From Limisphaerales bacterium (GTDB lineage: Bacteria > Verrucomicrobiota > Verrucomicrobiia > Limisphaerales > UBA11358), in contig PKZR01000281.1 of the NCBI GenBank assembly GCA_003133815.1, forward strand, positions 1 through 38,151: DNA of 38,151 nucleotides, read 5' to 3'. How positions within the stretch are numbered: the stretch's first letter is position 1; each line of letters opens with the position of its first letter. This document shows, piece after piece, positions 1 through 38,151 of this stretch. The notes beneath the pieces were generated by a model. It made no database searches. It worked only from the letters and a program-made list of their open reading frames with translations, and was not told the origin of the DNA. Position numbers and translations under genes: made by a program.

Positions 1-659
1 ATGAGGGAGTGCGGACGGCCATACGAAATCCATGTGCGCCAGAACTCGGCGTCCGTTGTCTGGGCGATGGTGTGCAGGTTTGGAACCATCGTGGCACGAT
101 TTGGGCCTTCATGGCAGATGCCGCAATCCGCATCGTAAAGCTCCTTGCTGAACTTGCCCTTGCCCTGATTGACGTGGCAACTGGCGCAATCACCGCTGAA
201 AACCGACTGCCTGTCCACTTGTGCAGCCATGACGTTCTTGGCGCGGTCAACACCAGCCATGCTATTGGTAGAAGGGTCAATGGTGATTTTGACGGAGAGC
301 GTTTCCGAATCCGTGTCCGTGCCTACGGTGATGGTTTTGGAAAGCGTGCCGCTCTTGGCGGCGATGTTGACCTTGATTCCGATTTGACCGTTAGTGCCCG
401 GCGCGATGACCCACGGCAGCGGCGGCAATTGCGCCGTGGTGCAACCGCACGACGGATGGACGCTCAAGATGGTGACGTTGGTGGAAGAAACATTGGTGAA
501 GCTAAAAGTGAAATGCGCTTCGCTTGCACCAGACATTATGTTTGTGGCTTTTGTCTCGGAATCCCAATTGAGATTTGTGTTTGAGAACAATCCTGCCGTA
601 GCTTTGGGGGTGGCGAAAAGGCAGAGAACCAAACAAAACAAAGTAAAAGTTAATTTCAT
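1..659 (-). pseudogene. DUF1573-like (SCGCT motif) + two-CxxCH c-type cytochrome secreted protein; reading frame broken twice, 3' end runs off the window
   Basis: Hand translation of the minus strand; this gene is not in the ORF track. ATG at 659 gives the signal peptide MKLTFTLFCLVLCLFATPKATA, then ...EAHFTFSFTNVSST. That frame hits TGA at 465-467. The hallmark NVTILSVHPSCGCTTAQLPP is readable only in a second frame (480-421). LPWVIAPGTNGQIGIKVN...CASCH...CGICHEGPN... returns to the first frame (419-3). Confidence 0.6.
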
Positions 660-729
660 AAGACCTTTAGAATCGGGATGTAACTGTAACACTAATACTT
701 TGACTACAAACCAAACCCGTCCAATTACG

Positions 730-1557
730 CTATTCTTCAATCGTATAATAATACGCAGGAAACTCACTGTGGCTGACAACGTCATAAAATTTGGGATAAA
801 GTGAAAGAAATGTTCCATTAGCTTTAGCTGCTTCAACGGGGTTTCCAAACGAACTCCGAGAATCTATATCTCTTGTAGTTACATAACCATTTGCGGTTTT
901 TTTGAAAAAGTCTGATTGTAAAGTAACTCTGCCAGCTTTCGGATTTTCACCTTCTTGAACTCGGAAAAAAACTAAGGCATAGTCATTTCCATCAAATTCG
1001 GTGGTAGCTGTTAAAAGCACGGTGTATTTTGTAAATCTTGGAAATATCTCATAAGTTGATTTCTTAATGTTTACATCACCTATAGCTCCCATAAGGAGTG
1101 CCTTTCCGCTTTCGTCAGCATGACTTAATAGTGTCTTTGAATCTCCCACATAAAACGCATGCCTAAAGGAACGCTGCGCGGCTACAGGAGTGGAAAAATC
1201 AACTGGCGATGCGTCGCGCACATCGTATACAACTGGCGGCTTGAGTTCTTGAGCGTGATAGTATCGCTTCCAAGCTTCCCAATTGGTAATGACAACCCCG
1301 GCATTTAAGAGCTTGAAGTCTTCTTTTGTCCCATTAACTACAGCTACAGGAACACCGCTTGTTTGCATACTATAAATAATCCCCGCCTGATTTGATTGTT
1401 CCATTTGTTTCTGAAAATCTGCAGCTTCCTTTGGCGAGTTAAATATGTTGGGCTTGTTGGAATTATCATCGCTGACTTTTACGTCTTCCGAAAATACGAT
1501 GCTATATGACAGGACATAAATAGCAATATAACACAAAATGCTTAAATTAAATCTCAT
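730..1557 (-). CDS. hypothetical secreted protein (N-terminal signal/anchor)
   Basis: ATG at 1557 and a hydrophobic N-terminus (LSILCYIAIYVLSYSIVFS). It lies 32 nt downstream of Cys-rich paralogue A on the same strand. I recognised no family motif. Confidence 0.55.
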   Translation of the reverse strand: MRFNLSILCYIAIYVLSYSIVFSEDVKVSDDNSNKPNIFNSPKEAADFQKQMEQSNQAGIIYSMQTSGVPVAVVNGTKEDFKLLNAGVVITNWEAWKRYYHAQELKPPVVYDVRDASPVDFSTPVAAQRSFRHAFYVGDSKTLLSHADESGKALLMGAIGDVNIKKSTYEIFPRFTKYTVLLTATTEFDGNDYALVFFRVQEGENPKAGRVTLQSDFFKKTANGYVTTRDIDSRSSFGNPVEAAKANGTFLSLYPKFYDVVSHSEFPAYYYTIEE

Positions 1558-1589
1558 TGATATAGCAAGTTTTTTAATTCCGCATCTTA

Positions 1590-2894
1590 TTATAAGTTAG
1601 GACTTACACAGATCGTGGTTTCTAACAGTGGATCTGAAGGAATATGTTTTGCACCCGTAGGAACATAATGTTCAGTATCTGTATAGAGTGTGCCTATTTG
1701 GACATAGGCCGTTAAAGAATATGTTATGTAATCTTGAGTATAAATATTTAGTTGAGTGGCCGGTGTTGGAGGAGTTACGCTGACACCCCATGCGTCTAAT
1801 TTAGATGAGAAGTATCCCGTTATGGATACGACGGTGTTTATTAGGGTGCTGCTGAAACTGTCGTTAATATTTGCGTTAAACGTGCAATCCCCTGTCGTAT
1901 ATGGTGAGTTGTTGCAGCCATAGCAGTCGTCTTCAGACACGGTCGTAATTGTTTCGTTGGCACTCACAGTAGTTGATGCACCTGCGCTAAATTGCCCAAG
2001 CGCTTCAATAGCACCCAGTAGGCTTGCAGAATTTGTATCATTTGCAGCTATAACGCTACAAATTCCCTGTATCCATCCCGGAAAAGCCGAAATAGCATTG
2101 AAATCAAAAGAACCTTGCAAGTGAAAAGGGGTCACAGTTCCTTGGTCCCATGTTTTCTTAATATTGCCAGAACTTCCGTTTGCGCAGCAGCTTTGCTTTG
2201 TCCACCAATTATGGGTTAAATAAAAATTGCCTTGAGGATTAGATAGATCAAATATACTTCCTATGCCGATACTTGAGGCAATATCATTAACACCTAGCTG
2301 CCAAGGAGGAATCCAGGTCGATCCCTGATTTTGTCCACCATACACTGTGGGGTCTATAACATTCCAAGTCACTTGACCTAAATTTACAGGATTTGGACTT
2401 GGTGGACTACAATCATTCGTATCAGAAGAAGTCACAACTCCCCAACAAATTGGACTGGTGTATGTCCCGGCATTTGTAGCTGTTGGTTTTCCAGGAGCCG
2501 CATAATGCCATGAGAAACTGTAAGTAATATTATTTGTCGCATATGTTGTTATATTTGAGCAAGTTTCCGTCGTGCTTGTAACAACACTTCCGGGAGTGGC
2601 TCCAGGTCCCGGCGGAGTCCAACTTGGATCAGGCAGAGAATCCCCACGTTTAACACAGAAAGTCATGGGCGTCAGGCTCATGCCATTTGTAATCGAAGGA
2701 CAATTTGTTGAGGGCGCATTTGTGACATAGTTCGGGCAATTGGTATTTTCGTTGTTCGTTCCACCGCCACCGCCGCCCTGCTGGGCGTGTAAGGTTGATG
2801 GCGTTATCAACGTCGCCAAAATAAATGCGGTGGCGAAAAGTGACAACACGACGACAGATGTGATTAGCTGTTTTTTAGAAGCTTCAGTTTTCAT
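1590..2894 (-). CDS. Cys/Thr/Ser/Asn-rich secreted protein, paralogue A (conserved N-terminal module, unique C-terminal half)
   Basis: Track ORF 1590..2981 begins at a TTG. The ATG at 2894 (MKTEASKKQLITSVVV...) aligns with the start of paralogue 7421..8674. It has a signal anchor and an HAQQ-GGGGGG linker. The first ~182 aa closely match the paralogue; the rest is unrelated. Confidence 0.7.
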   Translation of the reverse strand: MKTEASKKQLITSVVVLSLFATAFILATLITPSTLHAQQGGGGGGTNNENTNCPNYVTNAPSTNCPSITNGMSLTPMTFCVKRGDSLPDPSWTPPGPGATPGSVVTSTTETCSNITTYATNNITYSFSWHYAAPGKPTATNAGTYTSPICWGVVTSSDTNDCSPPSPNPVNLGQVTWNVIDPTVYGGQNQGSTWIPPWQLGVNDIASSIGIGSIFDLSNPQGNFYLTHNWWTKQSCCANGSSGNIKKTWDQGTVTPFHLQGSFDFNAISAFPGWIQGICSVIAANDTNSASLLGAIEALGQFSAGASTTVSANETITTVSEDDCYGCNNSPYTTGDCTFNANINDSFSSTLINTVVSITGYFSSKLDAWGVSVTPPTPATQLNIYTQDYITYSLTAYVQIGTLYTDTEHYVPTGAKHIPSDPLLETTICVSPNL

Positions 2895-3017
2895 GATTGA
2901 TAGTTGTGAATTCAACCCCTCCCAAGATTTTTCCACATACAACTTTAACCTTTGAGATGAGACTGCGACGTTTATATTCAACCCAGATGAAAAGTCAAGT
3001 TTTATTTGGATTTTATT
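2349..3017. repeat. Duplicated segment, copy 1 (N-terminal half of paralogue A + upstream intergenic + last codons of the upstream gene)
   Basis: Aligns with 8126..8791. 2761-2830 is identical over 70 nt to 8540-8609. Similarity continues through the intergenic region (aactttaacctttgagatgagactg / aacttttaactttgaggtgagactg) into the ...IKSK* / ...IKSKK* ends of the upstream genes. Confidence 0.85.
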
Positions 3018-5701
3018 TGCGGAACGCCGTTGGTTGCCCGTAAATCCTTGCTAATAACGGGCGTTGAGGTTTTTGATGCGTCGCGCCTGATCGGGTGTGT
3101 TACCAGATAATTTGTAACCACTTCATAGCCTTTGCCAGCATACGAATAGGTGACGCCGTCCCAGCGCAGACTCTTTTCAATTGCCCTTGCCGGAACAATT
3201 CCCAATGTTTTCAAGCTTTCTTCCCATTGCGGATACAAGCCAAGCTGGTAATAGCAGGTTGCCAAAGGCGAAGTTTCTGTAAATTGGGATGGTTCGCTCC
3301 CCACATTATTTTTCAAATACCACCGCAGCAGCGGCAGGTAAAACCGCCGCTTATTGACAGCCCACCATGTCTCATTCTTGAGCGGAAGTTGTTGCAGTTC
3401 TTCAAACATACGGCCTGCGGCTTCCGCTTCGGTTGCCGCCGGTTTGAAATCGTCCGGGGATGATTGTGGCTGGCCGGAAATTTGGCCGCGTTCCTTGGCC
3501 TGTTGCGCCTGTTTTTGCTGCCAATCCTGCTTCGTCTGATAGTAGGGCGGGGGCAGTTCGTCCACAAGATCAAGCATCACGCCATTTAGCAAGGTGTTAA
3601 ATGAATAATTGCGATTGACTTGAATTGTCAATGTGGTTGGCCCGCGCACGAGGAATCGTTTGTAGACGCCGCCCCAAAAATTGTCAATCCGGGCGTGCGC
3701 CAGCTCCGGTTTCTTGTTGAAATCAACGATGTCATAAAAGGAACGCATGATTGAATACTTGGGCGTTATGATGTCCAAAGATGAGCGTCCCGGGTGCGGG
3801 CGAATCGAAATCTCGTAATCCCGAAACCGGTTTACTCCCAAATGACCGTCGTTGTTGACATCGTAGAGGGACAGATAAAACAAGCCGGGTGGAATGTTAA
3901 GCGAGCAATAAATGTGAGGGCCATCCTGTGTTCGAGGGTATGCTTCGCCATGGTCATCCCATTCCGATTGGCGGCGATCCACATCCCAAGTGGTCAGATT
4001 TTTCATCACCCGGCTGTGAAGAAACGTCGGTGACATTTCCAAACTGCGCGGGTCTGCGGTGGCAAGCGCGGTAAGCCAGTAACGCAGAGAGTCGCCGGGG
4101 TTGTGATTAAGTCCCATGCGGGCATCATACGTAACGTCCCAGCCAGCCCCCCAAAGATCATTCATTTCCAAATTGTGTCCTGTAAAGCGTTGCGACCAGT
4201 TCGCGCACAGCACAATCCAGAACCGGCCATATCGCCCAATCCATTCGCCTTCGGTTTTCCAATCGTCTTCCAGTGGAATGACCATTGGTGTGGCATCTTC
4301 CCGACTGTAAGGAACAGAATTTATCTCTTTAAGATATGAATTAAATTCCTCCAATGATGGTGGTTTGGCCGAGCGAGGCAGCGTGGCCGTGATTGTTGCA
4401 TGGTTTGTTTGGACACTATCTTGCGCCACGTCATCGTTTGTGGACAAATCTGGGATTGCCAATCCACCGCCATAACTGCCGACATATCGTTTGAAGTTGT
4501 CGCCCGGCAACATGGTGGTAACATAATCGTCGCTTAACCATCCGCCTCTGTGCGTATCGTGAAAGAGTATTTTGTCGGCTTTGGAATTTAACACTGCATA
4601 ACCCTCTGTCCGAAATCCCAGCCAGATGTTCGTGTCTGCATCTTCCGCCAGACAGGTGATGTAATCTTCCGGCAGCAATAAATCCTTCACGTTTATCTGC
4701 GACATGGGTTGCCAATCATCAGGCGGCGCATCTCCGACAAACCTGCGAACCTTTGCGGCGTAATCCGAGCCGCGAATATATTCCCACGATGATCCGCTGT
4801 TGGTGCTGAACGCCAGCCCTGCGGAAGTTGCCGCATAGATTTTTTCATCGCTGGTCACCAGCAAATCGTTGATGAGGCCGCTCGGCAGGCCGCTTCCAAC
4901 CGGAGTAGTTGGCAATTGATCAGGTCCGGGAATGGTGTGCCATTGTTTGTAACCGCCAACCGCTGAACCAATGGCAATTCCATCGCACTGTGTGCCGACA
5001 TAGATATTCCCCTTTGTGTCAAAAGCCAGACCATTGGCTTGGTCGCTGGGCAGGCCATCGGCGCGAGTGTAGTTTCGCCAAGTATCGGTGTCTGGCGAAT
5101 AACGGGTCAATCCGGCGCTGGTGGCCATCCACACGTCGCCATCCGTCGGGCAGACGGCAATCTTAAAAATTCGTTCACCTATCGGACCGTCAAGAACGTC
5201 GTAATTTTTCCATGTATCGCCGTTAAAGACCGCCACCCCGTGGTTAAGTTCTCCCACCCAGATGCGCCCCTGCTGATCACAGGCGATTGAATAGGCGTTA
5301 TTGTCGCCCAAACCGTTGTTGGTCGTGAATTGAGACCATTGGCTGTCTGGGTCGGCATCGGGATCATATCGGTAAACTCCGTCGTCTTCCGTTCCAATCC
5401 ATACGTTCCCCTGCAAGTCGCGCGCAAGAGAGACGATATGGGAATCAGGTTTCGGCATATCAGACGGCAAATCCGGCTTAATTTTTACTCCTACCGTCAG
5501 ACCGGATAGAATATCAGGAAGAAGGGTGTTGGGAGTTTTAGTGGCTTTCTTTGTTGGCTGAAGTTGATCTGTTGCAACTATCGGCGAATGAGATGCGGCG
5601 ATGTGGCGCAAGTGTGATGCCCGTATGGCGCAGAAAATAAAAAATGCCACGACACTTGCTATTCCAGCCCATTGCCCTGCTTTTTTGAACTGTAGTTTCA
5701 C
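3002..5701 (-). CDS. membrane-anchored beta-propeller protein with Reg_prop (two-component-regulator propeller)-type repeats and a large uncharacterised C-terminal region
   Basis: GTG start at 5701; there is no in-frame ATG before the N-terminal TM helix WAGIASVVAFFIFCAI. Repeats such as GTEDDGVYRYD, VWMATSAGLTRYSPDTDTWRNY and GLPSDQANGLAFDTKGNIYVGT are present. Confidence 0.7.
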   Translation of the reverse strand: MKLQFKKAGQWAGIASVVAFFIFCAIRASHLRHIAASHSPIVATDQLQPTKKATKTPNTLLPDILSGLTVGVKIKPDLPSDMPKPDSHIVSLARDLQGNVWIGTEDDGVYRYDPDADPDSQWSQFTTNNGLGDNNAYSIACDQQGRIWVGELNHGVAVFNGDTWKNYDVLDGPIGERIFKIAVCPTDGDVWMATSAGLTRYSPDTDTWRNYTRADGLPSDQANGLAFDTKGNIYVGTQCDGIAIGSAVGGYKQWHTIPGPDQLPTTPVGSGLPSGLINDLLVTSDEKIYAATSAGLAFSTNSGSSWEYIRGSDYAAKVRRFVGDAPPDDWQPMSQINVKDLLLPEDYITCLAEDADTNIWLGFRTEGYAVLNSKADKILFHDTHRGGWLSDDYVTTMLPGDNFKRYVGSYGGGLAIPDLSTNDDVAQDSVQTNHATITATLPRSAKPPSLEEFNSYLKEINSVPYSREDATPMVIPLEDDWKTEGEWIGRYGRFWIVLCANWSQRFTGHNLEMNDLWGAGWDVTYDARMGLNHNPGDSLRYWLTALATADPRSLEMSPTFLHSRVMKNLTTWDVDRRQSEWDDHGEAYPRTQDGPHIYCSLNIPPGLFYLSLYDVNNDGHLGVNRFRDYEISIRPHPGRSSLDIITPKYSIMRSFYDIVDFNKKPELAHARIDNFWGGVYKRFLVRGPTTLTIQVNRNYSFNTLLNGVMLDLVDELPPPYYQTKQDWQQKQAQQAKERGQISGQPQSSPDDFKPAATEAEAAGRMFEELQQLPLKNETWWAVNKRRFYLPLLRWYLKNNVGSEPSQFTETSPLATCYYQLGLYPQWEESLKTLGIVPARAIEKSLRWDGVTYSYAGKGYEVVTNYLVTHPIRRDASKTSTPVISKDLRATNGVPQIKSK

Positions 5702-5836
5702 TTAATTGATCACAGCCTGTCCGCCAAATTCAGCCAACGTTAGTTTAGTTTCCGGCACTTTTAGATGGAATTGCCGTAGAAGATAGCTAACAAGAGATGA
5801 TATTTGTATATAATGGAAAGAAGGGGGCGACTCATT

Positions 5837-6271
5837 TTATTTTTTATGCAAAGCAAGAAAAAAAAGATAAAAACTCATTCCCAAAAAACCCACAACAAAA
5901 ACGAGAAGAAAAAGCGGGGGTAGCCAAAGGCTTGTAAACGATTTAATGTCTGCATCTGCCGGATTATCGAGAGGGTATAAAACTTTTACGCTGGCTCCGA
6001 TACGATATGGCTTTCTTCGCGAGCCAATTGAGGACTTAAAGGTAAATTCCTTTCCATTGGTATCTGAAAATTGAACTTGAGGTCTAAAAAAAATCCCCTG
6101 CCGAGCGTTATAATGCTCGGCATAACCAGTAATCGTTCCAAAAGCCGTTGCCCATTTTTTTGTTTTGCGGTAGGTTTGGCGTAAAAGAAAAAAAGCCCCC
6201 GTCGCACTGGCAGTTCCGAACACCAAAAGAACAATCGCAACTATGCAGTTTATTAAGGAGGCGTTATTCAT
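5837..6271 (-). CDS. DUF3592-like small membrane protein (TM - beta-rich core - TM)
   Basis: ATG at 6271. N-terminal helix IVAIVLLVFGTASATGAFFLL, a soluble core (GTITGYAEHYN...VQFSDTNGKEFTF...YRIGASVKVLYPLDNP), and C-terminal helix LPPLFLLVFVVGFLGMSFYLFFL. Confidence 0.55.
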   Translation of the reverse strand: MNNASLINCIVAIVLLVFGTASATGAFFLLRQTYRKTKKWATAFGTITGYAEHYNARQGIFFRPQVQFSDTNGKEFTFKSSIGSRRKPYRIGASVKVLYPLDNPADADIKSFTSLWLPPLFLLVFVVGFLGMSFYLFFLALHKK

Positions 6272-6278
6272 TCAAAGG

Positions 6279-7403
6279 CTATCTTCCGACTTGCATCATC
6301 AAAGCTGCTGTCATTTGTTTACTAGATAATATTTCGTCGGCAAAAACCTCGTCGGAATATGCAACTAGCTTAAAAGCATCACCCACTTTTGTAACTCGAA
6401 AGAGCTTCAACTGATCGTTTTTCAAAAAGGGAGTTAGGTAAACCCAATACTGATTTGCATTTGAAATGTAAAAATTAATTTTGAAGTCTTCATATTTTTT
6501 GAAATAATCGACAGTCTCTTTTTGCTCTCCATTCTGGATCATCCCATTTATAAACATCTGGTCGCGCCCAGAACGCCAGAGCGAGATAATAGCATTAGTG
6601 GAATCATTTTTATAAGCGTCAATTATCTGACGCATAAAGACTCCAAGGGGATCTTGAGACTCTGAAATTCGCGTGCTTCCTGCAATGTTAGTTAACTTAT
6701 ATTTTATAATTACTTTAGAATCGGAGAAATCTGAATTTGTCTCTACTTCATTTGAATAGGTAAATGTGGCGTTAAGCAAATTTTCGTCATCGTCTTTAGA
6801 AATCAGCCTTTCTACTTTTGACTTCCAATAGGGAAATGCGCTCGCTGCCCAATTAAATATCTCAATGTCCTTCGGTTCCACAAATACATAATTATTCCCG
6901 TCTTTCTCCAAATATGCAGAAAGCGTTGCACGATGTCCATTTCTTAAGGACGACTCGTAAGTGATGTAGGTTAATGGGCCGAATATTGCTTTGGTTAGCA
7001 ATCGAAAGTCTTGAATGTCGGCATAAAACTTTTTGAGGCCATTTATGTCCGCAAACATCTTCCGGGCTTTTTCTCTGCTTTCTCCAGGTTTGAAATCACC
7101 AATTACATTTTCCAAATCTCCAGAAGAAAGAAGTTTAATCTGTCTTAAAACCAAATATTCGGGGGTATTTGTAAGCCATTCTGTGTTGGCATTGATCATA
7201 AGCGATCCAAACGAGGTGTTAGTGGGATATTCGCCTATCAGCAAATCCGCTCCAAGACAGGTTCCTTTGTCATCACTCAATATTGAAAACTGCTGCCTGT
7301 GAACATCACAAGCAATCTGACTTCTTGAGAAATCTATACTCAACGAAATAACTAAAACCGACAAAAGAATTTGCTTAATAGTCATAAGCTTTAATTTGCT
7401 CAT
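6279..7403 (-). CDS. hypothetical secreted protein
   Basis: Track ORF 6279..7445 starts at TTG and overlaps the upstream gene. The ATG at 7403 (MSKLKLMTIKQILLSVLVISLSI...) gives a signal peptide and a 17-nt gap after the stop of paralogue B. ATG 7436 is an alternative start. Confidence 0.55.
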   Translation of the reverse strand: MSKLKLMTIKQILLSVLVISLSIDFSRSQIACDVHRQQFSILSDDKGTCLGADLLIGEYPTNTSFGSLMINANTEWLTNTPEYLVLRQIKLLSSGDLENVIGDFKPGESREKARKMFADINGLKKFYADIQDFRLLTKAIFGPLTYITYESSLRNGHRATLSAYLEKDGNNYVFVEPKDIEIFNWAASAFPYWKSKVERLISKDDDENLLNATFTYSNEVETNSDFSDSKVIIKYKLTNIAGSTRISESQDPLGVFMRQIIDAYKNDSTNAIISLWRSGRDQMFINGMIQNGEQKETVDYFKKYEDFKINFYISNANQYWVYLTPFLKNDQLKLFRVTKVGDAFKLVAYSDEVFADEILSSKQMTAALMMQVGR

Positions 7404-7420
7404 TTTTGCTGTTACTACAA

Positions 7421-8674
7421 TCAAGGATATGACCATCCATCCCAAGCATGGAATGTGTGGGTAAAAGAAAATCCGGTTCCATCAACTGTCAATTGTGCGG
7501 TTCCGGTTAGGTCTACACCGCCAATACTAAAGGTGGCTCCGCTCAAGCCACTTGTCCCGCAGTCTGTTCCAGTGCTATATTGGCCTCCTGCTGAAGCGCT
7601 GGTTGAAGCTTCGCCAGAAATGTCTACGGTAAAAGTATCATTAACGGAATACCAGTGGCCTGATTCAAACAGTTGAACAGTTGCACTAGCGGTTGCTCCT
7701 AGTTTTAACGCAAGACCACATGAGCCATTTAGAGAACCGGTAAAGCAGCTACCGCAGTCAGGATCTGTAGTTTTGCCACTAAGTGCAATGGTCCCTCCTG
7801 GTGTAAGAGTAATTGTAGGTCCTAGAGTCGCATTCCAGTCAATTAGATAAAGAAATGGTGTAGTTCCACCATAACCACCATCCCATGACCAACCCGGAAC
7901 AACTACATCAACTGAACATTTTGCGCTGACGGATCCACTGTATTTTGCATAATTGTCAGGAGCGCCAGTGGTTGGGCAACATTCTTGTCCAGTTTCCTTT
8001 GAACCTTCAGTGCCTACAGTGATGGTTATATCTTTAATAAAATTACCCGGGCAATGAGAAAAGAATCCATCTATGGCATTTTCAAATACTGATGCATCAT
8101 AGCCAACCGCAACGGTGTTTGGATGGGGGTCAATCACATACCACGTCACTACTCCTAAATTTATAGGTGTCTGACTTGAATCTGGACTACAATCATTAGT
8201 GTCAGAAGAAGTCACAGTTCCCCAACAAATCGGGCTGGTTACGGTTCCGGCTGTAGTGGGCTTTGGTGGTTTTCCGGGGGCGTCATAATGCCAACCGAAA
8301 CTGTAACTGACATTATTTGTCGAAGACGTGACGGTATTTGAACAAGTTTCAGTAATGGTTGTAACAACACTTCCGGGAGTGGCTCCCGGCCCCGGCGGAG
8401 TCCAACTTGGATCAGGCAGATCATCCCCAAGCTTAACGCAAAAGCTCATCGGCGACAGACTCATGCCATTGGTAATCGAAGGACACGAAGGGGCGACGTT
8501 TGTTGTATAACTGGGGCAGTTGCTATTTTCATTGCCACTTCCACCGCCACCGCCGCCCTGCTGGGCGTGTAAGGTTGATGGCGTTATCAACGTCGCCAAA
8601 ATAAATGCGGCGGCGAAAAGTGCCAACACGACGACTGAAGTGAATATCTGACCCTTGGAATTTTCTGTTTTCAT
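7421..8674 (-). CDS. Cys/Thr/Ser/Gly-rich secreted protein, paralogue B (same N-terminal module as 1590..2894, unrelated C-terminal half)
   Basis: ATG at 8674. MKTENSKGQIFTSVVVLALFAAAFILATLITPSTLHAQQGGGGGG..., with conserved CPSITNGMSL..FCVK.GD.LPDPSWTPPGPGATPGSVVT...SPICWG.VTSSDTNDCSP up to ...VIDP. Confidence 0.7.
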   Translation of the reverse strand: MKTENSKGQIFTSVVVLALFAAAFILATLITPSTLHAQQGGGGGGSGNENSNCPSYTTNVAPSCPSITNGMSLSPMSFCVKLGDDLPDPSWTPPGPGATPGSVVTTITETCSNTVTSSTNNVSYSFGWHYDAPGKPPKPTTAGTVTSPICWGTVTSSDTNDCSPDSSQTPINLGVVTWYVIDPHPNTVAVGYDASVFENAIDGFFSHCPGNFIKDITITVGTEGSKETGQECCPTTGAPDNYAKYSGSVSAKCSVDVVVPGWSWDGGYGGTTPFLYLIDWNATLGPTITLTPGGTIALSGKTTDPDCGSCFTGSLNGSCGLALKLGATASATVQLFESGHWYSVNDTFTVDISGEASTSASAGGQYSTGTDCGTSGLSGATFSIGGVDLTGTAQLTVDGTGFSFTHTFHAWDGWSYP

Positions 8675-8791
8675 AGTTGTGAACCTGTCTCCCCCAAGAC
8701 TTTTCCGCGCACAACTTTTAACTTTGAGGTGAGACTGGCTCCTTTATATTCAACCAACCGAAAAAATCAAGTTTTATTTTTTGGATTTTAT
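8126..8791. repeat. Duplicated segment, copy 2
   Basis: See copy 1 (2349..3017). Confidence 0.85.
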
Positions 8792-10750
8792 CGCGACGTG
8801 CTGCGGGCTGTCTGAATCCAAATCGCCCGTCAGGATGAATCCGGCTATTATTTTGTAACGCTCCTGATTCAAATCCGCCTTGGAGGAAATGTGCGTTATG
8901 TCTTCGTCAAATAGCAACCGGGCGGAAACCAGCCTCTGGCAGGCGGCTTGCAAAAACCGTTCGGCCTTCAACGCATGCACAATGTCTCCACTTGAACCGC
9001 CAAAAACCAAGAATGACGGCATGACGGCTGGGCTATCTTGGAATTTGGGAAATTCTGAAGGCTGCATGAGAACCGCTCCCCGCCATAAACCGGGACTATT
9101 GTGCAGGAGCGTTTGTATCATTGCCGCATCCGCCTTTTGGCCGACAATGTAGAGCCGTTGAGGGTCAACATTTGCCTGTTTAAGCATATCGTTGACAATT
9201 GCCTTTGCATCATCGGGCGTTTTTGGATGGACGGAAACGGAAAATATATTGGCATTCGCCAGCAGTTGCGGCCACGCATCGTAGGGATTATCGCCGAGAA
9301 GGTTCAACACGGCGGGATATTTTTTCCCTGCCGTCAAATATGGCGGCGGCAGCAGGGAATAAACCAGTCCACCGCCTTTCTTTCGGGCAATTTCGAGGGG
9401 AACGGGAACGGCCCACTGGCTGACAGCAAGGTGTTCCTTTGGAGGAACCACATTGTCAAGGTTTCCATAATTAATGTCATATTCCCAAATACCCAACGGT
9501 TCGTCTGCCAGCGAGGCAATGGCAAAAATCTTGTCGCCATGTGGAGAGACGCTGTAATTTTGATAACGGCCACCGGCAAAAAGGTTGGTGTGGAATGACA
9601 CGCCCTCGGTGCTCAAACTGACTCCAAGAGAATTTTGTCCACCATAGACAAGGCCGTCACCTTCCGCAATCCAATTTCCGTTGTAGATGCGCTCGAAATT
9701 ATACCGGTCGGTGAATTGGGCGATTCCGCCTGTGGTAGAATTGGTTCTTGGATCAAAACGATAGAGACTGGGATCGGCCCGTTTGCCGGAGATGGTGAGG
9801 CTGAAAAGGAATGACTTGTTTTCCGGGCTGTAATCCAACTGACCGATGGTGGCATTGGTGAGATGCGTCAATTGAGTGACCGAGCAGTTGGCTGTATTTA
9901 TACTTAAGAACCAAATGTTGCTTCCATCGTCGTAAGCCACAGCATGATCGCCCATTGGCACCAAGCTGGATGGAATCACAGTGGAAGCGAACTGTAATTG
10001 AACAAGTCCTTTGCCTCCGTATCGGCCAAGATTGGCATATTCTTTTTCAAAATTGAACAAGTATAGTTTGTGCCGGACGCTTAAAACCAGCGTGTTGGTT
10101 GACAACCATGCACCCTGTTCCAGGGAATCAGGTAAATCAAAAGAATCCAATGCAGTGCCGCTGGAGCCGTCACGAATCAGGATTTGCTGGTTAACTTGTT
10201 TTTTCTTTCCTGTCACGGCAACTGCCAAGTAACGATCGTCTGGCGACCAGCCGATTAATCGCGGCGGAATTTTTGAAGCCGGCACCACCTCAATTTGGTT
10301 TCGTCCAAAAGTGGTCAAATCTGCCAGATAAAGGCCGACACCATTGCCAACATCACGCTCATAAAGCAATGTAGTTTCTCCGTGGTTTGACACTGGGGCA
10401 ACATCAAGAAGGCCTCCCGGAGCAGTGACCTCTTTGGCGATTTGATCTAGGCGACTCGGCAAATTGACTTGCTTAACAGACGCGTAAATGTGGAGGCCTG
10501 TCATCAGCAAAACATATACTGCCAAACCGATGCCCCATGCAATCAACAGCCGAAATATCCTCGCAGTCAATGAGAGCGGAGTTTCTATCTGCGGTTCTGC
10601 CGTTGGTGTTGATGAAATACATCGCAGAGGTGATGGAATCTGCAACACAGTGCCACAGGCCGGGCACGGAAAAGATCGTCCCAGATAAGACTCATCCACA
10701 GCCAGCTTTTGCTGGCAGGCAGGATTGCTGCAATGGAATTTAATATCCAT
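8774..10750 (-). CDS. zinc-ribbon / TM / beta-propeller / S9-like alpha-beta-hydrolase-fold protein, apparently lacking the nucleophile serine
   Basis: ATG at 10750. N-terminal CxxC...CxxC (CSNPAC...CPAC), then TM helix IAWGIGLAVYVLLMTGL. A TolB/DPP-like repeat region follows. The C-terminal part is YPAVLNLLG...RLYIVGQKADAAMIQ...LVFGGSSGDIV...ITHIS, where the usual GxSxG position reads GQKAD. Confidence 0.6.
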   Translation of the reverse strand: MDIKFHCSNPACQQKLAVDESYLGRSFPCPACGTVLQIPSPLRCISSTPTAEPQIETPLSLTARIFRLLIAWGIGLAVYVLLMTGLHIYASVKQVNLPSRLDQIAKEVTAPGGLLDVAPVSNHGETTLLYERDVGNGVGLYLADLTTFGRNQIEVVPASKIPPRLIGWSPDDRYLAVAVTGKKKQVNQQILIRDGSSGTALDSFDLPDSLEQGAWLSTNTLVLSVRHKLYLFNFEKEYANLGRYGGKGLVQLQFASTVIPSSLVPMGDHAVAYDDGSNIWFLSINTANCSVTQLTHLTNATIGQLDYSPENKSFLFSLTISGKRADPSLYRFDPRTNSTTGGIAQFTDRYNFERIYNGNWIAEGDGLVYGGQNSLGVSLSTEGVSFHTNLFAGGRYQNYSVSPHGDKIFAIASLADEPLGIWEYDINYGNLDNVVPPKEHLAVSQWAVPVPLEIARKKGGGLVYSLLPPPYLTAGKKYPAVLNLLGDNPYDAWPQLLANANIFSVSVHPKTPDDAKAIVNDMLKQANVDPQRLYIVGQKADAAMIQTLLHNSPGLWRGAVLMQPSEFPKFQDSPAVMPSFLVFGGSSGDIVHALKAERFLQAACQRLVSARLLFDEDITHISSKADLNQERYKIIAGFILTGDLDSDSPQHVAIKSKK

Positions 10751-10760
10751 GGAATTTTAA

Positions 10761-11489
10761 TTAACGCCCATCAGGGCTGTCAGGATAACACCACAGATTG
10801 TTCTTGTTGGGATCAGTCACCTCAAAATACCAAGTGTCAAACCGGATAAAACTGACATCCCCGCCAAAGGCCGCGCGGATGGCTCCCTGCAAGTGGCGGG
10901 TGCTGACGCCTTCCTTGGGAAAGTTCGCCCCGTCGTTAAAGTAATGCGGAAATCTTTCGTCCGTCTCCCAAAAGGCGATGTCTGCTGGAAGCATACTGCC
11001 TAATTTCACAGGAGGAAAATTGGTTCGGGCATAGCCAACCACCGCCCCATTCATGGCATAACTTGAAATTTTCTGGTCGCGCTTGGCGAACAAGGGCGTG
11101 TTGGTGATGTCCATCGGACACATATACATCTTCGGGCTGCGTAGGGTGTCCCAAAATAGCCCCGTCTCAACTTTGAATCGCGCGGAGCCGGTCACGGACG
11201 TGTCCAAGGTGTAAAGCCATCCGGGGCGGTTCGTGGCATCCCCCGAATACCAGTTGGGCCACGGCAAAGTGTCGCCGTTATCTGCGGCGAAAATATTCAT
11301 GGCAATCGCCTGCTGCTTCAGGTTATTGATGTCAATGGTCTGGATGGCCTTGTTTTTTGACTTGCTCAATGCAGGCAACAGCATCGCCGCCAAAATGCCG
11401 ATGATGGCGATCACCACCAGAAGTTCGATTAACGTAAAGGCACTCTGTCGCCAGTCTTGCTCGCCTTTTTGAAAACTGGGTCGAAACAT
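10761..11489 (-). CDS. prepilin-type N-terminal cleavage/methylation domain protein, DUF1559 / H-X9-DG-like family
   Basis: ATG at 11489. [25 protein letters not shown], and a C-terminal [19 protein letters not shown] (variant of the H-X9-DG motif). Confidence 0.85.
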
Positions 11490-11496
11490 AATCAGT

Positions 11497-11940
11497 TCAA
11501 GTCGTTTTCCGCTTGCGAATCCATTGATATATCAAAAACCCACCACTCCCGACCAATAGCCAGCCCAATAATACCCATGCGATGCGATCCAAGGCCAGCG
11601 GTGAGATGGGAAACCGATCATTCAAATTACCGAGGCAGTGGCACAGACTCGGCAGACCCGCCCACCACAATCCCAAACGGTAAATCAGGTAAATGCTGGC
11701 AAGCCATACGATGCACGCTGTTTTTGTCCCGCGCTCACTCCCCACGCATAAAAAAATTGATAGGCCAAGTTCCATCGCGCCCGCCAACACGAAGACGTGG
11801 CGGTTGGAAAATGGCAGCAACGGATCGAGCCAGTTCAAAATAGGCGCATTGCCTGCGGCACTGAACAATTTAATCACGGCCGTGATAAACAGAATCACGG
11901 CCGTTGAATAAATGTAGCCATCTTGGATTCGCTTGATCAT
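11497..11940 (-). CDS. polytopic small membrane protein, unknown function
   Basis: ATG at 11940 overlaps the stop of the upstream gene (ATGA at 11937-11940). About four hydrophobic helices. Confidence 0.6.
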
Positions 11941-12770
11941 GGAGAAAGGTTTTCGGCTTTGTCATGCCTGATTGTCCAGATGTTTTGAAACTTTTTGTCA
12001 GAATCATCATAAACGGGGTCGCTTTCCCCTAATGATTCCAATGGGGAGAGCAATCCCACATGGCCATCCACCATCAGATAATTAAATTTACCGCCGTGGT
12101 ATCGCCACATTTTTATGGCTCTCGTGTCCAGTTGCGTGGCTGGATTGTCAATTGTGGCATCCGAATAACTAAATTCAAGGTTGTCGGCTTGAGCTTGTTC
12201 CGTCAGAAGCGCCGTCGCATCCGGGGAGGGAATCATGTCCACGGTGATTGCAGGAAGGGCATTGGTTTTCCCATTTGTTTTTGAATTCAAAGCGGACAGG
12301 GAGGCATATTCTCTTCCTCGCGGCGCCCACCAGAGTCCAACCCCGGTTGCATTGTCAGAAGCGGGAGGCCAATCCCGTTTGTCCATACCGTGCTTGGGCA
12401 TGGAATAAGTGCGGCGAAGGTCGCTCCCTTTCGCCGGGATCGTGTCCGCAGGACAAAGGAGCAAATGATTTTGACCCGAACCAGACGACGCATAGGAATA
12501 AATCAGCCTGTCCCAAGAAACAAACGTTGACTGGCTATATTCAACGAACGCGAATGGCAGACGTTCTTCATTGTTTTTTTCATATAGCGACATGGCCACG
12601 CCCAACTGTTTCAAGTTCGCCATGCACGCCGTTTCCCTTGATCTCTGACGAAGCCCATAAACGGCAGCCAACGCCAATATTGCCAGGACTGCCAGTGTCG
12701 CAATCACAACCAGCAATTCAACGCGGTTGAATGCGGCGGCGAACTTCCTGCTGCTGAATGCGTTGCACAT
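11937..12770 (-). CDS. H-X9-DG protein with a degenerate prepilin-like N-terminus
   Basis: ATG at 12770. FNRVELLVVIATLAVLAILALAAV, and a C-terminal HGGKFNYLMVDGHV (H + 9 residues + DG). Confidence 0.75.
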   Translation of the reverse strand: MCNAFSSRKFAAAFNRVELLVVIATLAVLAILALAAVYGLRQRSRETACMANLKQLGVAMSLYEKNNEERLPFAFVEYSQSTFVSWDRLIYSYASSGSGQNHLLLCPADTIPAKGSDLRRTYSMPKHGMDKRDWPPASDNATGVGLWWAPRGREYASLSALNSKTNGKTNALPAITVDMIPSPDATALLTEQAQADNLEFSYSDATIDNPATQLDTRAIKMWRYHGGKFNYLMVDGHVGLLSPLESLGESDPVYDDSDKKFQNIWTIRHDKAENLSP

Positions 12771-12881
12771 AACTCAAATGCGGAACGGAACGTATGGCTG
12801 GATTTTGATTCTGACAGGAAAAATATCAACTAAATTTTGCATTTGCTTTGCATGAATTTCAAAACTTTTAGTCCGTTCGCT

Positions 12882-13379
12882 TTACCTGCTCAGCCGAAAC
12901 GCCAAAGCCAGCGTCACCGCATCAAAGATGTCCATCTGATAATACTCACTCACCCACGGTTTGCGTTTCGGCGGCAAGCGTGAAGCCAGTTCGTCTGGAA
13001 ATCTTTTCGCAACGATTTCAGCCAGTGCGTGTTTTGTCCCCTGACCATTGGCGAAATAGATTCGTTGCAATTGCTCATGTGAAAACAGCTTCACGCTGAC
13101 CTTGCGGGTTTTAGCCATCGCAATGATTTTCCGGCTCAACGTCTTTAAGCGCCGAGAATGCCGGGAATCTTCAATATCTTGCAGCACCAGCACCCCCGGC
13201 TCATATTGAGCGATCAGTTCTTCCACCCGATTGAGTGATTGAGCGTTCTTGTTTCCTTCCACATTCCTGACGCCCCAATCAACGAGCGTGTCCTGCCCTT
13301 CAAGAACGGCAAAACCGAAACCTCTGTATGACGGAGCAACGGCTAAAATGCGAAATTCTTTTGGATTTATTATGTTCAT
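12882..13379 (-). CDS. RuvC-like / RNase H-fold protein (first acidic residue substituted)
   Basis: ATG at 13379, 2 nt after the stop of the XRE gene. FRILAVAPSYRGFGFAVLEG resembles RuvC ILGIDPG..TGyGvie but with A for D. VLVLQDIE and the C-terminal MDIFDAVTLALA resemble the RuvC E and D..D motifs. Confidence 0.4.
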   Translation of the reverse strand: MNIINPKEFRILAVAPSYRGFGFAVLEGQDTLVDWGVRNVEGNKNAQSLNRVEELIAQYEPGVLVLQDIEDSRHSRRLKTLSRKIIAMAKTRKVSVKLFSHEQLQRIYFANGQGTKHALAEIVAKRFPDELASRLPPKRKPWVSEYYQMDIFDAVTLALAFRLSR

Positions 13380-13381
13380 GG

Positions 13382-13705
13382 TCAGTTAAGAGATTTATTG
13401 GCAATATTGAGAAGCATCTGGCGTTTTGGATTCCCTTGACCCGTTCTTTCGGCAAGTGTCTTGGCGCGCGCCATGACTTCCTGTTCGACCTTTTGATACA
13501 GACCGCCAAACAGTTCACTGGTCGACCGTTGATAAATCACTTCAAATGCCAAGGCGGTTTCAAGGCTCGGTTTGCTGGCAAAATGTTCGTATCGGGACAC
13601 CTTGCTCCCGCTTTGTGTTCCCAATAGAAAAGCCACTTCGTCTTGGGACAAAGACAGGCGTTTTCGATTGGACACCAGATAATTTTGAAGTTGAGACGAA
13701 GTCAT
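13382..13705 (-). CDS. XRE-family helix-turn-helix protein
   Basis: ATG at 13705. LSLSQDEVAFLLGTQSGSKVSRYE is a typical Cro/C1-type HTH. Confidence 0.75.
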   Translation of the reverse strand: MTSSQLQNYLVSNRKRLSLSQDEVAFLLGTQSGSKVSRYEHFASKPSLETALAFEVIYQRSTSELFGGLYQKVEQEVMARAKTLAERTGQGNPKRQMLLNIANKSLN

Positions 13706-13935
13706 GTGGGTTTGAAGCGCACGAACTCAATCGCGAGTTCAGGCTCACAGTATCGAATTGCAGAAATTACCAAAGACGTGAACCTTTGCCGGAAGCGGCA
13801 AGTTTTACAAAAAGCCACCGGGCATTAAAGCTCGGTGGTGGGAGTAAATATAAAATCACACTATTTCCATTCTGTCAATACTACCACGCATTTTGGCATT
13901 GAACTTCCATTGTTTAGCCCTATATTCAACCCACT

Positions 13936-14271
13936 ATGAGTAACCTATTATCATTAACAACGACACAACTACGCCGCGCGGCTGACCTTAAAGAGAAGAT
14001 CGAGGCATTGAACAAGGAACTGGCTTTGATTCTCGGTGCTTCGACACCGGCACCTGCCAAAACACCGAAAAAAGGTAAAATGAGTGCAGCCGGACGAGCC
14101 AAGGTTGCAGCGGCTCAAAAAGCACGGTGGGCGAAGATTAAAGCGGCAAAGCCTGTTGCCAAGGCACCGGCCAAAAAGCGCACGATGAGCGCAGCGGCCA
14201 AAGCCAAACTTTCGGCAGCAGCGAAGGCTCGCTGGGCCAAAGTCAAAGCTACTGGAAAGAAAAAGCTGTAA
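13936..14271 (+). CDS. Lys/Ala-rich basic nucleoid-type protein (coiled-coil N-terminus + tandem KARWAK basic repeats; H-NS/H1-like architecture)
   Basis: ATG at 13936. LTTTQLRRAADLKEKIEALNKELALILG, then two repeats: MSAAGRAKVAAAQKARWAKIKAAK and MSAAAKAKLSAAAKARWAKVKATGKK. Confidence 0.65.
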   Translation: MSNLLSLTTTQLRRAADLKEKIEALNKELALILGASTPAPAKTPKKGKMSAAGRAKVAAAQKARWAKIKAAKPVAKAPAKKRTMSAAAKAKLSAAAKARWAKVKATGKKKL

Positions 14272-14291
14272 TCGTTTTCGATTCGGATTAG

Positions 14292-14331
14292 AAATGCAGT
14301 CCTGCTTTTGGCGGGACTGCATTTTTATTTT
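14292..14331. terminator. bidirectional intrinsic terminator between convergent genes
   Basis: Stem atgcagtcc (14294-14302) pairs with ggactgcat (14314-14322). It is flanked by an A-run 5' and ttttatttt 3'. Confidence 0.7.
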
Positions 14332-14349
14332 AAGTGAATTGCCGAATCA

Positions 14350-16041
14350 CTAATTTTGTATGTGATTAACAGTCAGGAGAGGAATATCAACTTCAAATCG
14401 GAACGGGATAAGTTTAGAGCCATTTTCATTGAACTCATGTCGAGGTATGCCCTGACGATGCCTATCGTTAGTGAGCACATTGACATTTGATTCTGTTGTT
14501 ACTGGAATGAATCCATATACTTGTAATTTATCCCTCGTTCCGACCACGCGCTCTATGACATTGCTAACTATGGCCTTTTTCGCCGTAAAATTCAAATTCT
14601 GAAGGGCTTTGGACGCTTCCCTGGCAAACACCACCACTTCTTTTGCATCGGGCAATGGGGCTGGTTGTTGCTCCAGTTTTTCCTGTTCAGATTTCAGCAT
14701 CTGCGATTCATACAAGACCACTTTCTCCTTGACGGATACCGTGTATTCTTTCAACTGTTCCAGCGTAAAAACCCCACTGCCGTAAGCTTTGTTATATCTG
14801 TCCTCTTGATCCTTGAGCTTGATGATTTCCTTTTTCAAGAATTCTGTGTCCACACCAGACGAAACGACCTTGTTTTGCTGGCTGTTCATCCAACGCTGAA
14901 TTTGATTCTGCATCAGCTCCGGCGAAGTCATCAGTTTGGTTAAGCCATTCCACAAGAGCCGATCGGCAGTCCGGGCATTCACCGCCGCCTCCATGCAGCT
15001 GCGTGGAAGGGGGAAATTAAGCACCCTGTCTAGGCACCGGTAATAAAGATGCTTGCCGTGTTGCGGCCCTTCGCCGGCCCGCTTTCGCCCGCAGGCACAG
15101 TAAATCCTGCCTGTGAGCAGATATTCGTTTATAGTGTTTCTCCTTGAGAGCAGGAAATTTGCCTTGATCTTTTCCTGGACACGGGCAAATACGTTCCTGT
15201 CAATTATCGCAGGCACAGGGATGGTAAACCACTCCGCCTCCGGTTTTATTCTGCGGCTGCTTTTCCTTATTTTTCGGTATTTTTCCTTGCTCGTTGGTTT
15301 TTCGGGGACAACCGCGTAGGAACTTCCCCAATGCGCCTCGCCAATGTATGCCTTGTGTTTCAACAGTGTGCTCAATGTGCTTGTCGCCCATACGCCGCGC
15401 TTGCTTTTTCTTGGCTTAATGCCCAGCTCCTGCAATTTTCTGACAATTCCACGCAGCGTCAGGCCGTCCCGGTCAACCCAATCAAAAATCATCCGCACGA
15501 CACGGGCCTCATCCTCATTGACTTCATAGTATCCGTGAACTCTTTCTTGTTTGAGAATATACCGATACCCATACAGCGGTTCGCTGACTAAAATATGACC
15601 TTCCTTGACCTTGCGCAGTTTGCCCAGGCGAAATCGCTCGCCAATCTTTGCCCTTTCATACTCGGCAAACAATCCCCTGACACCGTATAAGATTTTATCC
15701 TCGCTGTTTTTGGGGGCCGATATGGTCACAAAGACCACTTCAATTCCGGCCTCCCGCAGTTCATCCATGACCAGTTCCTGATATGAGTATCTTCGGGCAA
15801 TTCTGTCGGGATCATAAACCACAACGACTTCCCATATTTTGGCCTTTGCATCCTGACGCAGTTTGTCCAGCGCGGGTCTTGCCAGGACGTCCCCGGTCCA
15901 GCCCTCATCAATATATTTTTCAACCACGTTGAAACTGCTCTTTTGAACAAGATCATTGACCGCCGAGAGCTGGGTCTTAATCGTTTGCTCCTCTTCCTGC
16001 CGGGCGGTCGAAACCCGTGCGTATATGGCTGCTAATTTCAT
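14350..16041 (-). CDS. large serine recombinase (resolvase catalytic domain + recombinase domain + zinc ribbon + coiled coil)
   Basis: ATG at 16041. MKLAAIYARVSTARQ (catalytic Ser motif), ...VVVVYDPDRIARR..., Cys cluster CACGRK...YYRC, and a long C-terminal coiled coil. Confidence 0.9.
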   Translation of the reverse strand: MKLAAIYARVSTARQEEEQTIKTQLSAVNDLVQKSSFNVVEKYIDEGWTGDVLARPALDKLRQDAKAKIWEVVVVYDPDRIARRYSYQELVMDELREAGIEVVFVTISAPKNSEDKILYGVRGLFAEYERAKIGERFRLGKLRKVKEGHILVSEPLYGYRYILKQERVHGYYEVNEDEARVVRMIFDWVDRDGLTLRGIVRKLQELGIKPRKSKRGVWATSTLSTLLKHKAYIGEAHWGSSYAVVPEKPTSKEKYRKIRKSSRRIKPEAEWFTIPVPAIIDRNVFARVQEKIKANFLLSRRNTINEYLLTGRIYCACGRKRAGEGPQHGKHLYYRCLDRVLNFPLPRSCMEAAVNARTADRLLWNGLTKLMTSPELMQNQIQRWMNSQQNKVVSSGVDTEFLKKEIIKLKDQEDRYNKAYGSGVFTLEQLKEYTVSVKEKVVLYESQMLKSEQEKLEQQPAPLPDAKEVVVFAREASKALQNLNFTAKKAIVSNVIERVVGTRDKLQVYGFIPVTTESNVNVLTNDRHRQGIPRHEFNENGSKLIPFRFEVDIPLLTVNHIQN

Positions 16042-16289
16042 GTGTTGTTTGACTTCCTGATGCTCATTACCTCTTCAAAAAGAATGTCGAAGGCTTTGTT
16101 GACCCGTGTTTCGCCGTCCGCAGAAGTGACCGGCTCGTAAGTTATGAAGGGACGGCGGCGCGATCTGCCACCGCGTAAAAGTTCCTGCCGGCTTCCTTCC
16201 ATCGCCAGCTTTTCCGGCTTGTTTGAACTTTGGCGCGGCTCCCTCATAATATCATTATTTGCGCCGCGTGTTAATTCGTTATCAGGCAT
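16038..16289 (-). CDS. hypothetical small basic protein translationally coupled to the recombinase
   Basis: ATG at 16289. Its stop overlaps the recombinase ATG (ATGA at 16038-16041). No recognisable motif. Confidence 0.5.
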   Translation of the reverse strand: MPDNELTRGANNDIMREPRQSSNKPEKLAMEGSRQELLRGGRSRRRPFITYEPVTSADGETRVNKAFDILFEEVMSIRKSNNT

Positions 16290-16527
16290 TTCCCCATTTA
16301 AACCATAAGTCTGGATTGATGCCGGACTGTCGGATCATTTTGTTAAGGGCCTTCGACGAGTAGAACCCTTGAATGAACTTGATCTCGACGAACCTGTCCG
16401 GCTCGCCGTTTTCCAACAGCTTGACCCAGGATTGCGAATGCCCCAATTCCTCATAAAAATCAAAGCCCATTTCACCGAGATATTTTGTGACGTCCCGATA
16501 CGTCCAATTAGATACTATTTTTGCCAT
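16282..16527 (-). CDS. HicA/YcfA-like small protein (tentative)
   Basis: The track start 16533 is GTG; the ATG at 16527 gives MAKIVSNWTYRDVTKYLGEMGFDFYEELGHSQSWVKL... This resembles the YcfA/HicA pattern (..F.elv.lL...GF......GSH..f). It overlaps the next ORF by 8 nt. Confidence 0.35.
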   Translation of the reverse strand: MAKIVSNWTYRDVTKYLGEMGFDFYEELGHSQSWVKLLENGEPDRFVEIKFIQGFYSSKALNKMIRQSGINPDLWFKWGNA

Positions 16528-16646
16528 GCGCACAGAATAGGGCGCAGGAGGTTGATGAGGTAGACGCCAAGACTTGCCGGAGGCGGCAACCCGGCGACGG
16601 CATTCGGAAGTTGCGGGCGGCGGTTGGAATCCTTATGTTCCTGCGC

Positions 16647-16886
16647 ATGAGTGATGGCAAATTCACAACCCAAGCCGCCATTCTTTGGGGCGCGATTCCG
16701 CTAGAAGCGCAAAAGCGCATCCTGAAAAATGCGTTCTGCGCCAAATGCAATGTTGTCGTGGAAATTGTCGATTATTATGGCACGGTGGAAAATGGCGACC
16801 TGATGATTGATGGCACATGCGCGTTCTGCGGCCATGCGGCGGCGAGAGTGGTGGAAACGTCGAAAATTCGGATCGAGAACAACTAG
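16647..16886 (+). CDS. small zinc-ribbon protein
   Basis: Track ORF 16521..16886 starts at TTG. In-frame ATGs at 16635 and 16647 give MSDGKFTTQ... with CAKC...CAFC. It is convergent with the protease gene. Confidence 0.4.
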   Translation: MSDGKFTTQAAILWGAIPLEAQKRILKNAFCAKCNVVVEIVDYYGTVENGDLMIDGTCAFCGHAAARVVETSKIRIENN

Positions 16887-16910
16887 CTGCAGAAGGCAAG
16901 CTTTTGAACA

Positions 16911-17975
16911 TTATCGTTTGGCTCTTTTCAATTTTCTTACTTCCTTCAATTTCTTTCTTAAGGCGGTAATGTCTATTGTCAGCGCAGTATCGCCGCCGTC
17001 GCCAATGGCGGCGAACGTGAAATCCTCTTCTGGATAGAAGGTCATCTTTGCCTCGTCTCCTTTTACTTCGGCAAACAACTCATAGGCATCTTCATTGTCC
17101 TGTTCGAAATCGGGATACGTAATGAATGTGACATATTTTCCACGAAGCGGCTGGCTGTTATTGATACGCTTAAAAACGGCCTGCACTTCACCGTTGCGAC
17201 TAATTGTGGCCTCAAGCCTTCTTTCTCCATTGTCATCGATCAATCCAAAAAGCTCTATGTTGGGGTCATCAATCTCGTAGTCATGGATTTCAGGACGATC
17301 CACTTGCGGAATGCGAAAACGCACATGTAAATCTGGAAAGAACTGACAGAGTAAACGGCTGGGGATACACCATGAAACATTATCGTTGGCCAACTCCGTG
17401 ACCACCAATCCCACAAACGCGTTCACATCCGATGACCACACTGGCGCACCACTGAATCCACCCAGCACTGAGAGGGCACCGCCCCGATCCATCTGCACCA
17501 AACCGATTGCGTCCGTAGCATGGAGAAATCCGGCAGCGTTCCGTCCTTGCTGATCTCCGCCCGGAAAACCAAGCACCGAATAAGACTTGCCTCCGTGACG
17601 CAACGGATTCGCGAATTCTACGGGCTTTACGGACAATAATGGTCCGTCCACAATTAAAAGCAACGCGAGATCATTTTCCGGCCCGTCGCCCCCCACCACC
17701 AACACTTCGGCTGTCACTGTTGGCCGGCCTTCCACACCCACCAATGTCAGGAACACCTCTGGGTCACGGACATCATTGCGTGCTGCTTCCACCACATGAC
17801 GACAGGTCAACACATAACTGTTGTCTATCAAACAACCAGCCCCTACTATTTCCCCGGACTCGCGGTGCACGGCAACCACCCGCGCTGTTTCTTGATCTCC
17901 AATTCGCAGTCCCAAGCCCACGGTCTGTGGTGTAATCTGGTTCGGCATGTTATTGATTTTGCTGGATGATTTCAT
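16911..17975 (-). CDS. trypsin-like serine protease with a C-terminal beta-rich domain (tentatively pYEATS-like)
   Basis: ATG at 17975 directly abuts the stop of the upstream gene. His motif VLTCRHVV, Asp motif NDLALLLI, Ser motif GFSGAPVW. The C-terminal ~140 aa (YVTFITYPDF...FTFAAIGDGGDTALTIDI) is followed by a Lys-rich tail. Confidence 0.8.
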   Translation of the reverse strand: MKSSSKINNMPNQITPQTVGLGLRIGDQETARVVAVHRESGEIVGAGCLIDNSYVLTCRHVVEAARNDVRDPEVFLTLVGVEGRPTVTAEVLVVGGDGPENDLALLLIVDGPLLSVKPVEFANPLRHGGKSYSVLGFPGGDQQGRNAAGFLHATDAIGLVQMDRGGALSVLGGFSGAPVWSSDVNAFVGLVVTELANDNVSWCIPSRLLCQFFPDLHVRFRIPQVDRPEIHDYEIDDPNIELFGLIDDNGERRLEATISRNGEVQAVFKRINNSQPLRGKYVTFITYPDFEQDNEDAYELFAEVKGDEAKMTFYPEEDFTFAAIGDGGDTALTIDITALRKKLKEVRKLKRAKR

Positions 17976-18359
17976 TCATTTCTTATCTTTTGCCCATTTG
18001 AGTGTGACGGTGAAGTTAGCCTTGGCTTCACCTTTAGTGACCAATGGGATTCCCATTTCGCCACCCAGCTCAACACCAAATTCAATCTCCACTTCATCAG
18101 GCTGCACTGCCTTCAGAGAATTAAGAACGCTTTCCGCGACAGCGGCCACTGATTTGAATTCATGCTCTAGATCAAGTTTTTTGGCCAAATCGCGAAAAGA
18201 CGCGGCATTACGCGGCACGTTGCCGCCGCCGTCAATACATTCCACGGCAATCGTAATTGGCTCACCGTTACTATCCTTGCTGGGCAACTTATAAATCGCC
18301 CGGTTAGTTCTGGTGTTGGGGGTTTGGTTTTTGAAGAATTGCGGTGCTTTCTTTGGCAT
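17976..18359 (-). CDS. Trypco2 (trypsin-co-occurring domain 2 / CU044_2847-like) protein
   Basis: The track start 18371 is TTG; ATG at 18359. The C-terminus PDEVEIEFGVELGGEMGIPLVTKGEAKANFTVTLKW matches, from memory, the Trypco2 signature (..EVEFG..L....G.....GGEANF.V.L.W). Confidence 0.65.
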   Translation of the reverse strand: MPKKAPQFFKNQTPNTRTNRAIYKLPSKDSNGEPITIAVECIDGGGNVPRNAASFRDLAKKLDLEHEFKSVAAVAESVLNSLKAVQPDEVEIEFGVELGGEMGIPLVTKGEAKANFTVTLKWAKDKK

Positions 18360-18418
18360 ATGTTTATACAATTTTGTTATAAAGACTTATCAAGTTAAAT
18401 TTTGTTTCTACCTTTAGA

Positions 18419-20074
18419 TTAGAGTTTCAGTAACTTGTCCAATTGCGGTTTGATGAGAGCCAGGTCAATCGCCTCGCGCACGGCTCCGCCAATCAACCAA
18501 GGGTTGACACCAATTTCCTGTAGTATTGTATGAGCACGATCACGCAACCGGTCGCGGACGGCAATCCGCGTATCGCGATCCATCTGTTCAAGCTTCAAGC
18601 CGTTGAGCGATGTGTCAATGTTGCGTATCGGCTCAGGTGCATAGTTAATGGGGCCTAGTTTGCCTGGATTTGTAAGGAAATCCTGTGCTTTCCTGCGGCC
18701 AATATCATAATCGTGATCGCGATAGCGACGGTCAAAAAAGCCGGCAAAGGCAAACAATTCCGAACTGGCCAGTTCGGAATCATTGGCGGTAATCCCGTAA
18801 ATGGTCATCTCGTCACGGGTGCCCAGTTGCGCGGCAGTTTCCAATGTTAGAAGGGTGTCAACAAAACTATCGGCCGTGGGCTTTCCTTTGTTTTGTAACA
18901 GCCCGTTGTATTCTGTTAAGAACTGGTCGTGAACACGTTTCCATGCCGAAGCCTGCGTCTCGTCCGGATTGCTTGAAAAGAGAAGCGGCAGCAACGCAGT
19001 AGTTCCAGGTTGAATTTTGGCTACATCGAGTGTTCCATTGAGTAACATCTTATAAAGTTCGTCTGCCCTTTGATTAAATAGCGCAACCTTTGCGTTAACG
19101 TCTTCGGCCATGATCCAGTCCTGAAAGCGCGCTTGTCCGAAGATGGAACTGACCAAGCGGACAGCCATTTCGCTGTAATCTGCTTTGCTCGCATTGAAAT
19201 CAGCATTGGCCGTGGAACTTTTCTCGCCGGGTGCAACGAATAGATAAAAACGGTTTTCCACATCCAGATGCTGGTCAATCTGATCAACCAGGTTCTTCGC
19301 CAAACCGAGTGGTTCGTTTTGGAACGTACCGCCATCGGTATAGGCGAATTTTTGTGTAGGCAGGATTTTTGAGGCGAGGTCGGGGTCGGTATATTCACTG
19401 GCGTGACGAATGACATCAATTACACGAAACGCAAATGCGAAGGCACCACAGGAAACACAAGCATTGCGGAGTGGCTCCCAAAACTCTTCAACGTCATCAA
19501 CATTGGGTTTATCAGATTCAATCCAAGTCACCAGTTCATCCTGGTGACGAGTGTAAATGAATTTGTCCTGTGTGCCATCAGGGCGTTTGGGCAACAGCGG
19601 CAGGCCATAATCAACGCCATTCAAATTTGAGAGAGCCAGCCCGAGTCGAAGCAATTTGGCGGATGCCGGATGTTGCTTGGGCTGAAGTTCTATGTGACTT
19701 TGATAACGTTGTGTGAGATAACGCACGGAAATATCTTCGACGAGTTGCGAGGAAAAAATGGACTTGGTTGCATCATCGTCGCCGTGCATTGTCAGCAGGC
19801 CATCAATGCTGATGTCGGCAACCCAAGGACGATAAAAACAATTATCATAACTCCCGGTAAGCGCATCGGCTTCAAATGCAAGTTTTTGTGCGGCGATTGT
19901 CGCCGTCATCCCTCCTGCGGACGCACCAGTGAGAACATCAATTTCAATCCTCGTGGCTGGATTGGCAGTTGCGTTGTGCTTTCCGATGGCATAAATGATT
20001 TCGTAAAGCACACCGGCTTCGTAGCTACCGAGCGAAACGGCACCGGATATCGTAATTGCAAGGCGTTTGGACAT
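18419..20074 (-). CDS. patatin-like phospholipase
   Basis: ATG at 20074. Oxyanion region ITISGAVSLGSYEAG, nucleophile elbow GASAGG (GxSxG), catalytic Asp in YTDGG. Confidence 0.9.
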   Translation of the reverse strand: MSKRLAITISGAVSLGSYEAGVLYEIIYAIGKHNATANPATRIEIDVLTGASAGGMTATIAAQKLAFEADALTGSYDNCFYRPWVADISIDGLLTMHGDDDATKSIFSSQLVEDISVRYLTQRYQSHIELQPKQHPASAKLLRLGLALSNLNGVDYGLPLLPKRPDGTQDKFIYTRHQDELVTWIESDKPNVDDVEEFWEPLRNACVSCGAFAFAFRVIDVIRHASEYTDPDLASKILPTQKFAYTDGGTFQNEPLGLAKNLVDQIDQHLDVENRFYLFVAPGEKSSTANADFNASKADYSEMAVRLVSSIFGQARFQDWIMAEDVNAKVALFNQRADELYKMLLNGTLDVAKIQPGTTALLPLLFSSNPDETQASAWKRVHDQFLTEYNGLLQNKGKPTADSFVDTLLTLETAAQLGTRDEMTIYGITANDSELASSELFAFAGFFDRRYRDHDYDIGRRKAQDFLTNPGKLGPINYAPEPIRNIDTSLNGLKLEQMDRDTRIAVRDRLRDRAHTILQEIGVNPWLIGGAVREAIDLALIKPQLDKLLKL

Positions 20075-20156
20075 GATTCAAGTTTTTGATTCGCTTTCCT
20101 TCACAAAGGAGAGAATTAATCGACATCACCCATTTCTGATTATTTTCTCAACCTGT

Positions 20157-20297
20157 TTATTGAACAGGCGTAACTGTATAATTGCCGTTAGCTTGTTCAC
20201 TTATACTCAATTGCTGGACATGATCGAAATTGATGAAGTCTTGCACCACCTGGCCCACTTGGCCGGGAGGAACTTCGGATATTGGCGGTGGAATCAT
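20157..20297 (-). CDS. possible 46-aa small protein (not in the ORF track; below its size cutoff)
   Basis: Hand translation gives MIPPPISEVPPGQVGQVVQDFINFDHVQQLSISEQANGNYTVTPVQ*. The ATG lies 4 nt after the stop of 20302..20496 on the same strand. Confidence 0.3.
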   Translation of the reverse strand: MIPPPISEVPPGQVGQVVQDFINFDHVQQLSISEQANGNYTVTPVQ

Positions 20298-20301
20298 AAT
20301 T

Positions 20302-20496
20302 TTATTTGATTTGAAATTTGCTGACTATTTCTTTCCTTACTTTGCTGAAATCTTTGCCACAAAGAGCATGCGTAATTCCATGTGGGGAGCATCCTTTCCC
20401 CTCCAGAAATTTGTTTAGAAGTTTGCAATTAGCTCGTGGATTCACATTGATCCATTTTCTAATCTTCGGTGTATTTTGATCCTGTCTGTGTTTCAT
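20302..20496 (-). CDS. small protein homologous to the C-terminal ~57 aa of the upstream lipoprotein
   Basis: ATG at 20496. NTPKIRKWINVNP...VRKEIVSKFQIK compares with NTSKIRAWLNVSA...IRSNIVTEFKIN at the C-terminus of 20508..21794. Confidence 0.5.
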   Translation of the reverse strand: MKHRQDQNTPKIRKWINVNPRANCKLLNKFLEGKGCSPHGITHALCGKDFSKVRKEIVSKFQIK

Positions 20497-20507
20497 AGAT
20501 TGCCTTA

Positions 20508-21794
20508 TTAGTTGATTTTGAATTCAGTGACAATATTCGACCTGATATCGGAAAATTGTCCGGAGTTAAGGACGTTTCCTATACCATATTTATCTAATAA
20601 AGGCTGGCCAAGCCAGCCGCGAAGCTGATCTACATGCGGAGGACTTGCGGAAACATTGAGCCATGCTCGAATTTTAGAGGTGTTCTCGTCCGCTCCATAT
20701 TTAGTTGGGGGTGCTACCGGGTTTGGAATTGTGCCCGTCAAATGTTGGAAGGTTGGAACGGGCATGCCGATATCCCCGTTGGTATTGATAGGAACATCGA
20801 AACCTAAATAACCTATTGCCAGAAGACGGTCGAACGATTGCGAAAGCCCAACGGTTGATCCGCTTGCGGATATGAAACTGACTGCGGCACCTACCTGCGT
20901 TGCGCTTGCAGCCGCTGCAGTCAGATTGCTTAAAAGGTTGGTGTAACCTGAATTTATATCGCCATTTGTCGTCAGCAGTGAGACGTTATTTACAGTCCCA
21001 CCTTTACCTCCCGCATTTTGAGAATCTGAACGTTGCAACGAAACATCAACAGCACGCGCAAAGTAAATGCGTGATACCACACGTAGGAATACTACTGTGG
21101 GGGCTGCATTCATTGCCGCGCTTTTCAAGAGATCCTGATTCGCCGGTATATTAGCCCAATCCTGTAAAAGGGAGAGCAACTGATTGGGATCTCCAGCATA
21201 AGTGCGCGCATCAGCAATTGTTACCGAACCGTTCACTTGTTGACTGTTTAAATAACTCAATGCAACCGGGATCCCTTGTATTGGGAATGCTGCATTAAAT
21301 CCAAAACTGCTGCTGGAATGAAACGAATAGGTTGGGAATGCGGCGCGAGGCAATGGGGCATCCACCAAACTGACGGCTTGAGTGCTGCTATAAGCAGCGG
21401 CATTTGTGAAAAGCGGTACCGGATGCGGCGTGCTCCCAAACTCATCTTTCCAATAGCTGTCAAAATACTCTTTTGAAAAATTCGTATAGGCTAGCCTAAC
21501 AACAGCGTCATCAAGCGGCAGAAAACCGCTTTTATTGTAGGCGCTTGCTTGGTCGGATATGGGCGTTCGCACTAAAAAAACATCTCCCACTACAAGGTCT
21601 TCTGTAAGGGGATAAACTGGAATGACCTGGCTGGCACGAATCATTTGACACCAGCCTTTGGCCACTCCCTCCAAGTTTTTGCGTGCCAGATAAGAGGCGC
21701 ACCCGGAGGATAACATCAAAATCAATGTTGCAATGATGAGCGGGATCGAGACGAATGTTTTAAATATGCCGGCATTTTTTCTGTGGTTTTTCAT
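20508..21794 (-). CDS. hypothetical lipoprotein
   Basis: ATG at 21794. Signal peptide with lipobox LMLSSGC. Confidence 0.65.
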   Translation of the reverse strand: MKNHRKNAGIFKTFVSIPLIIATLILMLSSGCASYLARKNLEGVAKGWCQMIRASQVIPVYPLTEDLVVGDVFLVRTPISDQASAYNKSGFLPLDDAVVRLAYTNFSKEYFDSYWKDEFGSTPHPVPLFTNAAAYSSTQAVSLVDAPLPRAAFPTYSFHSSSSFGFNAAFPIQGIPVALSYLNSQQVNGSVTIADARTYAGDPNQLLSLLQDWANIPANQDLLKSAAMNAAPTVVFLRVVSRIYFARAVDVSLQRSDSQNAGGKGGTVNNVSLLTTNGDINSGYTNLLSNLTAAAASATQVGAAVSFISASGSTVGLSQSFDRLLAIGYLGFDVPINTNGDIGMPVPTFQHLTGTIPNPVAPPTKYGADENTSKIRAWLNVSASPPHVDQLRGWLGQPLLDKYGIGNVLNSGQFSDIRSNIVTEFKIN

Positions 21795-21838
21795 GGTTTG
21801 AATTTTGTTCGGCTTTGAAGCATGTGCATTTCAAAAAA

Positions 21839-23194
21839 TCAAGGGTTTGAACACATGGACAATACTGGTTCACTACTGCATATTGCATCAATTGTTTGTT
21901 TTAACTGATTACAAGCAAGCTTTAAGTCTCCCAAGCTTTGAAGTTGGCGTTGTTGTTCCAACTGTTGGCCAGCAGGAGAAGTGTTAAATGTTTGGTTCAC
22001 AGCAAATGCTCCGCTCATTAAGGTAGAGAACCGATAGTGGACATTTTTTAAATTCGCAATGTTGGCGTTATATGAGCTTTCAATTCCGGTGGTATCTGTC
22101 CCGCCATATTTTTCCTTCAAATATTTCGCGATAATGTCATCAAGAGTGGTATCGTTGAAGGGATTGACCGTGCGCGGCATATCACTCAACGCGGAAACTT
22201 TATAACCAGACCAAATGCCGGGAAACAAGTCTCTAAGCTGCTCACACGTTACACGATATTTCTGTAGTTCTTGCGGTTGATCATCGGGAGATGCCAACGT
22301 AAATTTTTCAGCCTGATCAGTCACCATTTTTATAAGCCGATTTCCGTAATCCATGCGTTCTTTCACTTCGCCACCCAGTTCATTGCGCACAGGAATTACA
22401 TCCTTATTTGTGCTGGGGATTACTATGGGTGGATTTGTACCGGGGTTCACAATGGGTGGTTTGTCATGTCCATTGAAAAGCAATTTGTAAAGACCTGGCG
22501 GAAATTCGAATGCGGCGGCTGTAAAAAGCGAGAAGGCAACCAAGATTGTCAAAATCACAACTGCCCACAGCAAAACAAGCATCGGCTTTATAAAATTCTT
22601 GTCCTCAAATCGTGCAAGCTTGGCGAAACCAAGAACGCAAACCATCAATACCAGCACGATTACGGCACCAAATATGGCAACTCGAAAATCAATGCGCCAC
22701 GCTGCCACGATGGCCACAACTGCCACAAGTCCCAACACGGCGAGAGCGTATCGCATTGCCGGCACTGCTTTGATTGCTTGATTCAAAATCTCAATGGGAC
22801 TCCAACCCGAACTTTTTTGTTTTGGTAGTTGTTCATCCATATATTCCTCCACTTTTTGTGTGAATGGCGTCCATGAATCAGATTCCTGGGCCGCTCTTGT
22901 AATGCAGGCTAATAGCTTGTTGATTTGAACCTGATCTGAAGGCAAAGAGATGGTAAGATGACCGGCTGAGCTTTCCACCCACAGACACGGCAGGTCGGTT
23001 ATCTTCAGGTCAGGATACCTTTTTGAGTCTGCGGCTGAATAAACATCGCCGGCATCTCCCTTCAAAACTGTGCTTGCTATCGCTACGTATAAATGATCTC
23101 CCGTGATGGCCGAAATCTCCTCTTTGTGATTATGAAAATAATCCCAGGCGCCTTGATTAACTTTCGCAAAAAGAGGGATGACTGTAATGACCAT
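21839..23194 (-). CDS. hypothetical membrane protein (soluble N-domain, ~3-4 TM helices, soluble C-domain)
   Basis: ATG at 23194. The central hydrophobic block is AMRYALAVLGLVAVVAIVAAW...IFGAVIVLVLMVCVLGF...MLVLLWAVVILTILVAFSLF. Confidence 0.6.
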   Translation of the reverse strand: MVITVIPLFAKVNQGAWDYFHNHKEEISAITGDHLYVAIASTVLKGDAGDVYSAADSKRYPDLKITDLPCLWVESSAGHLTISLPSDQVQINKLLACITRAAQESDSWTPFTQKVEEYMDEQLPKQKSSGWSPIEILNQAIKAVPAMRYALAVLGLVAVVAIVAAWRIDFRVAIFGAVIVLVLMVCVLGFAKLARFEDKNFIKPMLVLLWAVVILTILVAFSLFTAAAFEFPPGLYKLLFNGHDKPPIVNPGTNPPIVIPSTNKDVIPVRNELGGEVKERMDYGNRLIKMVTDQAEKFTLASPDDQPQELQKYRVTCEQLRDLFPGIWSGYKVSALSDMPRTVNPFNDTTLDDIIAKYLKEKYGGTDTTGIESSYNANIANLKNVHYRFSTLMSGAFAVNQTFNTSPAGQQLEQQRQLQSLGDLKLACNQLKQTIDAICSSEPVLSMCSNP

Positions 23195-23197
23195 AAT

Positions 23198-23788
23198 TCA
23201 ACCATTAAGGCAGGCTTTCCACGCTGCGCGTAATTCATCCGCAGTTGGTTTGCGATTTTTTGGTAAATGACTCTCGATACAGGATGGTGTTGGTATTCCA
23301 CCAACACCACCATCGGGATCAGTCACAATAAGAAAAAGAGCCGGACCCACCGGATGCCGAAACAAAGCTGTTTGTTCGTGATCTTCAATCCTGATCTTCG
23401 GCAAAAAATTAGAGCCGAATTCTCTCCTTGTATTAACCAAGCCGCTCAACTTTTCCACATTGTGGAATCCAAACGCGTCGAGCGAATATTTGAGGTCTTC
23501 TCCATTCGCAACTTTGCCGGAAACTTCTGAAGCGGCCCATAGCAAAGTGCGCTTGTGAGCGCTCGCCACATCCATACCGCTGGTTGCATTATAAACAAAA
23601 AGTTCCCGTAGTAATTGCATATGATTTTCCAGCGCATCATTAAAAAATGTCCGGGCCACCCTGATGATTTGAACCCGAATGAACCGGCAATATTCCGACC
23701 AATTTACATACAACTGCAACAGGAGAGTTGCCATCGTAAGTATGGCGAAAACAGCAATTGCTATCCATAGCCAATGTTTAAAATTCAT
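23198..23788 (-). CDS. hypothetical N-terminally anchored protein
   Basis: The track start 23791 is TTG; ATG at 23788. TM helix WLWIAIAVFAILTMATLLLQL. Its stop lies 3 nt before the next ATG. Confidence 0.55.
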   Translation of the reverse strand: MNFKHWLWIAIAVFAILTMATLLLQLYVNWSEYCRFIRVQIIRVARTFFNDALENHMQLLRELFVYNATSGMDVASAHKRTLLWAASEVSGKVANGEDLKYSLDAFGFHNVEKLSGLVNTRREFGSNFLPKIRIEDHEQTALFRHPVGPALFLIVTDPDGGVGGIPTPSCIESHLPKNRKPTADELRAAWKACLNG

Positions 23789-23929
23789 CAAACACTCCCC
23801 CGCTCATTAAAACGGGAGAAAAATAATTGCCAGCCGCGTATTTGAAAAGATTAAAACAAAATAATTTATTCTCGTCTGATAGCGTTTGGAATTGTCAAAA
23901 GTTCCATTTTCGATTGTTTTCACGTATTT

Positions 23930-24005
23930 CCTGTGAATTGACTGTCAAATATGGTGTTTCTCATTGAGAGCAGGAAATTGGCCTTCATTTTGTCCTGGAC
24001 GCGGG
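23930..24005 (-). pseudogene. relic of a second large serine recombinase gene
   Basis: 23954-24005 matches 15134-15185, inside the intact recombinase gene, at 46 of 52 nt. In the same frame it reads RVQDKMKANFLLSMRNTI versus RVQEKIKANFLLSRRNTI. Weaker colinear similarity extends to 23930. Confidence 0.5.
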
Positions 24006-24023
24006 GCTTCAGCCAATATCGGC

Positions 24024-24158
24024 TTAAAACCTCTGTTTCTTGCGTTTAATGAGAAAGGCGACTATGAGAAACGGAATGGCAATTACAAGGGCGATGAACG
24101 GCGCTTGTTCGAGCATTTTAAGGCCATGTTGAATTCCTGGGTCTTGCAGGGGTGTCAT
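24024..24158 (-). CDS. possible 44-aa single-TM peptide (not in the ORF track)
   Basis: Hand translation gives MTPLQDPGIQHGLKMLEQAPFIALVIAIPFLIVAFLIKRKKQRF*. It starts 30 nt downstream of the small P-loop gene on the same strand. Confidence 0.25.
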   Translation of the reverse strand: MTPLQDPGIQHGLKMLEQAPFIALVIAIPFLIVAFLIKRKKQRF

Positions 24159-24188
24159 ACGCTTGCTTTATTCAGATTAGCCGCCAGA

Positions 24189-24614
24189 TTATAGTAATTT
24201 CTTTATTTTATTAAAAATGATTCGCGCCAAAACTTTGTTGCGCCGATCTTGTAATTTAATAATTGGCTCTGCTTTCTTGTGATGCCAGATAATTATGAAT
24301 TCTGGTTTGAGGCTTTCAACTGCAAATACCGTTCCACCCCAATTTCTCGTTGTGCAGACAATGATATTGCATTTTTCTTTTTTGAATCGCTGAAGGCTTT
24401 CAGCCAGCCGACTGTTTGGGTCGCCCTGGCTCTCAATGCCAATTAATACGTCGTTGATCTTCATTATCAGAGAAATGTCGGCTCCGGGCGAGTGCAGGTG
24501 TTTAATGGGCGTAGTCGGATATGCCATTTTTAACAACCCGAAAATGTTTTTGATTGTGGAGCTTTTGCCGGTGTTGGCCGAGCCATAGACGGCAAAAATG
24601 GTCTTGGGATTCAT
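24189..24614 (-). CDS. small stand-alone P-loop NTPase-like protein (141 aa)
   Basis: The track start 24623 is TTG; ATG at 24614. Walker A GSANTGKSS, and a possible Walker B-like LIGIESQGD. It lies 108 nt downstream of the OLD-family gene on the same strand. Confidence 0.55.
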   Translation of the reverse strand: MNPKTIFAVYGSANTGKSSTIKNIFGLLKMAYPTTPIKHLHSPGADISLIMKINDVLIGIESQGDPNSRLAESLQRFKKEKCNIIVCTTRNWGGTVFAVESLKPEFIIIWHHKKAEPIIKLQDRRNKVLARIIFNKIKKLL

Positions 24615-24722
24615 ACGCCTCAATTCAATACTAATGCGACAAATTGAAACACAAAAAAATCATAAAATGTGTATATCAACAAGGATGAAAAACGCACGAT
24701 TTTCCTTGGCGAAAGCGCAAAG

Positions 24723-26540
24723 TTACCAGTTGAATGCAAATTGGACTAAATCTTTGATTTCAGCTTTCAGCGGATCTTCGCTTTCAACGATTTCTTTTAC
24801 ACGCTTCCAGATTCTATAGGGCTTATCACCGGAAGACTTTGGACGTTCCTCCCAAAACAAGTCTTCGAGAGTGTCGTCAATAACGCGAATGTTAGCAGGT
24901 TCCACAAATTGCGCGATTCGCGCATTCGCATTGTATGGATCAATTGGAATAGCCTCAGCAAGTTCCGCATCTGTGCGTCCTTTCTTGTCTCGGTCATGGA
25001 TTATTCGGAACGGAATCTCAAATTGTTTAAGCAAATTAGCTATAGGAGCAATTGTCCATTTTCCACCGCAGGAAACGACCGTGCAAAGAGATCGTTTTGC
25101 CATATCGACTTCGGCCTTGGCATAAAGCTCTTGCTGGTGAACCAGCAACGCCATTTCAGAATCACCTTCCACAAGCACGGTCCGTTTAGCAAAGAATGCT
25201 TCACAAACGGTGGGATGGAAGTCCAGAACAGCTCGCAGAGCTTCCCGATCTCGTTTCGATTCCACATCTTGGCCGAATGGGTCAACCTTGAGTTGGGAAA
25301 CCGTGGGAGGCGTTTTTGAATTTTCTCTTTTGAACACCGCGAGAGATAAAGGATCTGATCCAATATCAATTAAAAATGGCGAATGGGTGCTAACGATGAC
25401 TTGCCAATCCAGTTTCTGCGAAATTGCATGAAGGGCAGTCTTCAGCCTTCGCATGATATGTGGATGCAAGAAAAGTTCCGGTTCTTCAAAGAGGATGATT
25501 GTGCTTCGGGAGTGCAGTAAAACATTGGCCTCGTCCGTTATTTGAGCATTTTGTGCCGCCAGAACTTCCATCAACGCAAATATTAATGCCCGCTGCAAAC
25601 CGTTCCCCTGCAATTCAATTGAGGTTTTTGTTCCATCATCAAGGGCTATGCCGGTATTTGCGCCAATAAATTTTTCTGCATTTGGTGTTTCCATCGTCAG
25701 GAGCACCTTGGCATCAATTGTTGATGAAAGCCGTTCCGATATGAGCCTCGTGACTTCCCCAACTTTTTGAATTTGTTGTTCACCTTCAGCCGCAAGTTTA
25801 ACTTGAAGGTTTTCAACGGCCGTCATCAGGGTTAAATATTCTTCCGAAGTTTGAACCGCCGGAAGGATAATTTTGTTCAGGATCAAACCGAACGAGGTCT
25901 TGGCACCCGGTTTGCTATCTTCGCTCGCATTTCTAACAGCCGGAATTATCTGGGCTTGAGGAATGGCCTGCTGAAGAGCAGCATCAATGCTTATATTTTC
26001 ACCGGACCACTTTGGTTCACTCTGCGTAATTAATTCGGGTTTTGTTTCACGTATGCGTTGTCTGACCTGTTCCTGTTTTGCAGTGGGTTTCCATGTAGTT
26101 TGGTTCGTTATACCCAATTCTCCGGCGACGGCCTGAATTTCGGCATTTAGAGTGGCCCATTTATCCGACCAGCCGGCAATCACTTCCTCTGGTTTGAATG
26201 CCTCATACACTTTTTTTATTTTTTCAGTCTCGGCTTCGATAAAAAACCGGACGCGTAAGCGAATTTTGTCTGCATGAACAACTCCAGCTACGCCGGGTGT
26301 GGCTTTTTCCCATTCCTGTAAATCACCAAATTCACCTTCAATGATCATTTCCTTATCTTTATGCCCCTTGCGCCATTCCTCAATGCTTGGCGATTGTTGG
26401 TTCAAAAAGATTTCAATGGCGCGTAATACTGAAGATTTGCCACAATTATTCGGTCCAATAAAACTGGTAAAACCCCTGATATTGATAGTTGTGTCTTCAA
26501 TGCATCGAATGTTTTTTACTGTGATTGATTTTAATTTCAT
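24723..26540 (-). CDS. OLD-family ATP-dependent nuclease (ABC-type ATPase + C-terminal Toprim)
   Basis: ATG at 26540. MKLKSITVKNIRCI...FIGPNNCGKSS (Walker A), ILFEEPELFLHP (Walker B / D-loop region), Toprim TVLVEGDSEMALL and IIHDRDKKG. Confidence 0.85.
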   Translation of the reverse strand: MKLKSITVKNIRCIEDTTINIRGFTSFIGPNNCGKSSVLRAIEIFLNQQSPSIEEWRKGHKDKEMIIEGEFGDLQEWEKATPGVAGVVHADKIRLRVRFFIEAETEKIKKVYEAFKPEEVIAGWSDKWATLNAEIQAVAGELGITNQTTWKPTAKQEQVRQRIRETKPELITQSEPKWSGENISIDAALQQAIPQAQIIPAVRNASEDSKPGAKTSFGLILNKIILPAVQTSEEYLTLMTAVENLQVKLAAEGEQQIQKVGEVTRLISERLSSTIDAKVLLTMETPNAEKFIGANTGIALDDGTKTSIELQGNGLQRALIFALMEVLAAQNAQITDEANVLLHSRSTIILFEEPELFLHPHIMRRLKTALHAISQKLDWQVIVSTHSPFLIDIGSDPLSLAVFKRENSKTPPTVSQLKVDPFGQDVESKRDREALRAVLDFHPTVCEAFFAKRTVLVEGDSEMALLVHQQELYAKAEVDMAKRSLCTVVSCGGKWTIAPIANLLKQFEIPFRIIHDRDKKGRTDAELAEAIPIDPYNANARIAQFVEPANIRVIDDTLEDLFWEERPKSSGDKPYRIWKRVKEIVESEDPLKAEIKDLVQFAFNW

Positions 26541-26698
26541 AAAGAAAATCCGAAAACTCGTAAAGACGTTTTGTTGATTATACTACTCCCGGCCAAAATT
26601 GCACCTTTAAAAGTTCGCCTCTATATCGCATAATGCTGCGAGGTATTTTGCGATTGCCTAAAATTATTCGCGGGTTAAGATGATGAAAACGAACTCCG

Positions 26699-27667
26699 AT
26701 GACCAAGGGAAATCATCTGCAATTGTTTGACCAGGCCCATTTGAAAGCTCGGTTTAGTCCTGCTGGCGTTCATTTGTTTGACCGAGCGACCGGAATGAAT
26801 GTTCTTCTCGACGAGATTCGAGTGCCTTCAGTTATGTGGACGAACGCTCCGCGACAAGTTTCAATTGCGTTGACGAATGCGTGTGATCTTTCCTGTTCCT
26901 ACTGCTTTGCGCCAAAGAATCATGCAGTGCTTGATTTTGAAATGATTATCAGTTGGCTTGACGAACTGGATGCAAACGGCTGTTTTGGCATCGGCTTTGG
27001 AGGTGGAGAACCAACGCTTTATCCACGTCTGGCGGAACTGTGCCAATACGCAGCGGAGAACACGCGACTAGCTGTAACTTTTACTACTCATGCACACCAC
27101 CTTGACGAATCGCTTGTTTCCGCTTTGGCCAGTAACGTGCATTTTGTAAGAATTAGCATGGATGGTGTTGGTGCCACATATGAGGCACTCCGTGGACGGT
27201 CGTTTGCGGTGCTTCGCCAAAAACTAACTGTCATGCAGCAATTGTCGCCATTCGGAATCAATTTCGTTGTAAATTCACGCACTTTTCTTGATTTGGATGC
27301 AGCGACTGCGTTAGCTGCCGAGGTTGGTGCATCCGAATTTCTATTATTGCCTGAACAGCCCGTTCGCGGTGCTGGCGGCATTGATAGTTGCACGGCTCAA
27401 GAATTACACTTATGGGTCGCACAATATCGCGGCAAAGTTCGTCTTACAGTAAGCGAAGCAGGTGCTGACGGACTACCTACTTGCAATCCACTTGATAAAG
27501 AAACTGGACTTTGTGCTTACGTGCACATTGATGCGTCTGGCATCTTAAAACATTCTTCTTATGAGAATGATGGTGTGGCTATCGGCGATGGCGGGGTAAT
27601 GCAAGCGATAAATGAATTGCAAACTTTTAGAAGGAGGAACAACAATGAAAATCTGGCACGGTTATAG
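26699..27667 (+). CDS. radical SAM enzyme (not viperin-type)
   Basis: ATG at 26699. CDLSCSYC (CX3CX2C, nt 26882-26905), GFGGGEPTLY SAM-binding motif, and three further Cys residues near the C-terminus. Confidence 0.85.
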   Translation: MTKGNHLQLFDQAHLKARFSPAGVHLFDRATGMNVLLDEIRVPSVMWTNAPRQVSIALTNACDLSCSYCFAPKNHAVLDFEMIISWLDELDANGCFGIGFGGGEPTLYPRLAELCQYAAENTRLAVTFTTHAHHLDESLVSALASNVHFVRISMDGVGATYEALRGRSFAVLRQKLTVMQQLSPFGINFVVNSRTFLDLDAATALAAEVGASEFLLLPEQPVRGAGGIDSCTAQELHLWVAQYRGKVRLTVSEAGADGLPTCNPLDKETGLCAYVHIDASGILKHSSYENDGVAIGDGGVMQAINELQTFRRRNNNENLARL

Positions 27668-28040
27668 TTCAGAACACTCACACAATATCGTAATGATCGG
27701 TCGCTTCAAAACTGCGGCTGATGCAAAAGATGCAGACGCCGCAATCAGTCAAATCAGCGATCGGGTGCGCAATGAAGGTGACGCTAATCGTGAAGCGGAG
27801 CGTTATAGCCAAGCGTTGGTTGACCTCTTGTCAAAATTGAAAATCCACACTATCACACCCGGTGAGCTTGAGCAATTTACTTATGATGTTCATGTTGATC
27901 TTAAGAATGACCGAATAGAATTATGGACTGACGAAGGGGTGGTAACGGCGTTCTTGAAGGTGCTTGTTGATTCGGGCGCTCGTGTTGAGGTCTATTCTGC
28001 GCACGATTATCCTGAAACGGAGGAAAAGAAAGACAAATGA
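27645..28040 (+). CDS. hypothetical small acidic protein (131 aa)
   Basis: AAGGAGG at 27631-27637 lies 7 nt upstream of the ATG at 27645; the track start 27612 is also an ATG but lacks an RBS. It overlaps the end of the radical SAM gene by 23 nt and ends 21 nt before the STAND gene. Confidence 0.6.
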   Translation: MKIWHGYSSEHSHNIVMIGRFKTAADAKDADAAISQISDRVRNEGDANREAERYSQALVDLLSKLKIHTITPGELEQFTYDVHVDLKNDRIELWTDEGVVTAFLKVLVDSGARVEVYSAHDYPETEEKKDK

Positions 28041-28061
28041 GGCGGCGATAATAGGAAACCT

Positions 28062-31000
28062 ATGCCATCCGTAAATTGGAATGTATTTGAGCAGTTGCCC
28101 GGTAGCGCAGAGAATAACTTTGAAATGTTGTGTCGAGCGCTTATACGCCGACATTACGGGGGCCATGGTCAATTTGCAGCGCTTGCAAATCAACCGGGGG
28201 TAGAGTTTCACTTAAAATTGCATACCGCCTGCGCCCTTGGCAAACCTAACCGCTGGTTTGGTTGGCAGTGTCGCTGGTATGGAACTTTGCCAAGCGGCAC
28301 GTCACTTGGGCAAGCGCGCCGAGATAAAATTGAAAAGTCGCTATCAACAACCGTAAAGGTGTTGCCTGACTTGACTGACTGGGTATTGTGGACACGACAT
28401 CCACTCACTGCGGGCGATCAAAAATGGTTCTATGGCCTTAAGGCAAAGATGCACCTAAAAATGCGTCTCGATCTTTGGACCAAGGCGGATGTCGAAGACC
28501 TTCTTAATGGTGAAGCTGAAATTTTTAGGAGCACCTACTTTGGCGATTTAATTCTTTCACCCAATGCTTTGTCAACCCTACATGGGACATGGGTTGCGCG
28601 TGTTAAAAAGCGTTGGTTGCCTGAAGCCCACCAAGTCGTCGAAGCCGAAAGAACGTTAAGACGAATGCTTGGGGAAACCCAATCGTGGGAACAGTTGGTG
28701 AACGTTGCTGATCGGCTGTTAGCCGCTACCAAATCCATCAATGCTGACATAGATAAATTGACAGGTCCGCTTGCCACGACAACCAAAGAATTCGTTGAAT
28801 ACGTTCAGCTTTTTGCCACATCATTAAATGAAGCACACAAACTGCTTGGCAAGGGCGACCTTGACCTTCTCCGACAGCAGCTTGAAGCCCGTGTCAATAT
28901 GCCTACCGCAAAGCTGACAACTGCCTTACGCAAATTGCGGGCAGCCCGGCAGCGTGCAGCGCTGATTGCCACAAATACACTTGCTGACCTGCGTTTAGGT
29001 CACAAGCTTCTTGATGAGGTCAATAGTTTTCTTGGAACACGACTTGTTGGTGTTCTGGCGGACGCTGGAGGTGGCAAGACCCAGCTTGCGGCACAATTAA
29101 CAGCCCCATCGTCTGATAGACCTGCCGGAATTTTGATTTATGGCCAAGACCTCCACGCGGGTCACGATCTCGATGAACTAGCTCGTAAAGTGACGTTGCC
29201 GGGAACTGGAACGCCTATTTCCAACATGGAGGCTCTTGTCGCGGCACTGGACGCCGCCGGACAACGTGCCCACCGACGACTTCCAATCATAATTGACGGC
29301 CTAAACGAGGCTGAAGATCCACGAAATTGGAAAGGTCCACTCGCTTCACTTAATGAAACCCTTCGCCGCTATCCATACGTCTTGGTTGTATGCACACTAA
29401 GAACTGGAACGCGTCTTCCTACTGAGCAAAACGAGTGGCAACCTGCTCCCGAAGTGTGCACTCGAAGAACGGCTTTCGCTGATGAAGCATTGCCGGAGGG
29501 AATTCAACACTTGGAAATGTCTGAATTTGGCGGAGATACGACGGAAGCCATCAGGCGATACTTTCAATATTATAAAATCAATTCTGGCGACGTAGAATTG
29601 CCGCTTTTGCTTAGCCATCCATTAACTCTCCGTTTGTTCTGTGAAGTAACCGACCCAAAGCGTGAGAAAGAAGTGGGTATCGAAGCGATGCCTGGGTCGC
29701 TTACTGCTATATTTGAAAGTTATTTAGGAAAGGCGGCTGAACGTATTGCAGAACTCGCACCACTCAGTCGTAGATATTACGAACTGGACGTGCAAAGGGC
29801 ATTCGACGAAATCGGAACAAGTCTTTGGGATCGCCGCGCACGCACCGTTAGCGAACGTGACTTGCGAAAAACATTAGGTGACGAAACTCGGCCATGGAAT
29901 GAGAGCATTGTTCGTGCATTGGAGCAAGAAGGCGTCATTCTACGATTGCCGGGAATTGCTCCGGGTGACATAGATGTAATGGCTGTTTACGATGCCATGG
30001 GAGGTCATCTTGCGGCAAAGGCAATTTTAATGCGTCACGGTGGGAATGCATTTGAACAATGGTTGAAAAATCCGACGACGCTTGCAGCTTTGTCTGAACC
30101 TCCATCCGGTCGGTTCCGTCCCACTGTGCAGCCACGAACGCTTGAGCCGTCGCCCATTGAATTATCACCTGCCCACCCACTAGCCACTGATATTTTTCGA
30201 GCTTTAGTGGGGCTTGTTCCCCGGCACCTTAATCGGCAACAATTGTGGCCGTTGCTCGATGAACCGCTACGAACCCTCGCTCTTTTAAGAGCATCCCGTT
30301 TGGAAGGTGCATACCTCGATAATGCAACCGTTCAGGCACTCTTCATGCTCGCGTCCGAATCAAGCAAATTGTTTCCCCGATTGCATCAAACACGCGGTGC
30401 CGTAGCGCACCCTCTTAATGCCAATTTTTTGGATTCGGTTTTGCGTCCGATGAAGGTGGCGCAACGCGACCTTATCTGGACCGAGTGGATTCGACGGAAT
30501 CGGGAGATTTTTCTCGACAGATTACACGATTTGGAACAACGATGGCGCCGTGTGCCGACGACACGAACATCTTCAGATCAACTTACAGCACGGTGGGTCA
30601 TGTGGATGCTTACAAGCACAATTCGGGAGCTTCGTGATAAGGCGACTCGCACTCTATATTGGTTTGGTCGTGGAGATTCGACAACGCTGTTTGAGCTGAC
30701 CTATGAATCGCTGGCAATAAATGATCCATATATTCCAGAACGTATGATGGCTGCAAGTTATGGAGTAGCAATGGCACGACACGTTGATTTAACAGGCAAA
30801 AATTTTGTAAAAAAAATATTGCCAGTTTGCGCAAAACGTATTTATGAGTTGATTTTTAAGGAAAATGCACCTCACAGCAATACCCACGTTTTGATGAGAG
30901 AATATGCAAGAAGAATATTGGAACTTGCATCATTTCATCATCGTAAAAATTTTTCAGCGGTGGAGACGGCCAGAACAATGCCACCATATAAAGATGGTGG

Positions 31001-32408
31001 TCTACGCGAGTGGCCAGAAAGCAAAACTGGCAAAGATGAATTCTACGGCCAAAACTCTCCATTCCGTATGGATTTTGAGAATTATACGTTAGGTCGACTC
31101 GTTCCAGGCCGTGGAAATTATGACTCAAAAAATCCGGAGTATCGGAAGATCAGAGCGCAAGTGCTGTGGCGGGTTGAGCAGCTTGGTTGGTCTGTCGAGC
31201 TTTTCAAAGAAATAGACCAACAGATTGCAAACGATCTGCGCTATCCGCACGGACGATCATCCGACGAAAATAAGAAAACTGACCGATATGGAAAGAAGTA
31301 TTCATGGATAGCCTATTTTGAAATGGCTGGGCTATTGCGAGATCAGGGCAAAATAGGCAAAGACTATGAAGATGACGATAGGCCAAGCGATATTGCAATT
31401 GACCCGAGTTTTCCGTTACCGCTTCCGAAAGAGAGACTTATTTCAGGCGATTTTCTGGGCAGTCCAAAATTATCACTGAAAGATTGGATAGCGAATGGTG
31501 GTGTGCCAAACGTGTCTCCATACCTTAAAATGTCGGAGGTTCAGAATCAACCGGGGCCGTGGATTGCGCTTGATGGTTTTTTTACGCAGGAAGATGCAAG
31601 ACGCGGGCGAAGAACATTCTGTTTTATTCGCAGTTTTTTGGTAGAGCAGCCAGACGCCAATTCGTTTTTTAAGCATCTATCGCAGCAAAATCTTGGTGGC
31701 CGATGGCTGCCTGACAATCCAAGAGTCATATACACTTTCGCAGGGGAAATCCCGTGGTGTAAAATCTATCCAAAATATGGATTTAGGAAGTTCCATTTTG
31801 TGGTTGCTGAAAAAAAAGTGAAAATAAAACGAAAGAGGCCAGCTTGTTTTTTAGACGGGAAGCAGATTCAATTAACGCGGTTCGACCTTCATCGTATGGC
31901 AAATATGCCCATCATGTTCAGTGCCGATGAGAAAACAGGTCTTTCACCAGAAGAAATTGAACGCGTAGAACTGCGCAATATCATTGTCGAGGAAGAAGAG
32001 ATTCAGAGGCAAACCAACTCATTCAAGGCGTTGATTCCAGTTTGTGACTTCGGATGGGAAGGCAAAAATTTTGAGAATGAATCTATTCATGCGACCGTCT
32101 TGGCCAAAGAGATTGCTAATAGTCTTCAATTAGTCGGACAACCGCAAACATTTGACTCATTTACGAAAGATGGCGTGAGAGCAACATTCGGAGTTGCAGA
32201 ACGGAGCAATTACAACAACAGTCAGAGCTTGTTCTTGATACGGGAAGATTTGTTAAAGGGTTATCTTAAAAATAAGAAGTTGTCACTTGTTTGGGCAATA
32301 TGGGGAGAACGTGAATACGCAACGGATCTTATCAATAAATGGAATGATAGCAAGCGGCCTAAAATACCCTATAAAGTATACCAAACGATAAAACAATTCA
32401 AAGCGTAA
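28062..32408 (+). CDS. 1448-aa STAND (NACHT-like) NTPase with an N-terminal Mrr-like PD-(D/E)xK-type domain and a long uncharacterised C-terminal region
   Basis: ATG at 28062. N-terminal FEMLCRALI...QPGVEFHLKL...WFGWQCRWY resembles Mrr_cat (FE..., GiD, QcK) but with QCR. Walker A ADAGGGKT (nt 29061-29081). Walker B LPIIIDGLNEAED (about nt 29280-29318). Confidence 0.8.
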   Translation: MPSVNWNVFEQLPGSAENNFEMLCRALIRRHYGGHGQFAALANQPGVEFHLKLHTACALGKPNRWFGWQCRWYGTLPSGTSLGQARRDKIEKSLSTTVKVLPDLTDWVLWTRHPLTAGDQKWFYGLKAKMHLKMRLDLWTKADVEDLLNGEAEIFRSTYFGDLILSPNALSTLHGTWVARVKKRWLPEAHQVVEAERTLRRMLGETQSWEQLVNVADRLLAATKSINADIDKLTGPLATTTKEFVEYVQLFATSLNEAHKLLGKGDLDLLRQQLEARVNMPTAKLTTALRKLRAARQRAALIATNTLADLRLGHKLLDEVNSFLGTRLVGVLADAGGGKTQLAAQLTAPSSDRPAGILIYGQDLHAGHDLDELARKVTLPGTGTPISNMEALVAALDAAGQRAHRRLPIIIDGLNEAEDPRNWKGPLASLNETLRRYPYVLVVCTLRTGTRLPTEQNEWQPAPEVCTRRTAFADEALPEGIQHLEMSEFGGDTTEAIRRYFQYYKINSGDVELPLLLSHPLTLRLFCEVTDPKREKEVGIEAMPGSLTAIFESYLGKAAERIAELAPLSRRYYELDVQRAFDEIGTSLWDRRARTVSERDLRKTLGDETRPWNESIVRALEQEGVILRLPGIAPGDIDVMAVYDAMGGHLAAKAILMRHGGNAFEQWLKNPTTLAALSEPPSGRFRPTVQPRTLEPSPIELSPAHPLATDIFRALVGLVPRHLNRQQLWPLLDEPLRTLALLRASRLEGAYLDNATVQALFMLASESSKLFPRLHQTRGAVAHPLNANFLDSVLRPMKVAQRDLIWTEWIRRNREIFLDRLHDLEQRWRRVPTTRTSSDQLTARWVMWMLTSTIRELRDKATRTLYWFGRGDSTTLFELTYESLAINDPYIPERMMAASYGVAMARHVDLTGKNFVKKILPVCAKRIYELIFKENAPHSNTHVLMREYARRILELASFHHRKNFSAVETARTMPPYKDGGLREWPESKTGKDEFYGQNSPFRMDFENYTLGRLVPGRGNYDSKNPEYRKIRAQVLWRVEQLGWSVELFKEIDQQIANDLRYPHGRSSDENKKTDRYGKKYSWIAYFEMAGLLRDQGKIGKDYEDDDRPSDIAIDPSFPLPLPKERLISGDFLGSPKLSLKDWIANGGVPNVSPYLKMSEVQNQPGPWIALDGFFTQEDARRGRRTFCFIRSFLVEQPDANSFFKHLSQQNLGGRWLPDNPRVIYTFAGEIPWCKIYPKYGFRKFHFVVAEKKVKIKRKRPACFLDGKQIQLTRFDLHRMANMPIMFSADEKTGLSPEEIERVELRNIIVEEEEIQRQTNSFKALIPVCDFGWEGKNFENESIHATVLAKEIANSLQLVGQPQTFDSFTKDGVRATFGVAERSNYNNSQSLFLIREDLLKGYLKNKKLSLVWAIWGEREYATDLINKWNDSKRPKIPYKVYQTIKQFKA

Positions 32409-32594
32409 CGCTTTACTGTCGCACTTTATATTGGCAATGCCGCTCTATAAGAAACAACATTATCTACCGAACGCGTATTTAAAGTATTGTTCCACCGATC
32501 AAAACCCATCTGACAATTTATCAGCACCAATTTTACGGGCGACTTACATGGTAAGTAGGGGCAATCTGCCCAACGATTGAATTGCACGGCTTAA

Positions 32595-32912
32595 CCGCCG
32601 CACCACTGGCTCCCAACGTGTCGTCGGCTACCGCTCGACAATTCTCTTTCTCCCTGACGGGCTAACCGGCTAAAGGACATCTACCCGCTGTCCTTTAGCA
32701 GAAAGAGAATTGTCGGGCGGGACGGGCTATCGCCCTTACCCGCCGACACGTTGGGGGACTGGTGTTAAGAGAAGGTGCTATCGCACCGACCACCAGCCCG
32801 CTAACGCGACAATTCGCCCGAAGGCGGAGTCACGACGGGTGTTACTTGGAGAAAGAGTCGCCGCGACTGCGGCACTGAAAATGAGCCGCGCCGAATGGCG
32901 CGTCCTTTTTTT
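32595..32912 (+). ncRNA. candidate structured RNA (or DNA-level oriT/recombination locus): GC-rich nested hairpins ending in a terminator
   Basis: The outer helix pairs 32601-32628 with 32742-32764. A perfect 16-bp helix pairs 32636-32651 with 32700-32715. An 11-bp hairpin pairs 32669-32679 with 32689-32699. Further hairpins include 32774-32787. I recognised no known RNA family. Confidence 0.35.
32885..32912 (+). terminator. intrinsic terminator
   Basis: GC stem ccgcgcc/ggcgcg with a GAAT loop, followed by tcc and a run of seven T (32906-32912). Confidence 0.6.
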
Positions 32913-32943
32913 GCCGGAACCGGCAAGTTTCGGCGTCTGGTTT

Positions 32944-32964
32944 AATATGCGGGATTCGCATATT
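32944..32964. promoter_or_regulatory. 8-bp perfect inverted repeat upstream of the T4CP-like gene (possible operator)
   Basis: aatatgcg (32944-32951) and cgcatatt (32957-32964) are separated by ggatt. Confidence 0.25.
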
Positions 32965-33046
32965 CTCTGAATCTCAATCGGATTTCAAAACCAGTCGCCA
33001 TTACCCCGCCGGCCTGTTCCCAAACATCCTGCCGGCGTTCAGTCTG

Positions 33047-34387
33047 ATGACACGGGGACTTTGGGAGTGGCGACTGGTTTTGGAACCTGACGAACCAAAC
33101 ATAGTGATCGGAAATCGTGACGGCTACGGAAAGCCGTTGCCTTTTGGCATATCTGCCAGCGACCAGCGGCAGCATATTTACATCATCGGAAAAACAGGAT
33201 CAGGAAAGACGACATTGCTCCGCAACCTGATTTTGCAGCACATCAAACTTGGACATGGCATTGGACTGATTGATCCGCACGGGGACTTGGCCGAAGAATT
33301 GTTACATCACATTCCGCCCAAGCGGGCTGACCACTTGGTATATTTTAATCCGGGTGACATTGAATTTCCAATCGGGCTTAACTTGCTCGCAAATGTCGCG
33401 CCGGATGACCGGCATCTTGTGGCATCCGGCATCGTGGGCGCGTTCAAGGGCATCTGGCGGGATTCATGGGGGCCGAGGCTTGAATATATCCTCTACAATG
33501 CGGTGTCAGCCCTTTTGGACTGCCGGAACGCAACCCTTTTGGGCGTCAACCGGATGCTCACGGATGACACATACCGGGCCAAAGTGGTCCGGCAGATCAA
33601 AGACCCATTCATCAAGGCGTTTTGGGCGGAGGAATATGCCAGATATGACGAACGGTTCAAACGCGAGGCCATCGCGCCCATTCAAAACAAGCTCGGCCAG
33701 TTTCTTTTGAACCCGGTGATCCGAAACATTTTGGGTCAAGTGAAGAACAAAGTGAGCATCCCATTTGTCATGGACAACCAGAGGCTGTTCATCGCCAACC
33801 TGTCGAAAGGCAGGCTTGGACACGACAAAGCGAATTTGCTTGGATCATTGCTGACAACGCAATTCCAGCTTGGCGCAATGGCGCGGGCGAACCGGCCAGA
33901 GGAAGAACGAAAAGATTTTTACCTATTCATTGACGAGTTCCAGAACTTTTCAACCAACGCGTTCGCGTCCATTCTCGCGGAAGCCCGAAAATATCGCTCA
34001 TGTCTGACGTTATCGCACCAATACATTGACCAGCTTCCGCTTCCGATCCGGCAAGCGGTATTCGGCAATGCAGGGACATTGATTTCCTTTCGCATCGGCA
34101 ATACCGATGCCGAAGTGATGGAAAAGGAATTCGGCAATACATTCCCGGCGAGTGTTCTGGTTGACCTTGACCGATATGAGGCGGCGGTGAAATTGCTGGA
34201 CGATGGAATGAATCGGGAACCGTTTCGGGCGAAGATGCTGCCTCCATTGGAAAACCGCGTTGGCCGGAAGGACAAACTCATCGCCCTATCGCGCGAACGG
34301 TTTGCCGTTCGGCGCGCGAAGATTGATGTAAAATTGAAGCGGTGGATGAATTCAAAGATAACTCCGCTACTGACAGACGAATCGTAA
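33047..34387 (+). CDS. TM-less TraD/VirD4-like (T4SS DNA-binding domain, FtsK/HerA-superfamily) P-loop ATPase
   Basis: ATG at 33047. Walker A IIGKTGSGKTTLL, DPHGDL, Walker B FYLFIDEFQNF, SHQYIDQL. Confidence 0.75.
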   Translation: MTRGLWEWRLVLEPDEPNIVIGNRDGYGKPLPFGISASDQRQHIYIIGKTGSGKTTLLRNLILQHIKLGHGIGLIDPHGDLAEELLHHIPPKRADHLVYFNPGDIEFPIGLNLLANVAPDDRHLVASGIVGAFKGIWRDSWGPRLEYILYNAVSALLDCRNATLLGVNRMLTDDTYRAKVVRQIKDPFIKAFWAEEYARYDERFKREAIAPIQNKLGQFLLNPVIRNILGQVKNKVSIPFVMDNQRLFIANLSKGRLGHDKANLLGSLLTTQFQLGAMARANRPEEERKDFYLFIDEFQNFSTNAFASILAEARKYRSCLTLSHQYIDQLPLPIRQAVFGNAGTLISFRIGNTDAEVMEKEFGNTFPASVLVDLDRYEAAVKLLDDGMNREPFRAKMLPPLENRVGRKDKLIALSRERFAVRRAKIDVKLKRWMNSKITPLLTDES

Positions 34388-34398
34388 TATCCATCATA

Positions 34399-35343
34399 TT
34401 AAAATTGTTGCTCATTTCCAAATTCCACAAAATCAGAAGCGCGGTGATAATGATCGAGACTGATGATTCCTGGACCCTCAACAAACATTTTTGCATAGCC
34501 AGAGCAAATACCCATTTTAAGAATTTCCAGTGATGTTTTATTTTGGGCAATGCCCAAAGCAAAAGCCCCTACCATTGCATCACCGCAGCCTATTACATCA
34601 AGATCGCCTTGCTCGTGTAGATTTGTTTTGGCTTGAACGTAATGTCTTTTTTCACGGTCAATCCATAAGGCTCCATTTTGACCCAATGACACCACCACAA
34701 TGTTGCTTTTTATCAGATTTGATGCCGTAGTCACGATCTCATCTATGTTGACAAGGTTTCTTCCAGCCAGCCTGGAAAGCTCTTCCAGATTAGGTTTTAC
34801 GAGCCTCACATTTTTACAGTCAATTTTACTTAACAAGGGAGGGTCAACATCCAGCAGAATAATTCCTTTGCGCTCGGAAATCAGGCGCACAAGCTTGTCC
34901 AAGTAGTCAGGTGGAGTTCCTATTGGAATGCTTCCCGACACAACAATCACGTCTCCTTCATTTATACTTGGATAAAGCGCCTTTTCAAGCTCATTTAGAT
35001 TTGATTCCGTGACATGATAGCCTTGGTTTTGGACATGACATATCAATTCAGCGTTCTTATTTACCAATGTGATGTTTTTTCGTGTCACCCCTTCACAGGC
35101 TATGACATGAGCCTTTATTTGAGGAGATATGGACGAAAACGAGTGAACTTCATTGGCTCCGCTAAAGCAATACAAGCCCACTTCTCCTCCTAAAGAAGCG
35201 ATGGCGCGCGAATTATTGACAGCCTTGCCAGCCAAATACTCCCTATAACCTTCAGAGCGGATAATCGCTCCAAGAGTAAATTGAGGTATTCTTATTCGGA
35301 TGTCTATGGCTGTATTTAATGATATTGCGTGAATGTTTCTCAT
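34399..35343 (-). CDS. PfkB-family carbohydrate kinase, 1-phosphofructokinase/tagatose-6-P kinase (FruK/LacC)-like
   Basis: The ATG at 35343 overlaps the stop of the TIR gene (ATGA at 35340-35343). SLNTAIDIRI, LAGKAVNNSRAIASLGG, KPNLEELSRL, VSLGQNGALW, DVIGCGDAMVGAFALG. Confidence 0.85.
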   Translation of the reverse strand: MRNIHAISLNTAIDIRIRIPQFTLGAIIRSEGYREYLAGKAVNNSRAIASLGGEVGLYCFSGANEVHSFSSISPQIKAHVIACEGVTRKNITLVNKNAELICHVQNQGYHVTESNLNELEKALYPSINEGDVIVVSGSIPIGTPPDYLDKLVRLISERKGIILLDVDPPLLSKIDCKNVRLVKPNLEELSRLAGRNLVNIDEIVTTASNLIKSNIVVVSLGQNGALWIDREKRHYVQAKTNLHEQGDLDVIGCGDAMVGAFALGIAQNKTSLEILKMGICSGYAKMFVEGPGIISLDHYHRASDFVEFGNEQQF

Positions 35344-36677
35344 TTTGCGATTTGAATCTTATCCTTCGCCTTTTCGACCAGCTCCATGTAACGCGAATCT
35401 GTCCCACCATCATTGGTAATCAGTATAACATCGTCCTGAAATGTCCCAAAACACACTTCTTCAACAATGCCGATTTTTGAAATGTCACCGAGAATGAGCT
35501 TCTTCCTGCCGTTCTTCATGAGGCTCAATTTGTTTTTGGTTTCGGCGTTGCTATGGGTGGTAAAACCTTTTTCAAAATGAATACCATTAACTCCTATAAT
35601 CGAAAAATCTACACCGCCTAGCTGGTCGAAAATATTTTGAAGCTGAACGGATTCTTGACCTTGCTCTTCAATCACGGCAAGGGTGTTGGGGCGGACTCTG
35701 CCACCACCCAAGTATAACTTAAAACCACTATTTTCGTCATCGAACCCCAGTCGGGTTCCTGTTTCCAAAAAAATGTTCGCTGCACTGATTGAAGTTGTGA
35801 CAATTGAGATGTTAAAGAGGGATTTGTTTGCAAGGCGCGTGCAAAGAATTTTCGCCAGTTCGTCAGTTGTAGAACCGGCGTCTAAAGCAATTTTGTGACC
35901 AGATCGAATGTGTTGTGCGGCGACTTTTGCTATTTTTCGCTTCGCCTCGGCGGATATTTTGCCTTTCCATTTGTAATGCTCCTCTCGGACATAAAGCTCG
36001 AAACCATCATAAACAAGACCCGGAATTAAATCATTTTGAATGATCTTGCGCATCAATGTTTCAAAATCATTGGAGTTATAGTCCGGTGACTTTGATTTTA
36101 GAATGGCGTGCAGTTCGTCCACTTGCAGCGGTTTTGACTCTCGATACCCAAAGACAACCTGCCTGATTGAGTCTGCAATTTCATTTAACACTTCATCGGT
36201 TCGATCAATAACAGACGCCTTTGTCACGCTTGCCGGGCTTCTGAGCGATTGTATGTCCCTGCAAATCAGTGAAAAAAGTTCTGATGTAATTCGCTTGGAT
36301 AATGCGCGCACCGAATTTTCAGTGTAGTCCTCAAGTTTTAGATATTTTCGTTCCTTGATTATTTCGGGCTTGATATTATTCCATGCTTCTTTATCAACAA
36401 CAATAGGCAGGAGAAAAACCCTGTCCAACTTGCGCTCTTGCTCCAGTGTCCATGAAATCTCTTTCTCTACCCATGGTGAATTCACCGAAAAGGAATCAAT
36501 GAAAAGCAAAATATAGTCGGTTTCCTTTTTTATTGCGTTTTCCAGACTGTGTTCAATTGAATCGCCTATTAGAAGTTTATCTTCATCAATCCATGTATTG
36601 ATATGGTCGGGGAGAATCTTGCGAATTTCGCGAACTAACGGCTTTTGACCGCTGCTATGGCTAAAAAATATTCTCAT
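35340..36677 (-). CDS. TIR domain fused to a DeoR-type module (degenerate wHTH-like linker + DeoR C-terminal sugar-phosphate sensor domain)
   Basis: ATG at 36677. TIR: MRIFFSHSSGQKP...DYILLFIDSFSVNSPWVEKEI, with a candidate catalytic Glu (E73, nt 36459-36461) in the S.W...E. motif. DeoRC: KIALDAGSTTDELAKIL, ISIVTTSISAANIF, LYLGGGRVRPNT, DFSIIGVNGI, KLILGDISKIG, VILITNDG. Confidence 0.8.
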   Translation of the reverse strand: MRIFFSHSSGQKPLVREIRKILPDHINTWIDEDKLLIGDSIEHSLENAIKKETDYILLFIDSFSVNSPWVEKEISWTLEQERKLDRVFLLPIVVDKEAWNNIKPEIIKERKYLKLEDYTENSVRALSKRITSELFSLICRDIQSLRSPASVTKASVIDRTDEVLNEIADSIRQVVFGYRESKPLQVDELHAILKSKSPDYNSNDFETLMRKIIQNDLIPGLVYDGFELYVREEHYKWKGKISAEAKRKIAKVAAQHIRSGHKIALDAGSTTDELAKILCTRLANKSLFNISIVTTSISAANIFLETGTRLGFDDENSGFKLYLGGGRVRPNTLAVIEEQGQESVQLQNIFDQLGGVDFSIIGVNGIHFEKGFTTHSNAETKNKLSLMKNGRKKLILGDISKIGIVEEVCFGTFQDDVILITNDGGTDSRYMELVEKAKDKIQIAK

Positions 36678-36887
36678 AAAATGTTTCCAGTTCCTGATTG
36701 CGACAGCAACAGCGCAACTTTGAGACGCATTGATTATATTGCTTAAAATCTACGTCCCGCAAGAACCAATCAATGTTGTGCCGTGTCTGTAAAATTTATT
36801 CACGGCCTTAAATTACCCTGCAAACTTGCCGCAAACGACAAACCTTGGCGCCTTCATTGACTGCCTGCCATCGTGCAAAATGGCGCG

Positions 36888-37790
36888 ATGGAATCACGCC
36901 TTCCACGATTCAACCGCGCCCCCATCGTTGCATCCATGCAGCTTGAGGAGCGCGACAGCCAGATCATCCGGCTCGTCCACCGGCACCGTTTTCTCCGTTC
37001 CGATCACATTGTTTCCTTCATGGGAGGCAGTCGGCAGCAGATTTTGCGACGATTGAAACTTTTGTATCACCACGGATATTTGGAACGCCCCCGTGCCCAA
37101 ATCCAATACTACGAGCGCGGCGGCTCCCGCAGCATTGCATACGGGTTAGGAAATAAAGGAGGGGTGGTGCTGCGGCAGCTTGGCATCACGGTGGATTCTG
37201 ATTCATGGACCGAAAAGAACCATGTCATCGGTCGGGTATATCTTGAACACGCCTTAATGGTGGCAGACGTGATGGCAGCGGTTGAACTCGCCTGCCGGAA
37301 ACATGGTGGCGTCCGGCTTCTCTACGAAGACGAGCTTGCACTTCCCATGGAACGTCAGCCGTTTGGTTGGCAGGTGAAGATTCAGAATGGTTTGAAACTT
37401 GGCGTCATCCCCGACCGTGTATTTGCATTGGATTTTTCAGATGCAAGTGGTCAAAACCAGCGTGTGCATTTCTTTCTTGAGGCCGACCGGGGAACCATGC
37501 CGGTCACGCGTCATACGCTTTCTCAAACTTCCTTTTTCCGCAAGCTGCTTGCATACGAAGCGACATGGACGCAGAAAATTCACCAGCGGTATCTTGGAAT
37601 CCATCGGTTCCGGGTGCTTGCCGTCACGATCAGTGCGGCACGGGTGAAATCAATTGGGGATGCGTGTTCCCAATTGAAACGCGGACACGGCTTGTTCCTG
37701 TTTGCCGATAAAACCATTTTGACCGGCGACATAATTTCTTCCGTCTGGCAGACCGGCAGGTCGGGGGAAATTGGGAGTCTGTTGGGTTAG
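36888..37790 (+). CDS. replication-relaxation (Replic_Relax) family protein
   Basis: The track start 36873 is GTG; in-frame ATGs lie at 36888 and 36936. LEERDSQIIRLVHRHRFLRSDHIVSF...ILRRLKLLYHHGYLER, ...IPDRVFAL...FFLEADRGTM. Confidence 0.75.
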   Translation: MESRLPRFNRAPIVASMQLEERDSQIIRLVHRHRFLRSDHIVSFMGGSRQQILRRLKLLYHHGYLERPRAQIQYYERGGSRSIAYGLGNKGGVVLRQLGITVDSDSWTEKNHVIGRVYLEHALMVADVMAAVELACRKHGGVRLLYEDELALPMERQPFGWQVKIQNGLKLGVIPDRVFALDFSDASGQNQRVHFFLEADRGTMPVTRHTLSQTSFFRKLLAYEATWTQKIHQRYLGIHRFRVLAVTISAARVKSIGDACSQLKRGHGLFLFADKTILTGDIISSVWQTGRSGEIGSLLG

Positions 37791-38113
37791 GATGCTGTTG
37801 AATCGTCCAAATAAACTTTAATTCCGAGATTAGCGGTTTCCAGTTCCAACGAGAAATCATCGGGAACTTGAACGGCATAGTAAAAATCGGGTTTGGCTCG
37901 CACGTTCAGCTTCGTCATCACAGATTCAGACAAATGAAAAATATTTGTGCTTATCGCCTTAGTCCGCAGGCAAGTGCCGTCCGCGAGTTCCACTTGAATT
38001 TTGGATCCTGGTGGCAGGCTTTTCTGCTTGCCGGCTTCGACGGGGTATCCGGGCAAAAGAAAATTGCCCCCTTCCATTTTTTCGCACGCATAGGCTTTGT
38101 AAAGAAGTTGCAT
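37787..38113 (-). CDS. hypothetical protein
   Basis: ATG at 38113. It is convergent with the Replic_Relax gene and overlaps its end by 4 nt. No motif recognised. Confidence 0.4.
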   Translation of the reverse strand: MQLLYKAYACEKMEGGNFLLPGYPVEAGKQKSLPPGSKIQVELADGTCLRTKAISTNIFHLSESVMTKLNVRAKPDFYYAVQVPDDFSLELETANLGIKVYLDDSTAS

Positions 38114-38151
38114 AACAAAACCAAATTGAACCGCACCGAGGTTGTGACACA

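What the first reader, a model, noticed from the sequence alone, without database searches (positions are those of the whole stretch)
26699..32408. Radical SAM enzyme + small acidic protein + Mrr-like/STAND NTPase three-gene operon
What the sequence shows: three same-strand genes are packed tightly (23-nt overlap, then a 21-nt gap). The first is a 322-aa radical SAM protein (CDLSCSYC, GGGEPTLY). The second is a 131-aa acidic protein with its own AAGGAGG RBS. The third is a 1448-aa protein with a NACHT-like P-loop (ADAGGGKT; IIIDGLNEAED). Its N-terminal domain has motifs resembling the Mrr-type restriction nuclease core (FE...GVE...QCR, with R where Mrr has K), and ~800 aa of C-terminus are unassigned. 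Established knowledge: STAND NTPases with N-terminal nuclease effectors and C-terminal sensors are the Avs/bNACHT defence architecture. The only well-known defence radical SAM enzymes are the viperins, whose cluster context (CN.KC.FCFH) differs from this one. Inference: a dedicated radical SAM partner for an Avs-like sensor is not a described configuration. The enzyme might modify a nucleotide, the small protein or the NTPase itself. The operon is divergently transcribed from the OLD nuclease gene across a 158-nt shared intergenic region.
Basis: partly seen in the sequence, partly recalled or inferred. Interest (0 to 1): 0.85.

Follow-up and report, generated by a model that had tools for sequence, protein, structure and literature searches.

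The report
Avs2 antiphage operon with Avap1/Avap2
This three-gene cluster is a divergent copy of a published, tested bacterial anti-phage system (an Avs2 sensor-nuclease with its radical SAM partner Avap1 and small partner Avap2), so it is real but not new, and the two partners' roles are still unknown.

Summary
Three tightly packed same-strand genes encode a 322-aa radical SAM protein, a 131-aa acidic DUF6375 protein and a 1448-aa STAND NTPase.

The novelty claim does not hold. This configuration is the "KpAvs2 operon" of Béchon et al. 2024 (Nat Commun, PMC11564622): Avap1 (radical SAM), Avap2 (DUF6375) and an Avs2 with an N-terminal Mrr-like nuclease. That operon was shown to defend E. coli by abortive infection.

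- **Large protein:** it matches Avs2 models (E = 1.8e-111). Its clade profile aligns with solved EcAvs2 (9O4E) over the NTPase and sensor.
- **Nuclease domain:** its profile matches the EcAvs4 nuclease.
- **Synteny:** the order Avap1, Avap2, Avs2 held in 76 of 77 informative genome loci found with Avap1, and in 74 of 75 loci informative on both sides found with Avap2. One locus is from a genome the paper names.
- **OLD gene:** it is an unrelated neighbour in a defence island on a mobile element.

New details: Avap1 has no SPASM/twitch cysteines, and its fold is closest to the RiPP maturases SkfB and SuiB, then to viperins. The catalytic Lys (K71 in KpAvs2) is Arg here and in about 40% of homologues, with repeated K/R switches.

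Verdict: a new member of a known kind, of low interest.

The parts
26699..27667 (+). Avap1: radical SAM enzyme, 322 aa. The cluster cysteines C62, C66 and C69 and the GGGEP motif (101-105) are invariant. There is no auxiliary-cluster domain.
   Evidence: Pfam PF04055 scores E = 1.1e-13. Alignment A1 shows the CX3CX2C and GGGEP motifs invariant, and only one near-invariant Cys (C262) in the C-terminal part. The AF2 model has pLDDT 87.5. The best Foldseek matches are SkfB and SuiB (about 1e-15), then viperins (about 1e-11).
27630..27636 (+). Shine-Dalgarno sequence AAGGAGG for Avap2. It lies inside the 3' end of Avap1, which suggests translational coupling.
   Evidence: Read directly from the sequence.
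27645..28040 (+). Avap2: DUF6375 protein, 131 aa, pI 5.2.
   Evidence: Pfam PF19902 scores E = 3.6e-44. Invariant residues are M1, K2, W4, E10, H11, S12, E74, Q77, T95, E97, K105, G111, A112, E115, S118 and H120. The AF2 model has pLDDT 81, with an alpha/beta core and a low-confidence N-terminal tail. No PDB fold matches significantly.
28062..28436 (+). Avs2 residues 1-125: Mrr-like PD-(D/E)xK nuclease effector. The motif residues are E21, E48, Q69 and R71; the R71 codon is at 28272-28274.
   Evidence: Profile A2 matches the N-terminal nuclease of EcAvs4 (8dgf) at E = 1.9e-5, with GVE aligned to GIE and GWQCK to GWQSK. Position 71 is K in 45 and R in 31 of 76 homologues, while E48 and Q69 are invariant and position 21 is E in 75 and D in 1.
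28437..29036 (+). Avs2 residues 126-325: helical linker or bundle between the nuclease and the NTPase. In KpAvs2 this is the region that binds Avap2.
   Evidence: The region's role comes from Béchon et al. 2024. Here it is one of the least conserved parts, with mean pairwise identity 0.39. I did not test binding.
29037..29741 (+). Avs2 residues 326-560: STAND NTPase. Walker A is G336-G-G-K339-T (the K339 codon is at 29076-29078). Walker B is I409-IIDGLNEAED with D412.
   Evidence: G336, G338, K339 and D412 are invariant in A4. The region aligns with the EcAvs2 NTPase in 9O4E.
29742..32408 (+). Avs2 residues 561-1448 plus the stop codon: Avs2-type sensor domain. The distal C-terminus is variable and is presumed to form the phage-protein recognition pocket.
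   Evidence: PADLOC Avs2 models match residues 765-1420. The profile aligns with EcAvs2 9O4E over profile positions 329-1214 at E = 3.6e-49. The C-terminal 450 aa are the least conserved part, at 0.37.
26541..26698 (.). 158-nt spacer shared with the divergent OLD gene. It holds a weak sigma-70-like site at 26606-26634 (+).
   Evidence: The number of promoter-like sites does not exceed the shuffled expectation, so this is only a plausible location for the promoter.

Best explanation
The locus is a KpAvs2-type antiviral STAND (Avs2) system with its two accessory genes. It sits in a defence island on a mobile element of an uncultured bacterium.

**Mechanism by homology to tested relatives (inferred for this copy)**
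1. The C-terminal sensor of the 1448-aa Avs2 binds a phage protein. For relatives this is the large terminase subunit or small phage proteins such as Ksap1 and Ksap2.
2. Binding drives NTP-dependent oligomerisation of the STAND module.
3. Oligomerisation brings the N-terminal Mrr-like nuclease domains together.
4. The nucleases degrade DNA indiscriminately, and infection is aborted.

**The accessory proteins**
- Avap2 (DUF6375, acidic) is a constitutive partner that binds the helical region between the nuclease and the NTPase. In KpAvs2 it is needed for full defence.
- Avap1 is an intact radical SAM enzyme that widens the phage range. In KpAvs2 it is needed against T2 but not against SECphi18.

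**My own inference about Avap1 (about 0.25-0.3 on its own)**
- Avap1 is as conserved as the catalytic domains of Avs2.
- It lacks a SPASM/twitch domain.
- It is structurally closest to the peptide-modifying maturases SkfB and SuiB.
- It therefore most likely acts on a conserved internal protein substrate, either Avap2 or Avs2, and not on a nucleotide.

**The Arg at position 71.** It is a functional alternative to the catalytic Lys, not an inactivating change.
For: **Domain assignments**
- Pfam gives Radical_SAM and DUF6375.
- PADLOC Avs2 scores E = 1.8e-111.
- The clade profile matches EcAvs2 9O4E at E = 3.6e-49 over the NTPase and sensor.
- The N-terminal profile matches the EcAvs4 nuclease at E = 1.9e-5.

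**Published experiments on the same architecture (Béchon et al. 2024, PMC11564622)**
- The three-gene operon of radical SAM Avap1, PF19902 Avap2 and Mrr-STAND Avs2 protects E. coli by abortive infection.
- The K71A and K337A mutations abolish defence.
- Avap2 co-immunoprecipitates with Avs2.
- Avap1 is needed against T2.

**Link to that operon**
- Gamma- and betaproteobacterial homologues in my set carry the motif Lys at residue 71 and the Walker Lys at 337, exactly the published numbering.
- L045 comes from Nitrospirae bacterium JdFR-85, a genome shown in that paper's Fig. 1B.

**Synteny**
- Of the 80 genome loci found with Avap1, 77 had enough contig to judge, and 76 of those had the order Avap1, Avap2, Avs2.
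- Of the 81 loci found with Avap2, 74 carry all three genes. A further 6 are cut by contig ends, and one lacks Avs2.
- RefSeq plasmids of Picosynechococcus and Vibrio carry the same trio.

**Avap1 features:**

**Conservation by region:** Avap1 core 0.56, nuclease 0.57, NTPase 0.55, distal sensor 0.37.

**K/R at position 71**
- K in 45 and R in 31 of 76 homologues, with E48 and Q69 invariant and position 21 acidic throughout (E in 75, D in 1).
- At least 5 K/R switches on a rough NJ tree.
Against: - No experiment exists for this particular copy.
- Its Avs2 is only about 37% identical to the KpAvs2-like proteobacterial homologues.
- It falls below NCBIfam's Avs2 equivalog cut-off, at 297.9 bits against 1000.
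- KpAvs2 K71A is inactive, so an Arg at this position could in principle weaken catalysis.
- The biochemical roles of Avap1 and Avap2 are unknown even for KpAvs2.
- My protein-substrate idea for Avap1 rests only on fold ranking. Viperins match with similar TM-scores, about 0.65 against 0.67.
- I could not run a complex prediction.
Confidence: 0.88

Rival explanations
1. The radical SAM protein is a viperin-like enzyme. It makes a chain-terminating or otherwise antiviral nucleotide, and it acts as an independent defence gene that merely travels with Avs2.
For: - PADLOC pVip models hit the radical SAM core (E = 9e-19, residues 54-196).
- Viperin structures match the AF2 model with TMq about 0.65 and rmsd about 3 Å.
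Against: - Only the N-terminal half of the pVip model aligns.
- The NCBIfam viperin score is 52.7 bits against a cut-off of 180.
- SkfB and SuiB rank above the viperins in both the sequence-profile and the fold search.
- The gene was found with Avap2 in all 80 loci found with Avap1, and with Avs2 wherever the contig allowed except in the decayed L030.
- Béchon et al. found no pVip-type nucleotides, saw no NTP pocket in the model, and found no defence from Avap1 alone.
Confidence: 0.07
2. The window's Avs2 is nuclease-dead because the catalytic Lys is replaced by Arg (R71). The system would then signal or act through another output, for example Avap1 chemistry.
For: - R71 aligns with KpAvs2 K71, and K71A abolishes defence.
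- Arg at this motif position is unusual for PD-(D/E)xK nucleases (my own knowledge, not tested here).
Against: - R occurs in 31 of 76 homologues, while E48, Q69 and the WQC context stay invariant and position 21 stays acidic.
- K and R interchange at least 5 times on the tree.
- The nuclease domain is the most conserved part of Avs2, at 0.57.
- This pattern is what purifying selection on an active site that tolerates either basic residue would give.
Confidence: 0.08
3. The cluster is a RiPP-like biosynthetic unit and not a defence system. The radical SAM maturase would modify the small protein as a precursor, and the large NTPase would act as a regulator or processing factor.
For: - The closest solved relatives of Avap1 are the RiPP maturases SkfB and SuiB.
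- The small gene is translationally coupled to Avap1.
Against: - Avap2 is a folded 131-aa alpha/beta protein with no Cys, not a leader-core peptide.
- Pfam finds no RRE/PqqD or SPASM domain in Avap1.
- The large protein is an Avs2 with a nuclease effector.
- The homologous operon is an experimentally shown antiphage system.
- The locus lies among other defence genes: OLD, TIR, and patatin with a protease.
Confidence: 0.02
4. The radical SAM gene is a housekeeping cofactor or tRNA-modification enzyme that is merely adjacent.
For: NCBIfam gives weak hits to MftC, MoaA and PqqE.
Against: - All of those hits fall far below their cut-offs, for example 61.7 bits against 265.
- The gene is linked to Avap2 and Avs2 across many phyla and one archaeon.
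Confidence: 0.01

Closest known systems
KpAvs2 operon (Avap1-Avap2-KpAvs2) of Klebsiella pneumoniae S_15PV, Béchon et al. 2024, Nat Commun 15:9860 (PMC11564622)
   Same: - Same three genes in the same order: radical SAM (PF04055), DUF6375 (PF19902), then Avs2.
- Same Avs2 layout: Mrr-like nuclease, helical linker, STAND NTPase and long sensor.
- The nuclease-motif residue is at position 71 in both, and the Walker Lys is at 339 here against 337 in KpAvs2.
- Same habit of sitting in defence islands.
   Different: - The sequences are divergent. Against proteobacterial KpAvs2-like homologues such as L066, Avs2 is about 37% identical, Avap1 about 55% and Avap2 about 42%.
- The protein is 1448 aa, against about 1353 aa.
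- It has R71 in place of K71.
- The Avap2 C-terminal tail is acidic (ETEEKKDK), whereas many homologues carry a YGRGK tail.
- The host is probably a verrucomicrobial or planctomycete lineage, and the phage targets are unknown.
   Same: The NTPase and sensor are homologous (E = 3.6e-49 over profile positions 329-1214). Activation is presumably by tetramerisation on binding a phage protein.
   Different: EcAvs2 works as a single gene and has a different, uncharacterised N-terminal effector. It has no Avap1 or Avap2 partners.
EcAvs4 (PDB 8DGF) N-terminal Mrr-like nuclease
   Same: The effector domain is homologous. The GxE and GWQxK motifs align (E = 1.9e-5).
   Different: Avs4 has a different sensor, which recognises the portal protein (my own knowledge, not tested here), and no accessory genes. 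Here the Lys is replaced by Arg.
Prokaryotic viperins (pVip)
   Same: Both are radical SAM enzymes found in a defence context. The partial TIM-barrel core is similar.
   Different: - Avap1 fails the viperin HMM cut-off.
- The context of the cluster motif differs: ACDLSCSYCF here.
- Avap1 gives no defence alone, and no ddh-nucleotides were detected for KpAvs2.
SkfB and SuiB (RiPP radical SAM maturases)
   Same: They are the best matches for Avap1 both by sequence profile and by fold.
   Different: - Avap1 lacks the twitch/SPASM auxiliary-cluster cysteines.
- It has only a short three-stranded N-terminal sheet, with no full RRE.
- There is no precursor-peptide gene.

Membership tests
Avs2 (AVAST type 2 antiviral STAND) | [quoted passage not shown] | tested here: met
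   G336, G338, K339 and D412 are invariant in 28 homologues. The region aligns with the EcAvs2 NTPase.
Avs2 (AVAST type 2 antiviral STAND) | C-terminal sensor homologous to Avs2 sensors | tested here: met
   Six PADLOC Avs2 models hit, the best at E = 1.8e-111. The match to PDB 9O4E EcAvs2 is 7e-28 for the single sequence and 3.6e-49 for the profile, over positions 329-1214.
Avs2 (AVAST type 2 antiviral STAND) | Score above the NCBIfam NF041813 equivalog cut-off | tested here: inconclusive
   The score is 297.9 bits against a cut-off of 1000. It is significant (E = 1.7e-88) but below the strict equivalog threshold. That fits a divergent subclade with a different effector. The cut-off is a curation threshold, not a biological feature.
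Avs2 (AVAST type 2 antiviral STAND) | Activation by a phage protein (terminase or others), leading to abortive infection | not testable with these tools
   Shown for KpAvs2 and EcAvs2 in the literature only.
KpAvs2-type three-gene operon (Avap1-Avap2-Avs2) | Avap2 is a PF19902 (DUF6375) protein immediately upstream of Avs2 | tested here: met
   PF19902 scores E = 3.6e-44. A 21-nt gap separates it from Avs2. The arrangement is conserved in the related loci.
KpAvs2-type three-gene operon (Avap1-Avap2-Avs2) | Avap1 is a PF04055 radical SAM protein immediately upstream of Avap2 | tested here: met
   PF04055 scores E = 1.1e-13. It overlaps Avap2 by 23 nt. Of the 81 loci found with Avap2, 77 show Avap1 upstream; the other 4 are cut by a contig end.
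KpAvs2-type three-gene operon (Avap1-Avap2-Avs2) | N-terminal Mrr-like PD-(D/E)xK nuclease on the Avs2 | tested here: met
   The profile matches the EcAvs4 nuclease domain at E = 1.9e-5 with the catalytic motifs aligned. The motif Lys is Arg here, as in 31 of 76 homologues. I did not model the fold of this domain.
KpAvs2-type three-gene operon (Avap1-Avap2-Avs2) | Homology to loci that the paper itself assigns to the family | tested here: met
   L045 (Nitrospirae bacterium JdFR-85, named in Fig. 1B of PMC11564622) has the same trio, at 56%, 49% and 43% identity. L066-type homologues reproduce the K71 and K337 numbering. The KpAvs2 sequence itself was not available to me.
KpAvs2-type three-gene operon (Avap1-Avap2-Avs2) | Avap2 physically binds the helical bundle of Avs2 | not testable with these tools
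   No multimer prediction was available. The evidence is published co-immunoprecipitation and AlphaFold-Multimer for KpAvs2.
Viperin / pVip | Full-length match above the family threshold, including the C-terminal nucleotide-binding extension | tested here: not met
   NCBIfam viperin_w_prok scores 52.7 bits against 180. Only residues 54-171 align. PADLOC pVip covers model positions 2-150 of 257.
SPASM/twitch radical SAM maturases | C-terminal cysteine set for an auxiliary Fe-S cluster | tested here: not met
   Only C262 is near-invariant after the core. C231 and C272 of the window protein are not conserved. Pfam gives no SPASM hit.
   An OLD-like match appeared in 1 of 80 loci, and it was weak.

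The most novel reading that the evidence does not exclude
Avap1 is a radical SAM enzyme that post-translationally modifies a component of the immune receptor complex. The target would be the invariant, apparently flexible N-terminal tail of Avap2 (MKxWxxxxSEHS) or Avs2 itself. The modification would license or retune an NLR-like sensor for certain phages. This would be the first case of radical SAM protein chemistry controlling a STAND/NLR-type immune receptor. A smaller point: a PD-(D/E)xK nuclease clade in which Arg and Lys interchange freely at the catalytic position.
Probability: 0.2. Interest if true: 0.75.

Novelty: new member of a known kind. Interest (0 to 1): 0.22.

Why it matters
For genome annotation, this trio should be labelled as an Avs2 system with Avap1 and Avap2. 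It is currently annotated as [quoted passage not shown], even in RefSeq.

The open question is what the radical SAM enzyme and the DUF6375 protein do for an NLR-like receptor. It was still unanswered in the 2026 literature I could search. This divergent copy and the comparative data here narrow the hypotheses:
- Avap1 has no auxiliary cluster.
- Its fold is maturase-like.
- It evolves slowly.
- Linkage of the three genes is near-obligate.
- K and R interchange in the nuclease motif.

None of this makes the locus itself a discovery.

Tried and rejected
- **Near-identical DNA in plasmids:** none found.
- **Avap1 homologues in phage genomes:** none found. Only one viral contig carries Avap2, so this is not a phage-borne system.
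- **Rfam scan of the whole window:** no hits. The 640-nt gap after Avs2 has no convincing ORF.
- **Foldseek of Avap2 against the PDB:** nothing significant. The best E-value was 0.08, with vague ferredoxin-like matches.
- **Profile search of Avap2 against 1.84 billion representatives:** 347 clusters, essentially all stand-alone proteins of about 130 aa. The few longer ones I read are a tandem duplication, a disordered acidic tail and an unrelated N-terminal extension. They give no functional clue.
- **Supplementary tables of Béchon et al.:** not held, so I could not check whether this exact contig is in their homologue list or obtain the KpAvs2 sequence.
- **Promoter scan:** not above the shuffled expectation.
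- **OLD as a partner:** rejected, with one weak match in 80 loci.
- **Housekeeping, SPASM/twitch and viperin assignments for Avap1:** rejected.
- **Link between the Avap2 tail type (GRG or acidic) and the K/R state of Avs2:** no clean association by eye. I did not pursue it.

Full report
**1. Observation**

- 26699-27667 (+, 322 aa);
- 27645-28040 (+, 131 aa);
- 28062-32408 (+, 1448 aa).

The first two overlap by 23 nt, and a 21-nt gap precedes the third. An AAGGAGG Shine-Dalgarno sequence sits 8 nt before the second start. All quoted motifs are present: CDLSCSYC at residue 62, GGGEPTLY at 101, ADAGGGKT at 333 (Walker K339) and IIIDGLNEAED at 409. The small protein is acidic, with pI 5.2. Its homologues fall mostly between 4.5 and 5.5, with one at 6.3, and the large protein is basic at 9.2. 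The OLD-family gene at 24723-26540 (-) is divergent across 158 nt. These are real genes: Pfam Radical_SAM scores E = 1.1e-13 and DUF6375 scores E = 3.6e-44.

**2. What it is**

The large protein matches six PADLOC Avs2 models, the best at E = 1.8e-111. It also matches NCBIfam Avs2 at E = 1.7e-88, which is below that model's strict equivalog cut-off. A profile of its clade (A4) aligns with the solved EcAvs2 structure 9O4E from the Walker A motif to about residue 1214, at E = 3.6e-49. So the "unassigned 800 aa" are the Avs2 sensor. A profile of the first 200 residues (A2) matches the N-terminal nuclease of EcAvs4 (8DGF) at E = 1.9e-5. In that alignment GVE aligns with GIE and GWQCK with GWQSK.

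A full-text search for DUF6375, and for Avs2 plus radical SAM, returned one paper: Béchon et al. 2024 (PMC11564622). It describes this exact configuration:
- The operon has three genes: Avap1 (radical SAM), Avap2 (PF19902) and KpAvs2 (Mrr nuclease, STAND NTPase and Avs2 sensor).
- About 5% of Avs2 homologues are associated with Avap2, and most of those also with Avap1.
- The operon protects E. coli by abortive infection with DNA degradation.
- The K71A (nuclease) and K337A (Walker) mutations abolish defence.
- Avap2 binds the helical bundle between the nuclease and the NTPase, and it is needed for defence.
- Avap1 is dispensable against SECphi18 but needed against T2.
- No viperin-type nucleotides were detected.

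**3. Link between the window and that family**

A scan of one genome per species with an Avap1 alignment found relatives in 266 stretches of those genomes. Among the best 80 loci, 77 had enough contig to judge. In 76 of those the order Avap1, Avap2, Avs2 on one strand is kept. The exception, L030, is a decayed remnant with a truncated Avap2. The set spans Cyanobacteria, Verrucomicrobiota, Planctomycetota, Acidobacteriota, Chloroflexota, Firmicutes, Proteobacteria and one archaeon.

Searching from Avap2 instead gave 81 loci:
- 74 carry all three genes;
- 6 are cut by contig ends;
- 1 lacks Avs2 in the 721 nt available downstream.

L045 is from Nitrospirae bacterium JdFR-85, one of the genomes drawn in the paper's Fig. 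1B. The gamma- and betaproteobacterial homologues (for example L066, 1353 aa) have the motif Lys at residue 71 and the Walker Lys at 337, the published KpAvs2 numbering. RefSeq plasmids of Picosynechococcus and Vibrio carry the trio, annotated as radical SAM / DUF6375 / hypothetical. An OLD-like gene accompanies the trio in only 1 of 80 loci, and that match is weak. OLD is therefore an independent neighbour.

**4. Context**

Identical copies of the Avs2 protein occur on metagenome contigs. The window is a defence island on a mobile element. It holds:
- a large serine recombinase;
- a TrwB/HerA-like ATPase;
- a Replic_Relax relaxase;
- OLD;
- a TIR-DeoRC fusion with a PfkB kinase;
- a cluster of trypsin-like protease, Trypco1 and patatin.

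Primase, ligase and ArdC genes lie beyond the window on the longer contig.

**5. New details about the parts**

*Avap1*
- The cluster motif (C62, C66, C69) and GGGEP are invariant.
- After the core only one Cys (C262) is near-invariant, so there is no SPASM or twitch auxiliary cluster.
- It falls below every curated NCBIfam cut-off: MftC 61.7 bits against 265, viperin 52.7 against 180.
- Its best solved relative by profile is SkfB, at 9.4e-17.
- The AF2 model has pLDDT 87.5. It is closest to SkfB and SuiB (E about 1e-15, TMq 0.65-0.67). Viperins follow at E about 1e-11 with TMq about 0.65.
- A three-stranded sheet (residues 15-37) precedes the core.

*Avap2*
- It is a compact alpha/beta protein with pLDDT 81.
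- Its invariant N-terminal residues (M1, K2, W4, E10, H11, S12) fall in a low-confidence tail.
- It has no significant fold match in the PDB.
- The family is small, at 347 clusters among 1.84 billion representatives, and essentially always stand-alone.

*Conservation by region across 61 complete systems*

| Region | Mean pairwise identity |
|---|---|
| Avs2 nuclease | 0.57 |
| Avap1 core | 0.56 |
| Avs2 NTPase | 0.55 |
| Avap2 | 0.50 |
| Avs2 middle region (residues 561-1000) | 0.43 |
| Avs2 helical bundle | 0.39 |
| Avs2 distal sensor | 0.37 |

The accessory enzyme therefore evolves like a catalytic module. It does not evolve like a surface caught in an arms race with phages.

- Position 71 is K in 45 and R in 31 of 76 homologues.
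- E48, Q69 and the WQC context are invariant, and position 21 is E in 75 and D in 1.
- A rough NJ tree needs at least 5 K/R changes.
- I read this as functional interchangeability, not inactivation. That is an inference.

**6. Mechanism**

By homology to tested relatives, but inferred for this copy:
1. The sensor binds a phage protein.
2. The STAND module oligomerises.
3. The nuclease is activated.
4. DNA is degraded and infection is aborted.

Avap2 would be a bound cofactor, and Avap1 would extend the range of phages covered. My added inference, at about 0.2-0.3, is that Avap1 modifies a protein of the complex and does not make an antiviral nucleotide. It rests on the maturase-like fold ranking, the slow evolution and the near-obligate linkage. 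The near-equal structural similarity to viperins counts against it, and I could not run a complex prediction.

**7. Comparison and novelty**

The system is a member of the published KpAvs2-type Avs2 operon family. It differs in four ways:
- sequence divergence (Avs2 about 37%, Avap1 about 55% and Avap2 about 42% identity to proteobacterial members);
- a longer distal sensor;
- R71 in place of K71;
- an acidic Avap2 tail.

Later papers on Avs2 and a search for Avap1 and Avap2 show no resolution of the accessory proteins' roles. The finding is therefore a correct reading of the sequence with an outdated novelty claim. It is a new member of a known kind. The residual interest lies in the unsolved function of Avap1 and Avap2.

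Noticed in passing
window 34399-36677 (-): A 445-aa fusion of a TIR domain (residues 3-123) with a DeoR C-terminal sugar-phosphate sensor domain (243-422). It overlaps by 4 nt with a downstream PfkB-family sugar kinase (34399-35343). PADLOC gives only weak TIR hits. This may be an undescribed TIR defence pair with a metabolite-sensing module.
   Followed up: partly
window 16911-23791 (-): A same-strand run of a trypsin-like protease (16911-17975), a Trypco1 protein (17976-18371), a patatin-like phospholipase (18419-20074) and three ORFs without family hits (20508-21794; 21839-23194; 23198-23791). The second of these, 21839-23194, looks hydrophobic by eye. PADLOC matches no known system except a weak protease hit. 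It looks like a protease-linked conflict system.
   Followed up: partly
window 24189-26540 (-): An OLD-family nuclease (AAA_15 plus OLD-like TOPRIM; PADLOC Old E = 7.7e-77) is followed by a 144-aa ORF with a P-loop-like GSANTGKSS motif and no family assignment. The pair is not conserved next to the Avs2 trio elsewhere.
   Followed up: partly
window 28272-28274 (Avs2 R71) and loci L001-L165: The catalytic Lys of the PD-(D/E)xK motif (WQCK) is Arg in about 40% of the Avs2 proteins of this operon family. At least five K/R switches are needed on a rough tree, and the other motif residues stay conserved (E48 and Q69 invariant; position 21 E in 75, D in 1). The parts of the 2024 paper I could read do not mention this.
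   Followed up: yes
window 27645-27680 (Avap2 residues 1-12); alignment A3: The most strictly conserved stretch of Avap2 (MKxWxxxxSEHS) is predicted with low confidence, so it may be flexible, in the monomer model. Many homologues end in a YGRGK tail that the window protein lacks. Either could be an interface or a modification site.
   Followed up: partly
window 32409-33046: A 640-nt non-coding gap follows Avs2. It has several GC-rich hairpins, including a terminator-like stem plus T-run at 32887-32902 (+). There is no Rfam match and no convincing ORF.
   Followed up: partly
window 10761-16041; 33047-37790: Mobile-element genes frame the island: a large serine recombinase (14350-16041), a TrwB/HerA-like ATPase (33047-34387) and a Replic_Relax relaxase (36873-37790). 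Primase, ligase and ArdC lie beyond the window on the longer contig. The N_methyl and DUF1559 proteins at 10761-12770 suggest a Planctomycetota or Verrucomicrobiota host.
   Followed up: partly
L030 7929-9187: A decayed copy in a Latescibacterota genome. Avap1 is intact (331 aa), Avap2 is truncated (88 aa) and Avs2 is absent. This was the only informative locus without the full trio among those found with Avap1.
   Followed up: partly

Follow-up and report, generated by a model that had tools for sequence, protein, structure and literature searches.

What is the function of the hairpin-rich DNA that precedes a T4CP-like gene in a Limisphaerales genome? The window analyzed here is the whole stretch of 38,151 nucleotides of contig PKZR01000281.1. 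An earlier note, made from the letters of this window, had described a GC-rich element of nested hairpins at 32595-32925, with mutually exclusive pairings and an intrinsic terminator. It proposed two readings. The first was a switch in an RNA. The second was a site in DNA, such as an oriT or a recombinase site. Both readings survive our tests, although the recombinase-site version is unlikely. We favor the DNA reading over the RNA reading. More precisely, we see about an even chance that the element is a cis-acting DNA-processing site, the oriT of a family of mobilizable islands. The element and the two genes that frame the question are the following:

32532..32925, unstranded: hairpin-rich non-coding core, candidate oriT region (blastn and flank comparison, 36-sequence alignment, covariation counts, nhmmer)
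33047..34387, + strand: T4CP-like ATPase gene, 446 aa (Pfam TrwB_AAD_bind, E 1.9e-11; PADLOC mad8, E 2e-17)
36873..37790, + strand: Replic_Relax (MOBC-type relaxase) gene (PF13814, 69.8 bits against a cut-off of 25.3, E 4e-19)

Conservation and extent of the core

The GC content at 32600-32899 is 0.595-0.61, against 0.365-0.43 immediately upstream. Folded as RNA, the plus strand of 32595-32925 reaches -164.7 kcal/mol. Its shuffles reach -119.4 (sd 5.3, z -8.5), and 0 of 100 are as good. The minus strand folds at -173.9 kcal/mol (z -8.1). The GC-rich gap with nested hairpins, drawn on paper in the earlier note, is borne out by these values. Its proposed limits are real but too narrow. The interval 32595-32925 occupies the central part of a non-coding block that is conserved from about 32532 to 33046, and the conserved element starts at about 32532, with hairpins at 32540-32558 and 32559-32571 and a tract at 32586-32606. 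The homology has an abrupt left edge at this point, beside a cargo hotspot (blastn, flank comparison). In relatives, the DNA upstream of the core is unrelated cargo.

Homologues are present in 28 of the 162 other genomes of the genus, 17 of them with strong matches, and in one of 400 other genomes sampled across the phylum. With nhmmer, they also appear at 27 public MAG loci and in the distant relative L074. In 15 of the 19 genus loci and in all 27 further MAG loci, the core immediately precedes the T4CP-like gene and shares its strand. A Replic_Relax match follows downstream in 11 of the 12 loci of 20 kb; the match in L035 is partial (residues 8-137). So, the proposed association with T4CP/Replic_Relax genes holds among the relatives. 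One locus (L038) had the appearance of an orphan copy without T4CP. We rejected this case, since the T4CP gene is present, with other DNA interrupting it after about 35 codons.

Among more distant relatives of the T4CP, with identities of about 50% and 37% and mostly with Patescibacteria labels, a repeat search in 18 and the nhmmer profile recovered a homologue of the core only in L074. This profile gives no match among the Patescibacteria-labelled loci. L074, with 48% T4CP identity, keeps the design of the core and shows a compensatory change in the outer stem. A dispersed repeat is ruled out, because the core has one copy in the window's own genome. The ORF that the earlier note had marked at 32710..32970 exists. 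It has no match in Pfam, PADLOC or NCBIfam, and tblastn recovers it from relatives as split fragments. The hairpin-rich stretch is a genuine element that is conserved and does not code for protein.

Organization of the core

From 5' to 3', the core and its 3' hairpins consist of these parts:

32540..32558, unstranded: H1, palindromic hairpin of 8 bp with a 3-nt loop (helix 1, with 91.3% of its cells paired and both-side changes in 3 pairs)
32559..32571, unstranded: H2, small G+C hairpin with a variable loop (read by eye)
32586..32606, unstranded: tract with almost no variation, ahead of the large inverted repeat and left unpaired by the model (alignment columns)
32612..32651, unstranded: left arm of the large inverted repeat; its outer part is invariant and is followed by a junction and by an inner stem in which a segment of 6 bp varies freely
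32652..32699, unstranded: apical region of the large repeat, with a partly conserved 11-bp hairpin (helix 6)
32700..32756, unstranded: right arm of the large inverted repeat (repeats, alignment, covariation counts)
32774..32828, unstranded: three short hairpins, 32774-32787, 32799-32808 and 32813-32828 (repeat family D2, alignment, covariation counts)
32848..32857, unstranded: distal box, exact reverse complement of the left-arm 10-mer 32644-32653 (repeat I9, 100% complementary)
32859..32935, + strand: three G+C hairpins, the middle one (32887-32902) terminator-like and followed by T7 (terminator scan)

All the repeats named in the earlier note are present, with 89-100% complementarity. Besides I9, they are I3 (32612-32630 with 32737-32755, 89%), I2 (32631-32651 with 32700-32720, 95%), I6 (32669-32679 with 32689-32699, 100%) and I12 (32707-32715 with 32807-32815, 100%).

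H1 shows A-T to T-A flips at two positions and has a longer version in L074. In H2, one variant changes both sides; this was read by eye, outside the formal count, where the alignment is ragged. The outer stem of the large repeat is very constant: 12 of its 16 pairs never vary, and both arms are invariant. At the apex, the 11-bp hairpin of the earlier note is present but conserved only in part (80.7% of cells paired): it varies in the left arm and is invariant in the right one. The apical region holds an invariant 8-nt motif at 32690-32697. In L024, the homology to all relatives ends exactly past the equivalent of 32697; this is a rearranged contig that may be an assembly chimera, and it gives the sole hint of where a nic site may lie.

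The right arm carries an optional side hairpin (32724-32735), absent in 12 of the 36 homologues (by eye). It has the same 4-nt loop and G+C stem core as the hairpins at 32774-32787 and 32799-32808. Helices 7 and 8 are paired in 93.6% and 98.1% of cells, with both-side changes and one paired deletion. The G+C hairpins of 32859-32935 are likewise conserved with both-side changes. The intrinsic terminator of the earlier note stands in the window, where a T-run follows the hairpin 32887-32902. However, a run of at least 4 T after this hairpin is found in only 7 of the 17 aligned homologues (by eye). The fold also predicts a long-range helix between 32754-32766 and 32987-32999. We rejected it, because a T-to-G change in 10 of the 36 sequences is uncompensated.

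Covariation and alternative pairing

In the 36 sequences, 20 pairs changed on both sides, and 0 of 500 shuffles reach 20. The helix cells are paired in 90.8% of cases, compared with 85.5% in the shuffles and 36-45% in slid controls. The covariation is seen in 8 helices, and the both-side changes are nearly all from Watson-Crick to Watson-Crick. Compensatory change among homologues, on which the earlier note had hung the RNA reading, is thus present. Judging by the aligned sequences, the complementarity in the core is under selection.

The substitution pattern looks like DNA. The outer arms are invariant, and the folding z is equal on both strands. In the inner variable stem, both-side changes account for 63 cells, mostly as flips between A-T and T-A, and G-U for only 3. 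The leader hairpin next to the core (block 32978-33046) shows 7 G-U cells against 3 both-side-changed cells. Covariation as such is equally expected for a folded RNA, and it cannot tell DNA from RNA.

The earlier note had proposed two alternative pairings. The one between 32644-32653 and 32848-32857 is conserved and covaries. The other one depends on a second copy of cgacaattc (32807-32815), limited to the window and L009 (2 of 36). The left-arm 10-mer is complementary to the distal box at 10/10 positions in 22 of the 36 homologues and at 9/10 in 8 more. Three left-arm variants each occur with a perfectly matching distal variant, and left arm, right arm and distal box co-vary across the family. 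The right-arm partner of the left arm presents a C-A mismatch in 18 of the 36. Since the distal match is exact in 22 of the 36, an alternative pairing between left arm and distal box is supported. The right-arm pairing often has one weak C-A or G-T position.

The mobilizable island

The backbone of the island consists of a minus-strand HTH_3 gene, a cargo hotspot, the core, the T4CP-like ATPase gene, a second cargo hotspot and the MOBC relaxase gene. The rest of it includes genes for a DnaG-like primase, DUF6166, a methylase, ArdC, a ligase and RadC, and a serine recombinase. The primase, methylase, ArdC, RadC and ligase genes are all downstream of the core, on the same strand. No VirB4 or T4SS gene was seen in the elements compared. 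The cargo hotspots hold defence genes. In the window, the cargo consists of OLD, a radical-SAM/DUF6375/Avs2-like set, a trypsin pair, a patatin and a TIR protein. By its gene content, the carrier is a family of integrative mobilizable elements (IMEs) of Verrucomicrobiota.

The T4CP-like protein has a weak TrwB match in the PDB. For the Replic_Relax protein, we found no solved structural relative. MOBC relaxases are restriction-enzyme-like and poorly understood. PF13814 is MobC/MOBC in the excerpt of PMC5357655, and for the MOBC relaxase of CloDF13 the covalent DNA intermediate was undetected, according to the excerpt of PMC6736028.

In the compact copy L034, the core fills the largest intergenic gap (708 nt). 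With DNA folding, this is the sole gap that folds far better than its shuffles (z -5.7); the other gaps show z values of -2.4, -0.4 and -1.5. Upstream of the relaxase gene, there is no inverted repeat and no conserved block.

Probable promoter and leader of the T4CP operon

Two conserved features lie between the core and the T4CP-like gene:

32961..32966, + strand: conserved -10-like hexamer TAnnnT (invariant T, A and T columns in the alignment)
32978..33046, + strand: conserved block 2, which probably forms the 5' leader of the T4CP mRNA and has a hairpin with G-U intermediates (sequence conservation)

TAnnnT is found at the equivalent place in 34 of the 36 homologues (by eye), preceded by TGn in 14 of them, and it is probably the promoter of the T4CP operon. 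A consensus scan for sigma-70 on both strands of 32300-33200 gave 0 promoter-like sites and no full -35/-10. Because the -10-like hexamer is downstream of the core, the core is not the leader of the T4CP operon. We therefore rejected, from conservation, its role as a riboswitch or attenuator leader of this operon.

A candidate origin of transfer

Several lines of evidence lead to the oriT reading. First, the core lies in or beside a relaxase-coupling-protein module: it adjoins the T4CP-like gene in the genus and MAG loci, and the relaxase follows downstream. This relaxase matches PF13814 above the curated cut-off, as expected for a MOBC enzyme. Second, the carrier combines a serine recombinase, a T4CP, a MOBC relaxase and establishment genes with no T4SS seen. 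Third, in L034 only the gap with the core folds far better than shuffles. Finally, the complementarity appears selected, the changes are DNA-like, the -10 is downstream of the core, and no RNA family matches. The conserved inverted repeats are predicted to be able to serve as relaxosome recognition sites, and such relaxosome-binding repeats probably belong to the oriT.

In the mechanism that we propose, the relaxase, possibly with a helper protein, would recognize the large inverted repeat by its invariant arms and motifs. This repeat would be extruded, or would fold after strand separation, and a single strand would be cut in or near it. The coupling ATPase would pass this strand to the secretion system of a helper element. 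The distal copy of the left-arm motif may act as a second, mutually exclusive partner, either within single-stranded DNA or by offering proteins a third site. The 3' hairpins may insulate the promoter of the transfer operon from cargo transcription. We infer the promoter role of TAnnnT, the binding, the nicking, the identity of the strand and every transfer step from comparison of sequences.

Some observations weigh against an oriT. The alternative pairing of left arm and distal box is a classic feature of RNA switches, and we know of no oriT that needs it. The T4CP locus of L058 keeps the leader block (equivalent of 32978-33046) but has no core within 1.5 kb. Likewise, the matches of the T4CP-like protein to the NCBIfam TraD and VirD4-like coupling-protein models are below cut-off. 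DNA searches of plasmid (PLSDB) and phage collections gave no record that resembles the core and no link to a proven oriT. Among plasmids, the relaxase protein has a single match, in Bradyrhizobium, which leaves no comparison with pAD1. By title and abstract, none of the papers found on Verrucomicrobia with MOBC and relaxase deals with this element.

Very few MOBC oriTs are defined. As a candidate, the core is sharply delimited: it has motifs that are invariant and stems that covary, and it is available in more than 36 natural variants. Its host phylum is an uncultured one of soil and peat, and the core makes experiments on binding, nicking and specificity easy to design. It would also mark a vehicle that moves immune genes between Verrucomicrobiota.

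The alternative pairing allows an extension of the oriT reading, which we put forward tentatively and consider rather unlikely. The core may be a bistable nucleic-acid switch inside the transfer origin. The left-arm 10-mer would pair with one of two partners, the right arm or, at a distance of about 200 nt, the distal box. Either the single strand under transfer or an RNA copy would carry the switch, which would choose between two states of the island, for example nicking- and transfer-competent versus shut and insulated. If true, this control principle is undescribed for any oriT, and it would occur in the least understood relaxase family, MOBC. A working alternative pairing would be a new control layer for conjugative DNA processing.

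Comparison with known systems

The closest known systems are pAD1 oriT2 and the oriT of pAM373 (TraX/Orf8). Francia and Clewell in 2002 and Francia et al. in 2013 reportedly described this oriT as a large inverted repeat of about 140 bp that holds the nic site, beside short direct repeats. Such a large repeat with short repeats resembles the large repeat and repeated motifs of the core. The pAD1 oriT is presumably located between the T4CP and relaxase genes, whereas the core is upstream of the T4CP gene, a position that counts against the oriT reading. The sequence of the core has no similarity to any PLSDB plasmid. Besides, pAD1 is a plasmid of Enterococcus faecalis, from another phylum, whereas the carrier of the core is integrated and has a serine recombinase. 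As in the island, a T4CP-like gene is alongside in pAD1 and pAM373, and the relaxase belongs to the same family, PF13814/MOBC, which is PD-(D/E)XK and not HUH (PMC5357655, PMC5714925 and PMC6736028, in excerpt).

The streptococcal IMEs of class 8 carry the same trio of VirD4-type coupling protein, MobC/PF13814 relaxase and serine integrase, and are compact, without a T4SS. However, this class is defined by gene modules, and the oriT is absent from the class description in the excerpt of PMC5357655. The verrucomicrobial islands go beyond class 8, with a module of primase, ArdC, RadC and ligase and two cargo hotspots with defence genes.

Alternative explanations

The best-surviving alternative is a structured non-coding RNA of about 300-400 nt, made by the island from either strand. 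It would have two exclusive folds, in which the left arm pairs either with the right arm or with the distal box. Its role would be the control of transfer or establishment, acting in trans or by setting how much cargo transcription reads through into the transfer operon. We consider this RNA rather unlikely. The very stable fold and the covariation in 8 helices agree with it. Likewise, the three-way covariation suits two folds, with a distal partner that is often perfect against a right-arm partner that is often mismatched. The window has terminator-like 3' hairpins; however, their T-run is conserved only in part. One hairpin loop can be read as a UUCG-type tetraloop on the minus strand (by eye). 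On the other hand, the covarying stem is almost without G-U intermediates, and the invariance of both outer-stem arms points to sequence readout more than to pairing alone. The homology begins abruptly, with no conserved promoter upstream of the core and 0 promoter-like sites in 32300-33200.

Searches for RNA families also bear on this alternative. The covariance models of Rfam 15, STAXI included, gave 0 matches at gathering score in the whole window (best sub-threshold E 0.19) and none for the core even at E up to 10, in line with the element that the earlier note could not match. A tRNA and tmRNA scan gave no match. In four metatranscriptome runs, contigs cover the neighbouring genes patchily (depth 2-9). 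None covers 32537-32925, and one stops at 32536, where a branch in the assembly graph is to be expected, as the core is common to strains. An RNA-library contig with the 5' part of a relative's core (depth 9.4) is compatible with transcription. There is also a precedent in the island SGI1, which needs for its mobilization a small RNA (sgm-sRNA) encoded between a relaxase-like gene and the oriT, so that RNA and oriT can share a region (PMC9299015, in excerpt). Nevertheless, the SGI1 relaxase is of an unrelated type, the tyrosine-recombinase-like MpsA, and the SGI1 region has no sequence relation to the core.

Less probable is a signal in the transferred single-stranded DNA. The core would be an sso/ssi priming site for the DnaG-like primase, or a promoter of Frpo type. 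It would direct complementary-strand synthesis or the early expression of establishment genes in the recipient, and it may adjoin the true nic site. Frpo of F, ssi, sso and STAXI (Bacteroidota conjugative transposons) are long conserved hairpins in non-coding DNA, beside antirestriction, primase or SSB genes, and are thought to act in the transferred single strand. The core is similar in having hairpins in non-coding DNA next to establishment genes. The island has its own primase, with the leading-region genes (methylase, ArdC, RadC and ligase) downstream on the same strand, and hairpins that are long and imperfect, and that covary strictly as Watson-Crick pairs, are suited to folding as DNA. 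However, the stems have no -35/-10-like hexamers in a sigma-70 consensus scan, Rfam gives no match, STAXI included, and there is no conserved primase start triplet: the CTG beside a hairpin has its T in only 25 of the 36 sequences.

The strand evidence for such a signal is slight. Wobble counts read on the plus strand give 53 A-C against 28 G-T cells, at 13 against 9 positions. This leans slightly to the minus strand, the template strand of the downstream genes, but the lean comes mostly from three positions. The minus strand is also more stable, in 35 of the 36 homologues with RNA parameters and in 36 of 36 with DNA parameters. We rejected this stability as strand evidence, since the shuffled baselines differ equally and the difference reflects composition. 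A single-strand signal of this kind seems improbable to us.

A purely regulatory or insulating region is more improbable still. In this case, the core would combine operators of an HTH_3 repressor with terminators that shield the transfer operon from cargo transcription, and it would have no role in DNA processing. The HTH_3 gene is indeed divergent and about 450 nt upstream of the core in three loci, the two halves of H1, a perfect palindrome of 19 bp, change in step, and the terminator-like hairpins stand immediately before the conserved -10. But an element of about 400 nt, with a repeat of 50 bp per arm, invariant tracts and a distal box that covaries, is more than operators and terminators need. 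The island would also be left with no candidate oriT at all.

A retron msr/msd was discarded, as the 33 ORFs of the window have no RT domain (Pfam). A serine-recombinase attachment site, which would be short (about 40-50 bp) and next to the recombinase gene or targeted by its product, is unlikely, because the only recombinase gene of the window ends about 16.5 kb upstream of the core, and the recombinases upstream of the core in the window, L028 and L034 are mutually unrelated.

Fold and conservation of the element

The element lies in the 638-nt gap between the gene of an Avs2-like STAND protein (28062-32408) and that of a T4CP-like ATPase (33047-34387). The earlier note had described this gap as GC-rich and full of hairpins. 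Its G+C content exceeds that of the left flank, with values of 0.595-0.61 (32600-32899) against 0.365-0.43 in the DNA upstream, and every repeat that the note listed was found where it had been placed. The region 32595-32925 is strongly structured. Compared with dinucleotide shuffles of both strands (n=100), its z-scores are -8.5 (plus strand) and -8.1 (minus strand), and none of the 100 shuffles equals it.

The ORF at 32710-32970 gave no matches in family searches, and the matches of relatives to it are only fragmentary. We treated the core region as non-coding. Rfam shows no matches for the element at the gathering score or at E up to 10. ARAGORN found nothing in the element.

In all loci, homology starts abruptly at ~32532; further left the DNA is unrelated. 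The conserved core is therefore 32532-32925. The conserved features are:

32532-32925, conserved core
32612-32651 and 32700-32756, left and right arms of a large inverted repeat
32848-32857, distal box
32978-33038, second conserved block (block 2), directly before the T4CP start

A search with an nhmmer profile built from the core finds 27 further MAG loci, all upstream of a T4CP gene and all on the T4CP strand. The core is thus conserved next to this gene; a lack of such conservation had been named at the outset as counting against an oriT. The profile also matches the distant locus L074 (T4CP 48% identical, E 4e-6). No core homologue was detected at loci with ~50% and ~37% identical T4CP, which are mostly Patescibacteria-labelled. 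Judging by the record titles of related loci, the family sits in Verrucomicrobiota, in Limisphaerales-type MAGs. The MAG that contains the window is 82% complete and has one copy. Among the other 162 genomes of the genus, 28 have a match with E no higher than 1e-3, and in 17 of these E is below 1e-30; some genomes carry two or three copies. Across the phylum, one of 400 other sampled genomes matches; it belongs to the same order.

The homology edge at ~32532 is precise to a few bases in all loci (L009-L067) and adjoins a hotspot of unrelated cargo. This cargo includes serine recombinases, which are mutually unrelated in the three loci compared (window, L028 and L034). In three loci the HTH_3 gene is only ~450 nt from the edge, with no large cargo in between.

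Gene context and the oriT reading

The neighbours of the core are constant in order: the T4CP-like ATPase, 0-7 kb of variable cargo and a Replic_Relax protein (PF13814, 69.8 bits, cut-off 25.3). To the left lies an HTH_3 gene on the opposite strand, and several loci also have a large serine recombinase. Passages in the literature place PF13814 in the MOBC relaxase family, whose members they describe as PD-(D/E)XK nucleases rather than HUH enzymes (PMC5357655, PMC3424549, PMC5714925, PMC6736028). Streptococcal IME class 8 is defined, in one such passage, by a VirD4-type coupling protein, a MobC relaxase and a serine integrase (PMC5357655). The island shares with this class, as described there, a coupling protein, a MOBC relaxase and a serine recombinase. 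Because of this signature trio, the island is classed, on gene content, as an integrative mobilisable element. In the three elements annotated end to end (window, G120 and G044) no T4SS genes were seen. The compact copy in genome G044 is ~10 kb. The cargo occupies two hotspots, listed here with their contents in the window:

16911-32408, hotspot 1, between HTH_3 and the core, defence-type genes
hotspot 1, Trypsin_2 and Trypco1 pair
hotspot 1, patatin
24723-26540, hotspot 1, OLD/GajA-like ATPase-nuclease (OLD family)
26699-27667, hotspot 1, viperin-like radical-SAM, overlapping the DUF6375 gene
27612-28040, hotspot 1, DUF6375 gene
28062-32408, hotspot 1, Avs2-like STAND protein (1448 aa), after DUF6375
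34399-36677, hotspot 2, between the T4CP and relaxase genes, defence-type genes
hotspot 2, PfkB sugar kinase coupled to a TIR-DeoRC fusion protein

With middling confidence, we read the element as the oriT and relaxosome site of this MOBC mobilisable island. In the compact G044 element, the core-bearing gap is the largest intergenic gap (708 nt) and gives the sole strong fold signal, with z -5.7 (as DNA) against -2.4, -0.4 and -1.5 in other gaps. In the window, the DNA upstream of the relaxase gene is little conserved and lacks inverted repeats. Thus, if the island has an oriT, the element is its only visible candidate. The nearest known counterpart, taken as a lead, is oriT2 of pAD1, which consists of a large inverted repeat containing the nic site, with short direct repeats adjoining.

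The T4CP-like protein is short (446 aa), with Walker A near residue 45. It therefore seems to lack the N-terminal membrane portion found in TrwB-type coupling proteins. The best hit in PADLOC is mad8 (E 2e-17), which belongs to the MADS defence system. Proteins 35-50% identical to it are common in Patescibacteria (CPR)-labelled MAGs (L070-L118). Several records more than 80% identical are labelled as unrelated phyla (Saccharibacteria, Bifidobacteriaceae, Betaproteobacteria); these look like mis-binned contigs or recent transfer. Contig G123:C7 holds two copies of the transfer module (L031 at 274 kb, L032 at 331 kb), 57 kb apart and facing. Other genomes with two or three copies have each on a separate contig.

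Covariation and alternative pairings

We counted covariation across 36 aligned homologues on a structure drawn by hand, with 8 helices and 68 pairs. Standard pairs fill 90.8% of the cells, against 85.5% in shuffles and 36-45% with partners slid. The compensatory changes that the earlier note had proposed to look for are present: 20 pairs changed on both sides, compared with 12.9 in shuffles (0/500 reach 20), and 103 cells compared with 31. In the outer stem of the large repeat both arms are invariant within the genus, and 12 of 16 pairs have no variation; in the distant L074, an A-T pair of this stem has become C-G, a compensatory change. A 6-bp segment of the inner stem is free to vary, yet keeps its complementarity. 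It has 63 cells changed on both sides, mostly A-T to T-A flips, and 3 G-U cells. In contrast, the hairpin within block 2, the probable mRNA leader, has 7 G-U cells and 3 changed on both sides. Support for the 11-bp apical hairpin is only partial, with 80.7% of cells paired: its right arm does not vary, but the left arm drifts. Three short hairpins have a common loop and stem core.

Two alternative pairings had been suggested. In the first, the left-arm 10-mer (32644-32653) and the distal box (32848-32857) are perfect reverse complements in 22 homologues out of 36; a further 8 have 9 of the 10 positions complementary. Three distinct left-arm variants are each matched perfectly by their own distal-box variant. 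This pairing is therefore conserved and covarying. The right-arm partner of the 10-mer is shorter, with a C-A mismatch in 18/36. The second pairing (32807-32815) is unsupported, being found in the window and L009 only. The three-segment pattern is compatible with competing helices, and also with three co-evolving copies of a candidate protein site, one inverted and two direct. A structured RNA switch is possible, although we hold it doubtful.

Strand, promoter and remaining explanations

The fold z-scores are equal on the two strands. The minus strand is more stable in 35/36 homologues with RNA parameters and 36/36 with DNA parameters. We rejected this as strand evidence, since the shuffled baselines are offset equally and the difference is thus one of composition. 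Non-Watson-Crick cells, read on the plus strand (53 A-C, 28 G-T), lean slightly to the minus strand, a lean that narrows to 13 against 9 when positions are counted instead.

The TAnnnT hexamer at 32961-32966 shows no variation in an alignment of 17 sequences. By eye, it is at the equivalent place in 34/36 homologues, with a preceding TGn in 14. Judged by its conservation, it probably serves as the -10 for the transfer operon. The core would then lie upstream of the promoter and would not be the operon leader. A scan for consensus promoters gave no complete promoter on either strand. Among contigs of four metatranscriptome runs, the neighbouring genes are covered shallowly and patchily, and no contig lies over the core, which speaks neither for nor against transcription there.

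The genes 3' of the relaxase encode a DnaG-like primase, DUF6166, a DNA methylase, ArdC, an ATP-dependent ligase and RadC. A single-strand priming or promoter signal serving the island's primase and establishment genes is an unlikely role for the element. The terminator scan detects the proposed hairpin (32887-32902) with its T-run. That the element is an operator and terminator region only seems quite improbable. A recombination site, or something else, takes the small remainder.

Exceptional loci

Locus L058 has the T4CP gene and leader block, and the core is absent within 1.5 kb. In L037, a relaxase match is absent from the 8 kb 3' of the T4CP gene. In L038 (G162:C20, 10480-15064), the T4CP gene is interrupted after ~35 codons. 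Behind it lie Sel1 and TIR genes, on the opposite strand, and another serine recombinase. This arrangement suggests a second element inserted into the first.

In L024 (G108:C105, 1-1659), the left half of the core is joined to the middle of the DUF6166 gene in the same orientation (junction 159/160). Core sequence stops immediately behind the invariant apical motif, at the equivalent of window 32697. Missing between the two parts are the right arm and the genes for the T4CP, relaxase and primase; only 2 nt of sequence are shared at the joint. The contig may record a deletion at a possible nic site, or it may be an assembly chimera.

Block 2 and the first T4CP codons (32978-33090) form the arms of a 28-nt inverted repeat with 82% complementarity, which places the start codon in the loop. 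A ~12-nt motif occurs in three direct copies (32754, 32932, 33069) and one inverted (32988). These repeats could serve translational control or be candidate protein-binding sites.

Follow-up and report, generated by a model that had tools for sequence, protein, structure and literature searches.

Organization of the locus

The 38,151 nt stretch of Limisphaerales DNA analysed here (the window) carries on its minus strand a cassette of two genes. The first (35340..36677) codes for a sensor-effector protein of 445 aa, made up of a TIR domain, a helical linker, a divergent DeoR winged helix and a DeoRC domain. The second (34399..35343) codes for the partner enzyme, a 314 aa PfkB-family kinase of the 1-PFK / hexose-phosphate kinase subfamily. 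Both open reading frames lie where the first-pass annotation of this DNA had placed them, and the translational coupling that it proposed is apparent from direct reading of the junction, where the stop and start codons of the two genes overlap in the minus-strand ATGA at 35340..35343 ('gcaaaATGAgaaac').

The cassette is bordered by two plus-strand genes that had likewise been recognized earlier and are both matched by Pfam: a gene for a TrwB/T4CP-like ATPase, which converges on the kinase gene (33047..34387; TrwB_AAD_bind, DUF87), and a divergent Replic_Relax gene (36873..37790; E=4.2e-19). The promoter of the cassette is presumably located in the intergenic region that separates it from the Replic_Relax gene (36678..36872). 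An operator search of this region returned weak repeats of 8-9 nt only and no convincing operator, and no promoter-like site was found on its minus strand. The window also codes for an Old/GajA-like nuclease (24723-26540), a pVip-like radical SAM protein (26699-27667) and Avs2 (28062-32408; 372 bits), in keeping with the defence-rich island postulated at the outset. As also reported then, no ThsA, SIR2, Macro or SLOG partner is present next to the cassette. Neither a CRISPR array nor cas genes were noted in the annotation of the open reading frames of the window, and a tRNA scan of the window detected none.

Architecture of the sensor-effector protein

The N-terminal part of the protein (residues 1-123; 36309..36677, minus strand) is a TIR domain, matched by Pfam TIR_2 at residues 3-123 (E=4.7e-16, 59.8 bits for a cutoff of 28). 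In a family alignment of 30 sequences, whose members are 33-89% identical to the window protein, residues W29, D31, W69 and E73 are invariant. Glu73 lies in the SxWVxKE motif (SPWVEKEI in the window protein) and aligns, at the sequence level, with the WCWDE motif of Cat1. In TIRs that cleave NAD+, the glutamate of this WxxxE-type motif is the catalytic residue. The TIR-type N-terminus with its glutamate, as originally described, is thereby upheld. Cat1 (PDB 9mud) is also the best sequence match of the TIR domain among solved structures when the family profile is used (E=5.6e-11); the same profile matches AbTIR and other TIRs, and the AF2 model of the full protein (pLDDT 83.7) matches SPARTA TIR-APAZ structures in Foldseek. 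On these grounds, the domain is predicted to be an NAD+-cleaving effector. The similarity to ThsB is weaker: Pfam ThsB_TIR scores 15.5 bits, below its cutoff of 21.2, and the PADLOC ThsB matches (best E 1.7e-5) are confined to the TIR part. With a subthreshold ThsB_TIR score and no ThsA-type neighbour, membership in Thoeris was rejected.

Two long linker helices follow (residues ~124-176; 36150..36308, minus strand; H120-146 and H153-175 in the AF2 model), and in the 30 aligned sequences this linker carries a conserved SELFALxCRD motif. The remainder of the protein is related to DeoR regulators over nearly their entire length: family residues 177-439 align with positions 13-243 of canonical DeoR regulators with a probability of 99.9 (hhalign), and the alignment with NCBIfam PRK09802 begins at residue 174. 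The AF2 model shows a winged-helix topology (a strand, helices 186-196 and 202-214 and a wing at 221-230) in residues ~177-232 (35982..36149, minus strand). The Pfam HTH_DeoR model is not detected in this region and the TIRRDL recognition motif is lost, although the hhalign alignment covers DeoR positions 13-60. These residues appear to form a divergent DeoR-type winged helix, and the protein is therefore a fusion of TIR with an entire DeoR regulator rather than with DeoRC alone. The first-pass annotation correctly identified the two terminal domains and overlooked the winged helix between them. Having been retained, the winged helix could still bind DNA, which makes a transcriptional role conceivable.

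The C-terminal DeoRC domain (residues ~233-445; 35343..35981, minus strand), a predicted phosphosugar-binding sensor, is matched at residues 243-422 with E=1.8e-23 and 83.7 bits (Pfam cutoff 31.8). In Foldseek, the AF2 model is matched by E. coli DeoR (7l6l; TM 0.81, target-normalised, E=4e-11), then by RpiA structures. The motifs on which the domain had been recognized are real and conserved: D266, G268, S269 and T270 (LDAGST), G326, R329 and T332 (GGRxRPNT), G362, N364 and G365 (GVNGI), and D398 and K401 (GDxSK) are invariant in the 30 sequences. So are four lysines, K238, K246, K383 and K401, whose spacing (8, then 18) equals that of K73, K81, K195 and K213, the lysines of FruR that contact fructose 1-phosphate (F1P). 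None of the named regulator equivalogs (GlpR, AgaR, SrlR, DeoR and others) is matched, the best NCBIfam score being 62.6 bits for cutoffs of 244-450.

The partner kinase

The kinase is a clear member of the PfkB family (Pfam, E=1.2e-25, 90.9 bits for a cutoff of 25.8), its best-scoring families are those of 1-PFK and hexose kinases, and its closest structures are Pfk-2, FruK and LacC. The FruK/LacC-like assignment made initially is thus sound, and together with the hhalign result it supports the idea of a captured fruR-fruK-like pair onto which a TIR domain was grafted. The kinase scores 191.2 bits against the subfamily model TIGR03168 (cutoff 216.4) and 182.6 bits against the 1-PFK equivalog TIGR03828 (cutoff 292). 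The kinases of loci L034 and L035 lie above the subfamily cutoff and below the equivalog cutoff. Since the window kinase and that of L003 both fall below the TIGR03168 cutoff, the substrate may be something other than a fructose phosphate. The N..D, GK..N, TR.N.T, KPN..E and catalytic G.GD motifs are invariant across 10 partner kinases.

Distribution of the family and exchange of partner enzymes

Full-length homologues form about 97-100 clusters distributed across bacterial phyla and one archaeal MAG, labelled as Thaumarchaeota. The family is seen almost solely in metagenomes, and no full-length homologue was found in PLSDB plasmids or INPHARED phages. A search for related loci with a 10-sequence alignment yielded 5 genome and 22 metagenome loci. 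A second, word-indexed search with a mixed alignment recovered mainly the known TIR clade and none of the SIR2, PNP or Metallophos variants described below.

Among the non-redundant loci with at least 800 bp of downstream sequence, all 21 carry a sugar enzyme adjoining the sensor gene on the same strand, so the adjacency is not peculiar to this genome. These loci come from Verrucomicrobiota, Acidobacteriota, Alpha- and Betaproteobacteria and CPR. The 4-nt ATGA-type overlap recurs in L001, L034, L040 and L041, and L035 has an overlap of 1 nt. The partner is a PfkB kinase in 8/21 loci, a YihX-like HAD hydrolase in 12/21, and in one locus a sulfatase-like protein, a ROK kinase and a class II aldolase occur together. 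What defines the pairing is consequently a sugar or sugar-phosphate enzyme, and not PfkB as had been supposed. The type of partner tracks the sensor clade. The short contigs at hand for the SIR2-DeoRC loci contain no sugar enzyme.

The closest structure to the HAD partner is YihX, an alpha-D-glucose-1-phosphatase, and, judged by their motifs, both partner types look active on phosphosugars. The HAD partners keep the nucleophile Asp and the Thr, Lys and DD motifs, with motifs II-IV retained, and depart from the DxD of motif I, which reads D-F-[F/Y] in 15/15 of them, the general acid at Asp+2 being replaced by Phe or Tyr. They may therefore be poor phosphatases, or no phosphatases, in which case it would be less convincing that one ligand is consumed by both types of enzyme.

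The first-pass annotation suggested that the kinase could generate the ligand of DeoRC. This direction appears less parsimonious than ligand removal because a HAD hydrolase replaces the kinase in more than half of the loci and because the enzyme of a canonical DeoR pair consumes the ligand. FruR binds F1P and not fructose 1,6-bisphosphate (FBP), into which FruK converts F1P; the DeoR-type regulator SppR has as its partner the HAD phosphatase SppA, which breaks down F1P and rescues a fruK mutant.

In its developed form, ligand production would make the partner enzyme the sensor of infection and the generator of a phosphosugar signal that activates the DeoRC-gated effector: the kinase would phosphorylate an infection-derived sugar or sugar phosphate, and ROK or HAD enzymes would make their own products elsewhere. 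The activation would resemble that of a CBASS effector by its CD-NTase. We consider this unlikely, although it has several points in its favour. CBASS, Pycsar and Thoeris likewise consist of an enzyme tightly coupled to a sensor-effector, co-evolution of partner and sensor is what a synthase/receptor pair would show, and the kinase has intact catalytic motifs. In addition, a ROK kinase is encoded in L016, L038 and L039 and on the JGI contig carrying P0207; such kinases typically phosphorylate free sugars and are expected to produce a sugar phosphate, so the ligand level may be set by joint production and removal, or the enzymes may synthesise the signal. However, kinase and HAD hydrolase are chemically opposite, so that a shared substrate could not give them a shared product; nevertheless, the two interchange next to homologous sensors. 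The bisphosphate product of the canonical pair is not bound by its regulator, and known synthases stay constant while their effectors vary, whereas here it is the enzyme class that varies.

Exchange of effectors on a constant sensor

A Pfam census of 95 relatives showed that the same wHTH+DeoRC sensor is joined to different N-terminal modules: TIR_2 in 61, the caspase-type Peptidase_C14 in 3, SIR2_2 in 3, Metallophos in 2 and PNP_UDP_1 in 1. Others have N-terminal transmembrane helices or unassigned domains. Effectors switch inside a sensor clade; the HAD clade, for instance, combines TIR, caspase and one unassigned type. The same kinds of module make up the set of effectors known from CBASS, Thoeris and type III CRISPR systems. 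The unassigned modules have no significant Pfam match. A HEPN-like motif (RNxxxH / YRNRxxGHG) in the P0102 and P0171 family and a nitrilase-like motif in P0173 are guesses from sequence motifs; the AF2 model of the P0171 family is poor (pLDDT 60.4), with an all-helical N-domain.

The variety of effectors bears on the earlier suggestion that DeoRC senses a product of the TIR domain. Such a feedback loop, in which DeoRC would recognize a ribose phosphate (ADPR or a derivative) released by TIR and the kinase would modify it, amplifying or ending the signal, draws on the homology of DeoRC with ribose-5-phosphate isomerase A and on the expectation that TIR, SIR2 and PNP effectors set free products containing ribose. 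The same sensor and partner are nevertheless found with caspase (P0100, P0161 and P0212), metallophosphoesterase and transmembrane modules, which make no ribose product, and the partner kinases fall into the subfamily of ketohexose-phosphate kinases and not among the ribokinases. Since the sensor also carries effectors other than TIR, sensing of a TIR product is ruled out as the general mechanism, and we regard the feedback loop as extremely improbable.

Genomic context

A T4CP-like homologue occurs near the cassette in 10 loci. Because its distance and orientation vary among them, this gene is not a member of the operon and is read as a gene of a mobile element. A Replic_Relax gene also adjoins the cassette in L006 and L013. 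The flanks of other loci contain an MmeI-type RM gene, SMODS, GmrSD, SLFN_AlbA_2, UvrD-PDDEXK and serine recombinases; the SMODS gene of L034 forms a separate cluster in the opposite orientation to the cassette. By inspection, a defence-island setting was observed in ~10 neighbourhoods. No fructose PTS gene (fruA/fruB) was found in the window or at any locus examined. A bona fide fructose operon was accordingly rejected, the window kinase being moreover below the 1-PFK cutoffs.

These surroundings, together with the invariant TIR residues, also make it very unlikely that the protein is an ordinary metabolic regulator, i.e. a DeoR-type transcription factor controlling the kinase gene for housekeeping or niche sugar catabolism, with TIR as a non-catalytic oligomerisation or interaction domain and the island location due to chance. 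Such a role would fit the preservation of a full DeoR-like body including the winged helix, the proximity of the kinase to FruK, PfkB and LacC, and the JGI label of homologues ('DeoR/GlpR family transcriptional regulator of sugar metabolism'). On the other hand, no transporter, PTS or further catabolic genes stand next to the TIR cassettes examined, and defence and mobile genes are found in their flanks. The TIR Glu and the motif around it stay invariant in sequences whose identity to the window protein is just 34-45%, the TIRRDL recognition helix is lost, with HTH_DeoR undetected, and the swapping of caspase, SIR2, PNP, metallophosphoesterase and transmembrane modules at the N-terminus would make no sense for a DNA-binding protein.

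Proposed mechanism

On balance, we moderately favour the view that the two-gene module is a self-contained, horizontally mobile and gated abortive-infection or anti-mobile-element system that arose from a fruR-fruK-type pair. This view builds on the architecture, the conserved catalytic and ligand residues, the neighbouring sugar enzyme, the exchange of effectors and partners, and the defence and mobile context. In the resting cell, the 1-PFK-like kinase would turn a ketohexose-monophosphate-like ligand into a bisphosphate, and the YihX-like HAD hydrolase of relatives would perform the equivalent removal. The ligand would thereby be held under a threshold, and the partner enzyme probably sets this trigger threshold. 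Infection or another insult would raise the ligand, or disable the enzyme, and the DeoRC pocket would fill; binding would re-arrange the N-terminal part of the protein, as F1P does in FruR, and the TIR domains of the oligomer would then assemble into an active NADase, leading to NAD+ depletion. Inferred in this scheme are the nature of the ligand, the direction of the partner reaction, the oligomerisation of the protein, its NADase activity and any defence phenotype. By specifying candidate ligands, a catalytic Glu, four lysines of the pocket and two kinds of 'eraser' enzyme, the hypothesis lends itself to direct tests.

The same logic of an enzyme removing an activator could serve addiction. 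The TIR-DeoR protein would be the toxin of a toxin-antitoxin-like module and the enzyme an 'antitoxin' that clears an endogenous metabolite, stabilising a mobile element: upon loss of the element, the labile enzyme would disappear and the cell would die, phage defence being secondary or absent. The recurrence of the cassette beside T4CP-like, Replic_Relax and serine-recombinase genes and its two translationally coupled genes are consistent with this idea. However, there is no indication that the enzyme is the more labile of the two proteins, the effectors are of the kinds used in abortive infection, and bona fide defence systems co-localise in many loci; moreover, addiction and defence roles can coexist. 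As an explanation of the module in its own right, addiction seems improbable to us.

Relation to known systems

PADLOC has no model for a TIR-DeoRC/sugar-enzyme cassette, and no description of such a cassette was found in searches of the literature for links between TIR or other effectors and DeoR, DeoRC, PfkB or sugar phosphate. The cassette is a member of a widespread and apparently undescribed family; the first-pass annotation, too, had regarded it as a candidate undescribed module. The pfkA/B/C kinase-kinase-phosphatase system found in the literature is unrelated.

To our knowledge, the well-studied ligand-gated immune effectors of bacteria (CBASS, Pycsar, Thoeris and type III CRISPR) all respond to nucleotide-derived messengers. 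Their sensors are CARF, SAVED, SLOG, STING or Macro domains. The family described here joins the known effector repertoire to a different, DeoR/RpiA-like sensor fold and to sugar-phosphate enzymes. It may, and we advance this tentatively, found a class of immune signalling that is triggered by a sugar phosphate in place of a nucleotide: a DeoR/RpiA-fold sensor taken over from catabolic operons would gate swappable suicide effectors, and the signal would be written or erased by dedicated sugar kinases and phosphatases. If so, the cell would keep watch over central carbon or pentose metabolism for signs of a takeover by viruses, and a class of primary metabolites would serve as an immune cue or guarded quantity in bacteria. 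The family would then be a clear case of exaptation of a catabolic regulator/enzyme pair into immunity, and the cassette a small, two-gene, ligand-controllable NADase switch.

With Thoeris, CBASS and Pycsar (SAVED, STING or CARF sensors), the cassette shares the logic of effectors gated by small molecules, the location in defence islands and the interchangeability of TIR, SIR2, caspase-like, PNP, phosphoesterase and transmembrane effectors. It differs in having no cyclase, CD-NTase, ThsA, SLOG or Macro gene, in its ligand, predicted to be a phosphosugar, and in its enzymes, which are sugar kinases and phosphatases. CBASS and Pycsar membership was rejected, there being no CD-NTase or pyrimidine cyclase in the cassette. 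Unlike ThsB of Thoeris, its TIR domain is placed as the effector and not as the producer of the signal.

The fruRK(A/T) operons of Bacillota have the same gene order, a regulator followed by a 1-PFK-family kinase, and FruR resembles the cassette sensor in the lysine spacing of its F1P pocket and in near whole-regulator homology. In contrast to these operons, the cassette adds an N-terminal TIR or other effector, has a diverged recognition helix and a kinase below the 1-phosphofructokinase equivalog cutoff, and is found without PTS genes in defence or mobile islands. SppR-SppA of Streptococcus mutans, a DeoR sensor with a HAD enzyme that removes its F1P/F6P ligand, is the counterpart of the HAD-type relatives. 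SppA is nonetheless of HAD type IIB (Cof-like), whereas the partners in the cassette relatives are of type HAD-IA, YihX-like, with Asp+2 changed to Phe/Tyr, and SppR is a simple repressor that lacks an effector domain. TIR is likewise joined to a ligand sensor in the type III CRISPR effector Cat1, in which an N-terminal TIR is followed by a C-terminal CARF sensor and ligand binding drives assembly and NAD+ cleavage. In Cat1, the CARF domain binds cyclic oligoadenylate, a signal coming from Cas10, whereas the sensor of the cassette is DeoRC.

Gene organization and partner enzymes

Both genes reported in the first-pass annotation are present on the reverse strand, a 445-aa sensor-effector ORF at 35340..36677 and a 314-aa PfkB kinase ORF at 34399..35343, and direct reading of the sequence bears out the overlap of the sensor-effector stop with the kinase ATG (ATGA). 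Pfam places TIR_2 at residues 3–123 (E=4.7e-16) and DeoRC at residues 243–422 (E=1.8e-23) of the 445-aa protein, and PfkB in the 314-aa protein (E=1.2e-25). According to NCBIfam, the kinase is nearest to the 1-PFK/hexose-kinase subfamily TIGR03168 (191 bits, cutoff 216.4) and scores 182.6 against the 1-phosphofructokinase equivalog (cutoff 292). No PADLOC v2 model covers the two genes together; its match on the 445-aa protein is confined to the TIR part and the kinase has no PADLOC match.

A word-indexed search recovered ~97 clusters (90% identity) of full-length TIR_2+DeoRC proteins of ~445 aa. Among loci drawn from genomes and metagenomes, the cassette occurs in Verrucomicrobiota, Acidobacteriota, Alphaproteobacteria and one CPR bacterium and, judged by protein name, homologues exist in Betaproteobacteria and in a Thaumarchaeota-labelled MAG. 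The plasmid (PLSDB) and phage (INPHARED) collections contained no full-length homologue. A sugar enzyme gene adjoins the sensor gene, in the same orientation, in every one of the 21 non-redundant loci where the sensor gene is complete and at least 800 bp of sequence follow it. The enzyme is a PfkB kinase in eight and a HAD-IA hydrolase of ~190 aa in twelve (for example L009:9409-9993, among the HAD partners of loci L002-L033); the remaining locus (L038) has a sulfatase-like protein together with a ROK kinase and a class II aldolase. The PfkB start overlaps the sensor-gene stop in six PfkB loci (five non-redundant), and two more contigs break off within the PfkB gene. Clustering of the neighbouring ORFs revealed no other consistently adjacent gene family.

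The PfkB motifs N..D, GK..N, TR.N.T, KPN..E and G.GD are kept in all ten partner kinases, the nearest structures being Pfk-2, FruK and LacC, which phosphorylate already phosphorylated sugars. The HAD partners retain the nucleophile Asp and motifs II–IV; in all 15, motif I reads D-F-[F/Y]-G-V, with Phe or Tyr replacing the Asp+2 general acid. Their nearest structure, the alpha-D-glucose-1-phosphatase YihX, likewise lacks Asp+2. These partners may have an uncommon chemistry: they could hydrolyse sugar-1-phosphates, catalyse phosphotransfer or only bind their ligand.

Some family members depart from the standard form. At L004:7890-9339, in a Candidatus Liptonbacteria MAG, two overlapping ORFs of 351 and 143 aa take the place of a single TIR-DeoRC gene, beside an intact HAD partner gene; the split reflects either a frameshifted pseudogene or an error of assembly. 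Shortened relatives of 265-306 aa (L021:1976-2773, L022:148-945 and protein P0106), with 48% identity over residues 1-222, have the TIR and the helical linker without DeoRC; these may be degenerate copies or, alternatively, a free-standing TIR variant.

Architecture and ancestry of the sensor-effector protein

The AF2 model of the 445-aa protein, computed with 30 homologues as input (pLDDT 83.7), comprises a TIR domain (residues 1-~118), two long helices (120-146 and 153-175), a strand-helix-helix-wing unit (177-230) and the DeoRC domain (243-445). In Foldseek searches, the C-terminal half matches E. coli DeoR (7l6l, TM 0.81, E=4e-11) and many RpiA structures, and the N-terminus matches the SPARTA TIR-APAZ. 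The closest solved TIR by sequence is that of Cat1, a CRISPR-associated TIR effector (E=5.6e-11). Since residues 177-439 of the family align to canonical DeoR positions 13-243 in a profile-profile comparison (probability 99.9), the protein appears to consist of a TIR joined to a nearly whole DeoR regulator. Its winged helix is devoid of the canonical TIRRDL recognition motif, and Pfam did not detect HTH_DeoR.

Across 30 sequences 33-89% identical to the window protein, E73 (in SxWVxKE) is invariant, as are LDAGST, GGRxRPNT, GVNGI and GDxSK and the lysines K238, K246, K383 and K401. The spacing of these lysines (8, then 18) is that of K73, K81, K195 and K213 in the Faecalibacterium DeoR-type FruR, which bind fructose-1-phosphate (F1P) according to mutagenesis (PMC11906611). 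By this spacing and by alignment to other DeoR regulators, rather than directly to Faecalibacterium FruR, the four lysines probably correspond to the F1P-binding residues.

Effector exchange on a constant sensor

An exhaustive HMMER search with residues 125-445 returned 670 representatives at E<=1e-3 and 59 at E<=1e-30. Pfam domains were tallied for 95 of the representatives. DeoRC is found in all of these, accompanied by TIR_2 in 61, Peptidase_C14 (caspase) in three, SIR2_2 in three, Metallophos in two and PNP_UDP_1 in one; the remainder carry N-terminal transmembrane helices, a helical domain with an RNxxxH motif or other modules without assignment. The RNxxxH-type domain looks HEPN-like, with no confirming HMM match. 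The caspase and transmembrane variants rule out, as a general mechanism, that DeoRC senses the TIR's own product.

A HAD gene follows both the caspase-DeoRC gene and the gene of the P0102-type relatives, and a PfkB gene follows that of the P0171 type. A neighbour-joining tree built from the sensor region places HAD-linked sensors in a single clade, in which TIR, caspase and P0102-type effectors occur; sensors linked to PfkB fall into other clades, and those linked to ROK stand apart. Because the clades follow the partner enzyme and effectors vary within the HAD clade, the conserved core is the sensor-enzyme pair and the exchangeable part is the effector. Such an arrangement is the signature of ligand-gated abortive-infection systems. 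A plain metabolic regulator is contradicted by the exchange of effectors, the invariant Glu, the absence of transport and PTS genes and the genomic context.

Several loci extend this repertoire. L038:5001-9891 encodes PNP_UDP_1-DeoRC followed by the sulfatase-like protein (282 aa), the ROK kinase (327 aa) and the class II F_bP aldolase (280 aa), with overlaps at the first two gene junctions; it looks like a small sugar-phosphate pathway joined to a nucleosidase-type effector. The metallophosphoesterase-DeoRC gene has a ROK gene upstream and a sulfatase-like gene downstream. At L036:422-2848 and L037, a gene for a 202-aa multi-pass membrane protein lies upstream of SIR2_2-DeoRC, and no sugar enzyme occurs within the 416 bp present downstream; the SIR2-DeoRC clade may use a different partner. 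In P0138 (403 aa), a weak GerE/LuxR-type HTH (Pfam E=0.019) occupies the place of the effector, suggesting that the wider clade still includes plain regulators.

Proposed mechanism

We favour a model in which the partner enzyme removes the ligand of the sensor over one in which it makes that ligand. Synthesis of the signal agrees with the general layout and with the ROK genes but does not fit the swap of kinase and hydrolase, which could interchange only if both consumed the same sugar monophosphate. Removal is also what the canonical relatives do: FruR binds F1P and not the bisphosphate FBP into which FruK turns it (PMC11906611), and in S. mutans the HAD phosphatase SppA, paired with the DeoR-type SppR, removes F1P and is able to substitute for FruK (bioRxiv 10.1101/342170). 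Upon F1P binding, the N-terminal domain of FruR is freed from the C-terminal domain (PMC11906611), which offers a route by which a ligand could release or re-orient the TIR.

For the ligand-removal model we infer the identity of the ligand, the direction of the enzyme, oligomerisation, NADase activity and a role in defence as follows. The partner enzyme would keep a ketohexose-phosphate-like ligand under a threshold; upon infection, a rise of the ligand or loss of the enzyme would fill the DeoRC pocket, and the loaded DeoRC would allow the oligomer's TIR domains to come together as an active NADase. TIR NADases need self-association. Complications for this model are the HAD enzymes devoid of Asp+2, the SIR2 clade, whose partner may be a different one, and the ROK kinases, which may produce the ligand in some loci.

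Relation to known systems

Cat1, TIR-SAVED and ThsA-type effectors likewise join a small-molecule sensor to a suicide effector. With no ThsA, no cyclase and no CARF, and with no CRISPR locus noted among the annotated ORFs, the cassette falls outside Thoeris, CBASS, Pycsar and type III CRISPR. It descends from DeoR regulator/enzyme pairs, and differs from fruRK in that the operon context is missing and the equivalog cutoffs are not reached. Our literature search, with many subscription papers outside its reach, found no published description. We would classify the cassette as a ligand-gated abortive-infection type that differs from the known ones in its sensor fold, predicted ligand class and associated enzymes.

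Genomic context and the defence island

In the window, the cassette is flanked by a TrwB/T4CP-like ATPase gene (33047-34387, +) and a Replic_Relax gene; DUF1559 and N-terminal-methylation proteins are encoded farther upstream and hint at a Planctomycete-like host. T4CP-like, Replic_Relax and serine-recombinase genes recur near cassettes at variable distance and orientation, a pattern that identifies the cassette as cargo carried by a family of mobile elements. A role as an addiction module serving such an element would be compatible with the same biochemistry as ligand removal. In 10 loci a TrwB/DUF87-type homologue of the T4CP-like ATPase is encoded no more than ~7 kb from the cassette, with neither distance nor orientation fixed, among them the window, L003, L009, L013, L016, L029, L030, L032 and L033; we read it as shared mobile-element backbone, a functional link to the cassette also being possible.

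Directly upstream of the T4CP-like gene, an Avs2 homologue, a STAND-type antiviral ATPase (28062-32408, +, 1448 aa), is recognized by PADLOC (372 bits) with no Pfam match. A radical-SAM protein within 26699-28040 (+) matches pVip (prokaryotic viperin) models (PADLOC, 65.9 bits), and its gene is overlapped by a DUF6375 ORF (27612-28040, Pfam E=4.8e-44); the two may form a viperin-like pair whose second member is uncharacterised. The segment 20508-26540 (-) contains an Old/GajA-like AAA_15+TOPRIM nuclease (24723-26540; PADLOC Old, 257 bits) and, after it in the same orientation, four ORFs of 144, 197, 451 and 428 aa that neither Pfam nor PADLOC assigns; no GajB-like helicase was recognized. Genes for a patatin-like phospholipase (551 aa), a Trypco1 protein and a Trypsin_2 protease stand in a row at 16911-20074 (-), a set like those reported for NTP-dependent conflict systems. 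The island may be bounded by the serine recombinase encoded at 14350-16041.
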